DNA from: a virus
Taxonomy: Duplodnaviria; Caudoviricetes
DNA: 54,725 nucleotides
Virus record (IMG/VR): IMGVR_UViG_3300033485_000016
Coordinates: 1-54,725 of that record
Reading direction: 5' to 3' (one strand)
Shown here: positions 1 to 54,725 of the stretch, in pieces
Position numbering within the stretch: the first letter of the stretch is position 1
Layout of the letters: each line of letters starts with the position of its first letter
Program-made: the position numbers and the translations under genes
The notes under the pieces: generated by a model
What the model saw: the letters and a program-made list of their open reading frames with translations, nothing else
Database searches by the model: none
Told to the model about the DNA's origin: nothing

Positions 1-1656
1 CAATGCCCTCAACTCCGGCATGAGCGATCCGCGCTCCACCGTAAAGTTGTAGTTAGTCCCACCCCTGAGAACTTCTTCGGTATGGAAGGTAAACACCTCA
101 TCCCGCATGTCACGGGAGGTGTAGTGGAGGGTTCTAGCCGGCGGATAGAACTGCTTGACCCTATTCAGCCTCTGTTGCTTGATCCTGGCGACTCGCTGCC
201 CCAGGTGCTCATACAACATCCCCCACTCTGTATCCAGGATCTCCTGAAGCAGGGGGACAGCCAGAGGTCCGCGCAACTGACCTGGGAACTTACTTTCCTG
301 GAAGAGATCACTCCCACCAGCGATGTCGCTGAGGAGCTTAACAACCAACTCGATTGACTCAAGGAACCCTTGGGGCAGCAAGGCCGGCTGTGCCCTCTGA
401 ACCATCGGCACACCCTGGTCATTAAGCCCGTTCTTGACATACCCCGGATAATCCGTAGGCACATCCGCCTCAGCCAAGTTGGGACCAAGGAGGACTGGAG
501 AATAAACAGTATCATTCGCATGTTCGCCTAGCTGGCTCAGCCTCTTGTTGAGAAATCTCTGTGGAGCGATCAGATCCGTCACATAATCCTGGGTCCAGAA
601 GGTCGTAGTAGGCGGAGTCCAGTGAATGTCAGTGATGGGAATGTCCCCATAGTCATTCACCCCTTCCCTCAGCACCATCTTCCCCGGCACGAACACGTCA
701 TACCTGCCATTGGGATTAGTGAAGCTCCGGGGCGCATAGCTCTCCACCACAATGTCCATGGGAGGGTCATCATCAGCCCTGGACCCCTGCACCAGTGGGA
801 TCATGTCGGCCAGAAACATGTTCGCCACCGAATCCCCCAACTGGGTGAACTGGGTGGAGATGATTTTGAGATCATCATTCCCGCCACCCAGCGCATTCAT
901 GTCCACATCGGGGAAATTCTCCTGAATCCACCCATGCGTCCTGAAATTGGCAATATAAACCCTCTGATCAGGGGCCAGATCCTCAATCGCCCTCACCGAG
1001 GCGTCCACAAACACATTAAGAGGCCCATACACTACTGCCCCTACGTCCCCTTCCGTCCTCACTTCCTCCGCTGCCTCAAACAACCCCGGATCCGCCCCTG
1101 TTTGCACCTGTTGCTGGACCTCGCTAAAGGGGCTTTCCTCTCCAGTGATCTTGTTCTTGAAAACCGGCTCATTTCCCATCATTTTGGGAATGGACTCACT
1201 CTGGGCGTTGGGAATCCAGGGGGTATACTCAAAACAGACCCCTCCAACCGCCATCCACCAGACCCTTTCCCACATCCGGGCCTGCTCGTCCAGTTTTTCA
1301 TCCAGAGCCTTGTCTAATCTGTCCACCACCTCCGCCTCAGCCAGTGCTTTGGGGTCTTTCTTATTAGGATTGGCCTTGAACACCATCCCAATGCTCGTCA
1401 ATCGCCCCAAACACTTCCGCATCCGGTGCCCAATGAGGTTGAACACCAAATGCAGCTTGTTGTCATTGGTGGAATTGGCAACAATGGCCTTTTTCTGGGC
1501 CGTTACATGCTGCTCCCCGGCCACCATGGCGAGATTTGTCAGCACTCTCGCCTCAACACCACCTGTATGCCTGATTTTCTGCTGTCTGAGCCTCTCGTAG
1601 TCCTTTGTCAACTCGTCCAGCAGCACTTTTGCGTCAGAAATCGGCTGATCCATCAC
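1..1656 (-). CDS. Portal protein, 5' part (truncated by window edge; full copy 49897-52128)
   Basis: Identical to the N-terminal part of the 743 aa ORF in the second repeat copy. Confidence 0.85.
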   Translation of the reverse strand, partial: MMDQPISDAKVLLDELTKDYERLRQQKIRHTGGVEARVLTNLAMVAGEQHVTAQKKAIVANSTNDNKLHLVFNLIGHRMRKCLGRLTSIGMVFKANPNKKDPKALAEAEVVDRLDKALDEKLDEQARMWERVWWMAVGGVCFEYTPWIPNAQSESIPKMMGNEPVFKNKITGEESPFSEVQQQVQTGADPGLFEAAEEVRTEGDVGAVVYGPLNVFVDASVRAIEDLAPDQRVYIANFRTHGWIQENFPDVDMNALGGGNDDLKIISTQFTQLGDSVANMFLADMIPLVQGSRADDDPPMDIVVESYAPRSFTNPNGRYDVFVPGKMVLREGVNDYGDIPITDIHWTPPTTTFWTQDYVTDLIAPQRFLNKRLSQLGEHANDTVYSPVLLGPNLAEADVPTDYPGYVKNGLNDQGVPMVQRAQPALLPQGFLESIELVVKLLSDIAGGSDLFQESKFPGQLRGPLAVPLLQEILDTEWGMLYEHLGQRVARIKQQRLNRVKQFYPPARTLHYTSRDMRDEVFTFHTEEVLRGGTNYNFTVERGSLMPELRAL

Positions 1657-3209
1657 TTTTTGCCCAAATGCGGGTCACTTGTTGCCCGTTTTCTCGGCAT
1701 GGAGGCCAAGAAAGATTGAATCCAGGTGGTTTTTGGCGTCTCCAGAAGCTCTTTGCCCCTGGGACGCCTCGAAAGAATGTGCTCCAAGCAGTCAAGGGTG
1801 TGATCTCGGTCCTTCACCCTCGCAAACTTGCCTGAAGCAGTCGCCTCTTCAGGCCAATGTGCCCATTCCAACTCAAAGGGAAGGACACTCAACCAGGGTG
1901 CCAGCCAGATTTTGCCTGCCTGGAAGTATTCCCGTGAGATCTCAGTGCGTGTTTCGGGGGTTTGCTTATTACCTAACAGGGTAATGTTGTAATTCTGCAA
2001 CTCTCGCTTGAACTGACTGTTCGCATCGGCCCAGAAGATGCCTCTCCCACCCCATCTCAAGGCACTCTCTTCCATCAACCGCGCCCATTCAGGAATGCTC
2101 TGCGCCTCATTCAGGTCAATTTGACCCGCAATATACCTGTAATTGGGAATTTCATCGATGACAAACGCTTCCCCGTCTGGGCTAAAGGCAACGAGAACTG
2201 CACTTCGGTAAGTTCCAGTGTCGCTTCCACCGATAATGGCCCATCCACTGGGGAGGGAAAGATTATCTCTGGAGGCAGTTCGACCTGGATCGAGCCATAG
2301 ATGCGGGTGGGTGCGGGGTGTGAAGACAAACTGGCCTCGCTGGTAGTTGTAACAACGTCCGATGAACTCTCCCAGCTGCCCAAGAAAAGCAATCTGGAAC
2401 TTCTCCTGGGTCATAATCCCGCCTTTTTGCGGGTCAGCCCTGTCCATCGCCTCCTGGCTGAACGTATGAGGATTCACACTACGAGGAACACCGCAAACAC
2501 AGTACCATTCGGGGAAGTCACCGTGCCCGTGCTCGTGGAAAACTCCCACCCATGGTCGATCAGGAGTCGTCGCAAAGACAGCGTATCCTTGACGAGCCTG
2601 GAGGTTTTGGCTAAATCCTGTGTAGCATTCAAGTCCTGGGAGTTGATAGGCTTCACAGTAGATGTAAGCGTCGTGTTCCTTGCCCTTGAGCGAATCTTTT
2701 CTCTCCCACGATCTCGCTTCATATCTCGCTCCGTTAGGCAAATCCAGATACATCCTTCCGTCCCTGGGGCGGTTTTGTAGGGACGAGTACTTCATCCCCA
2801 TCCCCTTATCGCTCAACAGGGCTTCACAGATATACTCAAACTCTGGCTGGCAGATGTCGTATTCCAGTCCGACGAGCGCCACCCTGGCATCGGGTACGGC
2901 TGCAAACCCAGCCGCCCATCTTCCTCCAGCCCAACTCTTCCCGCTCTTAAACGCTCCCAGATCGGCCAGAACTCTAGCTGTCCCTTCAGGGCGGGGTAGA
3001 AGCTTTCTCCACTCTCTTGATTTGTCTGGGAGGCTAATTTCCAAGGCAAGGTCATCTTTCTCCGCTCTTTCCTCTGTCAGTACATACCCCCCAGCCGCCG
3101 CCCACCATTGCGCCTGATGCTCAAATGGCCTCTCGTCCATCTTTTCGCAGATGCGCTGACGGAACGCCCAGGCCAATTGATCGCGGATCTCAGTTGGGAC
3201 GCGAGGCAA
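1653..3209 (-). CDS. terL: Terminase large subunit
   Basis: Walker A-like GAFKSGKS, Walker B-like YIYCEA, motif III ATTP, RNase H-like nuclease GSDTG...DRDHTLD; directly upstream of portal. Confidence 0.88.
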   Translation of the reverse strand: MPRVPTEIRDQLAWAFRQRICEKMDERPFEHQAQWWAAAGGYVLTEERAEKDDLALEISLPDKSREWRKLLPRPEGTARVLADLGAFKSGKSWAGGRWAAGFAAVPDARVALVGLEYDICQPEFEYICEALLSDKGMGMKYSSLQNRPRDGRMYLDLPNGARYEARSWERKDSLKGKEHDAYIYCEAYQLPGLECYTGFSQNLQARQGYAVFATTPDRPWVGVFHEHGHGDFPEWYCVCGVPRSVNPHTFSQEAMDRADPQKGGIMTQEKFQIAFLGQLGEFIGRCYNYQRGQFVFTPRTHPHLWLDPGRTASRDNLSLPSGWAIIGGSDTGTYRSAVLVAFSPDGEAFVIDEIPNYRYIAGQIDLNEAQSIPEWARLMEESALRWGGRGIFWADANSQFKRELQNYNITLLGNKQTPETRTEISREYFQAGKIWLAPWLSVLPFELEWAHWPEEATASGKFARVKDRDHTLDCLEHILSRRPRGKELLETPKTTWIQSFLASMPRKRATSDPHLGKK

Positions 3210-3636
3210 CCTGTGCTCCTACCTTGATCCTCCCCATGAGAACGTCGTCCATGAACCGACTCATGGCGTCCTCCTTGCCGGCATTCCCTGCCAGCTTTGC
3301 CTCCAGAGCCTGCCTAAAGGTTTGACTCTTGGTCAACCTCATCCCCTCCATCTCCGCCGCATTGTTGGCATAGAGGAAATACGCCATCTCCTGATAATGC
3401 TTATCGAGGGCAATCTTCAACCGTTCCTGAGGAGGGAGATCCTGCCAGCTTCCACCTTGGTATTTCCTGACCTCTTCCTGCACATAGGTGTGCAGCCCCC
3501 AACTCCTCGCCAGCCGCAGCAAGGTGTCCTCGTCCTCCAACTCAGGGAAGAAATACCTCACCGCGACAAGGGGAGGCACCCCTGACTGAAGCATCAACGC
3601 GAACTGCTTAGCCTCATGCAGGCTTGGGGGGCGCAT
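3190..3636 (-). CDS. Probable terminase small subunit
   Basis: 148 aa helical protein overlapping the terL start; positional inference. Confidence 0.55.
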   Translation of the reverse strand: MRPPSLHEAKQFALMLQSGVPPLVAVRYFFPELEDEDTLLRLARSWGLHTYVQEEVRKYQGGSWQDLPPQERLKIALDKHYQEMAYFLYANNAAEMEGMRLTKSQTFRQALEAKLAGNAGKEDAMSRFMDDVLMGRIKVGAQVASRPN

Positions 3637-3823
3637 CGATATGGGTCAACATATAGACGTTCTTGCCGTTTTCCTGGTGGGACAGCCGGAAGGTGAGGGT
3701 GTGATAATGCCTGGGAGAATGCTCGGTGCAGGGGGAAATATCCAGCTGGAGCTTGTCCTTCTGCTCAAACTCCTCGACCTCCACCTCCAGCCCTGCCGAG
3801 AGCCTCAGGATGCTCCTAGGCAT
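3614..3823 (-). CDS. Hypothetical protein
   Basis: 69 aa ORF overlapping both neighbours in the same operon. Confidence 0.55.
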   Translation of the reverse strand: MPRSILRLSAGLEVEVEEFEQKDKLQLDISPCTEHSPRHYHTLTFRLSHQENGKNVYMLTHIDAPPKPA

Positions 3824-3926
3824 CCTTTTTCTTCTCTTCCTCTTCCTGCTGCTTCATCTGGATGATCGTCTGGATCAGCATGGGGGCGTACTTGATGAGA
3901 AACTTACCGACAGCTTTCCAATTCAT
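3816..3926 (-). CDS. 36 aa amphipathic peptide (MNWKAVGKFLIKYAPMLIQTIIQMKQQEEEEKKKDA)
   Basis: ATGA overlap with the upstream gene stop; fills the operon gap exactly; below the ORF-track cutoff. Confidence 0.65.
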   Translation of the reverse strand: MNWKAVGKFLIKYAPMLIQTIIQMKQQEEEEKKKDA

Positions 3927-4402
3927 AGCAAACTCACTGGGTTGATGTGGGTGAAGATGGGGGAGTAGGTGAAGGTACCTGGGGCGACCAGATCCGCATC
4001 AGTGGAGGGGTCAAAGGGTTCCATGCCCTCATCCCTACAAAGCCTTGTGCAGACCTCTGAACAAAACTGCTTATCCAGACTCTGCTTCCCGATGGTGTAG
4101 AACCTAAACAGCCCCCACACATCGTATTTCTGGCCCAGGTATTTAGTCCTCATGGCATAGATGCCAGAGGCAATGTCAAAGGGCACTTTGGGGCGTAGGA
4201 CCAGGGCCAGACCTGAAGTCCTCAGGGGGTAGAACCCTACGCCTTCGGCCCTGGACCCCATGGAGGTAGAATTCCCCACAAACTGCTCAATATGTGAGTA
4301 CTGGCTCCAGGTCTTGACCTTGATCGCCCACCCCAGGAGGCTCCTGTCGCTGCTGTAGAGGAGCAAGTCCCCAGGAAGCAGCTTCTTCGGATCGATCTTC
4401 AT
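3923..4402 (-). CDS. Permuted papain-like (YiiX/YebB, NlpC/P60 superfamily) amidase/peptidase
   Basis: PGDLLL, YSH (catalytic His), YD and FCSE (catalytic Cys) motifs in permuted order. Confidence 0.8.
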   Translation of the reverse strand: MKIDPKKLLPGDLLLYSSDRSLLGWAIKVKTWSQYSHIEQFVGNSTSMGSRAEGVGFYPLRTSGLALVLRPKVPFDIASGIYAMRTKYLGQKYDVWGLFRFYTIGKQSLDKQFCSEVCTRLCRDEGMEPFDPSTDADLVAPGTFTYSPIFTHINPVSLL

Positions 4403-4749
4403 TCCTTCACAACCCTTTCAATGGGGGGCATTTCCACCACCAGCCTCGCCCCGCACACATGGACAATCCTCAGGAACCATTGAAGGGAGATGTATTTCTT
4501 CCCTCTTTTGCGGCTGCCCACTCTTTTCGCAAGGTATTGCTGAAGGGTCTGTGGCCGGATCCCCATCCTCCGCGCTACTTCTGCCTTCTTCAGCCCCACC
4601 CGCTCGATGAGCATCTCCGCCACCCCAATGGCCCCCTCAGGCGAATCGCTCATGTGAACCAGGGAGATCCTGGTGCCAGGTAAGGTGGTGCTGTCGCTCG
4701 GCACCACCGTAGGTGAACCCTGAGTCTCAGGAGGTACCCCTAGAAGCAT
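4399..4749 (-). CDS. XRE-family helix-turn-helix regulator (true start may be ATG at 4653)
   Basis: GLKKAEVARRMGIRPQTLQQY HTH followed by ISLQWFLRIVHVCGARLVV. Confidence 0.75.
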   Translation of the reverse strand: MLLGVPPETQGSPTVVPSDSTTLPGTRISLVHMSDSPEGAIGVAEMLIERVGLKKAEVARRMGIRPQTLQQYLAKRVGSRKRGKKYISLQWFLRIVHVCGARLVVEMPPIERVVKE

Positions 4750-5848
4750 GAAAGTATTGTAACTGACTTACGCAAACTTGGCAAACAAAGGGGTTAGGGG
4801 TAGTAGGGCGGGAGGAGGCCAGGAGGAGGGGAGACCCTATAAGTCTCCAGAAGGGCGAAGAAAAGGTAAGGGGGTCCGTAGGGGGAGGAATCTGTAACCC
4901 CCGAAATCCTTAGGAAATTTAAGGGTCGGTGGGTGTCATAACACACTCTCAAAACACCTCTACGCACCTCCACGCACACGTAGGGAAATGCAAAAGGATT
5001 AGTTTGCCATGTATTTGCCACTTGGCGAACCTGACGCCAGTTTGCCATCCCCCAAAGAGCGTCTAACCTGTAACCCCTTCATTTGCAATCACTTAGCGGC
5101 ACTTGTAATATACCATATATATACTCTCTGGGCTTTTGTGACCATTTACTTTCACCAGGGGGTTTTCCTAAGGATTTTCAACCTCCTTCTTCCCCCTATA
5201 AGTCTCTAACTAGTCCCCCCTCCCAACCGTTTCGGGTGCGAGCTAGCGCAAACTCACACCCCGCCGCCAGACCCCCCACCCCCCTAGGGTGCGCCTGGGC
5301 TGGCCTTCCGGTCACAAGCAGGTCGCATGCCAGCCACCTGTCACTGTAACCTATTGATTCTAATATACTTAGGACTTAGCACCACTGAACATGATATTCA
5401 TGGGTTCTGACCTAAGTCCTTATGGCTCAATCACTTAGCGTGCCTGTGTCGCCAACCTTTTGCACCCTACAATGGCACAGGATTAGCCTATGCAGCCAAG
5501 CTTGTCTGTAGGTCCGCTAGGCTAGGACAAATCCCGTGCCATAGGTGCTAAGCAATACTGTTGCCATATTGCCAACAATGCTTGGGGTGCCGGGTTTCCG
5601 CAATACTGCCGACATCCCGTAACGGTTTGTCGGCACCGCTGCCATATGGCAATGCTACTATATCTGGTATTGCAATACCTTACACTGCTGGTGGATTTTG
5701 CTACAGGCTAAGTCCTTATTCCGCTTGCACTTACGGGACTTGTAGCGTATTTCCACGTTCTGGGTCTCTTCTCTACTCTATCCTGCCTGCAATACCGCGC
5801 AATACGCCATGGCACGCGGTCTGCAATACTTGGTGGCAGGAAAGGATA
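4750..5848. promoter_or_regulatory. Divergent non-coding control region (candidate origin, packaging site or genome-end region)
   Basis: No credible ORF; strand switch; contains repeated 25-bp TAA..ACTTA sites, six GCAATAC copies, sigma54-like boxes and inverted repeats. Confidence 0.7.
5810..5825 (+). promoter_or_regulatory. Sigma54-like (-24/-12) promoter for the early operon
   Basis: TGGCACG-CGGT-CTGCA versus consensus TGGCACG-N4-TTGCW, 23 nt upstream of ATG 5849, which has an AGGAAAGGA RBS. Confidence 0.55.
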
Positions 5849-6586
5849 ATGGCAAGCAAACCCACAGGCGCGGTCTTTTATCAAGGCCCATCGTGCCTTG
5901 TAACGGACAGCGGACCTAGTCGTGACATTGTCGGGATTGTTACGTTTGAATCGTCAAACGCGAAAACCGGCAACATGCCACAGGTCTGGTTCTTGGACGA
6001 TGCCGAGCCACCAATGGTGGCAGCCCAGGCAGGCCATGATACGGGGGTTTGTGGAGATTGTCCGCTAAGGTACGCGGAAACAGGGGTCTGTTACGTGGTT
6101 TTGATCCAAGGTCCGCGTGCGGTATGGCAAGCCTACAAGGCAGGCAGGTATCCTAAGGTTACCGCAAGCCAAGCCAATGCAATGCTTAGGGAACATGGTA
6201 AGGCAAGGTTAGGCGCATATGGTGACCCTGCTAGTGTGCCATTGCAGACCTTGCTAGACCTTACCAGGGGTCTTAGGTGCACAGGCTATACACACCAGTG
6301 GAGACGTGCGCCTGCATTGCGTAACCTGTGCATGGCAAGCCTTAACAGTGCGGCGGAAATTCCTGAGGCTAGGTCTCAGGGGTGGCGTTTCTTTCTGTTC
6401 CAAGCCGAGCTTGGCACAATGGCAGACCCCAAGGTTAGGGTTTGTCTGAACACTACGCACGGCAGACTCTGCAAGGATTGTCTACTGTGCAATGGCTCAG
6501 GCCATGGTGCCAACGTGGACATTGTGGTGCAAGCCCACGGCTCAGGTGCCGGGAACATTGACAAGGTTGGCAACAAGGTTGCATAA
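5849..6586 (+). CDS. Cys-rich phage protein (gp88/DUF7227-like, putative Fe-S protein); first early gene
   Basis: SSNAKTG, CGDCP..CYV, RLGAYGDP, GYTHQW, C..CKDCLLC, AHG motifs; RBS before ATG 5849 (the track start at 5561 is upstream in-frame read-through). Confidence 0.65.
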   Translation: MASKPTGAVFYQGPSCLVTDSGPSRDIVGIVTFESSNAKTGNMPQVWFLDDAEPPMVAAQAGHDTGVCGDCPLRYAETGVCYVVLIQGPRAVWQAYKAGRYPKVTASQANAMLREHGKARLGAYGDPASVPLQTLLDLTRGLRCTGYTHQWRRAPALRNLCMASLNSAAEIPEARSQGWRFFLFQAELGTMADPKVRVCLNTTHGRLCKDCLLCNGSGHGANVDIVVQAHGSGAGNIDKVGNKVA

Positions 6587-6606
6587 GTATTGACTGTGAG
6601 GACGCC

Positions 6607-6849
6607 ATGAGAAAGCAATTTGTAACCTGTGCCAAGTGCGGCAAGGTGGCGAAGACAGACTCGACAGTGATCCCGCATGAGGTTGGTACGCAGAAGTGCA
6701 TGAGGTGCCCTGACTGCGCGGGAGAAGACGGCAAAGCAAGTATGTGCCGTGCATGCTGCCCCACTGGACACGGGACAAGGTTTGAAGGCACCGAAGGACA
6801 GGATCGCGAGAGCTACAGCGACGACCAGGACCGGGAAAACTACAGCTGA
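6607..6849 (+). CDS. Small Cys-rich zinc-finger protein
   Basis: CAKC, CPDC, CRAC motifs; GAGGA RBS. Confidence 0.6.
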   Translation: MRKQFVTCAKCGKVAKTDSTVIPHEVGTQKCMRCPDCAGEDGKASMCRACCPTGHGTRFEGTEGQDRESYSDDQDRENYS

Positions 6850-6895
6850 GACAATATGGCAGCAAGGTTGCATAAAGATTGATTGGAGGGTCACC

Positions 6896-7081
6896 ATGGA
6901 ACGGGAAGTCAAGGTCATCAGGGTTCCCATCCCGAAATGGAACTTCGGCGGCTACATCTTGAGGGTTCTGGAGAGTCTGCCGGAAGAGACACCGTGGGTT
7001 GTGACCTTCGCGGCAGATCGGTCCCTGGCTGCCCTGATCGAAGTGGAGGGCAGGATGCCGGTAGAGGTTGTCGGGAAGTAA
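6896..7081 (+). CDS. Hypothetical protein
   Basis: GGAGGG RBS before ATG 6896. Confidence 0.55.
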   Translation: MEREVKVIRVPIPKWNFGGYILRVLESLPEETPWVVTFAADRSLAALIEVEGRMPVEVVGK

Positions 7082-7170
7082 GAGGGCGGTTTGTTCCTTG
7101 CGCTAGGGGTTCTGAGGCTGATCTAGCCGACGCCTGAGGGCAAGAACCCCTACCAGAAGGAGACAAGCCA

Positions 7171-7524
7171 ATGAAGGCTGCAACGTTTGTCGGCGTGCAT
7201 CAGGGGCGCAAGGTTTATCGCGTCCCGGTGCGGATCAGCTTGAGTCAGTATCGTGATGAACCTTGGCTGTTCGTTACAGAACCCAGGGTAGAAGAGCACC
7301 TGATCATCGCGCACAGTGCGGCTGAGGCTGCTAACTGGGCCATTGCAAACCTCGCATCGGAGCCTGAGACAGAGGTTGTGGCATTCGGCCCCAAGGGTGG
7401 AGAGACCCGGCGGTTCTTTGGTTGGCAGAGCTACATCTGGCGGAACATCGGCTTGGAGCACAGGAGAGAGTACCAGCCCAAGCTTTGGCTGGATTGTCTG
7501 ATGGACGGCACAAGGGTTGCGTAA
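7171..7524 (+). CDS. Hypothetical early protein
   Basis: AAGGAG RBS, 117 aa. Confidence 0.65.
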   Translation: MKAATFVGVHQGRKVYRVPVRISLSQYRDEPWLFVTEPRVEEHLIIAHSAAEAANWAIANLASEPETEVVAFGPKGGETRRFFGWQSYIWRNIGLEHRREYQPKLWLDCLMDGTRVA

Positions 7525-7738
7525 GGTATGGGGCAGGAGGCACCCAATGCGATTTGTTATCACTGGCCTAATCAATGGTGTCTACCTTTACGTTGCCAAG
7601 GGCAGTATGCGCGGTTGGCCTATCTGGACTGCCGATGCAAGAGACGCGGCAACGTGGGCAACGCGCAAGCTGGCACGCGCGTGGGCTGGTGAGCTACTGA
7701 ACCGTCGCGGAGTCAGTCTTGAGGCAAGAGAAGCGTAG
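7517..7738 (+). CDS. Hypothetical early protein (likely start ATG 7547)
   Basis: AGGAGG RBS before internal ATG. Confidence 0.55.
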   Translation: MRKVWGRRHPMRFVITGLINGVYLYVAKGSMRGWPIWTADARDAATWATRKLARAWAGELLNRRGVSLEAREA

Positions 7739-7979
7739 GAGACACCCAATGGAGTATGAAGTCCGGGCGGTCTTCGTTGAGGAGAGGGACGACTCGGGAG
7801 GCTGCACTAGCTTGCCGCTGGGTCAGCCCACGCCGGAAGGTCACAGGCCCGTGGGGTTTGGGCTTTACCGGAGGGTTTATCAGAGGGTTGGGCGGGAACT
7901 CTACTCAGAGCTTGAGTGGATCTCGGATCACGTAACGGTGGAGGAAGCAGAGCAGGAACTGCGTAGGAGGATGCCGTGA
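7719..7979 (+). CDS. Hypothetical early protein (likely start ATG 7749)
   Basis: AGGAG RBS; stop overlaps the next gene (GTGA). Confidence 0.55.
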   Translation: MRQEKRRRHPMEYEVRAVFVEERDDSGGCTSLPLGQPTPEGHRPVGFGLYRRVYQRVGRELYSELEWISDHVTVEEAEQELRRRMP

Positions 7980-8989
7980 GTCACAACTTGGCGGAGTTCA
8001 ACGGTCAGTATGCCATGGCGTATGCAGGGGATACGCCGTGGCACAGGCTGGGGCAGAGGTTGCCCAGCTTGGCAAACCTGGATCAGGCTATCGAGGCTGC
8101 AAAGCTTGGGTACCTTGTCGAGACCCAGAGCCTCTACCTTGCAGACGGCAGGGCAGTAGAGGACGCACAGGCGGTAATGCGGGTCGTCACAGGGCAGCCC
8201 TCGATCATCCTGGGAACAGTGGGCAAGGGGTATACGCCCATTCAGAACATCGATGCTCTCGATATCGTGCGGCCCCTGATCGAGGCCAATGGGGCAAGGA
8301 TCGAGGCGGCAGGAGCGTTGGGCAAGGGTGAGCGGGTTTGGCTGCTGCTCAGGATGCCGGAGCTTGACCTGAGCATTAGTGAAGGTGACGACGTTAGGGG
8401 TTACCTGCTCATTCACACCAGCCACGATGGAACCCTAGCCTACGGGGCGAGATTCACACCCATTCGCGTGGTCTGCCAGAACACCTTGTCTGCTGCATTG
8501 GCAGGCAGGGAGAACCGCACGTTCATCACCATTCGGCATACCAAGAACGCCGGCCAGAGGATCGCTGAGGCAAAGCGGCTCATGGTCAAGATGCACGATG
8601 CCATGAAGGCGTGCGGCGACACGTACGCAGAGCTGGCTACCAAGAACATGGGGCCGAGGGAGCTTGCCAAGTACATCGAGGCAGTGTTCCCGCCGGATCA
8701 GGAAGATGAGAAGGTCTCCGACACACTCAAGCGTCGTCGCGAGACGGTTGCCAAGCTGGTGTTTGCTGGGCAGGGTGCCGAGCTTTGCACCCAGGGCGAG
8801 ACAGCGTCGGTTTGGGGAGCCTTCAATGCGGTGTGCGAATACTTCGACCACGTCAGAGTCGAGGAGAGCACTACCAAGTCAGGCAAGCTGGCGACCGACA
8901 CGTCTACCATCTTCGGCGGCAATGCCACCTTCAAGGATCAGGCTCTGAGGCTCGCGATTGCTCAGGCAAGACTCAAGGTTGCAGCGTAA
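7976..8989 (+). CDS. DUF932-family phage/plasmid protein
   Basis: TPWHRLG, Y.PIQN, AGALGKGERVW, TSHDG, TPIRVVCQNTL, IRHT, WGAFNAVCEY.DH motifs. Confidence 0.9.
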   Translation: MSHNLAEFNGQYAMAYAGDTPWHRLGQRLPSLANLDQAIEAAKLGYLVETQSLYLADGRAVEDAQAVMRVVTGQPSIILGTVGKGYTPIQNIDALDIVRPLIEANGARIEAAGALGKGERVWLLLRMPELDLSISEGDDVRGYLLIHTSHDGTLAYGARFTPIRVVCQNTLSAALAGRENRTFITIRHTKNAGQRIAEAKRLMVKMHDAMKACGDTYAELATKNMGPRELAKYIEAVFPPDQEDEKVSDTLKRRRETVAKLVFAGQGAELCTQGETASVWGAFNAVCEYFDHVRVEESTTKSGKLATDTSTIFGGNATFKDQALRLAIAQARLKVAA

Positions 8990-9093
8990 AGGGGCATGGG
9001 GATAGGCGGCAATAACAGAGGGGGAATCGCCGCCCGCTTTAGATAGGCATCGCGCCTGTGATCCTAGCCCTCACTTAAGGGGAGATAACGGCA

Positions 9094-9273
9094 ATGGCTC
9101 GCACGTTCATCGCTGACTGGCTGATGCCGACACCACAGGTGCGCGTGGCCCTGGTCATCATGCCGCCAGCGCAAACCTATCGATTCAAGGTTGCGCTTCG
9201 TTTGGGGCAGGACGATAGCATCGAAATTCTGCAAGCAGTGCGGGATCTATGCTTCCCGGCGCGGGAGAAATAA
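9094..9273 (+). CDS. Hypothetical protein (59 aa)
   Basis: AAGGGGAG RBS; open frame MARTFIADWL...; below the track cutoff. Confidence 0.5.
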   Translation: MARTFIADWLMPTPQVRVALVIMPPAQTYRFKVALRLGQDDSIEILQAVRDLCFPAREK

Positions 9274-9276
9274 CCC

Positions 9277-9651
9277 ATGATGATGCCAAACCCGCCCAAG
9301 GTGAACGGTGAGGACCGAGGTTACCAGATCTTCAGGTTTGTGATGGAGACCGGAGTCACCGAGACCGTGGAGAGCCTCGACCTGGAGAGAGCTTTGGCTG
9401 CCTCGACCATTGCGGTCGCCAGGGGCAGGGAGATCTCTGGGCGCATTGCAGACAGTGTTGCCTGCATCAGGCGGCAGATCGTCGTCACCCTTGAGATCAG
9501 GAAGAGGGTGGACAAGGAGTTGGCTGAGGTGCCCAAGGTTGAGCCTGCCAAGCCCATCGCGGACGGGGGCAAGGGCGCAAGGTTGCAGCCCAAGCCCAAG
9601 GTGCAGCCGCCGGCAATGTTCAGAGTGAAGGCAGGGAGTGATCCCTTGTAG
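9277..9651 (+). CDS. Hypothetical protein
   Basis: Co-oriented ORF in the early operon. Confidence 0.6.
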   Translation: MMMPNPPKVNGEDRGYQIFRFVMETGVTETVESLDLERALAASTIAVARGREISGRIADSVACIRRQIVVTLEIRKRVDKELAEVPKVEPAKPIADGGKGARLQPKPKVQPPAMFRVKAGSDPL

Positions 9652-9663
9652 GGAGAACCTACT

Positions 9664-9852
9664 GTGGAGATGAAATTCGACCTGACGCAAAGCGAGGCGG
9701 TTGCGCTCCTGGTGGCATTGCGAAACGCCTACCTTGTTTACCTGGAGAGTGGAGACAAGGGTGGGTACTGGCAGGACCGTGCCAAGGAGGTTGATGAGGT
9801 ATATCTGCGCCTCGCCAGCCAGTATAGGGAGCAGCTAGAGCAGAAGAGGTAA
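9664..9852 (+). CDS. Hypothetical protein
   Basis: Short ORF with RBS. Confidence 0.55.
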   Translation: MEMKFDLTQSEAVALLVALRNAYLVYLESGDKGGYWQDRAKEVDEVYLRLASQYREQLEQKR

Positions 9853-9953
9853 GGGACCATGGACGGGAAATGCCACAGGCACCTCGCACCTGAGTATGAC
9901 GCCTACTGTGCGGTGCTAAGAGAACTTCGGTTGAAGCCATTGAGCTATCGCCA

Positions 9954-10190
9954 ATGGTGGAGGGCAGTGAGATGAAGACCATTGAGCGCAAGGTTGTGCC
10001 AACAGCCTACACGGCGATCAGGACCAGGATCTGGGTAGGACCGACAATCTGCGAGCGGCTGGAGAATGGGCAGTTGGAGCTAGTCCTGCCTGAGGATTGC
10101 CACCTCTATCTGGTCGGCACAGAGTACGTCTACATCAATGCGCCGGAGGGGGCTGACCTGAGCCACCTCAAGTTTGTGTCGAGGGATTGA
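9954..10190 (+). CDS. Hypothetical protein
   Basis: Short ORF coupled to the downstream gene. Confidence 0.5.
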   Translation: MVEGSEMKTIERKVVPTAYTAIRTRIWVGPTICERLENGQLELVLPEDCHLYLVGTEYVYINAPEGADLSHLKFVSRD

Positions 10191-10459
10191 GCTATGAGGG
10201 ACTGACAATGGCAAGTGAAGCATTCGACCTGGAGACTGGAGAGAGGCTGGAGACAGATCTCTTTGGGGATTACTACGATCCCGCCATGGTTGCAGCGAGT
10301 GAGAGGTGCTACCTGACGGGGCACCCTGTGGCGGTATTGAGAGAGGAGAGGCTGGCCTGGGTGCTCTACCCTGGTGAGAGGCTGGCGAATGGGCGGGTTG
10401 TGGCGCTTGAGTATGTGGATGTGGCGTTTGAGGAACAGGTGTTGTGGGAGGCGGCATGA
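10187..10459 (+). CDS. Hypothetical acidic protein
   Basis: Short ORF coupled to its neighbours. Confidence 0.5.
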   Translation: MSYEGLTMASEAFDLETGERLETDLFGDYYDPAMVAASERCYLTGHPVAVLREERLAWVLYPGERLANGRVVALEYVDVAFEEQVLWEAA

Positions 10460-10638
10460 AGGTCTTTGCGCTGGCCTACGAGACCCAGGGCGGCGAGCAT
10501 GGAGACTTCATCTACTACGCTCACCGCGAGCATGCAGACGCGCATTGTGAGAAGAACAACCAGCGTGTGGAGACTAGCAAGGTACTGGGTGTGAAGAGGT
10601 GGTACGTGCGCCCGCTGCATGTGAAGGAAGAGCTATGA
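10444..10638 (+). CDS. Hypothetical protein (likely start ATG 10456)
   Basis: ATGA overlaps at both ends. Confidence 0.5.
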   Translation: MGGGMKVFALAYETQGGEHGDFIYYAHREHADAHCEKNNQRVETSKVLGVKRWYVRPLHVKEEL

Positions 10639-11096
10639 CCTGGGTCTATGACGACGGAGGTCGCAAGGCTGCCGGGTATTCCGAGAAGCGCGGCGACTGC
10701 GTGACCAGGGCGATTGCGATTGCCACAGGTTTGCCTTATCAGGTTGTCTTCGATGGGTTGAAGGCAGAAGCCGAGAGGGAGAGGCCCAGGCTCAGGTGGC
10801 ATAAGGGAGAGCAGGGGAGGAAGGAGTTCACCAGACGCAAATCCTCTGTGAGCCATGGTGTGAAGCCGGCGACGACTAGGAGGTATCTGGACAAACTGGG
10901 GTGGGAGTTTGTGCCCTGCATGGCAGTGGGAACTGGGTGCAAGGTGCATCTGAGGAAGAGCGAGCTACCCAAGGGGAGGCTGATCATCAGGTGCTCCCTG
11001 CATCTCACGGCAGTAATCGATGGGGTGATTCACGATACGTATGACCCCTCCAGGCAAGGGACACGATGCGTGTATGGGTACTGGAGGAAGCGGTGA
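10635..11096 (+). CDS. Conserved phage protein with putative papain-like Cys-His-Asp triad
   Basis: DGGR..AG, GDCVTRAIAIA (Cys), HLTAVIDG (His), HDTYD (Asp), CVYGYW; ATGA-coupled start at 10635. Confidence 0.6.
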   Translation: MTWVYDDGGRKAAGYSEKRGDCVTRAIAIATGLPYQVVFDGLKAEAERERPRLRWHKGEQGRKEFTRRKSSVSHGVKPATTRRYLDKLGWEFVPCMAVGTGCKVHLRKSELPKGRLIIRCSLHLTAVIDGVIHDTYDPSRQGTRCVYGYWRKR

Positions 11097-11278
11097 GCAA
11101 GGAGGCCGCTCAGGTGACGACAATCCGGCAGAAAACCACAGCATGGTTTTACGAGTGCCCGGTCTGTCACCACTCATGGGCTGAAATGGCTCAGGAAGAC
11201 AATACTGCTGGCCTTGACAAGGAGAGGCAAGAGAAACACTGTAGGAAACACCGAGCCAGGAAGGAGCAGGTTGCATGA
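11066..11278 (+). CDS. Small zinc-ribbon protein
   Basis: CPVC...HC..H; coupled to neighbours. Confidence 0.5.
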   Translation: MRVWVLEEAVSKEAAQVTTIRQKTTAWFYECPVCHHSWAEMAQEDNTAGLDKERQEKHCRKHRARKEQVA

Positions 11279-11466
11279 AACGCAAGGTGCGCTGGTTGGT
11301 GCAGGCGCGAATTGATCATGCGACGATCACTTTGTGCGTGTATGAGGAGACGTTGGAAGCGGCAAGGAGGGAGGTGCTAAAGCGGCATCCTGATTGGCAG
11401 ATCATCCAGGTGTTTGAGCAGTCGGATATGCTCACCGATGTGATGAGGTTGGTGGGTGTATCGTGA
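11275..11466 (+). CDS. Hypothetical protein
   Basis: AAGGAG RBS, ATGA overlap. Confidence 0.55.
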   Translation: MKRKVRWLVQARIDHATITLCVYEETLEAARREVLKRHPDWQIIQVFEQSDMLTDVMRLVGVS

Positions 11467-11618
11467 AATGCGAGGGCTGTGGCAAGGAGTTTGTAGCGAA
11501 GAAGGACGATAAGGTGCGTGACAGACCAAGGGTGTTCTGTAGCAGAATGTGCGCCAGGGCTTATCAGAAGCGTTTGTGGTGGGCAGGGAGGAAGATTACA
11601 GTCAAGTCAACCCGCTGA
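11463..11618 (+). CDS. Small treble-clef zinc-finger protein (51 aa)
   Basis: GTG start overlapping the upstream stop; CEGCGKEF...FCSRMC. Confidence 0.6.
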   Translation: MKCEGCGKEFVAKKDDKVRDRPRVFCSRMCARAYQKRLWWAGRKITVKSTR

Positions 11619-11782
11619 GGCTCGCCGCACTGCGGCAGCATAATGTCGCCTTGCAGCAACATTGCGTGCTGAGGTAGGAATAAGGTTGACTTCCAAGATC
11701 ACGTTGGGTATGTTCATCGGGTGGTCCCGAGTAGTAGAATCCGGCCCAGCGTGACCACAGGAAGGATTCAGGCGTAATATCG

Positions 11783-11980
11783 ATGAAAGAGCCTATCTTC
11801 ACCGAGGCTCAAATCGGGATGATGTTTGAGTTCCTAAAGGAGATTGCGTCAGGTAGTGTTTGTGACTGGTGCCTGCAAGGAGAAACTGGGTGCACGGGTT
11901 GCAAGCTCGCCCAGGAACTCCTGGCAGAGATTGAGGCTGCCCAGCCAGAGGCCCAGGCAGCCCAGCTAAAGATCAGTTGA
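11783..11980 (+). CDS. Hypothetical Cys-containing protein
   Basis: CDWC..CTGC; last gene before a convergent hairpin. Confidence 0.5.
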   Translation: MKEPIFTEAQIGMMFEFLKEIASGSVCDWCLQGETGCTGCKLAQELLAEIEAAQPEAQAAQLKIS

Positions 11981-11984
11981 GGCA

Positions 11985-12018
11985 GGGGGGGGGGGTGAAC
12001 GCCTTTACCCCCTCTTCC
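11985..12018. terminator. Hairpin between convergent genes
   Basis: GGGGGTGAA...TTACCCCC stem at the +/- junction. Confidence 0.45.
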
Positions 12019-12253
12019 GAAACGACGCCAGCATCTCCCCATCCTCCCGCCAAGTAACCCGCATAACGAGATCTCCCTCCACCGGCCAGTCATACCAGAC
12101 TGCCTCGATCCCGTTGCCTACGCCTTCATGCGCGTAGCCTTGAGGGCACTCTGGGGCAGGGGTGAGGTCGTAGGCTTCTTCGACCTCCAGGCTCCGCTTG
12201 GGATCCCAGTGTGCACGTTTGGAGTCACTGTAATGCTTCATGGTAGGCTCCAT
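12005..12253 (-). CDS. Hypothetical protein
   Basis: AGGAGGAGG RBS before ATG 12253; operator palindrome and promoter upstream. Confidence 0.6.
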   Translation of the reverse strand: MEPTMKHYSDSKRAHWDPKRSLEVEEAYDLTPAPECPQGYAHEGVGNGIEAVWYDWPVEGDLVMRVTWREDGEMLASFRKRG

Positions 12254-12289
12254 GATTCCTCCTCCTGGCACTGTGATACCATACTGCGG

Positions 12290-12307
12290 CAAGTTTGAGC
12301 AAACTTA
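12290..12307. promoter_or_regulatory. Operator-like palindrome CAAGTTTG-N2-CAAACTTA
   Basis: 15/16 match to the perfect palindrome at 26314; overlaps a -35-like TTGCTC on the - strand. Confidence 0.6.
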
Positions 12308-13240
12308 GTCGTCGTCGGCAGGGGACCAAGTGAGGTCGAGGCAGTAGGAGCCGTAGGAAGGGACAGCAATCAGCCCGTCCTTTTGGAGACCCTTCAAGAG
12401 CCTGTCGAGGGTGCGAGAGGACATATCGCGGATCTTCTCTAGGAGCTTCTCCCTGGAGATGAGAGACCCGTCGATGGGGAACTGGCGAATGACGTGGAGA
12501 CCTTTGTTGCCGTGTTTGTCGTAGGCTTCATACCAGGACTCAGGCGGCTCCAGGAACTGACCGCGCTGCCCTGAGCGGACTAGGTGGAAGGACTTGGCCT
12601 CTTCGGATCGAGTGGCAATGGTAAGAAGATGAAAGGGTCCGTTGATCTCTTCAGGGACTTGGAGGATGATTTGAGAGCCGACATAGCCGGTGAAGGCAAC
12701 AGAACCGGAGGCGCGATCTTGGGGACGGGAGTACTTGGCGTCCACCCTTACCTTGTTGGTATGGTGCGTCCCTACGATGCAGACTCCATGGGCCTTGGCC
12801 CATCGGTTGAAGCTGATGAGGAGAGGGGCGACTATGTTGTAGGAGTTCAGGTCGCCTCGCATGAGGGGGCCAATGGGGTCAATGATGAGGAGGTCCACGT
12901 CCTTGAAGGTGGAGAGGAGAGCGTCCCGGAAGGCTTCTGTGTCGTGCTCCCATTGCTTGAGAGAGATCATCGGGTCATCCACCAAGGTGCGGAGCTTGAT
13001 GCTAGAGGCATCCACCCCACAGGCATCTGCGATCTCACGGTAGTCATCCCAGGTGCGGTCGCAAGCGATGTAGCCGATCTTGAGGTTGGGTGGGGGGTAG
13101 TAGGTATCCAGCCACGCAGAACCTGTTTGCTGACAAGCGATTAGCTGCATGAGGAGCGTGGTTTTGCCACCTTGAGGAGGCCCAACAAAGAGATTGAGTT
13201 GCTCATGGGGCAAGAGACCTGGAACCAGATATGAGGACAT
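12305..13240 (-). CDS. AAA_25 / RSF1010 RepA-like (SF4) helicase-type ATPase with C-terminal winged HTH
   Basis: Walker A GPPQGGKTT, Walker B LLIIDP, HHTNK, RASGS.AF; C-terminal SSRTLDRLLKGL..DGLI. Confidence 0.8.
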   Translation of the reverse strand: MSSYLVPGLLPHEQLNLFVGPPQGGKTTLLMQLIACQQTGSAWLDTYYPPPNLKIGYIACDRTWDDYREIADACGVDASSIKLRTLVDDPMISLKQWEHDTEAFRDALLSTFKDVDLLIIDPIGPLMRGDLNSYNIVAPLLISFNRWAKAHGVCIVGTHHTNKVRVDAKYSRPQDRASGSVAFTGYVGSQIILQVPEEINGPFHLLTIATRSEEAKSFHLVRSGQRGQFLEPPESWYEAYDKHGNKGLHVIRQFPIDGSLISREKLLEKIRDMSSRTLDRLLKGLQKDGLIAVPSYGSYCLDLTWSPADDD

Positions 13241-13290
13241 TTGCCCTAGCTTCGCTTGTTATGCTTGTCAAGTTTGACTAAAGTAGTGAT

Positions 13291-13752
13291 ATGACAGAGG
13301 TGGTCAATATGACCCCAGTGCCGACGCCGAATGAGCCGATCATGTGTGCCGTGTGTGGGCAGATGCTGCTCGCCCACTTCGCGCCGAATGGTGCATGGAT
13401 GGGATGCTACGACCTTCCTGATACGGAAGTAGTTGTTACCCCAACCAACATCAAGTACATGTTCCAAATGACGGGGGAGGCTCACGGCATTGCAGTGAAG
13501 CGGGCACGGGAGGTCGCAGCGGGGCCACGCCCGAGAGTGAAGTATGCCCTGAAGAAGAACGTCAAGGGGCAAGAGAAGCTTGCCAAGGAACTCACTGGGC
13601 AGACCAAGGCTTTGTATCAGCATCTGTCAACGGTGGTTGATGGGGTGACCGTGCCTGCCATCTGTGAGAGCCTGCACATGAAGCCGACGAGTGTGGAGTT
13701 TGCGCTGTGGAAGCTCAAGAAAGCGGGACTCCTCGAAAGCCTGCCGCTGTAA
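13291..13752 (+). CDS. Regulator-like protein with C-terminal winged HTH
   Basis: VTVPAICESLHMKPTSVEFALWKLKKAGLL; N-terminal C..C..H..C. Confidence 0.65.
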   Translation: MTEVVNMTPVPTPNEPIMCAVCGQMLLAHFAPNGAWMGCYDLPDTEVVVTPTNIKYMFQMTGEAHGIAVKRAREVAAGPRPRVKYALKKNVKGQEKLAKELTGQTKALYQHLSTVVDGVTVPAICESLHMKPTSVEFALWKLKKAGLLESLPL

Positions 13753-13754
13753 AA

Positions 13755-13790
13755 GGAAAAGGGGAGACGCAAAGCCTCCCCTTCTCTTCC
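13755..13790. terminator. Bidirectional terminator-like hairpin
   Basis: AAGGGGAG..GCAAA..CTCCCCTT between convergent genes. Confidence 0.6.
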
Positions 13791-13793
13791 CGC

Positions 13794-14213
13794 CTACTGC
13801 TTAACGCTCACACTTCCGGGGGTTTTTGGCCCCGAGACATGACCGAAAGGGTTTGAGGGGGTGCTCTCCCCAACCCCAGTTGGGCCAATGGCTGCCACCG
13901 TGGCGCGGTATTGCGTCGTGGGCGACAAGGGCAGTGACCCGATGACGGTCAGGATCTCCGCTCGCACCACCCCATCAGTGCCTGGGGCGGGCTTGCCCAG
14001 GTTGGTCACTTGCATGGGAGCCGCCGCACCCTCGATGTAGATGCGGAACTCGTAGTAGGTGACCATGGGTGACCCGTCTGGCAGGGTCACGCTGTGGTCG
14101 GCGGAGGGAATGAACTCCACCTTGGAGGGATTGGCGACATAGGTCTGCGCCGATCCCACGGTCGAAACGAGCACAAACAGTCCAGCTAGGGCGAGATTCT
14201 TCCTCACTCGCAC
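13794..14213 (-). CDS. Secreted FN3/Ig-like 'SADH' domain protein (moron-like)
   Basis: N-terminal signal peptide (RKNLALAGLFVLVSTVGSA|Q); F.PSADH...LGKP...YRATVAAIGPTG; own promoter and terminator; opposite strand to neighbours. Confidence 0.75.
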   Translation of the reverse strand: MRVRKNLALAGLFVLVSTVGSAQTYVANPSKVEFIPSADHSVTLPDGSPMVTYYEFRIYIEGAAAPMQVTNLGKPAPGTDGVVRAEILTVIGSLPLSPTTQYRATVAAIGPTGVGESTPSNPFGHVSGPKTPGSVSVKQ

Positions 14214-14231
14214 CTCCTTTCGTTGGGGTCC

Positions 14232-14283
14232 ACCTTACCACTTGGCGCAAGGTGTTGACAACCTTGCCGCAATATTGTAAGGT
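14232..14283. promoter_or_regulatory. Overlapping divergent sigma70-type promoters
   Basis: + strand TTGACA-17-TAAGGT (14255-14283); - strand TTGTCA-18-TAAGGT. Confidence 0.6.
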
Positions 14284-14309
14284 ATCCTCACGCTCGGGGA
14301 GGGCGGGGG

Positions 14310-15389
14310 ATGCCAATCAGGTTGGTAGATCGGTCCAGGGTGGAATTGGACTGGACGTGCCCCAGGGCGCGGTTCTGGTCTACGGAGTTTGAAGGACGGG
14401 GGATTGCACCCCAGGACTCCCGCACTGAACTGATCTTCGGATCAACCTTACACGGGGCTTTCGCTACGGTGCTGTCAGGTGCCATGGCGGATCCCGCTCT
14501 CCTCGCGGCGTCAATCAGGACAGAACTACTTACCGTCGATAGCAATCTGGCTCTCATTGGAGAGGGGTTGTTCTGGGCGTTTCTGCGCTATTTCCACCCC
14601 TGGCTCATGCAGCAATACGAGGTCGTGAGCCTGGAGAAAGAGGTGACGCTGCACCTGGGCAACGCTTGGTGCTGCTCGGATCACGGCGAGACCCCCATCT
14701 ACCTCATGGTCAAGCCGGATTGCATCCTGAGGCGCAAGACAGATCGCACCCTCTGGTATGTCGAGTGGAAGACCACCGGGTTCAACAATGAAAAGTGGAT
14801 CAACTCATGGCGGAGTGCAATTCAACTCCATGCCGGCTGTGTGGCAATCGAGCGTGAGTTGGGTGAGGAACTAGCGGGGAGTATGGTCGTCGGCCTTTAT
14901 AAGGGCTACAAATCAAACGGCACCCTCTACTCTCCGCTAGTGGCGGCTTACTACAAGGCCGGAGTGCCGGGGGTCATTCCCGATCAGTGGAGGCTGGAGT
15001 GGACTAAGGGCTGGGAAAGAACGTCCCTCCAGTTCTACCCAGGCGGGATGCAGGCGTGGGTGAAGCAATTGGCATTGGAGAAGGTGAGGGAGTTGTTCCC
15101 TACCACGCCCGCGATTCCTGTCAATCGGGAGATGGTCGAGAGCTTCGTTCAACAGCAGTTCTATCGGGAGCGGCAGATCCTGGAATACGCCAACGGCAAT
15201 TGGGCATTGGACGAGGTATTTCCTCAGCACTTCCGATCCTGCACTCCGGCCTTTGGGAATGCGTGTCCGTTCAGGGACGCCTGCTGGTGCCCGACAGTAG
15301 GGGAGGATCCCTTGGCTTCGGGCCTCTATCGGCGGAGAGAGCCTCACCACCAGATGGAGATCGATCAGATGGAGGGAGGAGATGAGTAG
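14310..15389 (+). CDS. Cas4/RecB-like PD-(D/E)XK exonuclease
   Basis: CPR, FGSTLH, EKE, KPD..VEWKT, QL..G, C-terminal C..CPFRDAC Fe-S-type cysteines. Confidence 0.85.
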   Translation: MPIRLVDRSRVELDWTCPRARFWSTEFEGRGIAPQDSRTELIFGSTLHGAFATVLSGAMADPALLAASIRTELLTVDSNLALIGEGLFWAFLRYFHPWLMQQYEVVSLEKEVTLHLGNAWCCSDHGETPIYLMVKPDCILRRKTDRTLWYVEWKTTGFNNEKWINSWRSAIQLHAGCVAIERELGEELAGSMVVGLYKGYKSNGTLYSPLVAAYYKAGVPGVIPDQWRLEWTKGWERTSLQFYPGGMQAWVKQLALEKVRELFPTTPAIPVNREMVESFVQQQFYRERQILEYANGNWALDEVFPQHFRSCTPAFGNACPFRDACWCPTVGEDPLASGLYRRREPHHQMEIDQMEGGDE

Positions 15390-15582
15390 GTCACACCGGG
15401 AGTGGAAGGGAGCGAGGGCGGTAGAGGAGGCTACCCAGTTTGTGCTGCGAGTGGCGAAGGGAGTCGTCACCCTCGATAGCTCAAAGACGTTCTTCTACGA
15501 CTCCAAGAAACCCCCAGGGTTGCGGGTGTTGGCGGCATTGGATTTTCTCAAGCGATGCGGCCACGGCGTCATGGTGAGGTAG
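15382..15582 (+). CDS. Hypothetical protein
   Basis: GGAGGA RBS; overlaps the upstream gene. Confidence 0.5.
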   Translation: MSRSHREWKGARAVEEATQFVLRVAKGVVTLDSSKTFFYDSKKPPGLRVLAALDFLKRCGHGVMVR

Positions 15583-15584
15583 TC

Positions 15585-15794
15585 ATGCCAAGGGTTCTGC
15601 CCAGGGAGACCACACGGGAGGTGGAGTTGTGCAGTGAGGCAATCCTTGCTGCGCTCGATGAATTCGGTGAGAAGGACATTGGGGTCATTCTCGCCGGGAT
15701 GGCGGATGCCATTCAGGACATTGCCGCCAGGGAGCCGGATCTAGAGGAGCAAGCTCTCGATGAGGTGGTGAGTCGGTTGGACAACTGGGAGTAA
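15585..15794 (+). CDS. Hypothetical acidic protein
   Basis: GAGGT RBS before ATG 15585. Confidence 0.55.
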   Translation: MPRVLPRETTREVELCSEAILAALDEFGEKDIGVILAGMADAIQDIAAREPDLEEQALDEVVSRLDNWE

Positions 15795-15796
15795 GG

Positions 15797-16285
15797 ATGG
15801 AGAGCCTGAGGGGACTGGCGTTAGCCATCCTCAACCGGGCACTCCTCGATCTTGGGAGCAAGCGGCAATGCGACTGCGGGTGTTGGAAGACCCGTGGGGA
15901 GTGTGCAGCGGCGTTTCTCCAGGATGAAGCCTGCGAGATCTGGTGCTACCACGCTGGGATTGATGTAGCGAGTTTACGAAATGCTGACGACGGGAAGTTT
16001 GCTCGTTATCGGAGAAACCGGGTCAGGCAAAACCACCCAAATCGGGGAGGTCGCCGTAAGCGTCAAGAAGCAAACGGGGCTGAACTGCCGGTTGTACACA
16101 GCAGATCGCGGCGGGGTGGCGTCGATCCAGCACCTGATCGACCTGGGGATCATCGAGGTCGAGAGATTCAGACCGGGGGAGGACGACATCTGGCTGTGGT
16201 TGAGGAAAGCCACAACAGGGCAGAAGAGGGACGACAAGGGCAATTGGTCAGATGGGAAGGAGGGGGTTGGCTTGTTTGCCTTTGA
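15797..16285 (+). CDS. Hypothetical phage protein (plausible core in the first ~65 aa; tail overlaps the ATPase gene)
   Basis: LALAILNRALLD...AAAFL...C..AGID pattern; 300 nt overlap with the next ORF. Confidence 0.45.
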   Translation: MESLRGLALAILNRALLDLGSKRQCDCGCWKTRGECAAAFLQDEACEIWCYHAGIDVASLRNADDGKFARYRRNRVRQNHPNRGGRRKRQEANGAELPVVHSRSRRGGVDPAPDRPGDHRGREIQTGGGRHLAVVEESHNRAEEGRQGQLVRWEGGGWLVCL

Positions 16286-16835
16286 GAGCATGACGAGTTT
16301 TGCCGAGGAACTCATGCTCGATCTGAGGCGAGAGACGGCAGCGGGAAGGCTGATTGGAGGCAAACCTTCCTTCAGTTTCAAGCGAGGAACGACCACGATT
16401 GCCTCCAATACGGAAACGCACTACGGGCTGGTGCAGGAGACCATGCGGGAGGAGATCTGGAGAAGTCAGAACCTTCCGGGGTTGGGCTTCTGGACGGCGA
16501 GGTTGAAGAGAGATGAGGAGGATGACAAGTCCTCCATGCTGGGGCCGCTGGTGGTGGGGAAGGCGTTGACGACCTTGGTCCCCTCCTGGTTCCGGTGGAC
16601 GTTCAGGATTCAGGGTGTGCCGGGAATGGCGGGTGCTCCGGCTCAGCACATCCTGTGGTTGCAGGAGCATACAGATGGGCAGGTAGGGAGCTACAGCAAC
16701 GCAAGGGTGCCCCTGGCAGGGTTTGCCAAGCTCCCGGCGAAGATCATTCCAGCGTCAGTGCCCGAAGCGTTGGAGTTGGTGGAGAAGGTCCAGCAGGAAG
16801 CAATGCTGGCCGCGAAGAAGGCAATCGGGCTGTGA
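15981..16835 (+). CDS. AAA_24 / Sak4-like ATPase (recombination)
   Basis: Walker A GETGSGKTT, FAFESMT; located between a Cas4-like nuclease and an SSB-like gene. Confidence 0.78.
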   Translation: MLTTGSLLVIGETGSGKTTQIGEVAVSVKKQTGLNCRLYTADRGGVASIQHLIDLGIIEVERFRPGEDDIWLWLRKATTGQKRDDKGNWSDGKEGVGLFAFESMTSFAEELMLDLRRETAAGRLIGGKPSFSFKRGTTTIASNTETHYGLVQETMREEIWRSQNLPGLGFWTARLKRDEEDDKSSMLGPLVVGKALTTLVPSWFRWTFRIQGVPGMAGAPAQHILWLQEHTDGQVGSYSNARVPLAGFAKLPAKIIPASVPEALELVEKVQQEAMLAAKKAIGL

Positions 16836-16840
16836 GGGAA

Positions 16841-17431
16841 ATGATGGAAAGAGCAGAGTTGTTGGCGCAGTTGGCGGAGCCGGAGCAGGTCGATTGGGAC
16901 CACTACCAGGATCCGGGGGCGTATGTGCCGCCGCCCCAGGCGAAGGATGCGAATGGGAGGTTTGTTCGGTTCCTGGCACAGGCTCCACAGACGTTTGAGT
17001 TCGGGGCGACCAAGGAGGGGTACCTCATGGTCAGCTTCGACCTCCAGATCACCGGGACGGTCAAGCAGGACCAACAGGTGAGCTACACCCTGAGGTTCTG
17101 CCGTGCGAGCGTGAAGAAGTTCACCAACCGCAAGACGGGGGAGAGCCTGGAGCAGTCGATGCTGGGGAACTTCCTCCGGGCAGTGGACAAGAGATTGCGG
17201 CCCAGGAGCAACTCCGAATACATCCAGGCGGTCGAGAGCGTGGGTGGCCGCGCCCTGGGGGTCACCATCGACTGGGAGGCGTACGACGCGGAGAGTTCCA
17301 CCCAGGTCGCCCAGCACTACGACGACTTCCCTGGTGAGAACGGCCAGAAGGAACCCTACATCGTCACCGAGGACGGGCGGAAGATCGCGGCACGGGCGGT
17401 AGTGAAGCAGTTCTTCAGCCTGGAGGATTGA
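16841..17431 (+). CDS. Putative single-stranded DNA-binding protein
   Basis: GAGGG RBS before ATG 16841; beta-rich; typical position after a Sak4-like gene. Confidence 0.55.
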   Translation: MMERAELLAQLAEPEQVDWDHYQDPGAYVPPPQAKDANGRFVRFLAQAPQTFEFGATKEGYLMVSFDLQITGTVKQDQQVSYTLRFCRASVKKFTNRKTGESLEQSMLGNFLRAVDKRLRPRSNSEYIQAVESVGGRALGVTIDWEAYDAESSTQVAQHYDDFPGENGQKEPYIVTEDGRKIAARAVVKQFFSLED

Positions 17432-17468
17432 GAGGGGGAGGGGTGACCCTCCCTCCCTCTGCAAGACC

Positions 17469-17639
17469 ATGGACAAGATCATTCACATCGGACAGCTGGC
17501 TGTTGGCGTCTACACCGACTGGGAGGATTGGTTCGTTTGGGCCAATTACACGCTGGAGAGCGATCCCTACATCATCAGGCTTAGCGTGGGGCTTCTCGGG
17601 GTGAACGCCTACGTCGAGTACTACCGTGGCAACAACTGA
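17469..17639 (+). CDS. Hypothetical protein (56 aa)
   Basis: Open frame MDKIIHIGQL... filling the operon gap. Confidence 0.45.
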   Translation: MDKIIHIGQLAVGVYTDWEDWFVWANYTLESDPYIIRLSVGLLGVNAYVEYYRGNN

Positions 17640-17916
17640 ACGAATCACCCTTCAGGTGACCTCTGAGGATATCGAGAACGCGCGGAAGGAGCTTACAGGG
17701 AAGGTAGATGCACTGCATGTCCATGCGTGCCCGGTGTCCCAGGCTCTCCGGCGTAGGTATGGGAAGGTCTATGGCGTGGGGATCAAGCATATCTACCGGA
17801 GGGACGACGACAAGGTGAGAACGCCCCTTCCTGGGCCAGTGCGGGAGTTCATCACCAGATTCGACAATGGGCTGCTGGTTAATCCTGGCGTGTTTGAAAT
17901 CGAGGTTCCACTGTGA
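17626..17916 (+). CDS. Hypothetical phage protein
   Basis: VT.EDI...CPVSQALRR...FI.RFD.G..V.P..FEIEV pattern. Confidence 0.6.
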   Translation: MATTERITLQVTSEDIENARKELTGKVDALHVHACPVSQALRRRYGKVYGVGIKHIYRRDDDKVRTPLPGPVREFITRFDNGLLVNPGVFEIEVPL

Positions 17917-18218
17917 GCGACGACCTGGAAATCACCGAAGAGCAGCAGAAGAGCATGGAGGTGTTCTTCACGCACTTCATGGAACACGTCCATGCGATGG
18001 CTATCACTGAGAAGGACGGAGCCGCGTTTGAGCTTCAGGGATGGCTGGAGAAGGGTGGTGCGGATGCTGGCTTGGCGCTATGGGCGCTGATGACCGGGAT
18101 CGTCGCCCAGTGCGAGGTGATGGAGGAGGCTTTCAATCAGGCAGTGAAGAGCCAGATTGCCGAGGCGTTCAGGATGGTGAGCCTGATGGGCAATAAGGGG
18201 AAGGAGACGGTGCATTGA
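17913..18218 (+). CDS. Hypothetical protein
   Basis: GTGA-coupled ORF. Confidence 0.55.
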   Translation: MSDDLEITEEQQKSMEVFFTHFMEHVHAMAITEKDGAAFELQGWLEKGGADAGLALWALMTGIVAQCEVMEEAFNQAVKSQIAEAFRMVSLMGNKGKETVH

Positions 18219-18275
18219 TGCGCGGTAGGGATATCAACAGCAAGAAGCACCGGGCGGAGAAGAGCCTCAGCAAGC

Positions 18276-18497
18276 ATGGGAAGAGAACCAATGTCGGGGA
18301 TCCCAACAGGAAGTGAGTGCTGTAAGAAGGTGGTCCCCATTGGTGAGCAGTTGCGGGTGTTGAGGGGCGAGAGGGATCAATACAAAGCATTGTATGAAGC
18401 CTTGATGGAGTTCATCAATTTTGCCCTCCACACACAGTCCCTGGAAAAAGCCTCCCAGATGATTGCCTTGTATGTTGAAAAAACCCCAAAGCTGTGA
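18276..18497 (+). CDS. Hypothetical coiled-coil protein
   Basis: Co-oriented short ORF overlapping the polymerase start. Confidence 0.45.
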   Translation: MGREPMSGIPTGSECCKKVVPIGEQLRVLRGERDQYKALYEALMEFINFALHTQSLEKASQMIALYVEKTPKL

Positions 18498-20202
18498 CGG
18501 GTGCCCGTTGAGGGGCTTAGGCCAAGGGTTCATGCAGCCCGTGGGGTGCATGAATCACGGGGTGATGCTCATTGGGGAGGCATTGGGGGAGCAGGAGGCA
18601 CAGGTAGGGGAGCCGTTTGTGGGGAGAGCCGGGTTCACCCTCATGCAGTTGATGCAGAGGGCAGGGGTGAGGAGGGAGGACTTCCTCATCGCCAATGCCG
18701 TGTGGTGCCGGCCTCCACAGAACAAGTTGAGTGGGGAGGAGTACGAGGTCGGGGCGATTGCTCACTGTAGGCAAGCCCATTTGTTGCCATTGATAAAGGC
18801 AGCAGGACCGAGGGTGTTGGTGCCCCTGGGCAATTCGGCTCTGTTCTCAGTAGCGGGGGTCAGGAACATCTTGGATAGACGAGGGTATGTCGAGGTGGAC
18901 CCGATCCTAAACGCATTCATCCTCCCCACTGTTCACCCCAGTTTCATCATGCGGGGGAATACCAACTATGGGGCGGTTTTCATCAGAGATTTGCTGAGGG
19001 CAGTGGAGGTGGGGGAAGAGGGGTGGAAACCGGCGAAGAAGGATTATGTGCTGGATCCCCATCCCTTTGAGGCGGCGAACTGGGCGCGGCAGTATCTGAA
19101 TGCGTTGAATTCGGTCAATCCCGATCTCCGGTTGGCGTACGACATCGAGACCCCCATGAAGGGGGAGAAGGAATCAGAGATCGACTGCGATGATCCGTCC
19201 TTCTACATCTACCGGATTGGCTTTTCCCACGGGGCCAACAGTGGGATCTCCATGCCCTGGAAACCTGACTACATGCCTGCGATCAGGATGGTCCTGGGCA
19301 GCCCTGGCGAGAAGATCGTCTGGAACGGCGACTACGACACACCCCGCATCCAGGCCAATGGCATCACCATCAAGGGGCTGATTCACGATGCGATGATCGC
19401 GTGGCATGTGCTGCACACAGATCTCCCCAAGGACTTGGGCTTTGTGGCGTCGTTGATGCTCAAGGACCAAGCAAGGTGGAAGCATCTCTCCTCAACTGAC
19501 CCGGCTTACTACAATGCCAACGACTGCGATGTGACGTGGCAGTTGATGCAGAAGACCGAGGAGTTGTTGAAGCAAACCGATCAGTGGGACCGGGTGTATG
19601 TCAGGCATGTCGTGCAGCTGGACCCCCTGCTCAAGCACCTCCATGACGTAGGGATGCCCATCGACCTGAGCATCAGGGCAGAGAGCGCCGTGAAGATCGA
19701 CCAGCGGTTACGGGAGATCAAGGTGGAGATGCAGAAGATCGTCCCCTTCGCGGTGAAGGAGTTGAAGGTCTACGAGCGGCTGCCGAAGGACGTGGACCAG
19801 CGGAAGCTCCGGGGGGTGCAATACACCCAGGTCGAGTCCACCACTGAGACCAAGCAGTGCCCGAAGTGCGGGAAGCAGGGGAAGTTTTCTGAGAAGAGGC
19901 ATCCATGCAAGGTGCCGTTGGAACTCATCAAGGTGCCCTGCTTCAAGTATGCCGAGGTCTTGGAGTGGAAACCGTCGAATAAGGGGTTGAAGAACTACGC
20001 CCACGCCAGACGGCACAACCCGGTCTTCAAGGGCAAGGGGCAGGACCGCAAAGTCACGTTTGACGAGAAGGCAATCAGGAAGCTCATCACGCGGTATCCC
20101 CAGGATGAATTGTATCCGCTCATTCTGGAGTATCGGGAGTTGGACAAGATTGCTGGGACGTATGTGGGGAGGCCGGTGGAGGAAGAGGCGAGGGCCGCAT
20201 GA
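18463..20202 (+). CDS. polA: DNA polymerase family A, N-terminal subunit: family-4 UDG-like domain + 3'-5' exonuclease + thumb (likely start ATG 18472)
   Basis: CDGCPL, GEALG..E...G.PFVG.AG, CRPP.N, HPS (UDG4); YDIET, WNGDYD, YNANDCD (Exo I-III); ends ILEYRELDKIAGTYV. Confidence 0.9.
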   Translation: MPCMLKKPQSCDGCPLRGLGQGFMQPVGCMNHGVMLIGEALGEQEAQVGEPFVGRAGFTLMQLMQRAGVRREDFLIANAVWCRPPQNKLSGEEYEVGAIAHCRQAHLLPLIKAAGPRVLVPLGNSALFSVAGVRNILDRRGYVEVDPILNAFILPTVHPSFIMRGNTNYGAVFIRDLLRAVEVGEEGWKPAKKDYVLDPHPFEAANWARQYLNALNSVNPDLRLAYDIETPMKGEKESEIDCDDPSFYIYRIGFSHGANSGISMPWKPDYMPAIRMVLGSPGEKIVWNGDYDTPRIQANGITIKGLIHDAMIAWHVLHTDLPKDLGFVASLMLKDQARWKHLSSTDPAYYNANDCDVTWQLMQKTEELLKQTDQWDRVYVRHVVQLDPLLKHLHDVGMPIDLSIRAESAVKIDQRLREIKVEMQKIVPFAVKELKVYERLPKDVDQRKLRGVQYTQVESTTETKQCPKCGKQGKFSEKRHPCKVPLELIKVPCFKYAEVLEWKPSNKGLKNYAHARRHNPVFKGKGQDRKVTFDEKAIRKLITRYPQDELYPLILEYRELDKIAGTYVGRPVEEEARAA

Positions 20203-20309
20203 AGGGTGAGATCCGGCTGTGGAAGTTCTTTGCTGCCGTGCTGACGCTGGTCCTGTGGCTGGCGATATGGCAGACCTTGTGGGAGTCGTTGAAGGGGGGA
20301 CTGTTGTAA
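20199..20309 (+). CDS. 36 aa single-TM peptide nested between the polymerase halves
   Basis: MKGEIRLWKFFAAVLTLVLWLAIWQTLWESLKGGLL; ATGA overlap upstream, TAATG downstream. Confidence 0.65.
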   Translation: MKGEIRLWKFFAAVLTLVLWLAIWQTLWESLKGGLL

Positions 20310-20530
20310 TGGACGCGACGATTGATGCAGTGGATCTGCTGAAGAAGCAGCAAATCCAGGTGCTGGGTGCAGTGGACCTGAGCGACGTGCAACGCGAAGC
20401 TGGGTGGAAGATGGTCTATCACGCTCAGCAGAAGCTGGAGAAGGATCTCAAGGTGCGGGTGGATGAGTACCTAGCGTACCTCAAGGGCGGCAGGGATCCC
20501 AACCCGGAATACGAGACCAATGTTGATTAG
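20309..20530 (+). CDS. 73 aa helical protein nested between the polymerase halves
   Basis: TAATG-coupled start at 20309; its stop overlaps the C-terminal polymerase start. Confidence 0.65.
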   Translation: MDATIDAVDLLKKQQIQVLGAVDLSDVQREAGWKMVYHAQQKLEKDLKVRVDEYLAYLKGGRDPNPEYETNVD

Positions 20531-21581
20531 GGGTGGGTTCCCGGTGGGGGGTGACGGGAGGGTGCATACCACCTTCACGCACAACCCATCTACCCTCCGC
20601 CTCTCTTCCCGTGCCCCCAACCTGCAAAACATCCCCAGGGGTGGGGACAGTGAGGTGCAGCGGTTGGTGAAGGCTATGTTCGTGGCCCCGGAGGGGAAGG
20701 TCTTCTATGGAAGAGACTTCTCGGGGATCGAGGCGGTCCTGGTGGGCTACTTCGCGACGGATCCAGGCTATATCCGCCTCGCGAAGATGGACGTGCATAG
20801 CTTCTTCACGGCGTGGAGCTTGTATGAGTTGGAGAGGAAGATCCTCTATACGGATGTGCCCCAATTGGACTGGGGAGATGATGCACTGAGGGAAGCTCTG
20901 GCGTCCATCAAGAATAGGTTCAAGGCTGAGAGGACATACCACAAGCCCTTCGTTCATGGGGGCAACTACCGCATGGGAGCCAAGACAGCCCAGGAGGAGT
21001 TGCTGAAGCAGACCGGGCACACCTTCTCGGTGCAGAAGGTCCAGAAGCTGTTCAATTTCTACTTCAACCTCTTCCCGTCGATCCCTAAGTGGCATGGGGA
21101 GCTATGCAAGACCGTGGACGGGACCAAGACGATGAGGGACGAGGCGACTCCCAAGTATCGCCCCTTGGCAGGGGATGCGGGGGTGTCCTATGTCCAGAAC
21201 CCCTGGGGCTACCGGCATCATTTCTATCAGGTCTTGGACTGGAAGCGGATTGGGGACCAATGGACCTGGGCCTACGGGGAAGATGCGAAGAGGTTGATCG
21301 CGTTTCTTCCTCAGTCTACAGCGGCGGCGATCTGCAAGGAGGCTGCCCTGCAATTCTGGGAGAAGTATCCCAACCTGTCAGCCACTCTCCGCCTCCTCAT
21401 CCACGATGAGTTGTTTGGGGAGTGCGAGGAGGATGAAGTCGAACGGATTCAGGTAGCTCTAGCTACCGTCATGGAGCAACCGTGGGCACAGTTACCAATG
21501 CCCGAAGGGTGGAGATTGGGTTCATTCCTGTCGATTGGGAGCGAGGCGAAGTCGGGGAAGTCGTGGGGGTTGATGAAATGA
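20520..21581 (+). CDS. polA: DNA polymerase family A, C-terminal catalytic subunit
   Basis: DGRVHTTF, T.RLSSRAPNLQNIP, motif A DFSGIE, motif B R...KPFVHGGNY, PQSTAA, motif C IHDEL. Confidence 0.92.
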   Translation: MLIRGGFPVGGDGRVHTTFTHNPSTLRLSSRAPNLQNIPRGGDSEVQRLVKAMFVAPEGKVFYGRDFSGIEAVLVGYFATDPGYIRLAKMDVHSFFTAWSLYELERKILYTDVPQLDWGDDALREALASIKNRFKAERTYHKPFVHGGNYRMGAKTAQEELLKQTGHTFSVQKVQKLFNFYFNLFPSIPKWHGELCKTVDGTKTMRDEATPKYRPLAGDAGVSYVQNPWGYRHHFYQVLDWKRIGDQWTWAYGEDAKRLIAFLPQSTAAAICKEAALQFWEKYPNLSATLRLLIHDELFGECEEDEVERIQVALATVMEQPWAQLPMPEGWRLGSFLSIGSEAKSGKSWGLMK

Positions 21582-21841
21582 GAAAGAGTTTCTTGGGGAG
21601 AATCAAGCGTCTGTTCCTTCGGTCCCGTGTGGCGAAGCTTGAGAAGGAGATCTTCGGTGGGCACCCTTTCAGGTTGCGGCTCCTGAAAAACGAGTCCCTG
21701 GTCGATCAGGTGGACGCAATCGAGGACAAGCTGCGCGAACTGGCGCGGGTCATGGGGTATGAGATCCAGCCGGTCTACAAGGAGTGGGAGATCGTCAAGG
21801 CTAGCGAGGCATCGAAGACGCCTGACGAGGATCCCTTCTAG
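21578..21841 (+). CDS. Hypothetical protein
   Basis: ATGA overlap with the polymerase stop. Confidence 0.55.
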   Translation: MRKSFLGRIKRLFLRSRVAKLEKEIFGGHPFRLRLLKNESLVDQVDAIEDKLRELARVMGYEIQPVYKEWEIVKASEASKTPDEDPF

Positions 21842-21843
21842 CC

Positions 21844-22449
21844 ATGAGAATCGCCCTAGACATGGACGGGTGCCTCAGCAACTTCTGGGACGCCTTTGAA
21901 GACAAGATTGTCCAGGTAGTGGGGAAGGATCGGTTTCCTCTCCGCGCCTACGGGCAGCCTCCTGCTGTCTGGAACTGGGTGGAGGAGGCCGGCTACGACG
22001 ACTGGGACATTCGGCAGGCGTGGATGGAGATCTTCAAGTCGCCGGATTTCTGGGTGAATCTCGCCCCCCTCCCCGATGCGGTGACGGCAGCGGTGCTGGA
22101 CAAGCAGCCCAACATCGAGATGTATGTCATCACCAACAGGGAGGGAAGGAAGAGTGACGTGAGGAACCAGACGCAACGGTGGCTCCTCAAGAATGGGATC
22201 TACAAGGCGACGGTGTTGGTCAGTGGGGAGAAGGGTGCCCTCTGCCGAGCGTTGGAGATCGAGTGGCTGCTGGATGACTGTGTTCAGTATTGCGTGGACG
22301 TAGCGGCCAACGCCCCTTACACCAAGGTCTACATGCTGCGGAGACCGTATAACAAGGGGCTGCACTACGACAAGGTGATCCCGGTTCACTCCCTGGCGGA
22401 AGTGTGTGAATGGGAGGATATTCTGACCCCCAGGGAGAAGGCAGCGTGA
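21844..22449 (+). CDS. HAD-superfamily 5'(3')-deoxyribonucleotidase (NT5C-like)
   Basis: IALDMDGCL, FW..L.P, VITNR, K, LLDD, RPYN. Confidence 0.85.
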   Translation: MRIALDMDGCLSNFWDAFEDKIVQVVGKDRFPLRAYGQPPAVWNWVEEAGYDDWDIRQAWMEIFKSPDFWVNLAPLPDAVTAAVLDKQPNIEMYVITNREGRKSDVRNQTQRWLLKNGIYKATVLVSGEKGALCRALEIEWLLDDCVQYCVDVAANAPYTKVYMLRRPYNKGLHYDKVIPVHSLAEVCEWEDILTPREKAA

Positions 22450-22532
22450 AGGACAGCACCTTTGCCACTGCCGTGATCATCCTCTTCTGGCTCGTGGCAC
22501 TCATCGTGGCCTGGGCGATTGAGTTCTTATGA
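22446..22532 (+). CDS. 28 aa membrane peptide
   Basis: GTGA and ATGA coupling at both ends; hydrophobic stretch. Confidence 0.5.
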   Translation: MKDSTFATAVIILFWLVALIVAWAIEFL

Positions 22533-22867
22533 GCGCCCAAGTGATTCAATTCCCAGAGAAGCTGGTGGGGCATCCGATGTTCTACGAGCTTCTCAAGAAG
22601 ATGGCTGAGGTGCATTCAGCCAAGAACCATGACTATGCGATGGGGGGTGATCCCCTGAGCAACTTCAAGCTGGCGGGGGCGTTTGGGGTGCCCCCGTTTG
22701 TGGGCGTTATGGTGAGGATGAGCGATAAGTGGAGCAGGCTCATTTCCCTCATCCAGAAGGGGAGGGCCGGGAACCCAGAGGTCAAGGAGGAGAGTATCGA
22801 GGATACTCTTCTCGACCTCGCCAACTATGCCCTCCTGGCGATCATCCTCCTCAGGGAGGGGAAATGA
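22529..22867 (+). CDS. DUF1599 / nucleotide-modification-associated domain 1 protein
   Basis: KNHDYA..PLSNF..RMSDK.SRL..ESIEDTLLDLANYA. Confidence 0.8.
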   Translation: MSAQVIQFPEKLVGHPMFYELLKKMAEVHSAKNHDYAMGGDPLSNFKLAGAFGVPPFVGVMVRMSDKWSRLISLIQKGRAGNPEVKEESIEDTLLDLANYALLAIILLREGK

Positions 22868-23013
22868 GCAAGACTCTCCGCGATATGCTGGATAGGGTGA
22901 TGAAGCAACGTGACAAGGCTATTCGCGAGCGCGACTGGCTGAAGCGCGAGCTTGAGAAGACGATTGCCCAGCGGGACAGGCTCGCTGCTGCCTTGAAGGG
23001 GCGCGATGAGTGA
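22864..23013 (+). CDS. Short coiled-coil protein
   Basis: ATGA-coupled; QRD/ERD heptad pattern. Confidence 0.5.
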   Translation: MSKTLRDMLDRVMKQRDKAIRERDWLKRELEKTIAQRDRLAAALKGRDE

Positions 23014-23251
23014 CCCTCTCCTCATCACCATCAAGGAGGCGTGTCATCTCCTCTCCATCTCCAGGACAGTCCTTTACCAACTCGTCCGTAGAGGTGAAAT
23101 CAAACTCATCCAAGTCCCAGGCATCAGGGCCAAGCGCATCTCCTTTTCTGACTTGAAAGTTCTTGCAATGAAATGGCAGAACGAGTATATTCAGTTGCAG
23201 GAGGAGAGCGATGGCTCTAAAGAAACGCTGCGACTGCCCAACGTCGCCTAA
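23006..23251 (+). CDS. xis: Excisionase-like HTH_17 protein
   Basis: LITIKEACHLLSISRTVLYQLVRRGEI; directly upstream of the integrase. Confidence 0.82.
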   Translation: MSDPLLITIKEACHLLSISRTVLYQLVRRGEIKLIQVPGIRAKRISFSDLKVLAMKWQNEYIQLQEESDGSKETLRLPNVA

Positions 23252-24239
23252 GTGCGAGCATCCCTGGTACTACGACTTCCGGGTGGAGGGACGGCGATTC
23301 CGCGACTCCACCGGAACCCCCAACAAGAAGGTTGCGAAGGACATTGAAGCCGCAACCCGCACCAGGATCCTGAAGGAAGGGGTAGGGATCCTCAGCTACA
23401 CCCCCACCACCCTCCGCGCCTTCCGCCCCCAGTTTCTCAAAGCCTACGTCGAACTCAAGCTCAGGAAGTCCACCCAGGAGCGTTACCAGATGTGCTGGCA
23501 GCGCATTGAGCCGGTATTGGGCGGGAAGTACCTCAGCGAGTTCACCGAGGGCACGCTAGGTGCGTATGCCAGTGACTGTCTCAAGTCTGGGGACAAGCCG
23601 GCCACGGTGACCCTCGACCTTGCGCTCCTGGCTTGCATGCTCCATCGGGCGGAGGACTGGAACCTCATTGCCAAGGCTCCCAAGATCCCCAAGCTCACGT
23701 TCAACAATGCCAAGGACCGCGCCCTGTCGCCGGAGGAGGTGAAGCTCCTCCTGGAGGCTTACGACACGCACAAGGATCTACGGGTGAGGCGGCACCACCG
23801 GGTCATCAAGCTCCTCGCCCTCACCGGGGCCAGGGTGGGGGAGATCCTGGGCCTCCAACCCAGCGATGTGACCCATGACGCGATGACGTTCCGGTGGACC
23901 AAGAACGGGGAACCGCGAACCCTTCCTGTCACCGACGAGATGCGTCCTCTCCTGAAGGCTCTTCCCATCCATGTCAATTACAATGCCCTCTGTGCCACCT
24001 TTCGGAAGGTGACCAAAGCCTTGGGGTGGGAGGGGGTGACCCTTCACACCCTGCGCCACTCCGCCTTGACCATCATGGGGGAATCGGGGATGCCGCTACG
24101 GACCTTGCAGGAGATCTCGGGGCACAAGAATCTGGCGATGCTCCAACGCTACACGCACCCGTCCCAGGAGTCCAAGGCGAGCGCCCTGAGAAATCTTGGT
24201 CACATACTGGTCACAACGACCAAAGGTACAGCGGCGTAA
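23211..24239 (+). CDS. int: Tyrosine integrase
   Basis: Arm-binding N-terminus (WYYDFRVEGRRFRDSTG); TGAR.GE, TKNG, HTLRHS, GH, RY catalytic residues. Confidence 0.95.
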   Translation: MALKKRCDCPTSPKCEHPWYYDFRVEGRRFRDSTGTPNKKVAKDIEAATRTRILKEGVGILSYTPTTLRAFRPQFLKAYVELKLRKSTQERYQMCWQRIEPVLGGKYLSEFTEGTLGAYASDCLKSGDKPATVTLDLALLACMLHRAEDWNLIAKAPKIPKLTFNNAKDRALSPEEVKLLLEAYDTHKDLRVRRHHRVIKLLALTGARVGEILGLQPSDVTHDAMTFRWTKNGEPRTLPVTDEMRPLLKALPIHVNYNALCATFRKVTKALGWEGVTLHTLRHSALTIMGESGMPLRTLQEISGHKNLAMLQRYTHPSQESKASALRNLGHILVTTTKGTAA

Positions 24240-24429
24240 GTGCTTTAGCTGCAACACTTACCGTCTTGCTGGAAATGAACAGAAGATTCGACAGAGGTGG
24301 GGGGCTAAGTGCCTGTAGCAGAAGGACTTAACCCCCCGACTGCCGGTCCTAAGGCAGCGTCCGTAAGTTGTTGTAAACAAACGCTAGCGTGCGTGGGTGT
24401 GCGCCACCGATGGTCACACCGTGGTCACA
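24197..24429. other. attP region with arm-type sites
   Basis: TGGTCACA tandem pairs at 24197/24208 and 24411/24422 flanking TAAGT..ACTTA sites; immediately after int. Confidence 0.7.
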
Positions 24430-25049
24430 GACCTGAGCCACTCAACGAGGTCAGGAGTCGCGATCCCTTCGGCCATGTTGAAGGCATGACCGTGACCACC
24501 CATCTGGACGATGGAGACCACTTCTAGCTTGGAGTTGAGGATGGGGCCACCGGACATACCCCCGATGACGGAGGCGAAGATAACGTAGCCGGAGGTCTTC
24601 TCAAACTGGTAGGGGTCCATGGAGGCGATATGGCCTACCGAGAGGTAGGGGGTCTCATCGCCAAAGCCATGCCCGATCAGGCAGACCTCTGAACCCACCA
24701 GGGGGGCGGTCTCCGCCACCTTCAGGGGGATGATGTACAACCCCTTGACCCGAATGAGGGCGATATCGAGGTCGTGATTGACGGCAATGACCTTCACATC
24801 CTTCCCCTCGACGGAGAGGGAGTCATACGGTTCCTGGGTATCGTAGTCCTCCACACAATGGGAGGCGGTCACCAGGAGGTAGGCAGCCCGGTCCAGCCCC
24901 CAGGCAGTGCAGCCCCCGGTCTCATTGATCGTCACCTTGAAGATCGAATGGTTACGGAGAGGATAAGCCTTGGTCCAGTCAGGCGAAGGCGAAGAGCCGA
25001 ATCCAAATGCGAGGGGAGCCACGACTGCAAGGAATGCTAGCCGGTTCAT
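24414..25049 (-). CDS. Secreted trypsin-like serine protease
   Basis: Signal peptide; TASHC (His), DIALI (Asp), GMSGGP (Ser). Confidence 0.88.
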   Translation of the reverse strand: MNRLAFLAVVAPLAFGFGSSPSPDWTKAYPLRNHSIFKVTINETGGCTAWGLDRAAYLLVTASHCVEDYDTQEPYDSLSVEGKDVKVIAVNHDLDIALIRVKGLYIIPLKVAETAPLVGSEVCLIGHGFGDETPYLSVGHIASMDPYQFEKTSGYVIFASVIGGMSGGPILNSKLEVVSIVQMGGHGHAFNMAEGIATPDLVEWLRSVTTV

Positions 25050-25108
25050 TTACTTACCACCCTTGGGCGGGAGGGGTGGTCATCCACCCCTCGATCTAGC
25101 AGAAAATT

Positions 25109-25170
25109 GCAGGGGTCTCAGGCAGGAGGAGGAGGGAGGAGGAGGGAAGCACTGAAACCCCTGCTGCGTC
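25109..25170 (-). ncRNA. Candidate small RNA or leader hairpin with CCUCC-repeat loop
   Basis: 13-bp stem (one G-U pair) and 30-nt loop; promoter TTGCAA-16-(TGc)TACAAT just upstream. Confidence 0.45.
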
Positions 25171-25189
25171 GATTCATTGTAGCATTTTG

Positions 25190-25573
25190 CTAACTCCTTG
25201 CAAACTTTGGATTTAACCTTGCAAGGAGTTCTCGGAAGAGCCATGACTGGTGGTAGGCAATGGCTTCTCCATCCTTCAAGCTCACCCCCCGGTCGGAGAG
25301 GATGAAGGCGGTCCCATGGCAAGCCTCATGGGTGATGGTAGAAAGCCCATCAACGGTCTTGACTTTCACGTCAGGGGAGAACCAGAAGATCAGGTGGCCT
25401 CCCATCCAGATGGTCTGCGCCTTGGCGTCTTCCACCAGTTCCACGTCTACCAAGTGCTCCCTGGCGAACCAGGATTCCAATTCCTGAGCAGGACAATGAG
25501 CGAGGTAGATGGGGACTCCATACACCTCGTCGTGAAACTGGAAGGGCTTAAGCCGCGATTTGGACCTTGCCAT
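25190..25573 (-). CDS. HExxH zincin-like protein
   Basis: TITHEACH...DGEAIAY; GAGGT RBS before ATG 25573. Confidence 0.65.
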   Translation of the reverse strand: MARSKSRLKPFQFHDEVYGVPIYLAHCPAQELESWFAREHLVDVELVEDAKAQTIWMGGHLIFWFSPDVKVKTVDGLSTITHEACHGTAFILSDRGVSLKDGEAIAYHQSWLFRELLARLNPKFARS

Positions 25574-26276
25574 TGGCGTGCGTACCTCGACTCCACGCGC
25601 CACAGGTTTGACATTGGTATCGGTCGTAGGAACGGGTCTTGGCGACTTGGCTGCCACGCTTGTGAAGGTGTGTGGAGCCGCACTTGGGACAGGCAGGAAG
25701 CGTCACCCCTTCGATGAGCGGGACGGAGGGGTGCCCAGCAACAAAGGGCTTCAAGCGAGCGTAGGTCTGGGCGAGGACTTCTACATCAGCCTTGCAGTGG
25801 TCGATGATGTAGGTCAGGGCAGCCAAATCCCCGCCTTTGGCAGCCTGCCATTGGGGAGGGGAGATCGGGGTCTTGTGTGCGTCGAGTAGGAGGAATTCCT
25901 GGAGGGAGACGAGACGGTTGGAGTGGAGCTTCAGCTTGTACTTGGCCGTTCTCCAACCGTCGATATGGGGAACAGGAGGCAAGGGCCGTAGCCCATGGAA
26001 GAGTCTCCTGGTGTTGAGGAACGGCTCGTCAAATCTCTGCCCATACCACGTAACGACCGCATCCGCCTCAAGGAAGATGGGTTCAATGGCAAGGAGGAGC
26101 GTTTGGTCGTCTTCAGGGCGGGAGAGCCGATGGCAACAGGGGCACCCAGGGTCAAAGTCAGCCAGGGAGACAACCTGGATGCTCTCCTCACCCTCCCATT
26201 TCCACCCAAAACAAAGCACATGCCCGAAGTCAGCATTCAGGTCCGACGCTTCGATGTCGTAGATCAGGGTTCTCGT
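25548..26276 (-). CDS. RNase_H_2/YprB-like 3'-5' exonuclease with C-terminal zinc ribbon; apparent ACG start
   Basis: IYDIEA (Exo I, upstream of the track start), WYGQRFD, HCKADV, CPKC..CQTC. Confidence 0.8.
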   Translation of the reverse strand, partial: TRTLIYDIEASDLNADFGHVLCFGWKWEGEESIQVVSLADFDPGCPCCHRLSRPEDDQTLLLAIEPIFLEADAVVTWYGQRFDEPFLNTRRLFHGLRPLPPVPHIDGWRTAKYKLKLHSNRLVSLQEFLLLDAHKTPISPPQWQAAKGGDLAALTYIIDHCKADVEVLAQTYARLKPFVAGHPSVPLIEGVTLPACPKCGSTHLHKRGSQVAKTRSYDRYQCQTCGAWSRGTHANGKVQIAA

Positions 26277-26313
26277 AAGCCCCTCCCTTTGGGGCTAAGT
26301 ATAACCAAATAAA

Positions 26314-26331
26314 CAAGTTTGAACAAACTTG
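26314..26331. promoter_or_regulatory. Perfect operator palindrome overlapping a - strand promoter
   Basis: AACAAGTTTG-AA-CAAACTTGTT; - strand TTGTTC-17-TATACT. Confidence 0.7.
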
Positions 26332-26835
26332 TTAGAACCCTACTCGCCATCTCTCCCCAGGCACAGACCTGACCCTGAGGTAGTCCAGGTGGGTGTCGAT
26401 CTTGGTGAGCTTTTCACTGATCTGTCCCAGCACTTGGGTGATGGCTCCCAGAACCTCCAGGATCGGTTCTGAGGGGGGTTCAGGCTTGGGAGGGATAGGG
26501 GGCGGGGGAGGGGGGTAAACGTCGCCCAGGGGCAGCCGGAAGAGGCCAGGATCGAGTTTACCGACATACCGCCAGTCTGGGGTGGCGACTCCCTCTCCAT
26601 CCCCCAGGCAGTCATACAACTCCCCAGTGGAGTAGAACAACCCATCGACCTTGAAGCCATGGTAGTTGCTCCCATCGGGCTTGTAGAGCAACCCTGCGTC
26701 CTCCCCAAGCTCCCTGAGCCTCAGGGCGACGGCATTGGTAATGGTCCAGCCACGAGCTTCACCGGGGGGCATGGAGTCATACTTGGACCGGAGTTCCCGT
26801 ACAACAGCAAGATGATCAATATCCTTAGGCGGCAT
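26332..26835 (-). CDS. Hypothetical lysis-module protein with Pro-rich linker
   Basis: Coupled to the SLT gene; GLLYKPDG...DCL.D...PDW domain, poly-Pro linker, coiled coil. Confidence 0.6.
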   Translation of the reverse strand: MPPKDIDHLAVVRELRSKYDSMPPGEARGWTITNAVALRLRELGEDAGLLYKPDGSNYHGFKVDGLFYSTGELYDCLGDGEGVATPDWRYVGKLDPGLFRLPLGDVYPPPPPPIPPKPEPPSEPILEVLGAITQVLGQISEKLTKIDTHLDYLRVRSVPGERWRVGF

Positions 26836-27295
26836 GGGCTTCTTTCAACACGGTGTAGTGGCTAAAGACCCTTTTGGCATACGCCTTGGGGCCGGGACGC
26901 TTGATCCCTCCTGCCCCTCCGTTGTAGGCGGCGAGAGCCTCCAGGGGGTCTGTGTATTTCCGTAGAAGACGACTCAGGACGCTGCACCCTACGGCCAAGT
27001 TGGTATCAATCTTGAACAACTCCTCAGGCTCCCCTTTGAACCCATGTTGGACTGCCGTGGGATACATGACTTGCATCAGGCCATAGGAAGAGGAGACTCT
27101 TCTTGGCTCCCACCCTGCATAGAGTGGGTTTTCCTTCAAATACCTCTCGTAAAATGCTGGCTCCCACCGAAAGGCATCCGCCTTCCCCTGGCTCTCGGCT
27201 ATCACAACAGCCTCAACCAACAGGGGATCCAGCTTGAACTGCTCAGCAATCCGCTGGATGCTAGTGCGATACGGTGCGCCTTCTTGCCTGGGCAT
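26825..27295 (-). CDS. Lytic transglycosylase (SLT) endolysin
   Basis: AVVIAES (catalytic Glu), SYGLMQVM, ALAAYNGG. Confidence 0.9.
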   Translation of the reverse strand: MPRQEGAPYRTSIQRIAEQFKLDPLLVEAVVIAESQGKADAFRWEPAFYERYLKENPLYAGWEPRRVSSSYGLMQVMYPTAVQHGFKGEPEELFKIDTNLAVGCSVLSRLLRKYTDPLEALAAYNGGAGGIKRPGPKAYAKRVFSHYTVLKEAHAA

Positions 27296-27491
27296 CGAGT
27301 TTGTTCTCTATGCGCTCAGTGCGCTCATGGAGGATCTGGACCCTGGTCTTAACCACCGCAAGGTCTTTCTTGAGGTTCATAAACCCCACCAACCCTGCGC
27401 TGAGGTAGGTAACAATCTGGACGACCAGGGGCAGTTCAAGTAGAATGTTGCTCAGGAGGGCCAAGGCAAAGGTTGTCAAGGTCAAAATCAT
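27261..27491 (-). CDS. Holin-like membrane protein
   Basis: Two hydrophobic segments and a basic coiled-coil tail; upstream of the endolysin. Confidence 0.5.
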   Translation of the reverse strand: MILTLTTFALALLSNILLELPLVVQIVTYLSAGLVGFMNLKKDLAVVKTRVQILHERTERIENKLDAQARRRTVSH

Positions 27492-27498
27492 GGAAGTT

Positions 27499-29568
27499 CT
27501 AGTCCTTCTGTTCAGTCTCTGGCTCTTGTGGCTGGTTCGGGGTTGGGGTGTCGCTCCGTTCGACGCTAAGACGCTCAGCGAGCTTAGAGATCTGATTTCC
27601 GGCCACCGCCGCTAGTTCGACGTTGTTGGACCCCAACGCTCGCACGTATTGACGGATCCACTTGATGCCCTCCGGGTGGACAAACATGTGGGACATGACC
27701 CGGAGACCTGTGTAGAGGACCGCCGAGGCACCGATGCCCACCGGCAGTCCAAACATCAGGCTCATCACGGGGCCGACGATCTTCAGGTTCATCGTGCCTG
27801 CGATCAGGCCAGGGGTGAGTCCTGAGCCTTTGCCGGCGATCCGCTTCGCCATGTTGGCTACGTCGGTGAGACCTTGAATCTCCTGAGGAGTGAAGAGGGC
27901 ATGGAGTTGCCCCCCTTTGTTCAACTTCTCCATGGCGGAGAGCAGGAGATCCCCCTTCAGGGTCCGTAGCTCCGTCATGGCTTGACCGGGATAGCTCATC
28001 ATGCTCTGGCCTGCCCAACCACCGGAGACCTCACCCCGAATAGCCTCGTTGAGGAGGTCACGGGCGATCATGGCTTTGCTTGCTTGATAGATATCGGGCG
28101 GCAGGAGATCCTTGACGGTCTTGATGTCGTCTACTGACGCCTTGGAGAGGAAGGCATGAACCCGCTCGGCAGGGGCGGTGACTTTGCCTCCCTTCACCCC
28201 CAGCAGCTTAGCGACCACGGTCTTGTTGAAGGCGAATTTGAACTCCTTGTACGCCGCATCGAGGCTTTGGACCTTGGCAGCGATCCCAGGGATGCCACTG
28301 TTATCCGCTGCGTCCATCATGGCTTTGTAGACCCCCTCTTCGGTTTTCTTGAGGAGGCCCGCCAACTTGGAGGCAGCCGGTTCGTTCTGGACCGATCTGG
28401 CGAGTCCCGCCAACATGCTCTTCGCGTCGTGCATAGTGGCAAACGCGGTGAACTCCGGCCCCTCGATGATCTGCTTCAGGACGTTCATGCCGCGTTGGAG
28501 TTCTTGCGGGGGGATGATCGTCGCGGCTCGCTCCAAATCCTCCAGCAGGGGAGCCACCATGGCTTTGAGGGGTCTGGTGTCAACCACTCCTGGTCCCTGG
28601 GGGGTATTGACCGTCTTGAATTGCGGAATCATGGCAGGCTTGCCGTCAGGACCGAGGATCGTACCTGGAGCAGACCCTGCCGGCACCTGTTGCTTGGTCC
28701 ACGTCACCTGGAGTTGGTTGTCGATATCCTCATACCCCTTGCGGAAGACCGTTTCCAGTTTTGCCTTGGAGGTCGTCAAGGCATCCTGCATGGCCTCGCC
28801 AACTTGGTGCGGGGTGCCCTTGACCATCGACACTTGCTTGACCGCATCTTCGGCCATGCCGTCAATCATGGCTGTCTGCTGGGAAGCGCGGAACTTCTGG
28901 AACTTGTTCACCCCACCAAGAGATCTCTCGCCAATGGTCTCAAAGAACTTGCTCGCACCACTGCCTGTGCGCTCGGAGTAGGTCAGGGGGACTTTGCCTA
29001 CAGGCTTGGTTGCCTTGACTTGGCGACCAGCACCACCGACGCCAAAGGGAGCCAATAGTCCTGCTGTCCCGCCAACCCCCTCCGCAATCTCGCCCTTTTC
29101 AAAATGCTCCCCCACATGGGCAGCGGCGGGGCCAATCACTGGCAACGCTCCTGCTGCCATGCGCCCGATAGCCTGCACCTGATTCCCAACTCCAGGCTTC
29201 TCGGTAAGCTCCCGGCCCTTCTGGATCTCGCCCCACTGCTGCCCCAAGATGCCCTTGACCATGTTGGTCACACCTTGGGGGTTAGGCATGGGGATCCCTG
29301 TGGGGAGGAAAAGCTGTTTGCCCATGTCCCCGATGTCACTCAGGGACGGAATCGCTTGTTCCTTGAATTCCTTCCACCCTCGCGCTATGGGACCAGGGGC
29401 TTCAGGGGTGGGAGGAGCTTCGGGAGTCTGGGGCACCTGTGGAGTCGCCCCTTGCCCTGCCGCCGCGAACACCTCCTCCAGATCCGCCTGGGTGGGAGGA
29501 GTCGGCATATTCCAGTCAAACGTAATATTCTGCCCGGTCTCGTTGTTGCGGACGGTCAGGCGAGGCAT
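27499..29568 (-). CDS. Internal virion / DNA ejection protein
   Basis: 689 aa helical Ala/Gly-rich protein at the end of a podovirus-type tail module. Confidence 0.6.
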   Translation of the reverse strand: MPRLTVRNNETGQNITFDWNMPTPPTQADLEEVFAAAGQGATPQVPQTPEAPPTPEAPGPIARGWKEFKEQAIPSLSDIGDMGKQLFLPTGIPMPNPQGVTNMVKGILGQQWGEIQKGRELTEKPGVGNQVQAIGRMAAGALPVIGPAAAHVGEHFEKGEIAEGVGGTAGLLAPFGVGGAGRQVKATKPVGKVPLTYSERTGSGASKFFETIGERSLGGVNKFQKFRASQQTAMIDGMAEDAVKQVSMVKGTPHQVGEAMQDALTTSKAKLETVFRKGYEDIDNQLQVTWTKQQVPAGSAPGTILGPDGKPAMIPQFKTVNTPQGPGVVDTRPLKAMVAPLLEDLERAATIIPPQELQRGMNVLKQIIEGPEFTAFATMHDAKSMLAGLARSVQNEPAASKLAGLLKKTEEGVYKAMMDAADNSGIPGIAAKVQSLDAAYKEFKFAFNKTVVAKLLGVKGGKVTAPAERVHAFLSKASVDDIKTVKDLLPPDIYQASKAMIARDLLNEAIRGEVSGGWAGQSMMSYPGQAMTELRTLKGDLLLSAMEKLNKGGQLHALFTPQEIQGLTDVANMAKRIAGKGSGLTPGLIAGTMNLKIVGPVMSLMFGLPVGIGASAVLYTGLRVMSHMFVHPEGIKWIRQYVRALGSNNVELAAVAGNQISKLAERLSVERSDTPTPNQPQEPETEQKD

Positions 29569-30869
29569 TACTGCACACTCACAATAGTGAACTTCTGCTT
29601 AGAGGGCACCGTGATGTTGGTCCCACCAAGACCCTTACCCGCCTGGGGTGGTTGAACCGGAGGCTTCTCACCCGCTCCACCCAGCAGCGCCGGGTCAACC
29701 TGTCTCACGATCAGGTGCGGCGGGATGCTCATCGTCACCGCACGTTGCGTGTAGTCCTTGATGGTCTGCTGGTGGGACTGGTAGGCACCTTTGTAGATAT
29801 TCGCTGCCTGGGACGCTACATCCTGGCGCTGCGCGGGAGTCAGTCGATACCCACTCGTGGCTTGGTTGTATAAAGCGCGAAGTTGCTCAGGGACGCCCCT
29901 GGCATTCTGCACTGTGGCCTGCTCGCCTTCTCTCACCGTGGATGCCGGGTCCACCATCTTCATGTAGGCGAAGATGAGGGAGGTGTCACCCAGGGGAGAG
30001 GGACTCTTCATCAACTGCGTAATGGTCCTGAAGCTCTCTTCTCTCTGCGTGTAGTTCTTGGAGAGTTCATTGAACTGGCTCGCCATTTGGATGGCTGGCC
30101 CAACCAGTTCCTTCGGGAGGCCCGCCTTGGCGATCTCCGCCTCCGCGCTCGCCCTGGCACGTTGGCGAGCCGCTTCCTCTCCACCCGCACGCGAGACGAG
30201 GACAGGATTGAGGTCTCGCTGCAAGGCAACTTCGTTCTTGTTCTTCGCTGCGCCTACTTGCGCCTCTTCCTCGACCTTCCGCCCAACAGCAGCAGGGAAG
30301 TTCTCGCTGGTTGCCCGTTCGGTTCCAAGCCCCGTCCCGTAGGCAGTCGCTTCTGCTTCCTTCCCCTTGGTCTTGACCGCTTCATCCGCTGCCGTCTTGA
30401 ACTGACCCACCTTCGCGGTGCGGGCTTTTCGGAGTTGGTCCAACCCCTCATTCCCCAACCCCGGAACTGGCCCATACAACCCTGGCAGGATGTTGGTTAC
30501 CTGATTCTGCTGCCCCATCCCCTTCATCATCCCCACCATGCTTTCATCGGTGGGAAGCTCCGCCTCACCCTTCACCCCCTCCATCTTGGAGAGGATGCTA
30601 CTGACCGCTGTGTCCTGGGTGGGGGTGGGGAGGTTGGGATACGCCTGCGACAAGGTGCCGTATTTGGATGGGTCCGAGGCAAGGGCCGAAATTGCCTCCC
30701 TCTGCCCAGTTAGTTTCTGTCGCAACTCCTCCAGGTAGGCGTCCAGCGAGGCAGCCGCTTGGGCATTCTGCTGCTGGAGCTTCTGCTTCTGCATCAGCCC
30801 AAACAGCCCACCCAACTCCTGTCCTGCGCCAACCAGGGCTTGCCCCCATCGGCGCTTCCTGTTTGCCAT
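29568..30869 (-). CDS. Internal virion / DNA ejection protein
   Basis: GDTSLIFAYMKMVDPASTVREGE motif typical of phage ejection proteins; TAATG coupling. Confidence 0.65.
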   Translation of the reverse strand: MANRKRRWGQALVGAGQELGGLFGLMQKQKLQQQNAQAAASLDAYLEELRQKLTGQREAISALASDPSKYGTLSQAYPNLPTPTQDTAVSSILSKMEGVKGEAELPTDESMVGMMKGMGQQNQVTNILPGLYGPVPGLGNEGLDQLRKARTAKVGQFKTAADEAVKTKGKEAEATAYGTGLGTERATSENFPAAVGRKVEEEAQVGAAKNKNEVALQRDLNPVLVSRAGGEEAARQRARASAEAEIAKAGLPKELVGPAIQMASQFNELSKNYTQREESFRTITQLMKSPSPLGDTSLIFAYMKMVDPASTVREGEQATVQNARGVPEQLRALYNQATSGYRLTPAQRQDVASQAANIYKGAYQSHQQTIKDYTQRAVTMSIPPHLIVRQVDPALLGGAGEKPPVQPPQAGKGLGGTNITVPSKQKFTIVSVQ

Positions 30870-31390
30870 TACCGCCCCCGGAGAAGCTGCATGATCTGCA
30901 TGAGGAGGTCAGTGGGTTGCCCCGCGCCGCCTGATACCGCTCCCGGCACGCCAAAGCCGCCACCCAAGAGACCCCCTGCCTTCCCAAACAGCCCCGAGGA
31001 GTTGGAGTAGAGGGATGGCGGTCTGCCGGGTTGGGGTGGAGGCACCAAGGGCACAGTCAGCCGCCTCATCACGTCAGGATGCTGAGTCATTGGCGTAAAC
31101 GGTACTGGAGGCTGACCAGATACTCCCCCAGACGGTGCTGGAGTTGCCCCGCCCGGAGGTCGGGGAGCGTTCACCACCGGAGTCGCCGCCGGCCCCGCGA
31201 TCTCACGCGGTGACTCAGAGGTGCCCCCCTGCTGCCATGGACCTGTAAATGGCCCAGGGTCAGGGTTATCAGGTGGTGTGCCCAGCGGAGGCTTGATCGG
31301 TTCGGGCAACCTGGGGGAACCAGGATCTCTCCGAGGGGAGCGCCCCATCCCATCGTCTAGACCATATGACGGAAGCTTTCTCGTAGCCAT
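30869..31390 (-). CDS. Pro/Gly-rich virion protein
   Basis: Coupled ORF within the ejection cluster. Confidence 0.55.
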   Translation of the reverse strand: MATRKLPSYGLDDGMGRSPRRDPGSPRLPEPIKPPLGTPPDNPDPGPFTGPWQQGGTSESPREIAGPAATPVVNAPRPPGGATPAPSGGVSGQPPVPFTPMTQHPDVMRRLTVPLVPPPQPGRPPSLYSNSSGLFGKAGGLLGGGFGVPGAVSGGAGQPTDLLMQIMQLLRGR

Positions 31391-31393
31391 GTC

Positions 31394-32656
31394 TTACCTG
31401 CCCACATAGCCGCCAGCGGAAATGCCAGCGGACTGAAGGAACAACTGAATATAGGGGAGCACTGTCTGGAGGTTCCCCTGTTGGATCTCGTACTTGATCT
31501 GGTCCCTGGTCAGGCCGAAAGTGGCGAGGAACTGGTTCCACGCCATGTTGCGATCCAGGGCTGCCAGTGCGATGTTGGAAACCACGTTCTGCCGATTGGT
31601 CGCCCCTGACAAGGCATTCAGGGTGTTGTTGCTCTGGTTCTGCGCCATGGCAGTCCCCAGGCTCAGCCCACCCATCACGCGGTTGTTGGCGTTCTCCTGT
31701 TCAGTGGTGAAGATGTCGCGGAGTTCCCGCGCATAGGCAGGAGCCACATGCTCCATGGTCTGCCCAACCATGGTGCGTTCTGGACCCTGGGCAATCCCTG
31801 GCTCGGAGAGGAGATTCCTTCCTGCCAACTCCCCCTGGCCCTGGTTCATCAAGGTCCGCAGGCCAGAGTTCATCAACTCTGTGGCAGATTCTTTTCTCTT
31901 ATTGACCACATCCTGGGAGAAGTTGCCCCCGCTGGAGATGAGGTCTCTCAGTGTGGCCTCCAGGTCGCTGCCGAAAGGGGTTGCCCCGTAGTTACTGATC
32001 AGATCCATGTAGCCCTGATCGGTAAGCTGGGACATGGGATCGGTGTTCACTGTCGTGGTCCCACCACGGTAGTTGCCCACGTTGTCGGGGGTGTAGCTAC
32101 CTGTCTTAGCAGCCAAGCCAGGGTCAACGCCCATGCCGGGGAGGGGGATGAAGTCATTACCCCCAACTCCGCCCCCAATCGTCCCTTGCCCCTGCGCCTC
32201 TGGCGGCATCCACTGCCATGCGCCTCCGTTCTCCACGTCCCGAATCACATCTACATCCCCTACCCCAGGGACGTAGATCGTGTCCTTCCCCGAGACCTTC
32301 CAGCCTTCGGGAAGCTGGAGACTGCCCAAGCCTTCGGTAGTGGAGGGTGCCCCCTGCGCCAGCCGGCCAAAGACGTATTTCGGTGTCTCATGGGAGGTAT
32401 CGGCTAGCTTCCCGATGTCGAAGCCCTCAAGGATGCCCCCAGGCGTCCTTGTCCCCTCGCCACCCGTCGCCCCAGGTTCCTGGACGGTGGGAAAATCCCC
32501 TGGTCCCCGCACCACGGTCCCTGCCGGAGGAGGCGTCGTGTTGGCCCATGGATTGTCGCGAGGCACAAAGCCCTGGAAGCTGATGTCAGTCGGGGCGTCC
32601 CAACCTTGCTCAACCCCGCCAGCACCCAAGTCAGGAATTTTGCGTCTTACTGCCAT
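31394..32656 (-). CDS. Internal virion / ejection protein
   Basis: Gly-rich N-terminus, Gln/Asn-rich helical C-terminus. Confidence 0.6.
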   Translation of the reverse strand: MAVRRKIPDLGAGGVEQGWDAPTDISFQGFVPRDNPWANTTPPPAGTVVRGPGDFPTVQEPGATGGEGTRTPGGILEGFDIGKLADTSHETPKYVFGRLAQGAPSTTEGLGSLQLPEGWKVSGKDTIYVPGVGDVDVIRDVENGGAWQWMPPEAQGQGTIGGGVGGNDFIPLPGMGVDPGLAAKTGSYTPDNVGNYRGGTTTVNTDPMSQLTDQGYMDLISNYGATPFGSDLEATLRDLISSGGNFSQDVVNKRKESATELMNSGLRTLMNQGQGELAGRNLLSEPGIAQGPERTMVGQTMEHVAPAYARELRDIFTTEQENANNRVMGGLSLGTAMAQNQSNNTLNALSGATNRQNVVSNIALAALDRNMAWNQFLATFGLTRDQIKYEIQQGNLQTVLPYIQLFLQSAGISAGGYVGR

Positions 32657-33181
32657 TTACATACCCGCCAAGAGTTGAAGGGCGGCTACAGCGTCCTCCG
32701 TATCGTCGCCAATGGGGTTGAAAAGGGAAGTCCCTCGCCGCACAGCTTTTCTGCCGGTGTATTGAGCGTTGGGTGGGGGGACTCTACCTGCCTTATCCAG
32801 CGCAGTCTGGTTGATGTCCCAGTTGAACCCGCTTCCATTCCCGCCCTGCCCACCCACATTCGCCCCTGGGAGGGTCAGGAACATGGAAGGATTGAAAAGC
32901 GCCGGATCAACGCCAGAGAGGCCAAAGGGCACCGGCATGTTGGGGCCAAAATACCCTCCAGGCTGCTGGACATACGCTCCTGGGAGGGTCACGGGACGGT
33001 TGGCAATATCCTGTGCCGCCCTCCCTCCTTGGATAATGGCTTGCGTGGCCTGTCCCAGCATCCCGTTGGGGTCAACTGACCCGGTAAACCCCTCCCTCTC
33101 CTGCTGGTCGTTGCCCCCCATGATGTTCCCCAGGAAGTTCATTCCCATGGAACCGAGAGCGAGCAGAGTCATTGGATCCAT
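32657..33181 (-). CDS. Pilot/ejection protein
   Basis: MDPMTLLALGSMGMNFLGNIMGG N-terminus typical of podovirus pilot proteins. Confidence 0.6.
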   Translation of the reverse strand: MDPMTLLALGSMGMNFLGNIMGGNDQQEREGFTGSVDPNGMLGQATQAIIQGGRAAQDIANRPVTLPGAYVQQPGGYFGPNMPVPFGLSGVDPALFNPSMFLTLPGANVGGQGGNGSGFNWDINQTALDKAGRVPPPNAQYTGRKAVRRGTSLFNPIGDDTEDAVAALQLLAGM

Positions 33182-33240
33182 ACTGTCACCTTAAATCCGA
33201 CGCTTGACAAGTCCTGTCAAATCATAGCAAACTTGAAGGT

Positions 33241-36117
33241 TTACGCCAAACGAACCGCTGTGATCTTCGTTGCGGTTGTCCCTGCCGGATTGGTCGGGCA
33301 GGAGGACTTGGCGGCTGCCCCTGTCATGTCTGCTGCTACCGAGAGATAGAGTGTTGCTGGGCCATTGAGCGTCACAATCGTCTGGATCGTCAATGTCTCA
33401 GCATGAGTAGATTGGCTACTCTGGGAAGTCTGGCAAGAGGCATAAGTCGTCGCCCCGTCCCAGACCTTTGCGGTGTAGTTGATGTGGGTAACCGCGCCTG
33501 CTGGAACGAAGTCAGGGCTGCCCGTACCGGAGAAGGTGCATCCCCCTGAGGGGGTAGATACGACGATGGTCCGCGCCAGGGCAGCAACACCGGAGAAGGC
33601 GAGGCCACCCGTGGGGCTGTCCGCAGCAAATGCGCGGCAGTGGACCACCCCAAAGCCAGTGAAGGTCAGCGCACCGTCTGGTGTAGGGGCGACGTAGATG
33701 TTGACGTTGAGAATACTGGTGGTTGCGGCCCCCGAGAAGGTGATTCCGCCTGTCGGTGCAGGGAGAGCCTTGGTCCAGCACCTGGGAGCGGTCCCACCGA
33801 AGGCAACTCCCCCCGAGGGCGCTACGGTCCAGAGCTTGTTGATGAGGGTAGTGGCGGAACCACTGAAACTCATCCCACCAGCACCGACACATGTGCCCCT
33901 CACCACCCCTGCAGGGTAGAGGCCGCAAGTCGCCGCCCCGGAGAAGGCATACCCACCAGACGGGGTGACGGTCCAGAGCTTGAGGATGAGCGAGGCGGCG
34001 GTCCCGCTGAAGGTGACTCCACCAGTCGGGCCATCCGCAGCAAACGTCCTCGCCTTATTGGCAGTCCCTGAGAAGGCGATTGGGGTAGCGGTCTGGGTAG
34101 CTACCTTGGTCCAGCACTTGCCCCCAGCACCTGAGAAGGCCACGCCTCCCGATGGGGTTGGAGCGGTGAAGACCTGATTCCCAGCCTCAACATAACTGCA
34201 CGTCCCCGCGCCCGAGAAGGCGAGTGCGGTTGCAGTTTGCGCGGCTATCTTGGTCCAGCACTTCCCGGCAGCCCCCGAGAACCCCAATCCCCCGGTAGCA
34301 GCATCCGCCGCGAACGTTCTGATGCCTGGAGATGCGGTGCCAGAGAAAGCCACGCCACCACTGGCAGGATCTGCTGCAAATGTCCTGATACCAGGGGAGG
34401 CAGTTCCACTGAACGCAACTCCTCCAGAGGGTGTAGGTGCCTCAAAGACCGTCCCACCGACTTCATAGGAGGTCGTGGCGCTGCCGCCGAAGCTGAGTCC
34501 TCCGGCACTATCACCGGGCTTGACGATGATGCCGATGATGCCGCCGTCTTGGCTAGTATCGTAAGTCCATGAGCATCGTGGACTCACTGCCCCTGATGGG
34601 GAACCTTCTGCCCACGAACCTTTTACACCACCGTATGCGTCGAGCGTGGTGTGCTCAGTCGCCCCATTGGACCAAGTTGGGGTGACCCCTGTAGAGCAAA
34701 ACGAGAACGCTACAAGCTTGTCGCCACTTTGAGCGTCCAGCGAGGGGCAGTCGAAGACGTGATCGTTATCTTGCGCGGAATCGGAGTCGCGAACGATGTC
34801 ACTACTGGCTACGTTCTTGTAGTAGACAACGCTGAATGGCATCCCGCTGGTTGGTGTATAAGCCCATGACCATTCGAGTGATTGCGTACCCCGTTTGGCG
34901 CGGCAATCGCCATAGAACGTCGCCCCTAGGTAGTAGCTGGCATCCTGATCACAACACCTCTTGCTTAAGGAAGTCCCACCCAGCGTCATCCAGCCAGAAC
35001 CGAAAAGATAGCCCTGGAGATAGCCCCACGCACAGACGGAGACGACGATGAAGTCAGCGTCACTGGGCACTGAGACATTGAAGCTACCGCTTTGGGCGGG
35101 GCTTTCGTTGTATTGCGTGACGCTTATGCGCGAAACTGAGCCGCTTGGTGTATAGCTCCAAACATGGACAGGTTGGGTAGTGGCGCTACCGGAGAACGAG
35201 ACCCCTCCAGTGGGCTGTGGGGCGATATGAATCGGGAAGGAGCATGCAGCACTTCCTGAAAATGCCACACCCCCCGTCGCCGCTGGGGCGGTATAGATGT
35301 TCAGGAGGATCTTCGTGCAGGTCGCCGCTCCGCCGAAGGTCACTCCTCCTGTAGGATTATCTGCTGCAAAGGTCCGACAATGAGCGGCGGCGGTTGTGCC
35401 AAATGTCGGTCCACCTGATGGTGTGGGTGCAGTGAAGACGTTGACAGCAGCAGGCTTGAGCGCAACCGTGCTGATCGCGTGCGTGCCTGCCGCACTGGAC
35501 GTGGCTTGAATGGTGCTCGATGTAGCCGATGCCGCCAGCCCCGTGTCGTGGTAGTAAACCGACGCACCACCGTCAGCCCCGGTGTTGTCGTTGTTGAGGG
35601 CGACCTCCGTCCACGTCCCGCCACTTGGCGTGGTTGAAGTCGCATCACCACCCGTGCTGTTATCGCCAAACGACGCAAACACCAGCAACGCACGGGGGGT
35701 GCCGCTGGCTGACGCCGTGACGTTGCTGAATGTGATCGTGCCGCCCGCTGAGGTCGTCGCCGTCGTGATGGCGTTCGCGTCCAACACGTCGCCCGAGGTG
35801 AGGCACCCGCTGATGCCAATGATGACACCTTGGCCCCGGTCCCCACCCGTGCGTGTGAACGTCACCGATGTGCCGCTGCCGTCGTAGCGCCACCAGAACG
35901 CCTGCGCCGATGCCACGCCCGCGGTCGCGTCGGTATCGCCCGTTAGCGACTCATGGATCTTCGTCCAGTTCGTAGGCGTATTGCAGCCAACGTTGGACCG
36001 CAGGGCGAGGAAGGCAACGAAGATGTCGCCGGTCGTGCGCGTTGACGGGAAGCTACAGGCGATATCGCCTGACGAGACAACTGACGATAGCGCCCCGACT
36101 TGGAAGGTATATGCCAT
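33241..36117 (-). CDS. Long repeat-rich fibre/adhesin protein (about 19 P(S/T)GGxxFSGxA repeats, two globular domains, C-terminal half beta-sandwich)
   Basis: Repeats visible in the translation; Thr/Ser/Gly/Ala-rich. Confidence 0.75.
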   Translation of the reverse strand: MAYTFQVGALSSVVSSGDIACSFPSTRTTGDIFVAFLALRSNVGCNTPTNWTKIHESLTGDTDATAGVASAQAFWWRYDGSGTSVTFTRTGGDRGQGVIIGISGCLTSGDVLDANAITTATTSAGGTITFSNVTASASGTPRALLVFASFGDNSTGGDATSTTPSGGTWTEVALNNDNTGADGGASVYYHDTGLAASATSSTIQATSSAAGTHAISTVALKPAAVNVFTAPTPSGGPTFGTTAAAHCRTFAADNPTGGVTFGGAATCTKILLNIYTAPAATGGVAFSGSAACSFPIHIAPQPTGGVSFSGSATTQPVHVWSYTPSGSVSRISVTQYNESPAQSGSFNVSVPSDADFIVVSVCAWGYLQGYLFGSGWMTLGGTSLSKRCCDQDASYYLGATFYGDCRAKRGTQSLEWSWAYTPTSGMPFSVVYYKNVASSDIVRDSDSAQDNDHVFDCPSLDAQSGDKLVAFSFCSTGVTPTWSNGATEHTTLDAYGGVKGSWAEGSPSGAVSPRCSWTYDTSQDGGIIGIIVKPGDSAGGLSFGGSATTSYEVGGTVFEAPTPSGGVAFSGTASPGIRTFAADPASGGVAFSGTASPGIRTFAADAATGGLGFSGAAGKCWTKIAAQTATALAFSGAGTCSYVEAGNQVFTAPTPSGGVAFSGAGGKCWTKVATQTATPIAFSGTANKARTFAADGPTGGVTFSGTAASLILKLWTVTPSGGYAFSGAATCGLYPAGVVRGTCVGAGGMSFSGSATTLINKLWTVAPSGGVAFGGTAPRCWTKALPAPTGGITFSGAATTSILNVNIYVAPTPDGALTFTGFGVVHCRAFAADSPTGGLAFSGVAALARTIVVSTPSGGCTFSGTGSPDFVPAGAVTHINYTAKVWDGATTYASCQTSQSSQSTHAETLTIQTIVTLNGPATLYLSVAADMTGAAAKSSCPTNPAGTTATKITAVRLA

Positions 36118-36223
36118 CTACTTCAGGGCAGGGCTGCCCCTCGCGGGGGAAACCGAGGCGTAGACCACGCCCCGCTAACCCCCGATGAAGAGGTCGGGAA
36201 CTTGACGGCCACCGAAAGCCCCC

Positions 36224-36637
36224 TTACGAAGCTTCGATGCGAGGCGTAATCTTGATCTGGTCGCCGTTGTTCTGGACGTTGTAGGGGCCATCCGAGAACC
36301 GCTCGGCATAGACCAATTCCGTACCCGTCGAGCGGGTCAGGTAGTACCCGTAGACGTTGCCCAGCGCACCCGTGAAGGTGAACGTCTGCTGAGCGTAGTC
36401 AACGTAGGTCGGATCCCCTGCCGTCGCAGCGTTCCAGGAGTTGCCCGTCAGGGTGATGGCCGAATACCCATTCCCCGAGGCTTCTGTGAAGCTCGCTGCC
36501 GTGGACGCCTCAACGCATGTGTAGTCGTTGGTGTAGAGCCGGAGAACCAGGTTTTCCCGGTTGGCGTAGGTGGTCGTTCGATTGACCAGATACTCCAGGG
36601 CGATTGCTTCGCCAATGTTTGGGACGACGAGTGCCAT
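36224..36637 (-). CDS. Small fibre subunit (phage fibre/decoration family)
   Basis: LRLYTND...FTEASGNGY..ITL...QTFTF...VYGYY...YAERF; strong RBS. Confidence 0.7.
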   Translation of the reverse strand: MALVVPNIGEAIALEYLVNRTTTYANRENLVLRLYTNDYTCVEASTAASFTEASGNGYSAITLTGNSWNAATAGDPTYVDYAQQTFTFTGALGNVYGYYLTRSTGTELVYAERFSDGPYNVQNNGDQIKITPRIEAS

Positions 36638-36664
36638 TACTTCATCTCTTCTTCTCCCTCCTCC

Positions 36665-36952
36665 TTAACTTCTGTAAACGGTCACATGAGCGGTTACCAG
36701 ATACGTTCCCGCCGGCAACTCCCCAGTGTTCACCAGTGCGTAGTATGAATTGGGGGTAGACAAGCTCACATCACTCCCCAAGACGCCTTCATAACTCGCA
36801 CTCTGCGAAGCCTCGCGGATGCCTCTCCTTCTCCGCGAGATTTCATCATTGAGGACAAACCAGAGAAGCCGCACGGCGTTCTCTGTGGCCTTGTCGTCCC
36901 CCTTCCGAATTCTGTCAAAATCCGGGGATTCGATGCTGAGGTTGTAGGCCAT
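36665..36952 (-). CDS. Tail adaptor: N-terminal helical anchor + first half of a beta-sandwich domain
   Basis: TAATG-coupled to the nozzle gene (start 36952); ends abruptly at LPAGTYLVTAHVTVYRS*. Confidence 0.7.
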   Translation of the reverse strand: MAYNLSIESPDFDRIRKGDDKATENAVRLLWFVLNDEISRRRRGIREASQSASYEGVLGSDVSLSTPNSYYALVNTGELPAGTYLVTAHVTVYRS

Positions 36953-38961
36953 TACAGGTTCAATCGCTTGATCCCAGGGAGGAGTTGGTAACCCAAGGTG
37001 AAGCTCTCCAAGCTCCAACTCCCCAAGGCAGCGTTGTCTCCGATCCGAATCCTCATCCCTTCATCGTGAAGGAACCTTCCATTGCTCTGCTTGAACTCCG
37101 CACGGCACATGCTGCTGCTGGAGGCCACTACGGGATGATCACCAGTCAGGGTCAGGATGCGGTCCCCGTTGGAGGTAATCATCCCAGCCGCCGAAGGGGA
37201 GATTGTCGTGCTCCCAATCCCTGCAACATTATCAGGGGAATTCCCCGGCATCCATTCCACAGTTAAGGTAACATTTTGCTCAGTTTCAAACAAAAAGTCC
37301 CCAAACCGCCACCTCTTGGTCAAGTTCGCCGCAGGCTGCCCCTGGTCGTTCGCCCCCAGCAAGGTTTTTGTCATCCATTGCGCGGCGAAAGCGGATCCAT
37401 CAAAGGAATTTCCGGTCCAGAGTCGATAACAGAATCCTCCCTTACTGGTTTGTGCCTCACCCGCGAGAATGAGTGCGGCAGTCGTTGCGGAATCCATCTC
37501 CGCCGCGCAGGCAAACGGCCAGTCCCTGGCGTACCAGACCCCCCACCTGTAGTTCCAAACGACGGCGATGGAGCACTCGCCCCCCGATGTCGGGATGAAC
37601 CAGGAAATCTCGGTGCGTGCGGTATCGTGAAACGCATGAATCTTGTTGCGGGCGGAGTAGTTGAAGCTGGCAAGGGTAGTCTTGACTGGATGGGAGATCT
37701 GAACGTCATTGTCCCCATCGAAGAGTCGAATGTCGCCAAGGGGGGTGAAGAAGGCCAGGGTGACCACGTTTGTCGTGACCTCCTGCCCCTTGGCATCGAA
37801 ATACTTGGCCCCGGCAGGGACTCTGACGACAGACCGGATGCTTACGCTTCCTGTCTGCGCGTTGGTCCTGGTGCGGGTCCAATCGACAATGTTCCCAATG
37901 ACTTGCCCTGTCCCTGAGATCGTCCAGATGCTTCGTTCTTGGAAGATGACCCCTGTGCCCTCAAAATTCCCCAGCCCGCCAACAATCACATCCCCCATCG
38001 TCTCGGCATCAGTGAACCGGATGATGTTGGCGTCCTTCCACACCGAGTCGGGATCACCAGGATCCGAATACCACCCAGCCTGGGGGTCTGCGTCCGTCCT
38101 GAGGTACCACACCCGCTGCTTGTGGGCCATGGAGTAGTAAGCCTCCGGGGGCGCGTCTCCATGCTCCTCCAAGACCCTGTTCTCCAGGATGGTCAGGTCT
38201 TCAATATTGTCTGTCCACGCTACCGTCGTCCTCCCCTCTATATAGGTGGTGAAGTAATACACCAATCCCGTGCCAGAGGTCCGATAGATCTCATACCCCG
38301 TAACGGTCGCATCACTATCAGCCGTCCACGCCAAGCTGATTTGCTTATACTGGCTCGTCTCCGCATTCGACGTGATGCTCGCCAGCTTCCTGGTCCCATC
38401 GGTCTTGATGGGGACCACCCGATACCGATATGTGCCCAGCAGCAATCCCGCGCTGCTTTGCACTGTGGCGGTGGGGGCTGCCAGTTGTGTGCTCCCTGCC
38501 ACCGCGAGGCTCGATCCATCCCAGACCCTCACCGTGGTCTTCCCACAGGAGATCAGGAGGAGATCCCCAAACTGGGTGAAGCATGGCACCTGACCGACGC
38601 ATCCAGCCCCCAAGTCCCCCCGAAACGTCCAAGTCGCCCCGTCGTCGGTGGAGGTCCAGACCTCATACTCATTCACCGCGTCGTCAAAGACCCCCACCAA
38701 TTGCCGGGTGACGCTTCCTCCGCTCGTTTTTCTGTAGGGGAACAGTGCCCTCAGCATCGTCGCACTGCCCCCCGTATCGGTTGTTACTGCCGAGGAATTC
38801 TGCTTCGCATACCCCAAAATCCTCTTCGCCCGTCCATACTTGTCGATCCACAGATTCCTGGACCCGCCTGAGGAAAACACATCAGGCAGCAGGACGCTAT
38901 GAATCCCCTCCTGCGTCCCCAGGAACGCATCGAAGAGTTGAAGTTGAAGCGGGACGGCCAT
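36952..38961 (-). CDS. Tail nozzle / DNA stabilization protein (P22 gp10-like beta-propeller with FN3-like insert)
   Basis: 669 aa beta-rich; WYSDPGDPDS, VWNYRWGVW, TKRWR patterns; position before ejection genes. Confidence 0.7.
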   Translation of the reverse strand: MAVPLQLQLFDAFLGTQEGIHSVLLPDVFSSGGSRNLWIDKYGRAKRILGYAKQNSSAVTTDTGGSATMLRALFPYRKTSGGSVTRQLVGVFDDAVNEYEVWTSTDDGATWTFRGDLGAGCVGQVPCFTQFGDLLLISCGKTTVRVWDGSSLAVAGSTQLAAPTATVQSSAGLLLGTYRYRVVPIKTDGTRKLASITSNAETSQYKQISLAWTADSDATVTGYEIYRTSGTGLVYYFTTYIEGRTTVAWTDNIEDLTILENRVLEEHGDAPPEAYYSMAHKQRVWYLRTDADPQAGWYSDPGDPDSVWKDANIIRFTDAETMGDVIVGGLGNFEGTGVIFQERSIWTISGTGQVIGNIVDWTRTRTNAQTGSVSIRSVVRVPAGAKYFDAKGQEVTTNVVTLAFFTPLGDIRLFDGDNDVQISHPVKTTLASFNYSARNKIHAFHDTARTEISWFIPTSGGECSIAVVWNYRWGVWYARDWPFACAAEMDSATTAALILAGEAQTSKGGFCYRLWTGNSFDGSAFAAQWMTKTLLGANDQGQPAANLTKRWRFGDFLFETEQNVTLTVEWMPGNSPDNVAGIGSTTISPSAAGMITSNGDRILTLTGDHPVVASSSSMCRAEFKQSNGRFLHDEGMRIRIGDNAALGSWSLESFTLGYQLLPGIKRLNL

Positions 38962-39545
38962 TACTGGATCTCAAACGTGAGTTGCCCTTGCACCAGGATC
39001 GTCCCAGACCAAGCAGTCCCGTCGATCTTGGCGAGGTAGATCTTGTCCACCGTGTTGCTCACGTAGGCAAACCCAATGGCGTTCGTTCCCGTGATCGAGT
39101 AACGGAAGGGGGCAGAAATCTGCCTATTCGCGATTCCCGAATTCGGAATCTTGATCAACAAGCTCGTTGGTGACCCCGTGATGGTCGTGTCGTGGATGTT
39201 CCATGCCACGGTCATTGTCTTGCCTGTTTGGATGTAGGCAAGGGTGGTCACGTCTCCAGATTCAACCACCCACGTCCCACCGTCAGTGGCTGTGAAGTCT
39301 CCTGCGCTGAACGTGGGGGCTGCCCAGGTCAGCGCAGTGGTCAGGAGATACCCAGCCCCCTCCACCCCATCCAACTTATCCGCGTCGAGGTTGGTGACCT
39401 TGGCACTGGAGCCGCTCACCGCAAAGGGGGCACCGGGGTCTCTATCGAAGGTAATCAACCCCGTGACGGTCTTGTCACCTTCACAAGTAATCAGCGTCTT
39501 CCCTGACAGGTCAGACGTGGTATTCGCAACAGAAATATCAGCCAT
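38961..39545 (-). CDS. Short tail fibre-like protein
   Basis: APFAVS.SSAKVTNLDADKLDG motif followed by a C-terminal beta domain. Confidence 0.65.
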   Translation of the reverse strand: MADISVANTTSDLSGKTLITCEGDKTVTGLITFDRDPGAPFAVSGSSAKVTNLDADKLDGVEGAGYLLTTALTWAAPTFSAGDFTATDGGTWVVESGDVTTLAYIQTGKTMTVAWNIHDTTITGSPTSLLIKIPNSGIANRQISAPFRYSITGTNAIGFAYVSNTVDKIYLAKIDGTAWSGTILVQGQLTFEIQ

Positions 39546-39890
39546 TTAACTCACCGTAGGCTGCCCTGGGGCAGCAGGAACCCCTGTCGAGCCGCTTCTT
39601 GTAATCGTATCCGCCGCCCATCCACCCCAAGTGACCGCCCCCGTGGACCCCTCTGCCCCTACCCGATAGGAAAACGGCCCTACCCCCAACCCATACAGGG
39701 TCCGCTCGATGCTCACCGTCACCATGGCCCCGGCTGTCGCCGCAGGTTTCCCCAGGGACGCCTCCTTCCTCAGCTGCCCACTCTCATACAACTGCAACCG
39801 ATACTGCTTGACCTTGGGACTTCCGTCCGTATTGTTGGTGTTATGGTCAGCACTCGTCGTGAACGAAATCGTGGTTGGGTCAAGAGCCAT
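39546..39890 (-). CDS. FN3/Ig-like 'SADH' domain virion protein
   Basis: FTTSADH...LGKP...YRVGAEG...PAAPG; ATG 39890; no signal peptide. Confidence 0.65.
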   Translation of the reverse strand: MALDPTTISFTTSADHNTNNTDGSPKVKQYRLQLYESGQLRKEASLGKPAATAGAMVTVSIERTLYGLGVGPFSYRVGAEGSTGAVTWGGWAADTITRSGSTGVPAAPGQPTVS

Positions 39891-39892
39891 GG

Positions 39893-40606
39893 TCAATCTG
39901 CAAAGAAGACAAAACATGCAGGGGAGGGGGTGCCACCATACACATCCACGCTCGCTGGGTGGGTGACTTGGCTATAAGCAGTAACATTCGCAGTTCCGCT
40001 GCCCCATCCTCCCGGATACACCACTGCCGTCGCGTCATTACGCATCGGGGCGTAGAATCTCAGGTAGGAGATATAGTCATTCAACTCCGCCCCGGTTGGG
40101 AGCCGCCCGTTCTTCAGGGCATTGATGTAGGTTGACCCCTCGATGCTACACCCGGTCCAAACCGCCAGTTCGCAGATGGAGGACAGGCTCGCATACCCTC
40201 CACCAACGCGCAAAGATTGTGTATTTGTAGACAGGCTCGTAGGTGCGTTGGTCTGCGTCCAGGAGGTGTGCTCGGTGCCATCCATCCACTGGCGGATCCT
40301 GGGTGTAGCCCCGCCATCATACCGAATGAACATGTGGTGCCAGTTGGTATCAGGAAACTGGGGATCATTAGGGAGCCACTCATCGCTATTCAGCCCCACA
40401 CGCATCGATTCGCTGTTGGTGCCGCTTAGAAATGCCTGTATACCGTTACTGGTTGTGTATTGGCTAAAGTACTGACCCCATGCCGTGTCTCCAAAGTTGG
40501 TGTAAGGCTTGAACCAGAACGATATGACCGCCTGAGTGGCACCATCCAGGTTCCCAAGGTGCTGCCAAACAATGTCACCCGATGAACTCGATGGTTGATA
40601 TGCCAT
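39893..40606 (-). CDS. LamG/concanavalin A-like lectin domain protein
   Basis: ISFWFKP, WHHMFIRYDG, WMDG, LRVGG, ICELAVW. Confidence 0.8.
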   Translation of the reverse strand: MAYQPSSSSGDIVWQHLGNLDGATQAVISFWFKPYTNFGDTAWGQYFSQYTTSNGIQAFLSGTNSESMRVGLNSDEWLPNDPQFPDTNWHHMFIRYDGGATPRIRQWMDGTEHTSWTQTNAPTSLSTNTQSLRVGGGYASLSSICELAVWTGCSIEGSTYINALKNGRLPTGAELNDYISYLRFYAPMRNDATAVVYPGGWGSGTANVTAYSQVTHPASVDVYGGTPSPACFVFFAD

Positions 40607-42877
40607 TTAGCCTGCGACCTGGAAGACCGACACCATATAGTCAGCCTGGACAAACAGGAGCTTCTCCACCGGGTCATACGCGGTGCTTTTCGGGTATCCG
40701 TTGTACTCAACCCCCTGAATGGCTCCCGGCCACAGCGGCAACGGACTTTCCCAACGCCACGTCCAGTCCACAAGGTCAGTATCCAGTTGGTTGTTGGCGA
40801 CTCTCGTCAGTTCATTGGGATCGTAGCAATACCAATACTGGTATGCCCTACTGTAGTAAACACCCCCGTCTTGATACCACTCCCCCGTAAAGAACTGCTG
40901 GCCTGCTACCGGCACCTTGTGCAAATCGTGAGTGTCGTAAACATTGGGTGCTGCCGTGGTGTAGCCCAAGGGCGACTCAAACGTGATGACATTTCCATCT
41001 ATGGCCTTGATGCGTCGATCCTCGCCCCATCCTTGGGTGGGATCTCCCCCATATGGACAAGTGTGATACCCCACTGCCCTACCGAAGGTTGAGTTGCCGA
41101 TGTTGGAGTGGTTGATGCAAGGCCGATGGATATCGTTGTCGATAATGAACCGATCCCCCACCATCAACCCGGTCACGTCGTCTAGCGCGAATGAGGAGAG
41201 TGTCGGCACGGGGTTCGCCAGCACCGTCTTCTGCCCCATGCCCCAGATGGGACGGGGGAACATGATCAGGCCGGACTTGGTGGGCGTATCCACCCAGCAA
41301 CCCTGGCCCCACTGGTGGTCGTCGTTCACGAAATATCCGGTTTCATCGCTACCAGGGATAGCTGGGTTCCAATACCCCGCGGCTGCCCATGAGTAGTAAT
41401 CCGCATCGCCACGCCGCGTGAACAAGGGGCGCGTGCCCTTGGTATCCACATGCCACGGGTGCTCGATAAGGTTCTTACGTGGTCCCGCGTAATAGCCCTT
41501 AGAATCATCAACCGTGCGGGTATGAGGCTCCTCCCTCATGGGGTCAGGGGCTTGAAACGCCGCAGCAGCGAACCCCACATGCGTCGGCCCGGTTGCCATC
41601 TGCGACATGACCCCGCCGAATCCCGCCAGCCACTTCAGGTTGTTGTCCCGAAGATACGGGACCGATTGCACATACCAGTCAGGGATCCGCTTCCAGTCCT
41701 TGATGAACCGACAACCCCCCAGCGTGGGTGATCCCATGCGCCATGGGCCAGTTGAAGTGCCCAGCGTTGACACCACGCCGACAGCCGGCGTGTTCATCGT
41801 GGTGTAGCCAATCGTCAACGGGTAGTTGCAGGCTCCATAATCGCGCCACGTCGTCCAGAAGAGTCGCTGTGCTTCCTCGTCCCAATGGCACCCGATAACA
41901 TTCCACTGGACGTTTTCTCCCGAGTCATAGCACTTGCCCAAGGACGGTTCCCCTGGTGACCCCAGCAGGGGCATCGGGTTGTATGGCGCACTGGTCCTAA
42001 GCAGCGCCGAGAGGTCGGCGGTTTCGTATTCCAGCAGCAGGCTATACCCAAAATAGCCAGACTGCTCGGCAATGACCAAGACCCGCAGTCGCCCGTTTAC
42101 CCAGCGCACCGTCATCCCGGTCACCGACAAAGTAGTGAACCCAGGATGCTCCGGCAGGTTGTATTGCGGGAGGCTGAACGCCCCCAGGTAGGTGAAGTCC
42201 GCTGGTTGCAGGAGGGCTTTGGCAGCACCCTCCACAATCGTCGCCGTCTTGGACGGGGTGATGATCGTCAACCCGGTCTCACCATGACGAGCATTGGAGA
42301 TGTTGAGCGAGAAATCCCTCGTCCCCTGCTCCCCGCTTCGCTCGATGATCGGGACAGCCACGCTCCCTTGAACCGCCGGAGCAGCAATCGTCTTGGTCCC
42401 CTGTGTCGTCGTGTAGTCCACCCCGCCAATCGCGGTCCCGTTCGCCGTGGCGTAATCCACCAGCACATCTCCTGGTGCGATCTTGGAGAGGTTGATGGTG
42501 AAGTTCGCCTGCTGGCCTGAGAGGTCATAGACCGTCCCACCCCCAGCGAGGCTGACGGTGCCGTCATATGCCCCACCAGGGACTCCTGGGGCAGCCGGGG
42601 CTTCACAGGTATTTGCCCACGCATAAGCCCCTGACCAAGCAGAAAAGGTGCCGTCTCCATCCGGCCCATACGCGCACACGCGGCAGATGATGTTGCCAGA
42701 AGGGAAGTAATCCAACACCCTCGACACATCGACCGAGATGGTATCGCCAGAAGGGACCGGCTTCTTGAGGTCGATCTCTCCCAGCATCGAGCCGCCGCTG
42801 ACAAAGAACTCGACTCGATACCCTCGACACTTGGCCGTATCGTGATCCGCCGACTTGGTGAAGGCGAGCGTTGGCAT
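40607..42877 (-). CDS. Adhesin-like protein: SADH/FN3 domain + Calx-beta domain + large beta-rich domain
   Basis: FTKSADH N-terminus; VDYATANGTAIGGVDY...E.GTRDFSLNISNA (Calx-beta); YLGAFSLP start of the C-terminal domain. Confidence 0.75.
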   Translation of the reverse strand: MPTLAFTKSADHDTAKCRGYRVEFFVSGGSMLGEIDLKKPVPSGDTISVDVSRVLDYFPSGNIICRVCAYGPDGDGTFSAWSGAYAWANTCEAPAAPGVPGGAYDGTVSLAGGGTVYDLSGQQANFTINLSKIAPGDVLVDYATANGTAIGGVDYTTTQGTKTIAAPAVQGSVAVPIIERSGEQGTRDFSLNISNARHGETGLTIITPSKTATIVEGAAKALLQPADFTYLGAFSLPQYNLPEHPGFTTLSVTGMTVRWVNGRLRVLVIAEQSGYFGYSLLLEYETADLSALLRTSAPYNPMPLLGSPGEPSLGKCYDSGENVQWNVIGCHWDEEAQRLFWTTWRDYGACNYPLTIGYTTMNTPAVGVVSTLGTSTGPWRMGSPTLGGCRFIKDWKRIPDWYVQSVPYLRDNNLKWLAGFGGVMSQMATGPTHVGFAAAAFQAPDPMREEPHTRTVDDSKGYYAGPRKNLIEHPWHVDTKGTRPLFTRRGDADYYSWAAAGYWNPAIPGSDETGYFVNDDHQWGQGCWVDTPTKSGLIMFPRPIWGMGQKTVLANPVPTLSSFALDDVTGLMVGDRFIIDNDIHRPCINHSNIGNSTFGRAVGYHTCPYGGDPTQGWGEDRRIKAIDGNVITFESPLGYTTAAPNVYDTHDLHKVPVAGQQFFTGEWYQDGGVYYSRAYQYWYCYDPNELTRVANNQLDTDLVDWTWRWESPLPLWPGAIQGVEYNGYPKSTAYDPVEKLLFVQADYMVSVFQVAG

Positions 42878-44451
42878 CAGGAGTAATTCAGCGAGGACGA
42901 TCCGTAGTAGCTCGTCCCGTCGTAGATGAACCCAACAATGTCAACCTTCCCATCCCCGCTCATCGTCGGTGCTGTCCCTCCAGGCCACTTCACCGACGCC
43001 GGCCAGGAGATGGTCTGACTCGCGCCACTGTGGTTGATGACGAGCGAATAGGTGCTCCCTGCTACCCCGTTGGAAAAGGTAGTAGAGGTGATATTCCCTG
43101 TCTGGGTACAGGTCTGCCGATTCCCAGAGGCCCAATCGAACGTCACCGTCCCAGTGACGCTGCCCTTGGCGTAATACCCCGTCCTGAACTGCCCAGGGAC
43201 CACGATGCCAGTAGGGAGGGCCAGGGTAGGATTCCCCGAGACCCCATCCCCGTTTGTCACCGACACCTGATTCGCGGTGCCAGTGATGGTCCTTGCCGAC
43301 ACAGTGCCGCTACCCGTCCTGGCGATGACCCCGGTGGACGCAAGGTCCGCGAGGGCATTCAGGTCTGCATCCAGGGTGATGTTGGTCCTGAGGTTCCCTC
43401 CGTCATCCGCAGCGGTGATACCTGATCCAACGAAGTTCAGTTTGCTCCTCTGGGTTAACCCTGTCTCACTCCCTTCCTCCTGGATCTGGTTGTACCCACC
43501 CGCCCCACCGGATGCGCTGATGGTGACATTGACCTCATCATCCGTCGCATCGTCGGTCACGTCGATGGTGATGTTGGTGCCTTCAATGAGGGAGACCCGC
43601 TGGCGGGTGTAGGTGGTGGAGACCCCTTTCCTGACCCCCACCTTCTGCTGGGTGGTGTTGTCCACCACCGCAAGCTCCAGCGTCCCATTGGCATCGCTGT
43701 AGGTCTTCTGGATCCCCACCCCAGCTTGCAGGAGCAGGTTCGCCCGGTCGTCTACAGCCTCATCGAAGTCGCTGACTTGGGATGCACCATGGGTATGAGA
43801 AGGGATGTCGCCACTCGACAACGTCCCCACGGTCACAGCCGCCCCGATACTCTGCTGCTTCAACACCATCCCGGTGCCGCCGGAGGCGGAGAGGTCACTC
43901 CCTGTCCCCCCTCTCGCAAGGGCTAGCTGACCAGAAGTAACCGCACTCGCTGCATGCTCATGGGAGGAGGCCGCAAAGCTACTCGCATGGCTCCCGTCCA
44001 CCGTATCTGCATCCAGACTATTTCCGCTCCCCGTCTTCAACCACGCATTGGCAATCTTCCCCGCCCCATCCGCCTTGGGCACACCATCTGCCGTGGAGGT
44101 GGTAGTGATGGTCTCCAGGTCGGTGATGTTGGCCTTGGTATGAGTATGCGAAGGCAGATCCCCTACTTGGATGGTGTTATCCACCCATTCCGTCCCGCTG
44201 TATCTCAGGAAATCCCCTGATGCGGCAGCCGTGATCGCCACATCACTCAGCCCATCCAGGCTCCCTGACCCGGATGCGAGCGTGATGTCGTCCGAGTTGT
44301 TGGTAATGGTGATCCCTGACCCCTGCTTGAGGCTCTTGAACCTCAGGTCCACCCCTACCTTGGACTGGAAGACTGTCCCTTCGCCCGTCCCTACGTTGGA
44401 GGCAGTATTTGCCTCGCCCCCACCACCGCCGCCTCCACCCCATACTGGCAT
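42877..44451 (-). CDS. Tail/head fibre protein
   Basis: EANTASNVG, LDGLSDV.I, HTH repeats, LDADTVDG, GGTG, C-terminal WPASVKWPGGTAPT domain. Confidence 0.8.
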   Translation of the reverse strand: MPVWGGGGGGGGEANTASNVGTGEGTVFQSKVGVDLRFKSLKQGSGITITNNSDDITLASGSGSLDGLSDVAITAAASGDFLRYSGTEWVDNTIQVGDLPSHTHTKANITDLETITTTSTADGVPKADGAGKIANAWLKTGSGNSLDADTVDGSHASSFAASSHEHAASAVTSGQLALARGGTGSDLSASGGTGMVLKQQSIGAAVTVGTLSSGDIPSHTHGASQVSDFDEAVDDRANLLLQAGVGIQKTYSDANGTLELAVVDNTTQQKVGVRKGVSTTYTRQRVSLIEGTNITIDVTDDATDDEVNVTISASGGAGGYNQIQEEGSETGLTQRSKLNFVGSGITAADDGGNLRTNITLDADLNALADLASTGVIARTGSGTVSARTITGTANQVSVTNGDGVSGNPTLALPTGIVVPGQFRTGYYAKGSVTGTVTFDWASGNRQTCTQTGNITSTTFSNGVAGSTYSLVINHSGASQTISWPASVKWPGGTAPTMSGDGKVDIVGFIYDGTSYYGSSSLNYS

Positions 44452-44454
44452 GGC

Positions 44455-44745
44455 TTACTCCAACAACTCCGTTACCTTCGCCGGGTTGTCCGCTGTTGCC
44501 CACAGTGCTGTGATGATGCCCGTATAGGGCGCAGCCATGGACTCTAGGTGCCATCCAGATGCGAGGAGGTAGGTATAATCCGTCGTTGACGCGCCCGTCC
44601 CCAGCTTCACATACAAATTCCCCGCTGAGGTGTTATGCACCACAAACCCAATCCTGAGCATGTTGGCTGCAAGCAAGGTTTGCGGAGTTACAGCGTTTGC
44701 AGCGACCGACGTGACCGCTGCACGGTGCGTTTTCTGATATTCCAT
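44455..44745 (-). CDS. Small virion beta-protein, paralog 2
   Basis: Shares TPQTLLAANM and PYTGIITALW with the adjacent gene. Confidence 0.7.
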   Translation of the reverse strand: MEYQKTHRAAVTSVAANAVTPQTLLAANMLRIGFVVHNTSAGNLYVKLGTGASTTDYTYLLASGWHLESMAAPYTGIITALWATADNPAKVTELLE

Positions 44746-44750
44746 GGACC

Positions 44751-45050
44751 TTACTCCAGGAACTCAGTGACCTTCACCGCATCCGTTGTGGTCACCCAGA
44801 GGGCAGTGATAATGCCTGTATAGGGGACGTTTAGCTGCCCTGAATGGAAAGCAGGGCTACCACTGGTGAGGGTCAGGGAGAAGTCTGTCGCAGAAGCGGT
44901 TGGCCCAAACTTCACATACACCGCATTGGCATTGGTGGAGTGCAGCGAAAACCCTACCCTGTTCATGTTGGCAGCAAGGAGGGTTTGGGGGGTAGTGATA
45001 TTCCCCGCAACAGAAGCCGTCGTCGCTCGGTGAGATTTCTGGAATTCCAT
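44751..45050 (-). CDS. Small virion beta-protein, paralog 1
   Basis: Tandem paralog of 44455-44745. Confidence 0.7.
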   Translation of the reverse strand: MEFQKSHRATTASVAGNITTPQTLLAANMNRVGFSLHSTNANAVYVKFGPTASATDFSLTLTSGSPAFHSGQLNVPYTGIITALWVTTTDAVKVTEFLE

Positions 45051-45052
45051 GG

Positions 45053-45706
45053 CTATGTCGTGTGGTGGTAGCGATAACGCTTCCCTGGGGCTTGCTCTCG
45101 TCGGAAACCAGCCAGGGCGGCAAGGGCGGGATCGAACGTCTCCCTTGCCAAGGTGTAGATGTCGTTGACTTGGTCCTCGATGCCCTGCTTGAGCAATCTC
45201 ACCGCAAAGGCAGCCAGTGGGAGGGAGAGGAGGTCGTCGTAGCCAAAGGTGGACCCTGTGGTGAGGTCGCTCTTCCTCATCATCCCAAACCAGCGGATGG
45301 TGTAGGTGATATCAGGGGTGGGAGTCCAGTAGATGTTCGTTCCGTTGGTCCAGTAAGCCTCAGGTGCCCCGTCAGCCCCAGAGGGGAGATACAACCAATC
45401 GTGGTAAACCTCCGAGATGGGGTTGTCGAGGCTATCGAGGTCGGTCCAGCCAGAATCGGTCTGGCGTTGGAGGAGATCCAGCCTCAGGAGACCAGCGGGG
45501 TAGACCGTGTAATCCTGCGCCCCTGTCGTGGTAACCGTCCCCAGCCCATCCCCCAAGAACCCCGGCTTCTGGGCAATGAGGCTCTCCATGTAGTCCTGGG
45601 AGGCATTCAATGCCCTCAACCCCCTCACCACATCGGCCTCGCCAACCTGAAGCTGTAGCTCGTTGTCCAGCATCTCCATCAGGTTCAGCAAATCCTGCCC
45701 AGTCAT
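45053..45706 (-). CDS. Head-tail adaptor protein
   Basis: LN.SQD, Y.YPAGLL, G.P..YW...IYW.P.PD..Y pattern; position. Confidence 0.65.
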   Translation of the reverse strand: MTGQDLLNLMEMLDNELQLQVGEADVVRGLRALNASQDYMESLIAQKPGFLGDGLGTVTTTGAQDYTVYPAGLLRLDLLQRQTDSGWTDLDSLDNPISEVYHDWLYLPSGADGAPEAYWTNGTNIYWTPTPDITYTIRWFGMMRKSDLTTGSTFGYDDLLSLPLAAFAVRLLKQGIEDQVNDIYTLARETFDPALAALAGFRREQAPGKRYRYHHTT

Positions 45707-45709
45707 TCC

Positions 45710-46282
45710 TTACTCCGTATGATGGTTGGAGAATTTACTCCCGCTCGACGGCCCCGCCATGCTCATCTTGATCTCGGTGAAGCGGAAGTAGTCCTTCACC
45801 ATGTCATCCCTTAACTGGGCATCCTTGTCACTCTGCTTCTGCCGATCCCTGAGAATCTCCGCCTCGATGCGGTCCCAATACTTATTAGGCCCGTCTCTCA
45901 TCACCCTTCCCTGAGCACAAGCAAGAGTTCTCTCGTCAAGGGGGATAAACTCGCCTGTCTCAGGCTCCTGGACCGTGAAGAGCAATTGCCACCCTCTGCA
46001 CCAGTGGGTCTGGATGTTCTTATTCCTGCACCAAACCTGCCACCTCTCCAGCATCGGGTGCCAACACGCATCCAGATCCGGGTGGATCTCCCTCAGCCTC
46101 TTCCTGAACTCCTCCGGGGCCAACCTCGCATCGATCCGCCCCGGATGAAAGAAGGAGGGCAACCATTCCCTCCCCCTTGTCGTTGGTTTTCCAACCGGAA
46201 CGCTTACAGCCTTGTCAGAAGGACTCTGCCTTAGCTCACCGCCCCTGACAAACTGGGCAACATCAGGCTCCGAATACCACAC
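45710..46282 (-). CDS. Hypothetical head-module protein
   Basis: Long ORF co-oriented in the structural operon. Confidence 0.6.
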   Translation of the reverse strand: MWYSEPDVAQFVRGGELRQSPSDKAVSVPVGKPTTRGREWLPSFFHPGRIDARLAPEEFRKRLREIHPDLDACWHPMLERWQVWCRNKNIQTHWCRGWQLLFTVQEPETGEFIPLDERTLACAQGRVMRDGPNKYWDRIEAEILRDRQKQSDKDAQLRDDMVKDYFRFTEIKMSMAGPSSGSKFSNHHTE

Positions 46283-46916
46283 CGTGCAACTCCCGGTGAC
46301 GATCAGGATCCTTCTTGGACGACTTCAAATGAGTCGCCATCTTGGCCCTAGCGATGTTCCTCTGCGTCTGCACCCCAGCGTCGTAGTTCACCGTGAACTC
46401 GCACAGGGGGCACCGGAAGAACCCTTTCTCCTGGTCTTCGATCACATCCTGGGGCAACGGTTCTGCCGCCTTGGTCCAAGGTGCCTTGAACGTCGGCGCA
46501 GCATCCCCAATCAACTCAATCGCATATCTCTTCCTATCGCCATTCTCGTCAAAGTAGGTGCGGACGTGACCCGCGTCACTGCCCACCCCACCTCGATGCG
46601 CCTTCCCCTTGGCGTCCCACAGATACATGGTGGGATGAGTCGGAGCACCTCTACGCCTTAGGTCTAATTCCTTCTCATACTCCCTGAGATACACCTTGGC
46701 CGCAGCCTTGACCGCCTCAACCCCAACCCACTCTTGCCCCCGATGTCGCTTCAACTCCTCCAGGTCATAGATCACCTGCAACACCGGCCTGACCGCATTG
46801 GCGTTCACGTTACGAGGCACCCCGTGATGCAACGCCACCTGAGGTGCCTCGCCCGCGTGATCGATCAGGAACTGGTTCTCCTCGACGCTCAGTAGAACCG
46901 GATCGAAGACCTCCAC
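46263..46916 (-). CDS. Hypothetical protein with C2H2-like zinc finger
   Basis: CPLC...H...H at the C-terminus; GGGAGG RBS. Confidence 0.6.
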   Translation of the reverse strand: MEVFDPVLLSVEENQFLIDHAGEAPQVALHHGVPRNVNANAVRPVLQVIYDLEELKRHRGQEWVGVEAVKAAAKVYLREYEKELDLRRRGAPTHPTMYLWDAKGKAHRGGVGSDAGHVRTYFDENGDRKRYAIELIGDAAPTFKAPWTKAAEPLPQDVIEDQEKGFFRCPLCEFTVNYDAGVQTQRNIARAKMATHLKSSKKDPDRHRELHGVVFGA

Positions 46917-46926
46917 AAACCCTCCC

Positions 46927-47301
46927 TTACTTGATGCGCTTCAACACTACCGTGATCAGACCCGCCATGCCGGTGAGCGTCCCCGAGAAGTCCAGGCCCA
47001 GCTTGTCGCCAGCCCCCAGATACCTCACCGTTCTCGCTGCCGTCACCACCGTGCTGATGTTGGTGTTGGCCGTCGAGTCCATCGCCAATGCCGCGGTCGT
47101 CAGCAACGTCCCTGACGCAGGAGCGGTCACCCCCGCGCACTTCTTCACCCCACACGTTGCGCTGGCAGCCGTAGCCGCCATGCAGTGCGTGATGCTCTGC
47201 ACTTCAAACGCCATCCCCGCAGGCACAACGAACATATGCGTATCGATGTTCGCCGCATTGAGGGGAAACGTCACATACAACAGTTCCTGTTTTGCAACCA
47301 T
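46927..47301 (-). CDS. Capsid decoration/cement protein (putative)
   Basis: Small beta-sandwich-type protein directly after the capsid gene. Confidence 0.55.
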   Translation of the reverse strand: MVAKQELLYVTFPLNAANIDTHMFVVPAGMAFEVQSITHCMAATAASATCGVKKCAGVTAPASGTLLTTAALAMDSTANTNISTVVTAARTVRYLGAGDKLGLDFSGTLTGMAGLITVVLKRIK

Positions 47302-47322
47302 TGGAATCCCTTGAAAGGAAGA

Positions 47323-47347
47323 AGGGGGAGAGGATCGCTCTCCCCCT
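47323..47347 (-). terminator. Terminator hairpin after the major capsid gene
   Basis: AGGGGGAGAG/CTCTCCCCCT 10-bp stem followed by a pyrimidine tract on the - strand. Confidence 0.6.
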
Positions 47348-47358
47348 CATCGAGAGGT

Positions 47359-48630
47359 TTAGCTCTCGGCAACGTCCTCGATCTTGACACCAGCAGCGGG
47401 GTTATCCGTCAGCAACTGCCCCTGCCAGTACCAGACCACCTGGAAAGTCGCGTTTGCCGTTTCCTTGAAGAACGGCACGCCGTCGAAGATCTCGCTGATG
47501 GGACGAGGAACCTCGTTCTCGCCCACGCCGAGGAAGAAGTGATCCCGGTCGAACCCAACGATGATGTTCGCGTCGAAGAACGGATCGAAGTGCCAGGAGA
47601 CACCCGAGAAGGAGTAAGGACTCCGCCCATCGGCTGCCTTCTCGCCACCCTCGCGCCCGAGACCGCCGCTGAGAGCCTTGACACTGCCCAGGCTCGCCAG
47701 GGTCTCCGCACGCAGGATCTCGTGATACCTACGCCCGATGGCGAGGTTGGAGAAGTAGTGGGTGAGTCGGCCACCGCCCTTTTCCCGCACGGCATCCTCA
47801 GCCTGGAGGCCGAGATCTTCCGTAAAGGCCCGGTTGGTGCCGCTGTTCCCCAGTACCACGCTCTTCCAGTACTCGTTACCGGCAGCGGAGCGATCAATCG
47901 CGCCGATGTTGCCCACAACAGCCTTCGGGTTGGCGTCGTCAATCACCCCCAGAATGCCGTTCATGTGGCGCGAATAGCCCGTCGCCACCGTGCCAGCAGT
48001 CGTGAAGTAATCCCCAGCCGCCGTGCCGGAACCCGCAGTGCCCGTGGTGATCTCCCGCGTGATGGGATCCACCGCAGTCACCGTCGCGGCAGTCGGCCCC
48101 ACCTTGGCGTTATCGTCGGTATCGTCCATCAGGTCAACGCTCATACCCACCTCAACGCGAGGCAGATGCCGCACCGTGATGGTCGTCTGGTTGTCAGCCG
48201 CGCCCAGCACACCAAGCTCGCCGCGCCCGGTGCCCAGGAGGTCAGCATTCAGCAACCGGAACACTCTCCGCCGCAGCCCCTCGTCCATCATCTGGACCGC
48301 ACGGGCAAAGGCGAATTCGCTCTTCCGGGAATCCTGGATCAACTTCCAGGTAACGTCATAGATGCCCACGAACTCCTGCAACTTGAAGTAAGCCTCCGCC
48401 GTGTCAGGCTGGAGAGCCGAGGGGAGTGCTCCACCTTCAGCAATGCCTACCCAGTTACCGGGGTTCTTGGTGAGAATCGGGAGGAGGAACTGATTGGTCC
48501 TGCCGCCCATGGGTGCCTTCTTGCGGGAGAGGACGGTCCACAAAGGAACCTCCTCGTTAAACAGATAGGCAACCCGATCAGCCCCGTAGGTGTACTTCAG
48601 GGCTTCAACAATGTCGGAAACCTGTGCCAT
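47359..48630 (-). CDS. Major capsid protein (HK97 fold)
   Basis: 423 aa after scaffold; EGGALP, GTGRG.LG, MNG..G.ID, C-terminal L..DNP.A..KI. Confidence 0.85.
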   Translation of the reverse strand: MAQVSDIVEALKYTYGADRVAYLFNEEVPLWTVLSRKKAPMGGRTNQFLLPILTKNPGNWVGIAEGGALPSALQPDTAEAYFKLQEFVGIYDVTWKLIQDSRKSEFAFARAVQMMDEGLRRRVFRLLNADLLGTGRGELGVLGAADNQTTITVRHLPRVEVGMSVDLMDDTDDNAKVGPTAATVTAVDPITREITTGTAGSGTAAGDYFTTAGTVATGYSRHMNGILGVIDDANPKAVVGNIGAIDRSAAGNEYWKSVVLGNSGTNRAFTEDLGLQAEDAVREKGGGRLTHYFSNLAIGRRYHEILRAETLASLGSVKALSGGLGREGGEKAADGRSPYSFSGVSWHFDPFFDANIIVGFDRDHFFLGVGENEVPRPISEIFDGVPFFKETANATFQVVWYWQGQLLTDNPAAGVKIEDVAES

Positions 48631-48641
48631 TTTTCACTTAT

Positions 48642-49490
48642 CTACGTCCCCGGTTCCTTCAGCGCCCCCCACAACCGCGAAGCGATCTCGTCGGGTGACT
48701 CAAACCGTTGACGGGCGGGACCACCTGGGACCGCCGAAGCACCTCGACCAGGGAACAACTGCTCCCGTGCCTTCCGCTGCTCGACCTTGTCCCATTCCCT
48801 CACCAACTCACGCATCTCGTTCATGCGCCTCTGAGCAATCTCAGGAAAGGCTTGTTCCAGATCATCCCCTTCATAGGCACTATACAAATCCGCGAGCAAC
48901 TCACTCGCCTTGCCCCTGAGATTTTCAGGGATGCCCAGAGAAGCACTGACCTTGCCGATCCTGTCCTGCAACGCACTGTCACCAAACCTGCTCTGGATCC
49001 CAGTGAATCCCTGCTCCATCTGCTGGAGCTTCTTCCACATGATCCCCAAAGCCTGATCGCGTTGCTGTAACGCCTGTACCAACGGTGCAATCTGCTGCTG
49101 TTGAATGTTTTCAATCAACTGGGCCGCAGTTTGCCCATCGACATACGGTTGCTCTCTCAGTTGGCTGAGAACATCCGCTTCCTTGCCGGCCTTGCTTTGC
49201 TGCTCAAACTGTCTGGCACGCTCAAGCAAAGCCTGCTCAGCCTGCTGGATCCTCGCCTCCCACTGTTTTCGTTCCTCTGCATCCTTCTGGCGCAGCTTGG
49301 TGAACTCTGACTGTGGGACGTAGCCTTTGATGAAATCCGAGTACCTGACCGGCTCCTTCCCACCAGGAGGGATAAACGCTGAATCCTCCTGAAGGGTGAT
49401 CGGGGTAGAGGGGGCCGACTGACCACCACCGCCCGTTGGTCCTGAGGTGCTCGGTGCCGCCCCAGTCCCGCCAATCATTTCATCTGCCAT
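48642..49490 (-). CDS. Scaffolding protein
   Basis: Coiled-coil; GY..QSEFTK..Q motif; between portal and capsid. Confidence 0.75.
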   Translation of the reverse strand: MADEMIGGTGAAPSTSGPTGGGGQSAPSTPITLQEDSAFIPPGGKEPVRYSDFIKGYVPQSEFTKLRQKDAEERKQWEARIQQAEQALLERARQFEQQSKAGKEADVLSQLREQPYVDGQTAAQLIENIQQQQIAPLVQALQQRDQALGIMWKKLQQMEQGFTGIQSRFGDSALQDRIGKVSASLGIPENLRGKASELLADLYSAYEGDDLEQAFPEIAQRRMNEMRELVREWDKVEQRKAREQLFPGRGASAVPGGPARQRFESPDEIASRLWGALKEPGT

Positions 49491-49709
49491 GCTGGTTTCC
49501 TTTTGTGTCGAGTGCCTTCGCCAGAGTGCTTAATGACTCGTTCACCCGATCAGGTGAGTGTCACTAGGCTTGTTCTGTGGGCTTGTTCGCACCATAAGGT
49601 CGGGATAAGTCTAACACAGCCAACAAGTTTGACCAAGTTAGCAAAACCGTGGTTTGCGCCGAATAGGAGGCTTCTCCTCCCGAGGCTTCTTCTCTTTGCG
49701 CTTTGCCAT

Positions 49710-49913
49710 TTATGGGGTCTCCTTGATCTCCACCCCACACTCGTTCAACAGCCCTTCTGCCTGGGGATAGGAGGAGAGGAGGGTCTGAGCTTTCAGAAAG
49801 GCTGCACGTTTGGCGACGAGTCTGGACCTTTCCGCCTGATACCTCTCGTCCAGCCTTTCGATCTGCTCACTGTAGTACTGAATCTTCGCCACGATGCTAT
49901 CTGCTAGGGCCAT
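49710..49913 (-). CDS. Small coiled-coil protein
   Basis: Overlaps the portal end; GAAGAAGG RBS. Confidence 0.55.
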   Translation of the reverse strand: MALADSIVAKIQYYSEQIERLDERYQAERSRLVAKRAAFLKAQTLLSSYPQAEGLLNECGVEIKETP

Positions 49914-52128
49914 TTGGAGCCTTCTTCTGAGGAGGTTGATTCCCCGTCTTCGACAATGCTTCTCCTACCATCCTGGGTGCCCCCATGGCTGACTTGGCCC
50001 CTTCCCTCAATTGATCCATCACGATGTCGGTCGTCGCAGCTGCCGTCGTCGCCGCAGTCTGCTGTGCCGCTTGCTGCATGGCTCCCTGGGCTGCCTGATT
50101 CGCCATGAAGGACTGCTGGGCCATGGCGGCTTGCTGCAAGTAGAACTGGTGCTGCTGCCATCTCTGGATGAACAGCATTTGGATCTGCTGAGGAGACGAC
50201 AACCACTCCGTCGTCGCCATGGCAGCTTCCAGTTCATCCATCATGCAGTTGTGGTCCCAGAAGGGCATGACAGGGGGGCAGTATTCCCCCTTCCAGAGAC
50301 GTTCGATTAGCTCACATGCGAGCTTGCGGTAGCGAGCTTCCTTTGACTCTCTACCCACGTCTCCAAACTGGAGGTCTTGCGCCACCTTTCCCTTGTCCAG
50401 CTGCCCAGTCCGGTCGTCCATGTAGAGGATGGCAAGGGGAGAAGCCAACCTCTCCCGCACTCTAGCCTCCCTCAATGCCCTCAACTCCGGCATGAGCGAT
50501 CCGCGCTCCACCGTAAAGTTGTAGTTAGTCCCACCCCTGAGAACTTCTTCGGTATGGAAGGTAAACACCTCATCCCGCATGTCACGGGAGGTGTAGTGGA
50601 GGGTTCTAGCCGGCGGATAGAACTGCTTGACCCTATTCAGCCTCTGTTGCTTGATCCTGGCGACTCGCTGCCCCAGGTGCTCATACAACATCCCCCACTC
50701 TGTATCCAGGATCTCCTGAAGCAGGGGGACAGCCAGAGGTCCGCGCAACTGACCTGGGAACTTACTTTCCTGGAAGAGATCACTCCCACCAGCGATGTCG
50801 CTGAGGAGCTTAACAACCAACTCGATTGACTCAAGGAACCCTTGGGGCAGCAAGGCCGGCTGTGCCCTCTGAACCATCGGCACACCCTGGTCATTAAGCC
50901 CGTTCTTGACATACCCCGGATAATCCGTAGGCACATCCGCCTCAGCCAAGTTGGGACCAAGGAGGACTGGAGAATAAACAGTATCATTCGCATGTTCGCC
51001 TAGCTGGCTCAGCCTCTTGTTGAGAAATCTCTGTGGAGCGATCAGATCCGTCACATAATCCTGGGTCCAGAAGGTCGTAGTAGGCGGAGTCCAGTGAATG
51101 TCAGTGATGGGAATGTCCCCATAGTCATTCACCCCTTCCCTCAGCACCATCTTCCCCGGCACGAACACGTCATACCTGCCATTGGGATTAGTGAAGCTCC
51201 GGGGCGCATAGCTCTCCACCACAATGTCCATGGGAGGGTCATCATCAGCCCTGGACCCCTGCACCAGTGGGATCATGTCGGCCAGAAACATGTTCGCCAC
51301 CGAATCCCCCAACTGGGTGAACTGGGTGGAGATGATTTTGAGATCATCATTCCCGCCACCCAGCGCATTCATGTCCACATCGGGGAAATTCTCCTGAATC
51401 CACCCATGCGTCCTGAAATTGGCAATATAAACCCTCTGATCAGGGGCCAGATCCTCAATCGCCCTCACCGAGGCGTCCACAAACACATTAAGAGGCCCAT
51501 ACACTACTGCCCCTACGTCCCCTTCCGTCCTCACTTCCTCCGCTGCCTCAAACAACCCCGGATCCGCCCCTGTTTGCACCTGTTGCTGGACCTCGCTAAA
51601 GGGGCTTTCCTCTCCAGTGATCTTGTTCTTGAAAACCGGCTCATTTCCCATCATTTTGGGAATGGACTCACTCTGGGCGTTGGGAATCCAGGGGGTATAC
51701 TCAAAACAGACCCCTCCAACCGCCATCCACCAGACCCTTTCCCACATCCGGGCCTGCTCGTCCAGTTTTTCATCCAGAGCCTTGTCTAATCTGTCCACCA
51801 CCTCCGCCTCAGCCAGTGCTTTGGGGTCTTTCTTATTAGGATTGGCCTTGAACACCATCCCAATGCTCGTCAATCGCCCCAAACACTTCCGCATCCGGTG
51901 CCCAATGAGGTTGAACACCAAATGCAGCTTGTTGTCATTGGTGGAATTGGCAACAATGGCCTTTTTCTGGGCCGTTACATGCTGCTCCCCGGCCACCATG
52001 GCGAGATTTGTCAGCACTCTCGCCTCAACACCACCTGTATGCCTGATTTTCTGCTGTCTGAGCCTCTCGTAGTCCTTTGTCAACTCGTCCAGCAGCACTT
52101 TTGCGTCAGAAATCGGCTGATCCATCAC
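49897..52128 (-). CDS. Portal protein
   Basis: 743 aa; downstream of terL; LVFN.I, DLI.PQR.LN, Gln/Ala-rich C-terminal barrel as in P22-type portals. Confidence 0.85.
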   Translation of the reverse strand: MMDQPISDAKVLLDELTKDYERLRQQKIRHTGGVEARVLTNLAMVAGEQHVTAQKKAIVANSTNDNKLHLVFNLIGHRMRKCLGRLTSIGMVFKANPNKKDPKALAEAEVVDRLDKALDEKLDEQARMWERVWWMAVGGVCFEYTPWIPNAQSESIPKMMGNEPVFKNKITGEESPFSEVQQQVQTGADPGLFEAAEEVRTEGDVGAVVYGPLNVFVDASVRAIEDLAPDQRVYIANFRTHGWIQENFPDVDMNALGGGNDDLKIISTQFTQLGDSVANMFLADMIPLVQGSRADDDPPMDIVVESYAPRSFTNPNGRYDVFVPGKMVLREGVNDYGDIPITDIHWTPPTTTFWTQDYVTDLIAPQRFLNKRLSQLGEHANDTVYSPVLLGPNLAEADVPTDYPGYVKNGLNDQGVPMVQRAQPALLPQGFLESIELVVKLLSDIAGGSDLFQESKFPGQLRGPLAVPLLQEILDTEWGMLYEHLGQRVARIKQQRLNRVKQFYPPARTLHYTSRDMRDEVFTFHTEEVLRGGTNYNFTVERGSLMPELRALREARVRERLASPLAILYMDDRTGQLDKGKVAQDLQFGDVGRESKEARYRKLACELIERLWKGEYCPPVMPFWDHNCMMDELEAAMATTEWLSSPQQIQMLFIQRWQQHQFYLQQAAMAQQSFMANQAAQGAMQQAAQQTAATTAAATTDIVMDQLREGAKSAMGAPRMVGEALSKTGNQPPQKKAPNGPSR

Positions 52129-53681
52129 TTTTTGCCCAAATGCGGGTCACTTGTTGCCCGTTTTCTCGGCATGGAGGCCAAGAAAGATTGAATCCAGGTG
52201 GTTTTTGGCGTCTCCAGAAGCTCTTTGCCCCTGGGACGCCTCGAAAGAATGTGCTCCAAGCAGTCAAGGGTGTGATCTCGGTCCTTCACCCTCGCAAACT
52301 TGCCTGAAGCAGTCGCCTCTTCAGGCCAATGTGCCCATTCCAACTCAAAGGGAAGGACACTCAACCAGGGTGCCAGCCAGATTTTGCCTGCCTGGAAGTA
52401 TTCCCGTGAGATCTCAGTGCGTGTTTCGGGGGTTTGCTTATTACCTAACAGGGTAATGTTGTAATTCTGCAACTCTCGCTTGAACTGACTGTTCGCATCG
52501 GCCCAGAAGATGCCTCTCCCACCCCATCTCAAGGCACTCTCTTCCATCAACCGCGCCCATTCAGGAATGCTCTGCGCCTCATTCAGGTCAATTTGACCCG
52601 CAATATACCTGTAATTGGGAATTTCATCGATGACAAACGCTTCCCCGTCTGGGCTAAAGGCAACGAGAACTGCACTTCGGTAAGTTCCAGTGTCGCTTCC
52701 ACCGATAATGGCCCATCCACTGGGGAGGGAAAGATTATCTCTGGAGGCAGTTCGACCTGGATCGAGCCATAGATGCGGGTGGGTGCGGGGTGTGAAGACA
52801 AACTGGCCTCGCTGGTAGTTGTAACAACGTCCGATGAACTCTCCCAGCTGCCCAAGAAAAGCAATCTGGAACTTCTCCTGGGTCATAATCCCGCCTTTTT
52901 GCGGGTCAGCCCTGTCCATCGCCTCCTGGCTGAACGTATGAGGATTCACACTACGAGGAACACCGCAAACACAGTACCATTCGGGGAAGTCACCGTGCCC
53001 GTGCTCGTGGAAAACTCCCACCCATGGTCGATCAGGAGTCGTCGCAAAGACAGCGTATCCTTGACGAGCCTGGAGGTTTTGGCTAAATCCTGTGTAGCAT
53101 TCAAGTCCTGGGAGTTGATAGGCTTCACAGTAGATGTAAGCGTCGTGTTCCTTGCCCTTGAGCGAATCTTTTCTCTCCCACGATCTCGCTTCATATCTCG
53201 CTCCGTTAGGCAAATCCAGATACATCCTTCCGTCCCTGGGGCGGTTTTGTAGGGACGAGTACTTCATCCCCATCCCCTTATCGCTCAACAGGGCTTCACA
53301 GATATACTCAAACTCTGGCTGGCAGATGTCGTATTCCAGTCCGACGAGCGCCACCCTGGCATCGGGTACGGCTGCAAACCCAGCCGCCCATCTTCCTCCA
53401 GCCCAACTCTTCCCGCTCTTAAACGCTCCCAGATCGGCCAGAACTCTAGCTGTCCCTTCAGGGCGGGGTAGAAGCTTTCTCCACTCTCTTGATTTGTCTG
53501 GGAGGCTAATTTCCAAGGCAAGGTCATCTTTCTCCGCTCTTTCCTCTGTCAGTACATACCCCCCAGCCGCCGCCCACCATTGCGCCTGATGCTCAAATGG
53601 CCTCTCGTCCATCTTTTCGCAGATGCGCTGACGGAACGCCCAGGCCAATTGATCGCGGATCTCAGTTGGGACGCGAGGCAA
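52125..53681 (-). CDS. terL: Terminase large subunit (repeat copy)
   Basis: Identical translation to 1653-3209. Confidence 0.88.
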   Translation of the reverse strand: MPRVPTEIRDQLAWAFRQRICEKMDERPFEHQAQWWAAAGGYVLTEERAEKDDLALEISLPDKSREWRKLLPRPEGTARVLADLGAFKSGKSWAGGRWAAGFAAVPDARVALVGLEYDICQPEFEYICEALLSDKGMGMKYSSLQNRPRDGRMYLDLPNGARYEARSWERKDSLKGKEHDAYIYCEAYQLPGLECYTGFSQNLQARQGYAVFATTPDRPWVGVFHEHGHGDFPEWYCVCGVPRSVNPHTFSQEAMDRADPQKGGIMTQEKFQIAFLGQLGEFIGRCYNYQRGQFVFTPRTHPHLWLDPGRTASRDNLSLPSGWAIIGGSDTGTYRSAVLVAFSPDGEAFVIDEIPNYRYIAGQIDLNEAQSIPEWARLMEESALRWGGRGIFWADANSQFKRELQNYNITLLGNKQTPETRTEISREYFQAGKIWLAPWLSVLPFELEWAHWPEEATASGKFARVKDRDHTLDCLEHILSRRPRGKELLETPKTTWIQSFLASMPRKRATSDPHLGKK

Positions 53682-54108
53682 CCTGTGCTCCTACCTTGAT
53701 CCTCCCCATGAGAACGTCGTCCATGAACCGACTCATGGCGTCCTCCTTGCCGGCATTCCCTGCCAGCTTTGCCTCCAGAGCCTGCCTAAAGGTTTGACTC
53801 TTGGTCAACCTCATCCCCTCCATCTCCGCCGCATTGTTGGCATAGAGGAAATACGCCATCTCCTGATAATGCTTATCGAGGGCAATCTTCAACCGTTCCT
53901 GAGGAGGGAGATCCTGCCAGCTTCCACCTTGGTATTTCCTGACCTCTTCCTGCACATAGGTGTGCAGCCCCCAACTCCTCGCCAGCCGCAGCAAGGTGTC
54001 CTCGTCCTCCAACTCAGGGAAGAAATACCTCACCGCGACAAGGGGAGGCACCCCTGACTGAAGCATCAACGCGAACTGCTTAGCCTCATGCAGGCTTGGG
54101 GGGCGCAT
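53662..54108 (-). CDS. Probable terminase small subunit (repeat copy)
   Basis: Identical translation to 3190-3636. Confidence 0.55.
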   Translation of the reverse strand: MRPPSLHEAKQFALMLQSGVPPLVAVRYFFPELEDEDTLLRLARSWGLHTYVQEEVRKYQGGSWQDLPPQERLKIALDKHYQEMAYFLYANNAAEMEGMRLTKSQTFRQALEAKLAGNAGKEDAMSRFMDDVLMGRIKVGAQVASRPN

Positions 54109-54394
54109 CGATATGGGTCAACATATAGACGTTCTTGCCGTTTTCCTGGTGGGACAGCCGGAAGGTGAGGGTGTGATAATGCCTGGGAGAATGCTCGGTG
54201 CAGGGGGAAATATCCAGCTGGAGCTTGTCCTTCTGCTCAAACTCCTCGACCTCCACCTCCAGCCCTGCCGAGAGCCTCAGGATGCTCCTAGGCATCCTTT
54301 TTCTTCTCTTCCTCTTCCTGCTGCTTCATCTGGATGATCGTCTGGATCAGCATGGGGGCGTACTTGATGAGAAACTTACCGACAGCTTTCCAAT

Positions 54395-54725
54395 TCATAG
54401 CAAACTCACTGGGTTGATGTGGGTGAAGATGGGGGAGTAGGTGAAGGTACCTGGGGCGACCAGATCCGCATCAGTGGAGGGGTCAAAGGGTTCCATGCCC
54501 TCATCCCTACAAAGCCTTGTGCAGACCTCTGAACAAAACTGCTTATCCAGACTCTGCTTCCCGATGGTGTAGAACCTAAACAGCCCCCACACATCGTATT
54601 TCTGGCCCAGGTATTTAGTCCTCATGGCATAGATGCCAGAGGCAATGTCAAACGGCACTTTGGGGCGTAGGACCAGGGCCAGACCTGAAGTCCTCAGGGG
54701 GTAGAACCCTACGCCTTCGGCCCTG
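54395..54725 (-). CDS. YiiX-like permuted papain amidase (repeat copy, 5' truncated by window edge)
   Basis: Matches the C-terminal part of 3923-4402. Confidence 0.7.
   Translation of the reverse strand, partial: RAEGVGFYPLRTSGLALVLRPKVPFDIASGIYAMRTKYLGQKYDVWGLFRFYTIGKQSLDKQFCSEVCTRLCRDEGMEPFDPSTDADLVAPGTFTYSPIFTHINPVSLL

Follow-up and report, generated by a model that had tools for sequence, protein, structure and literature searches.

The window analysed here is the whole stretch of 54,725 nt (positions 1–54,725 of the Caudoviricetes virus record IMGVR_UViG_3300033485_000016). Positions 33241–36952 contain three open reading frames, all on the (−) strand as first described, coding for proteins of 95 aa (36665–36952), 137 aa (36224–36637) and 958 aa (33241–36117). 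Directly upstream lies the gene for a conserved 669 aa virion structural protein (36952–38961, (−) strand; PHROG 3287 'virion structural protein', E = 6.5e-12), the stop codon of which overlaps the 95 aa gene at its start. The 669 aa protein has 95 relatives in IMG/VR, from which 80 loci were kept, and a sequence search returned no solved relative for it. On the other side, a conserved 174 aa gene (32657–33181, (−) strand; tblastn matches in 30 related loci) marks the return to the ancestral gene order. A scan of 32900–37200 for promoters and terminators gave hits at chance level, and base composition has no clear break at either junction described below. GenBank phages gave no match to 33000–39600 by blastn or to the 95 aa protein by tblastn.

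The 95 aa protein begins with an anchor module that is conserved across the phage group (residues 1–47; 36812–36952, (−) strand). It is short for its family. Twelve relatives are 153–155 aa long and have only the first ≈50 aa in common with it, the identity of 68–83% to the anchor protein being confined to this N-terminal module. Another 14 relatives from IMG/VR loci have 154–177 aa, counted from their start codons. With tblastn the 95 aa protein matched 48 of the 80 related loci, mostly over residues 1–60. The anchors of the relatives bear at least two unrelated C-terminal heads, and a complete head is kept on this anchor in every relative examined, so that an anchor without cargo would be an exception.

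[quoted passage not shown] The earlier note had described the last ≈85 aa as unlike the remainder, and this agrees with the similarity to a 776 aa repeat protein, encoded next after a relative of the 137 aa gene in locus L105, which stops at fibre residue 872. With the last 99 aa of the fibre as query, phmmer gave 45 matches at E ≤ 1e-3. They start at query residue 7–24 in 42 cases, the remaining three starting at 69, 20 and 11, and nearly all end at the C-terminus of the target. One of the 45, P0037, is a repeat protein and has no match to the domain profile made later. This profile, an HMM of 140 positions, was built from 36 contiguous matches retrieved with the fibre end alone. It matches fibre residues 877–958 at HMM positions 59–140 (87.3 bits) and residues 49–94 of the 95 aa protein at HMM positions 12–56 (30.1 bits), and the two matches are complementary, without overlap. 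No other match was found among the 1105 stop-to-stop ORFs of the window (E = 4e-8 for the first half and 5e-26 for the second; next E = 1.4). These complementary and, within the window, unique matches bear out the idea that one β-sandwich is divided across two genes. Half 1 (residues 48–95 of the 95 aa protein; 36668–36811, (−) strand; HMM match) comprises the first four β-strands, and the protein ends in mid-domain as had been proposed, after strand 4 of a head of ≈128 aa. Half 2 (residues 875–958 of the fibre and the stop codon; 33241–33495, (−) strand; HMM and phmmer) holds the six last β-strands as an in-frame fusion to the fibre.

Contiguous homologues span the junction when the domain is tested half by half. 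Both halves were scored in 63 database proteins, and the first half lies directly upstream of the second on the same chain in 56 of the 61 proteins that have the second, the two pieces found here being complementary. Half 2 ends within four residues of the C-terminus in nearly all of the 63, with P0069 and P0073 as exceptions. All four highly conserved columns of half 1 are kept (L58, L79, G82, and T83), as are six of the seven nearly invariant columns of half 2. The score of half 1 is 38.6 bits, compared with 40.0–82.7 bits for the 36 training members and 43.1–73.3 bits for 18 independent members; this low value could represent the onset of decay or the divergence of a subfamily.

The fold of the head was judged on P0025, a contiguous relative of 189 aa whose AlphaFold model has N-terminal helices and a domain of 10 strands with pLDDT >90. 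Foldseek with this model gave 146 matches at E ≤ 1e-3, among them the TNF ligands TL1A, EDA and RANKL, C1q heads, Chlamydia Pgp3, BC2L-C, BxpB and phage fibre tips, which supports a TNF/C1q-like jelly-roll at the level of the predicted fold. The assignment as a C1q/BclA-C-like domain thus holds for the fold and not for the sequence families, as no Pfam family, C1q, TNF and BclA C-terminal included, matched the 95 aa protein or the fibre, nor the head of 10 contiguous relatives. A PDB sequence search was likewise negative, and the head stands apart as its own sequence family. In several relatives the C-terminal head follows a fibrous or coiled stalk, made of collagen repeats in P0023 and P0065 and of helices in P0025. 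The collagen repeat of P0023 is the sole Pfam match among the ten contiguous relatives.

When aligned to contiguous relatives, the 95 aa protein stops and the fibre half starts within one and the same variable loop, and relative to P0025 no residue is lost or doubled at the break. In the P0025 model this loop is formed by residues 106–110, between strands 93–105 and 111–118. Positions 36952–36668 make up 285 nt (95 codons) and 36117–33496 make up 2622 nt (874 codons), and since both are whole numbers of codons, removal of 33496–36667 (3172 nt) would join codon 95 to codon 875 in frame, as the earlier note had calculated. Any two ORFs can be joined in frame, and such a join is therefore no evidence by itself. 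The stop codon of half 2 lies 59 nt from the conserved 174 aa gene, and the intact adaptor gene of the relatives lies 27–76 nt from it in 5 of 13 loci. This spacing supports the view that removal of the cassette would restore the gene order of the relatives. An unsplit ancestor, i.e., the anchor carrying this whole head, was found in none of the protein, metagenome or profile searches. A search for longer proteins that match the 95 aa protein gave none at E ≤ 0.01. A scan of JGI metagenomes with it gave one locus with an anchor-only match, and neither an unsplit ancestor nor a diverged split relative. A profile word search with alignment A1 returned 21 head-domain proteins, and the anchor was absent from all 11 that were fetched.

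The DNA between the two halves was thought to be a self-contained module, and its two genes, with relatives elsewhere that have no head domain, fit this description. Its left edge is the TAA stop codon of the 95 aa gene (36665–36667, (−) strand, read from the sequence), which at the same time supplies the first three bases of TAAGGAGG, the ribosome-binding site of the 137 aa gene. The 137 aa product is a small β-sandwich protein (36224–36637, (−) strand; PHROG 10467, E = 8.7e-20) with 486 relatives in IMG/VR, often followed by repeat proteins. Its model (pLDDT 91.6) aligns with Sf14 neck chain K (9c39_K) over 105 of 108 residues (VIA-align Z 10.3, rmsd 2.3) and with GP4 8jou_a over 104 residues (Z 8.2, rmsd 3.2). 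The top seven structural matches are all parts of phage appendages; with Foldseek alone the matches are weak (best E = 0.019). The predicted structure has a whisker/Fiber-1-like fold, with the match extending over the whole subunit. The fibre body (residues 1–874; 33496–36117, (−) strand), recognized from its repeat motifs and its similarity to the 776 aa relative, consists of an N-terminal globular domain, about four repeats, a middle globular domain and a second repeat block. It contains 15 SGGxxFSG-type motifs, 12 of them in the second repeat block, within residues 538–864, at spacings of 21–26 or 42–48 aa, and repeat families are visible in the fibre DNA as well. For residues 1–225 the ESM Atlas gave only unnamed, mostly viral clusters. 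The head-domain HMM had no match in 160 loci with relatives of the cassette genes, and Pfam and PHROG scans of both genes detected no homing endonuclease or mobility gene.

As the record is a virus contig derived from a metagenome, a chimeric assembly has to be considered, and so does a chance likeness of the tail of the 95 aa protein to half 1. We regard either as extremely improbable, and an artefact as largely refuted. Each junction is bridged by separate contigs of runs X3 and X4, which come from two studies, with 0–6 differences; runs X1 and X6 have only fragments over the stretch. The half 1 match at E = 4e-8 was obtained against a profile built without the 95 aa protein, and a chimera would not leave complementary halves of one domain on the two sides of an insert. 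The same fusion is also present in P0014, a 609 aa fragment with 98% identity. The genotype occurs in runs of several studies and across years, with no RNA run listed among them, and the only copies known are at least ≈98% identical. With all known copies this similar, purifying selection on the halves is beyond demonstration, and a recent event accounts equally well for their intactness.

The earlier note had also suggested that excision of the cassette from DNA or RNA might toggle between short and long appendages. Part of the population would in that case regain a whole short fibre. Precise removal would indeed give an intact in-frame gene and the ancestral gene order, but the sequence features expected of such a switch are missing and we consider it very unlikely. 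No direct repeats flank the cassette, and the sole inverted pair near both edges (14 nt at 86%) belongs to a set of 10 such pairs in 4.1 kb. The region of 33–37 kb has no recombinase gene, the only integrase being encoded at 23211–24239. Rfam detected no group I or II intron or other RNA family in the window, and Pfam gave no Hint or intein match that could point to a split intein. No contig in four runs skips the cassette by joining across 33496–36667; as only contigs were checked, rare cassette-free variants would be invisible in this comparison.

From the sequence comparisons we therefore consider it very probable that the head domain was split by insertion. The ancestor would have been a short tail fibre of ≈179 aa, with an N-terminal virion anchor of ≈47 aa, a linker and the TNF/C1q-like jelly-roll head. 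The 3172 nt two-gene cassette would have entered cleanly in the loop of the strand 4/5 hairpin of the head, bringing a ribosome site, the whisker-like 137 aa subunit and a long repeat fibre with roughly 19 codons missing from its end. The leading TAA of the cassette now terminates the anchor protein after half 1, and the fibre frame continues into half 2. Both proteins would presumably be expressed from the same late operon, and their halves might fold together as a single interdigitated sandwich, probably assembled as a trimer of such split domains, through which the acquired fibre could dock with its C-terminus on the resident anchor. Docking via the fibre C-terminus is uncommon among tail fibres; the polarity proposed here is unusual, and this was counted against reassembly.

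Refolding of the halves in trans, another proposal of the earlier note, agrees with complex prediction so far as a prediction goes. One copy of each half gave a score of 0.82 (0.82, 0.84, and 0.82 in the three runs), with 0.00 for the best of three controls; of 80 solved complexes 58 attained the mark for this score, as did 2 of 110 mismatched pairs. At least 98% of contacts recur between the runs, and the partner has a pLDDT of 89. In the model, strand 81–94 of the anchor protein is flanked on both sides by strands of the fibre half, so that neither half has a full sheet alone. Because the alignments consist of contiguous relatives, what the prediction mainly demonstrates is a continuing fit between the halves. 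Such alignments should let any split domain pass, and the pass, which comes partly from likeness to the intact domain, is weak evidence. Taking the model and the sequence data together, we put the possibility that the halves reassemble and that this matters for the virion at only a little under an even chance. More tentatively, and a step further below even, we propose a split-domain dock that arose in one step when a horizontally acquired fibre cassette entered the head loop, and in which the anchor keeps four strands, the newcomer brings six, and complementation of the head couples the fibre to the virion.

The insertion may, on the other hand, have occurred just as described and have left half-domains that do not fold, in which case the anchor protein would be a crippled remnant. 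The fibre might then attach by its own N-terminal domain or by the 137 aa subunit, trailing a disordered tail of 84 aa, and other receptor-binding proteins of the phage might compensate. We see this account as a serious possibility that stops short of being probable. The known copies are nearly identical, which would have left no time for decay, no other member of its family scores as low as half 1, and an in-frame fusion has a chance of one in three. In many unrelated phages, relatives of the cassette work with no head half at all. The fold of the 137 aa protein is that of a fibre or collar subunit and resembles fibre-building or docking subunits, and the cassette may be able to dock by itself. 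The genome also has other candidate fibres (194 aa, a LamG-like protein of 237 aa and a tail-fibre-like protein of 524 aa). Against a mere scar, the spread of the genotype over several studies and years indicates that it is not strongly deleterious. The complete head on the anchor in every examined relative, the intact conserved core positions of both halves and the predicted fit between them also count against it.

Phage host range shifts largely by exchange of tail-fibre modules, and it is seldom clear by what means a foreign fibre comes to be attached to a new virion. At this locus the join is visible to the residue, in the form of one β-sandwich shared by the resident anchor and the incoming fibre. 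If the halves co-fold, they would form a natural split-protein docking device that gives acquired fibres an instant attachment, and might serve as a template for engineering modular receptor-binding proteins. Phages could then add an appendage without having to evolve a new interface for its attachment. Without co-folding of the halves, the locus would offer a rare view of an insertion that is still very young and has not yet decayed, useful for dating and understanding the movement of cassettes.

We found no natural division of a tail-fibre domain over two genes described in the titles and abstract openings of the literature searched, but several known systems share parts of the arrangement. 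Mu and P1 have invertible tail-fibre switches (Gin/Cin) in which alternative distal parts are joined to a constant N-terminal part of the fibre. The locus described here resembles them in this respect, but has neither an invertase nor significant inverted repeats at its flanks, and it has no alternative C-terminal exons that lie in opposite orientation. In donor-strand complementation of chaperone-usher pili, and in engineered split proteins, an incomplete β-sandwich is completed by strands of another chain. The same is predicted here, with the differences that four strands instead of one would be donated and that the arrangement would have arisen by gene insertion.

In Aeromonas phage Aeh1, nrdA is split by mobE and its pieces come together again with neither splicing nor DNA rearrangement, as summarized in the published account (PMC3045599). 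In both cases an insertion divides one coding region and both pieces are translatable. Compared with that summary, the insert described here is a two-gene virion cassette without an endonuclease, and the second piece, instead of being a free polypeptide, forms a fusion with the incoming fibre at its C-terminus. The split also falls inside a single β-sandwich and not between enzyme lobes, and reassembly is predicted only. The short tail fibre gp24 of myocyanophage Pam3 is outlined as an N-terminal helical docking domain with a TNF-like head (PMC9608196). P0025 and, presumably, the putative ancestor likewise have helices followed by a TNF-like jelly roll. With no Pfam or PDB sequence match, they have no sequence relation to gp24; they also have no glycine-rich tip, and the head is divided here between two proteins. 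Finally, in the collar/whisker or Fiber-1 assemblies outlined for Bas63, Sf14 and GP4, small subunits sit on an extended 'rope', which in turn interlocks with an adaptor bound to the virion (PMC12609058). By the structural alignments given above (Z 10.3 and 8.2), the whisker/Fiber-1 fold is shared by the 137 aa cassette protein, and from gene adjacency and its repeats we infer that the 958 aa protein could be such a rope. The interlock proposed here would then be a split TNF-like domain in place of the Ig-like collar outlined for those phages.

The C-terminal part of the 95 aa adaptor (36665–36952, minus strand) and the last 84 aa of the 958 aa repeat fibre (33241–36117, minus strand) hold complementary halves of one head domain, which confirms what the earlier note had observed. 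Using phmmer with the last 99 fibre residues against 1.8 billion representatives, we obtained 45 matches at E≤1e-3, of which 42 start at query residue 7–24 (the remaining three at 69, 20 and 11) and nearly all run to the C-terminus of the target. Among them are P0037, a repeat protein matched spuriously, and P0014, the fibre's twin described below. The stretches just upstream of the matched part look like the C-terminal portion of the 95 aa protein. A 140-position HMM was derived from the C-terminal 140 residues of each of the 36 matches of at least 135 aa; because only the fibre end had been used to find them, the 95 aa protein contributed nothing to the first half of the profile. Residues 49–94 of this protein match HMM positions 12–56 (30.1 bits) and fibre residues 877–958 match positions 59–140 (87.3 bits). 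Across 1105 stop-to-stop ORFs of the window, only these two proteins were found (E 4e-8 and 5e-26, respectively; next best ORF, E 1.4).

Contiguous homologues over the break exist in the databases. When 63 proteins were scored separately for both halves (cut-off 25 bits per half), half 2 was present in 61, and 56 of these carry half 1 a few residues upstream in the same chain. The other five are four short proteins and the fibre's twin P0014, a 609 aa fragment (98% identical, 11 differences) with the same fibre–head fusion. P0018, P0031, P0038 and P0054 (90–119 aa) contain half 2 and begin within half 1, and could represent either additional natural splits or gene calls that were cut short. 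In MAFFT alignments the 95 aa protein ends, and the fibre half begins, within one and the same variable loop, and compared with P0025, a contiguous relative of 189 aa, no residue is lost or duplicated at the split.

An AlphaFold2 model of P0025 based on 34 sequences (pLDDT 88.2 overall, >90 across the domain) has ten strands, with the split point in the loop 106–110 between strands 93–105 and 111–118. Foldseek returned 146 PDB matches at E≤1e-3, including TNF ligands, C1q heads, Chlamydia Pgp3, the BC2L-C lectin, BxpB and several phage fibre tips. The C1q/BclA-C-like assignment of the earlier note holds for the fold and not for the sequence, for which neither a Pfam family nor a PDB relative was found; judged by sequence, the head domain forms a separate family.

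The head half is also foreign to the fibre that now carries it. A 776 aa repeat protein, encoded next after a 137 aa-gene relative in an IMG/VR locus (L105), matches the fibre up to residue 872 and stops 19 residues past the end of this similarity. The 958 aa protein has 15 matches to an SGGxxFSG-type motif, mostly 21–26 or 42–48 aa apart, and two globular regions (residues 1–225 and about 330–535) with repeats between them. An Atlas look-up of residues 1–225 gave only unnamed, mostly viral clusters and a fold common to bacterial surface-protein domains.

The window is a complete virus record in IMG/VR. Its first 4253 bases are repeated at the end (1–4253 and 50473–54725, 4252/4253 identical), giving a unit genome of 50,472 bp whose terminase region occurs twice in the window. 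Besides genes for a terminase, a portal and an integrase, it has a long block of virion genes on the minus strand, arranged in the order of a 669 aa structural protein (36952–38961), the 95 aa protein, a 137 aa protein (36224–36637), the 958 aa fibre and, at the end, conserved 174 and 420 aa proteins. The tyrosine integrase (23211–24239, plus strand; PHROG 1, E 1e-55) suggests that the phage is temperate. The family-A DNA polymerase is another divided gene of this genome, spread over two ORFs among 18463–20202, 20219–20530 and 20520–21581 (plus strand) that cover complementary stretches of one PHROG profile (481–951 and 955–1231). The first piece opens with a uracil-DNA-glycosylase-like domain, and a 103 aa ORF without a Pfam match lies between the two.

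Twelve database relatives of the 95 aa protein (153–155 aa) match only its first ~50 residues (68–83% identity, 43–56% of the query) and continue into an unrelated C-terminal domain. Its N-terminal module is encoded in 48 of 80 IMG/VR loci gathered via the 669 aa neighbour; 14 adaptors read from such loci (154–177 aa counted from start codons) each carry one of two head types, one of which is similar to the C-terminal portion of the 194 aa protein encoded by this phage. The shared anchor and two head types indicate that the adaptor family is a short fibre with a conserved anchor and exchangeable heads, of which the 95 aa protein, with just 48 residues after the anchor, is a truncated member. 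The 194 aa protein (38961–39545, minus strand) shares its first ~67 aa with relatives, and its C-terminal part is like the 177 aa-type adaptor head of related phages (L041, L042, L049, L053, L054 and L064); heads thus appear to be swapped between two distinct anchors.

Insertion of the cassette (33496–36667, 3172 nt), as the earlier note had read it, is well supported, and one clean event accounts for the split, the inserted genes and the downstream spacing. Relatives of the cassette occur elsewhere, the head domain is absent from all of the 160 loci, and half 2 stops 59 nt from the 174 aa gene; intact adaptor genes in five of 13 relatives stop 27–76 nt from it. The TAA stop of the 95 aa gene doubles as the opening triplet of TAAGGAGG, the ribosome site belonging to the 137 aa gene. 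Between this site and the 137 aa start lies a two-codon mini-ORF (ATG AAG TAA; 36637–36647, minus strand), whose stop overlaps that start.

The stretch is present in runs of four studies, and contigs of runs X3 and X4 span both junctions (33100–33781 with 0 differences, 33100–33850 with 6, and 36522–37100 with 0 in both runs). The X4 variant has A873S, T891S, M931T and two silent changes, too few for a selection test. The proposed toggling by DNA or RNA excision found no support: no contig skips the cassette, at a contig level where rare excised forms would not show, and no flanking direct repeats, nearby recombinase or intron family were found.

Whether the halves reassemble was addressed by complex prediction, in which residues 46–95 of the small protein were paired with the final 88 residues of the fibre, each with its own alignment. 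Three runs scored 0.82, 0.84 and 0.82 (best of three controls 0.00), passing a mark reached by 58/80 solved complexes and 2/110 mismatched pairs, with 219–226 contacts and a partner pLDDT of 89; the runs agreed to at least 98%. In the model, strand 81–94 of the small protein runs antiparallel, flanked by two strands of the fibre half, and the C-terminus of the fibre and the break sit at opposite poles. The single interdigitated domain expected from the earlier note is thus predicted, and the modelling shows that the halves would still fit each other; as the alignments are made up of contiguous relatives, likeness accounts for part of the pass, which is no demonstration of binding. We slightly favour complementation in trans, the most interesting mechanism. 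Nearly as likely is a young insertion scar without function. Against reassembly, half 1 scores lowest of all members (38.6 bits vs. minima of 40.0 and 43.1), no diverged lineage with the split was found, and the cassette may dock through means of its own.

Relatives of the 137 aa protein number 486 in IMG/VR, and their contigs range from 4 kb to 230 kb (L081–L160). Contexts vary among the seven loci read; in several the relative adjoins apparent portal or capsid genes, judged from N-terminal sequences, and in six a larger protein comes next, in some cases with repeats of this kind. This larger protein differs from phage to phage. The 137 aa model (pLDDT 91.6) resembles the Sf14 neck subunit (Z 10.3) and GP4 chain 8jou_a (Z 8.2), and its top seven structural matches are all phage appendage parts. 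In Bas63, Sf14 and GP4, subunits of this type are threaded onto a rope-like chain interlocking with a virion-bound adaptor (PMC12609058), and by analogy the 958 aa protein could be a rope of this kind.
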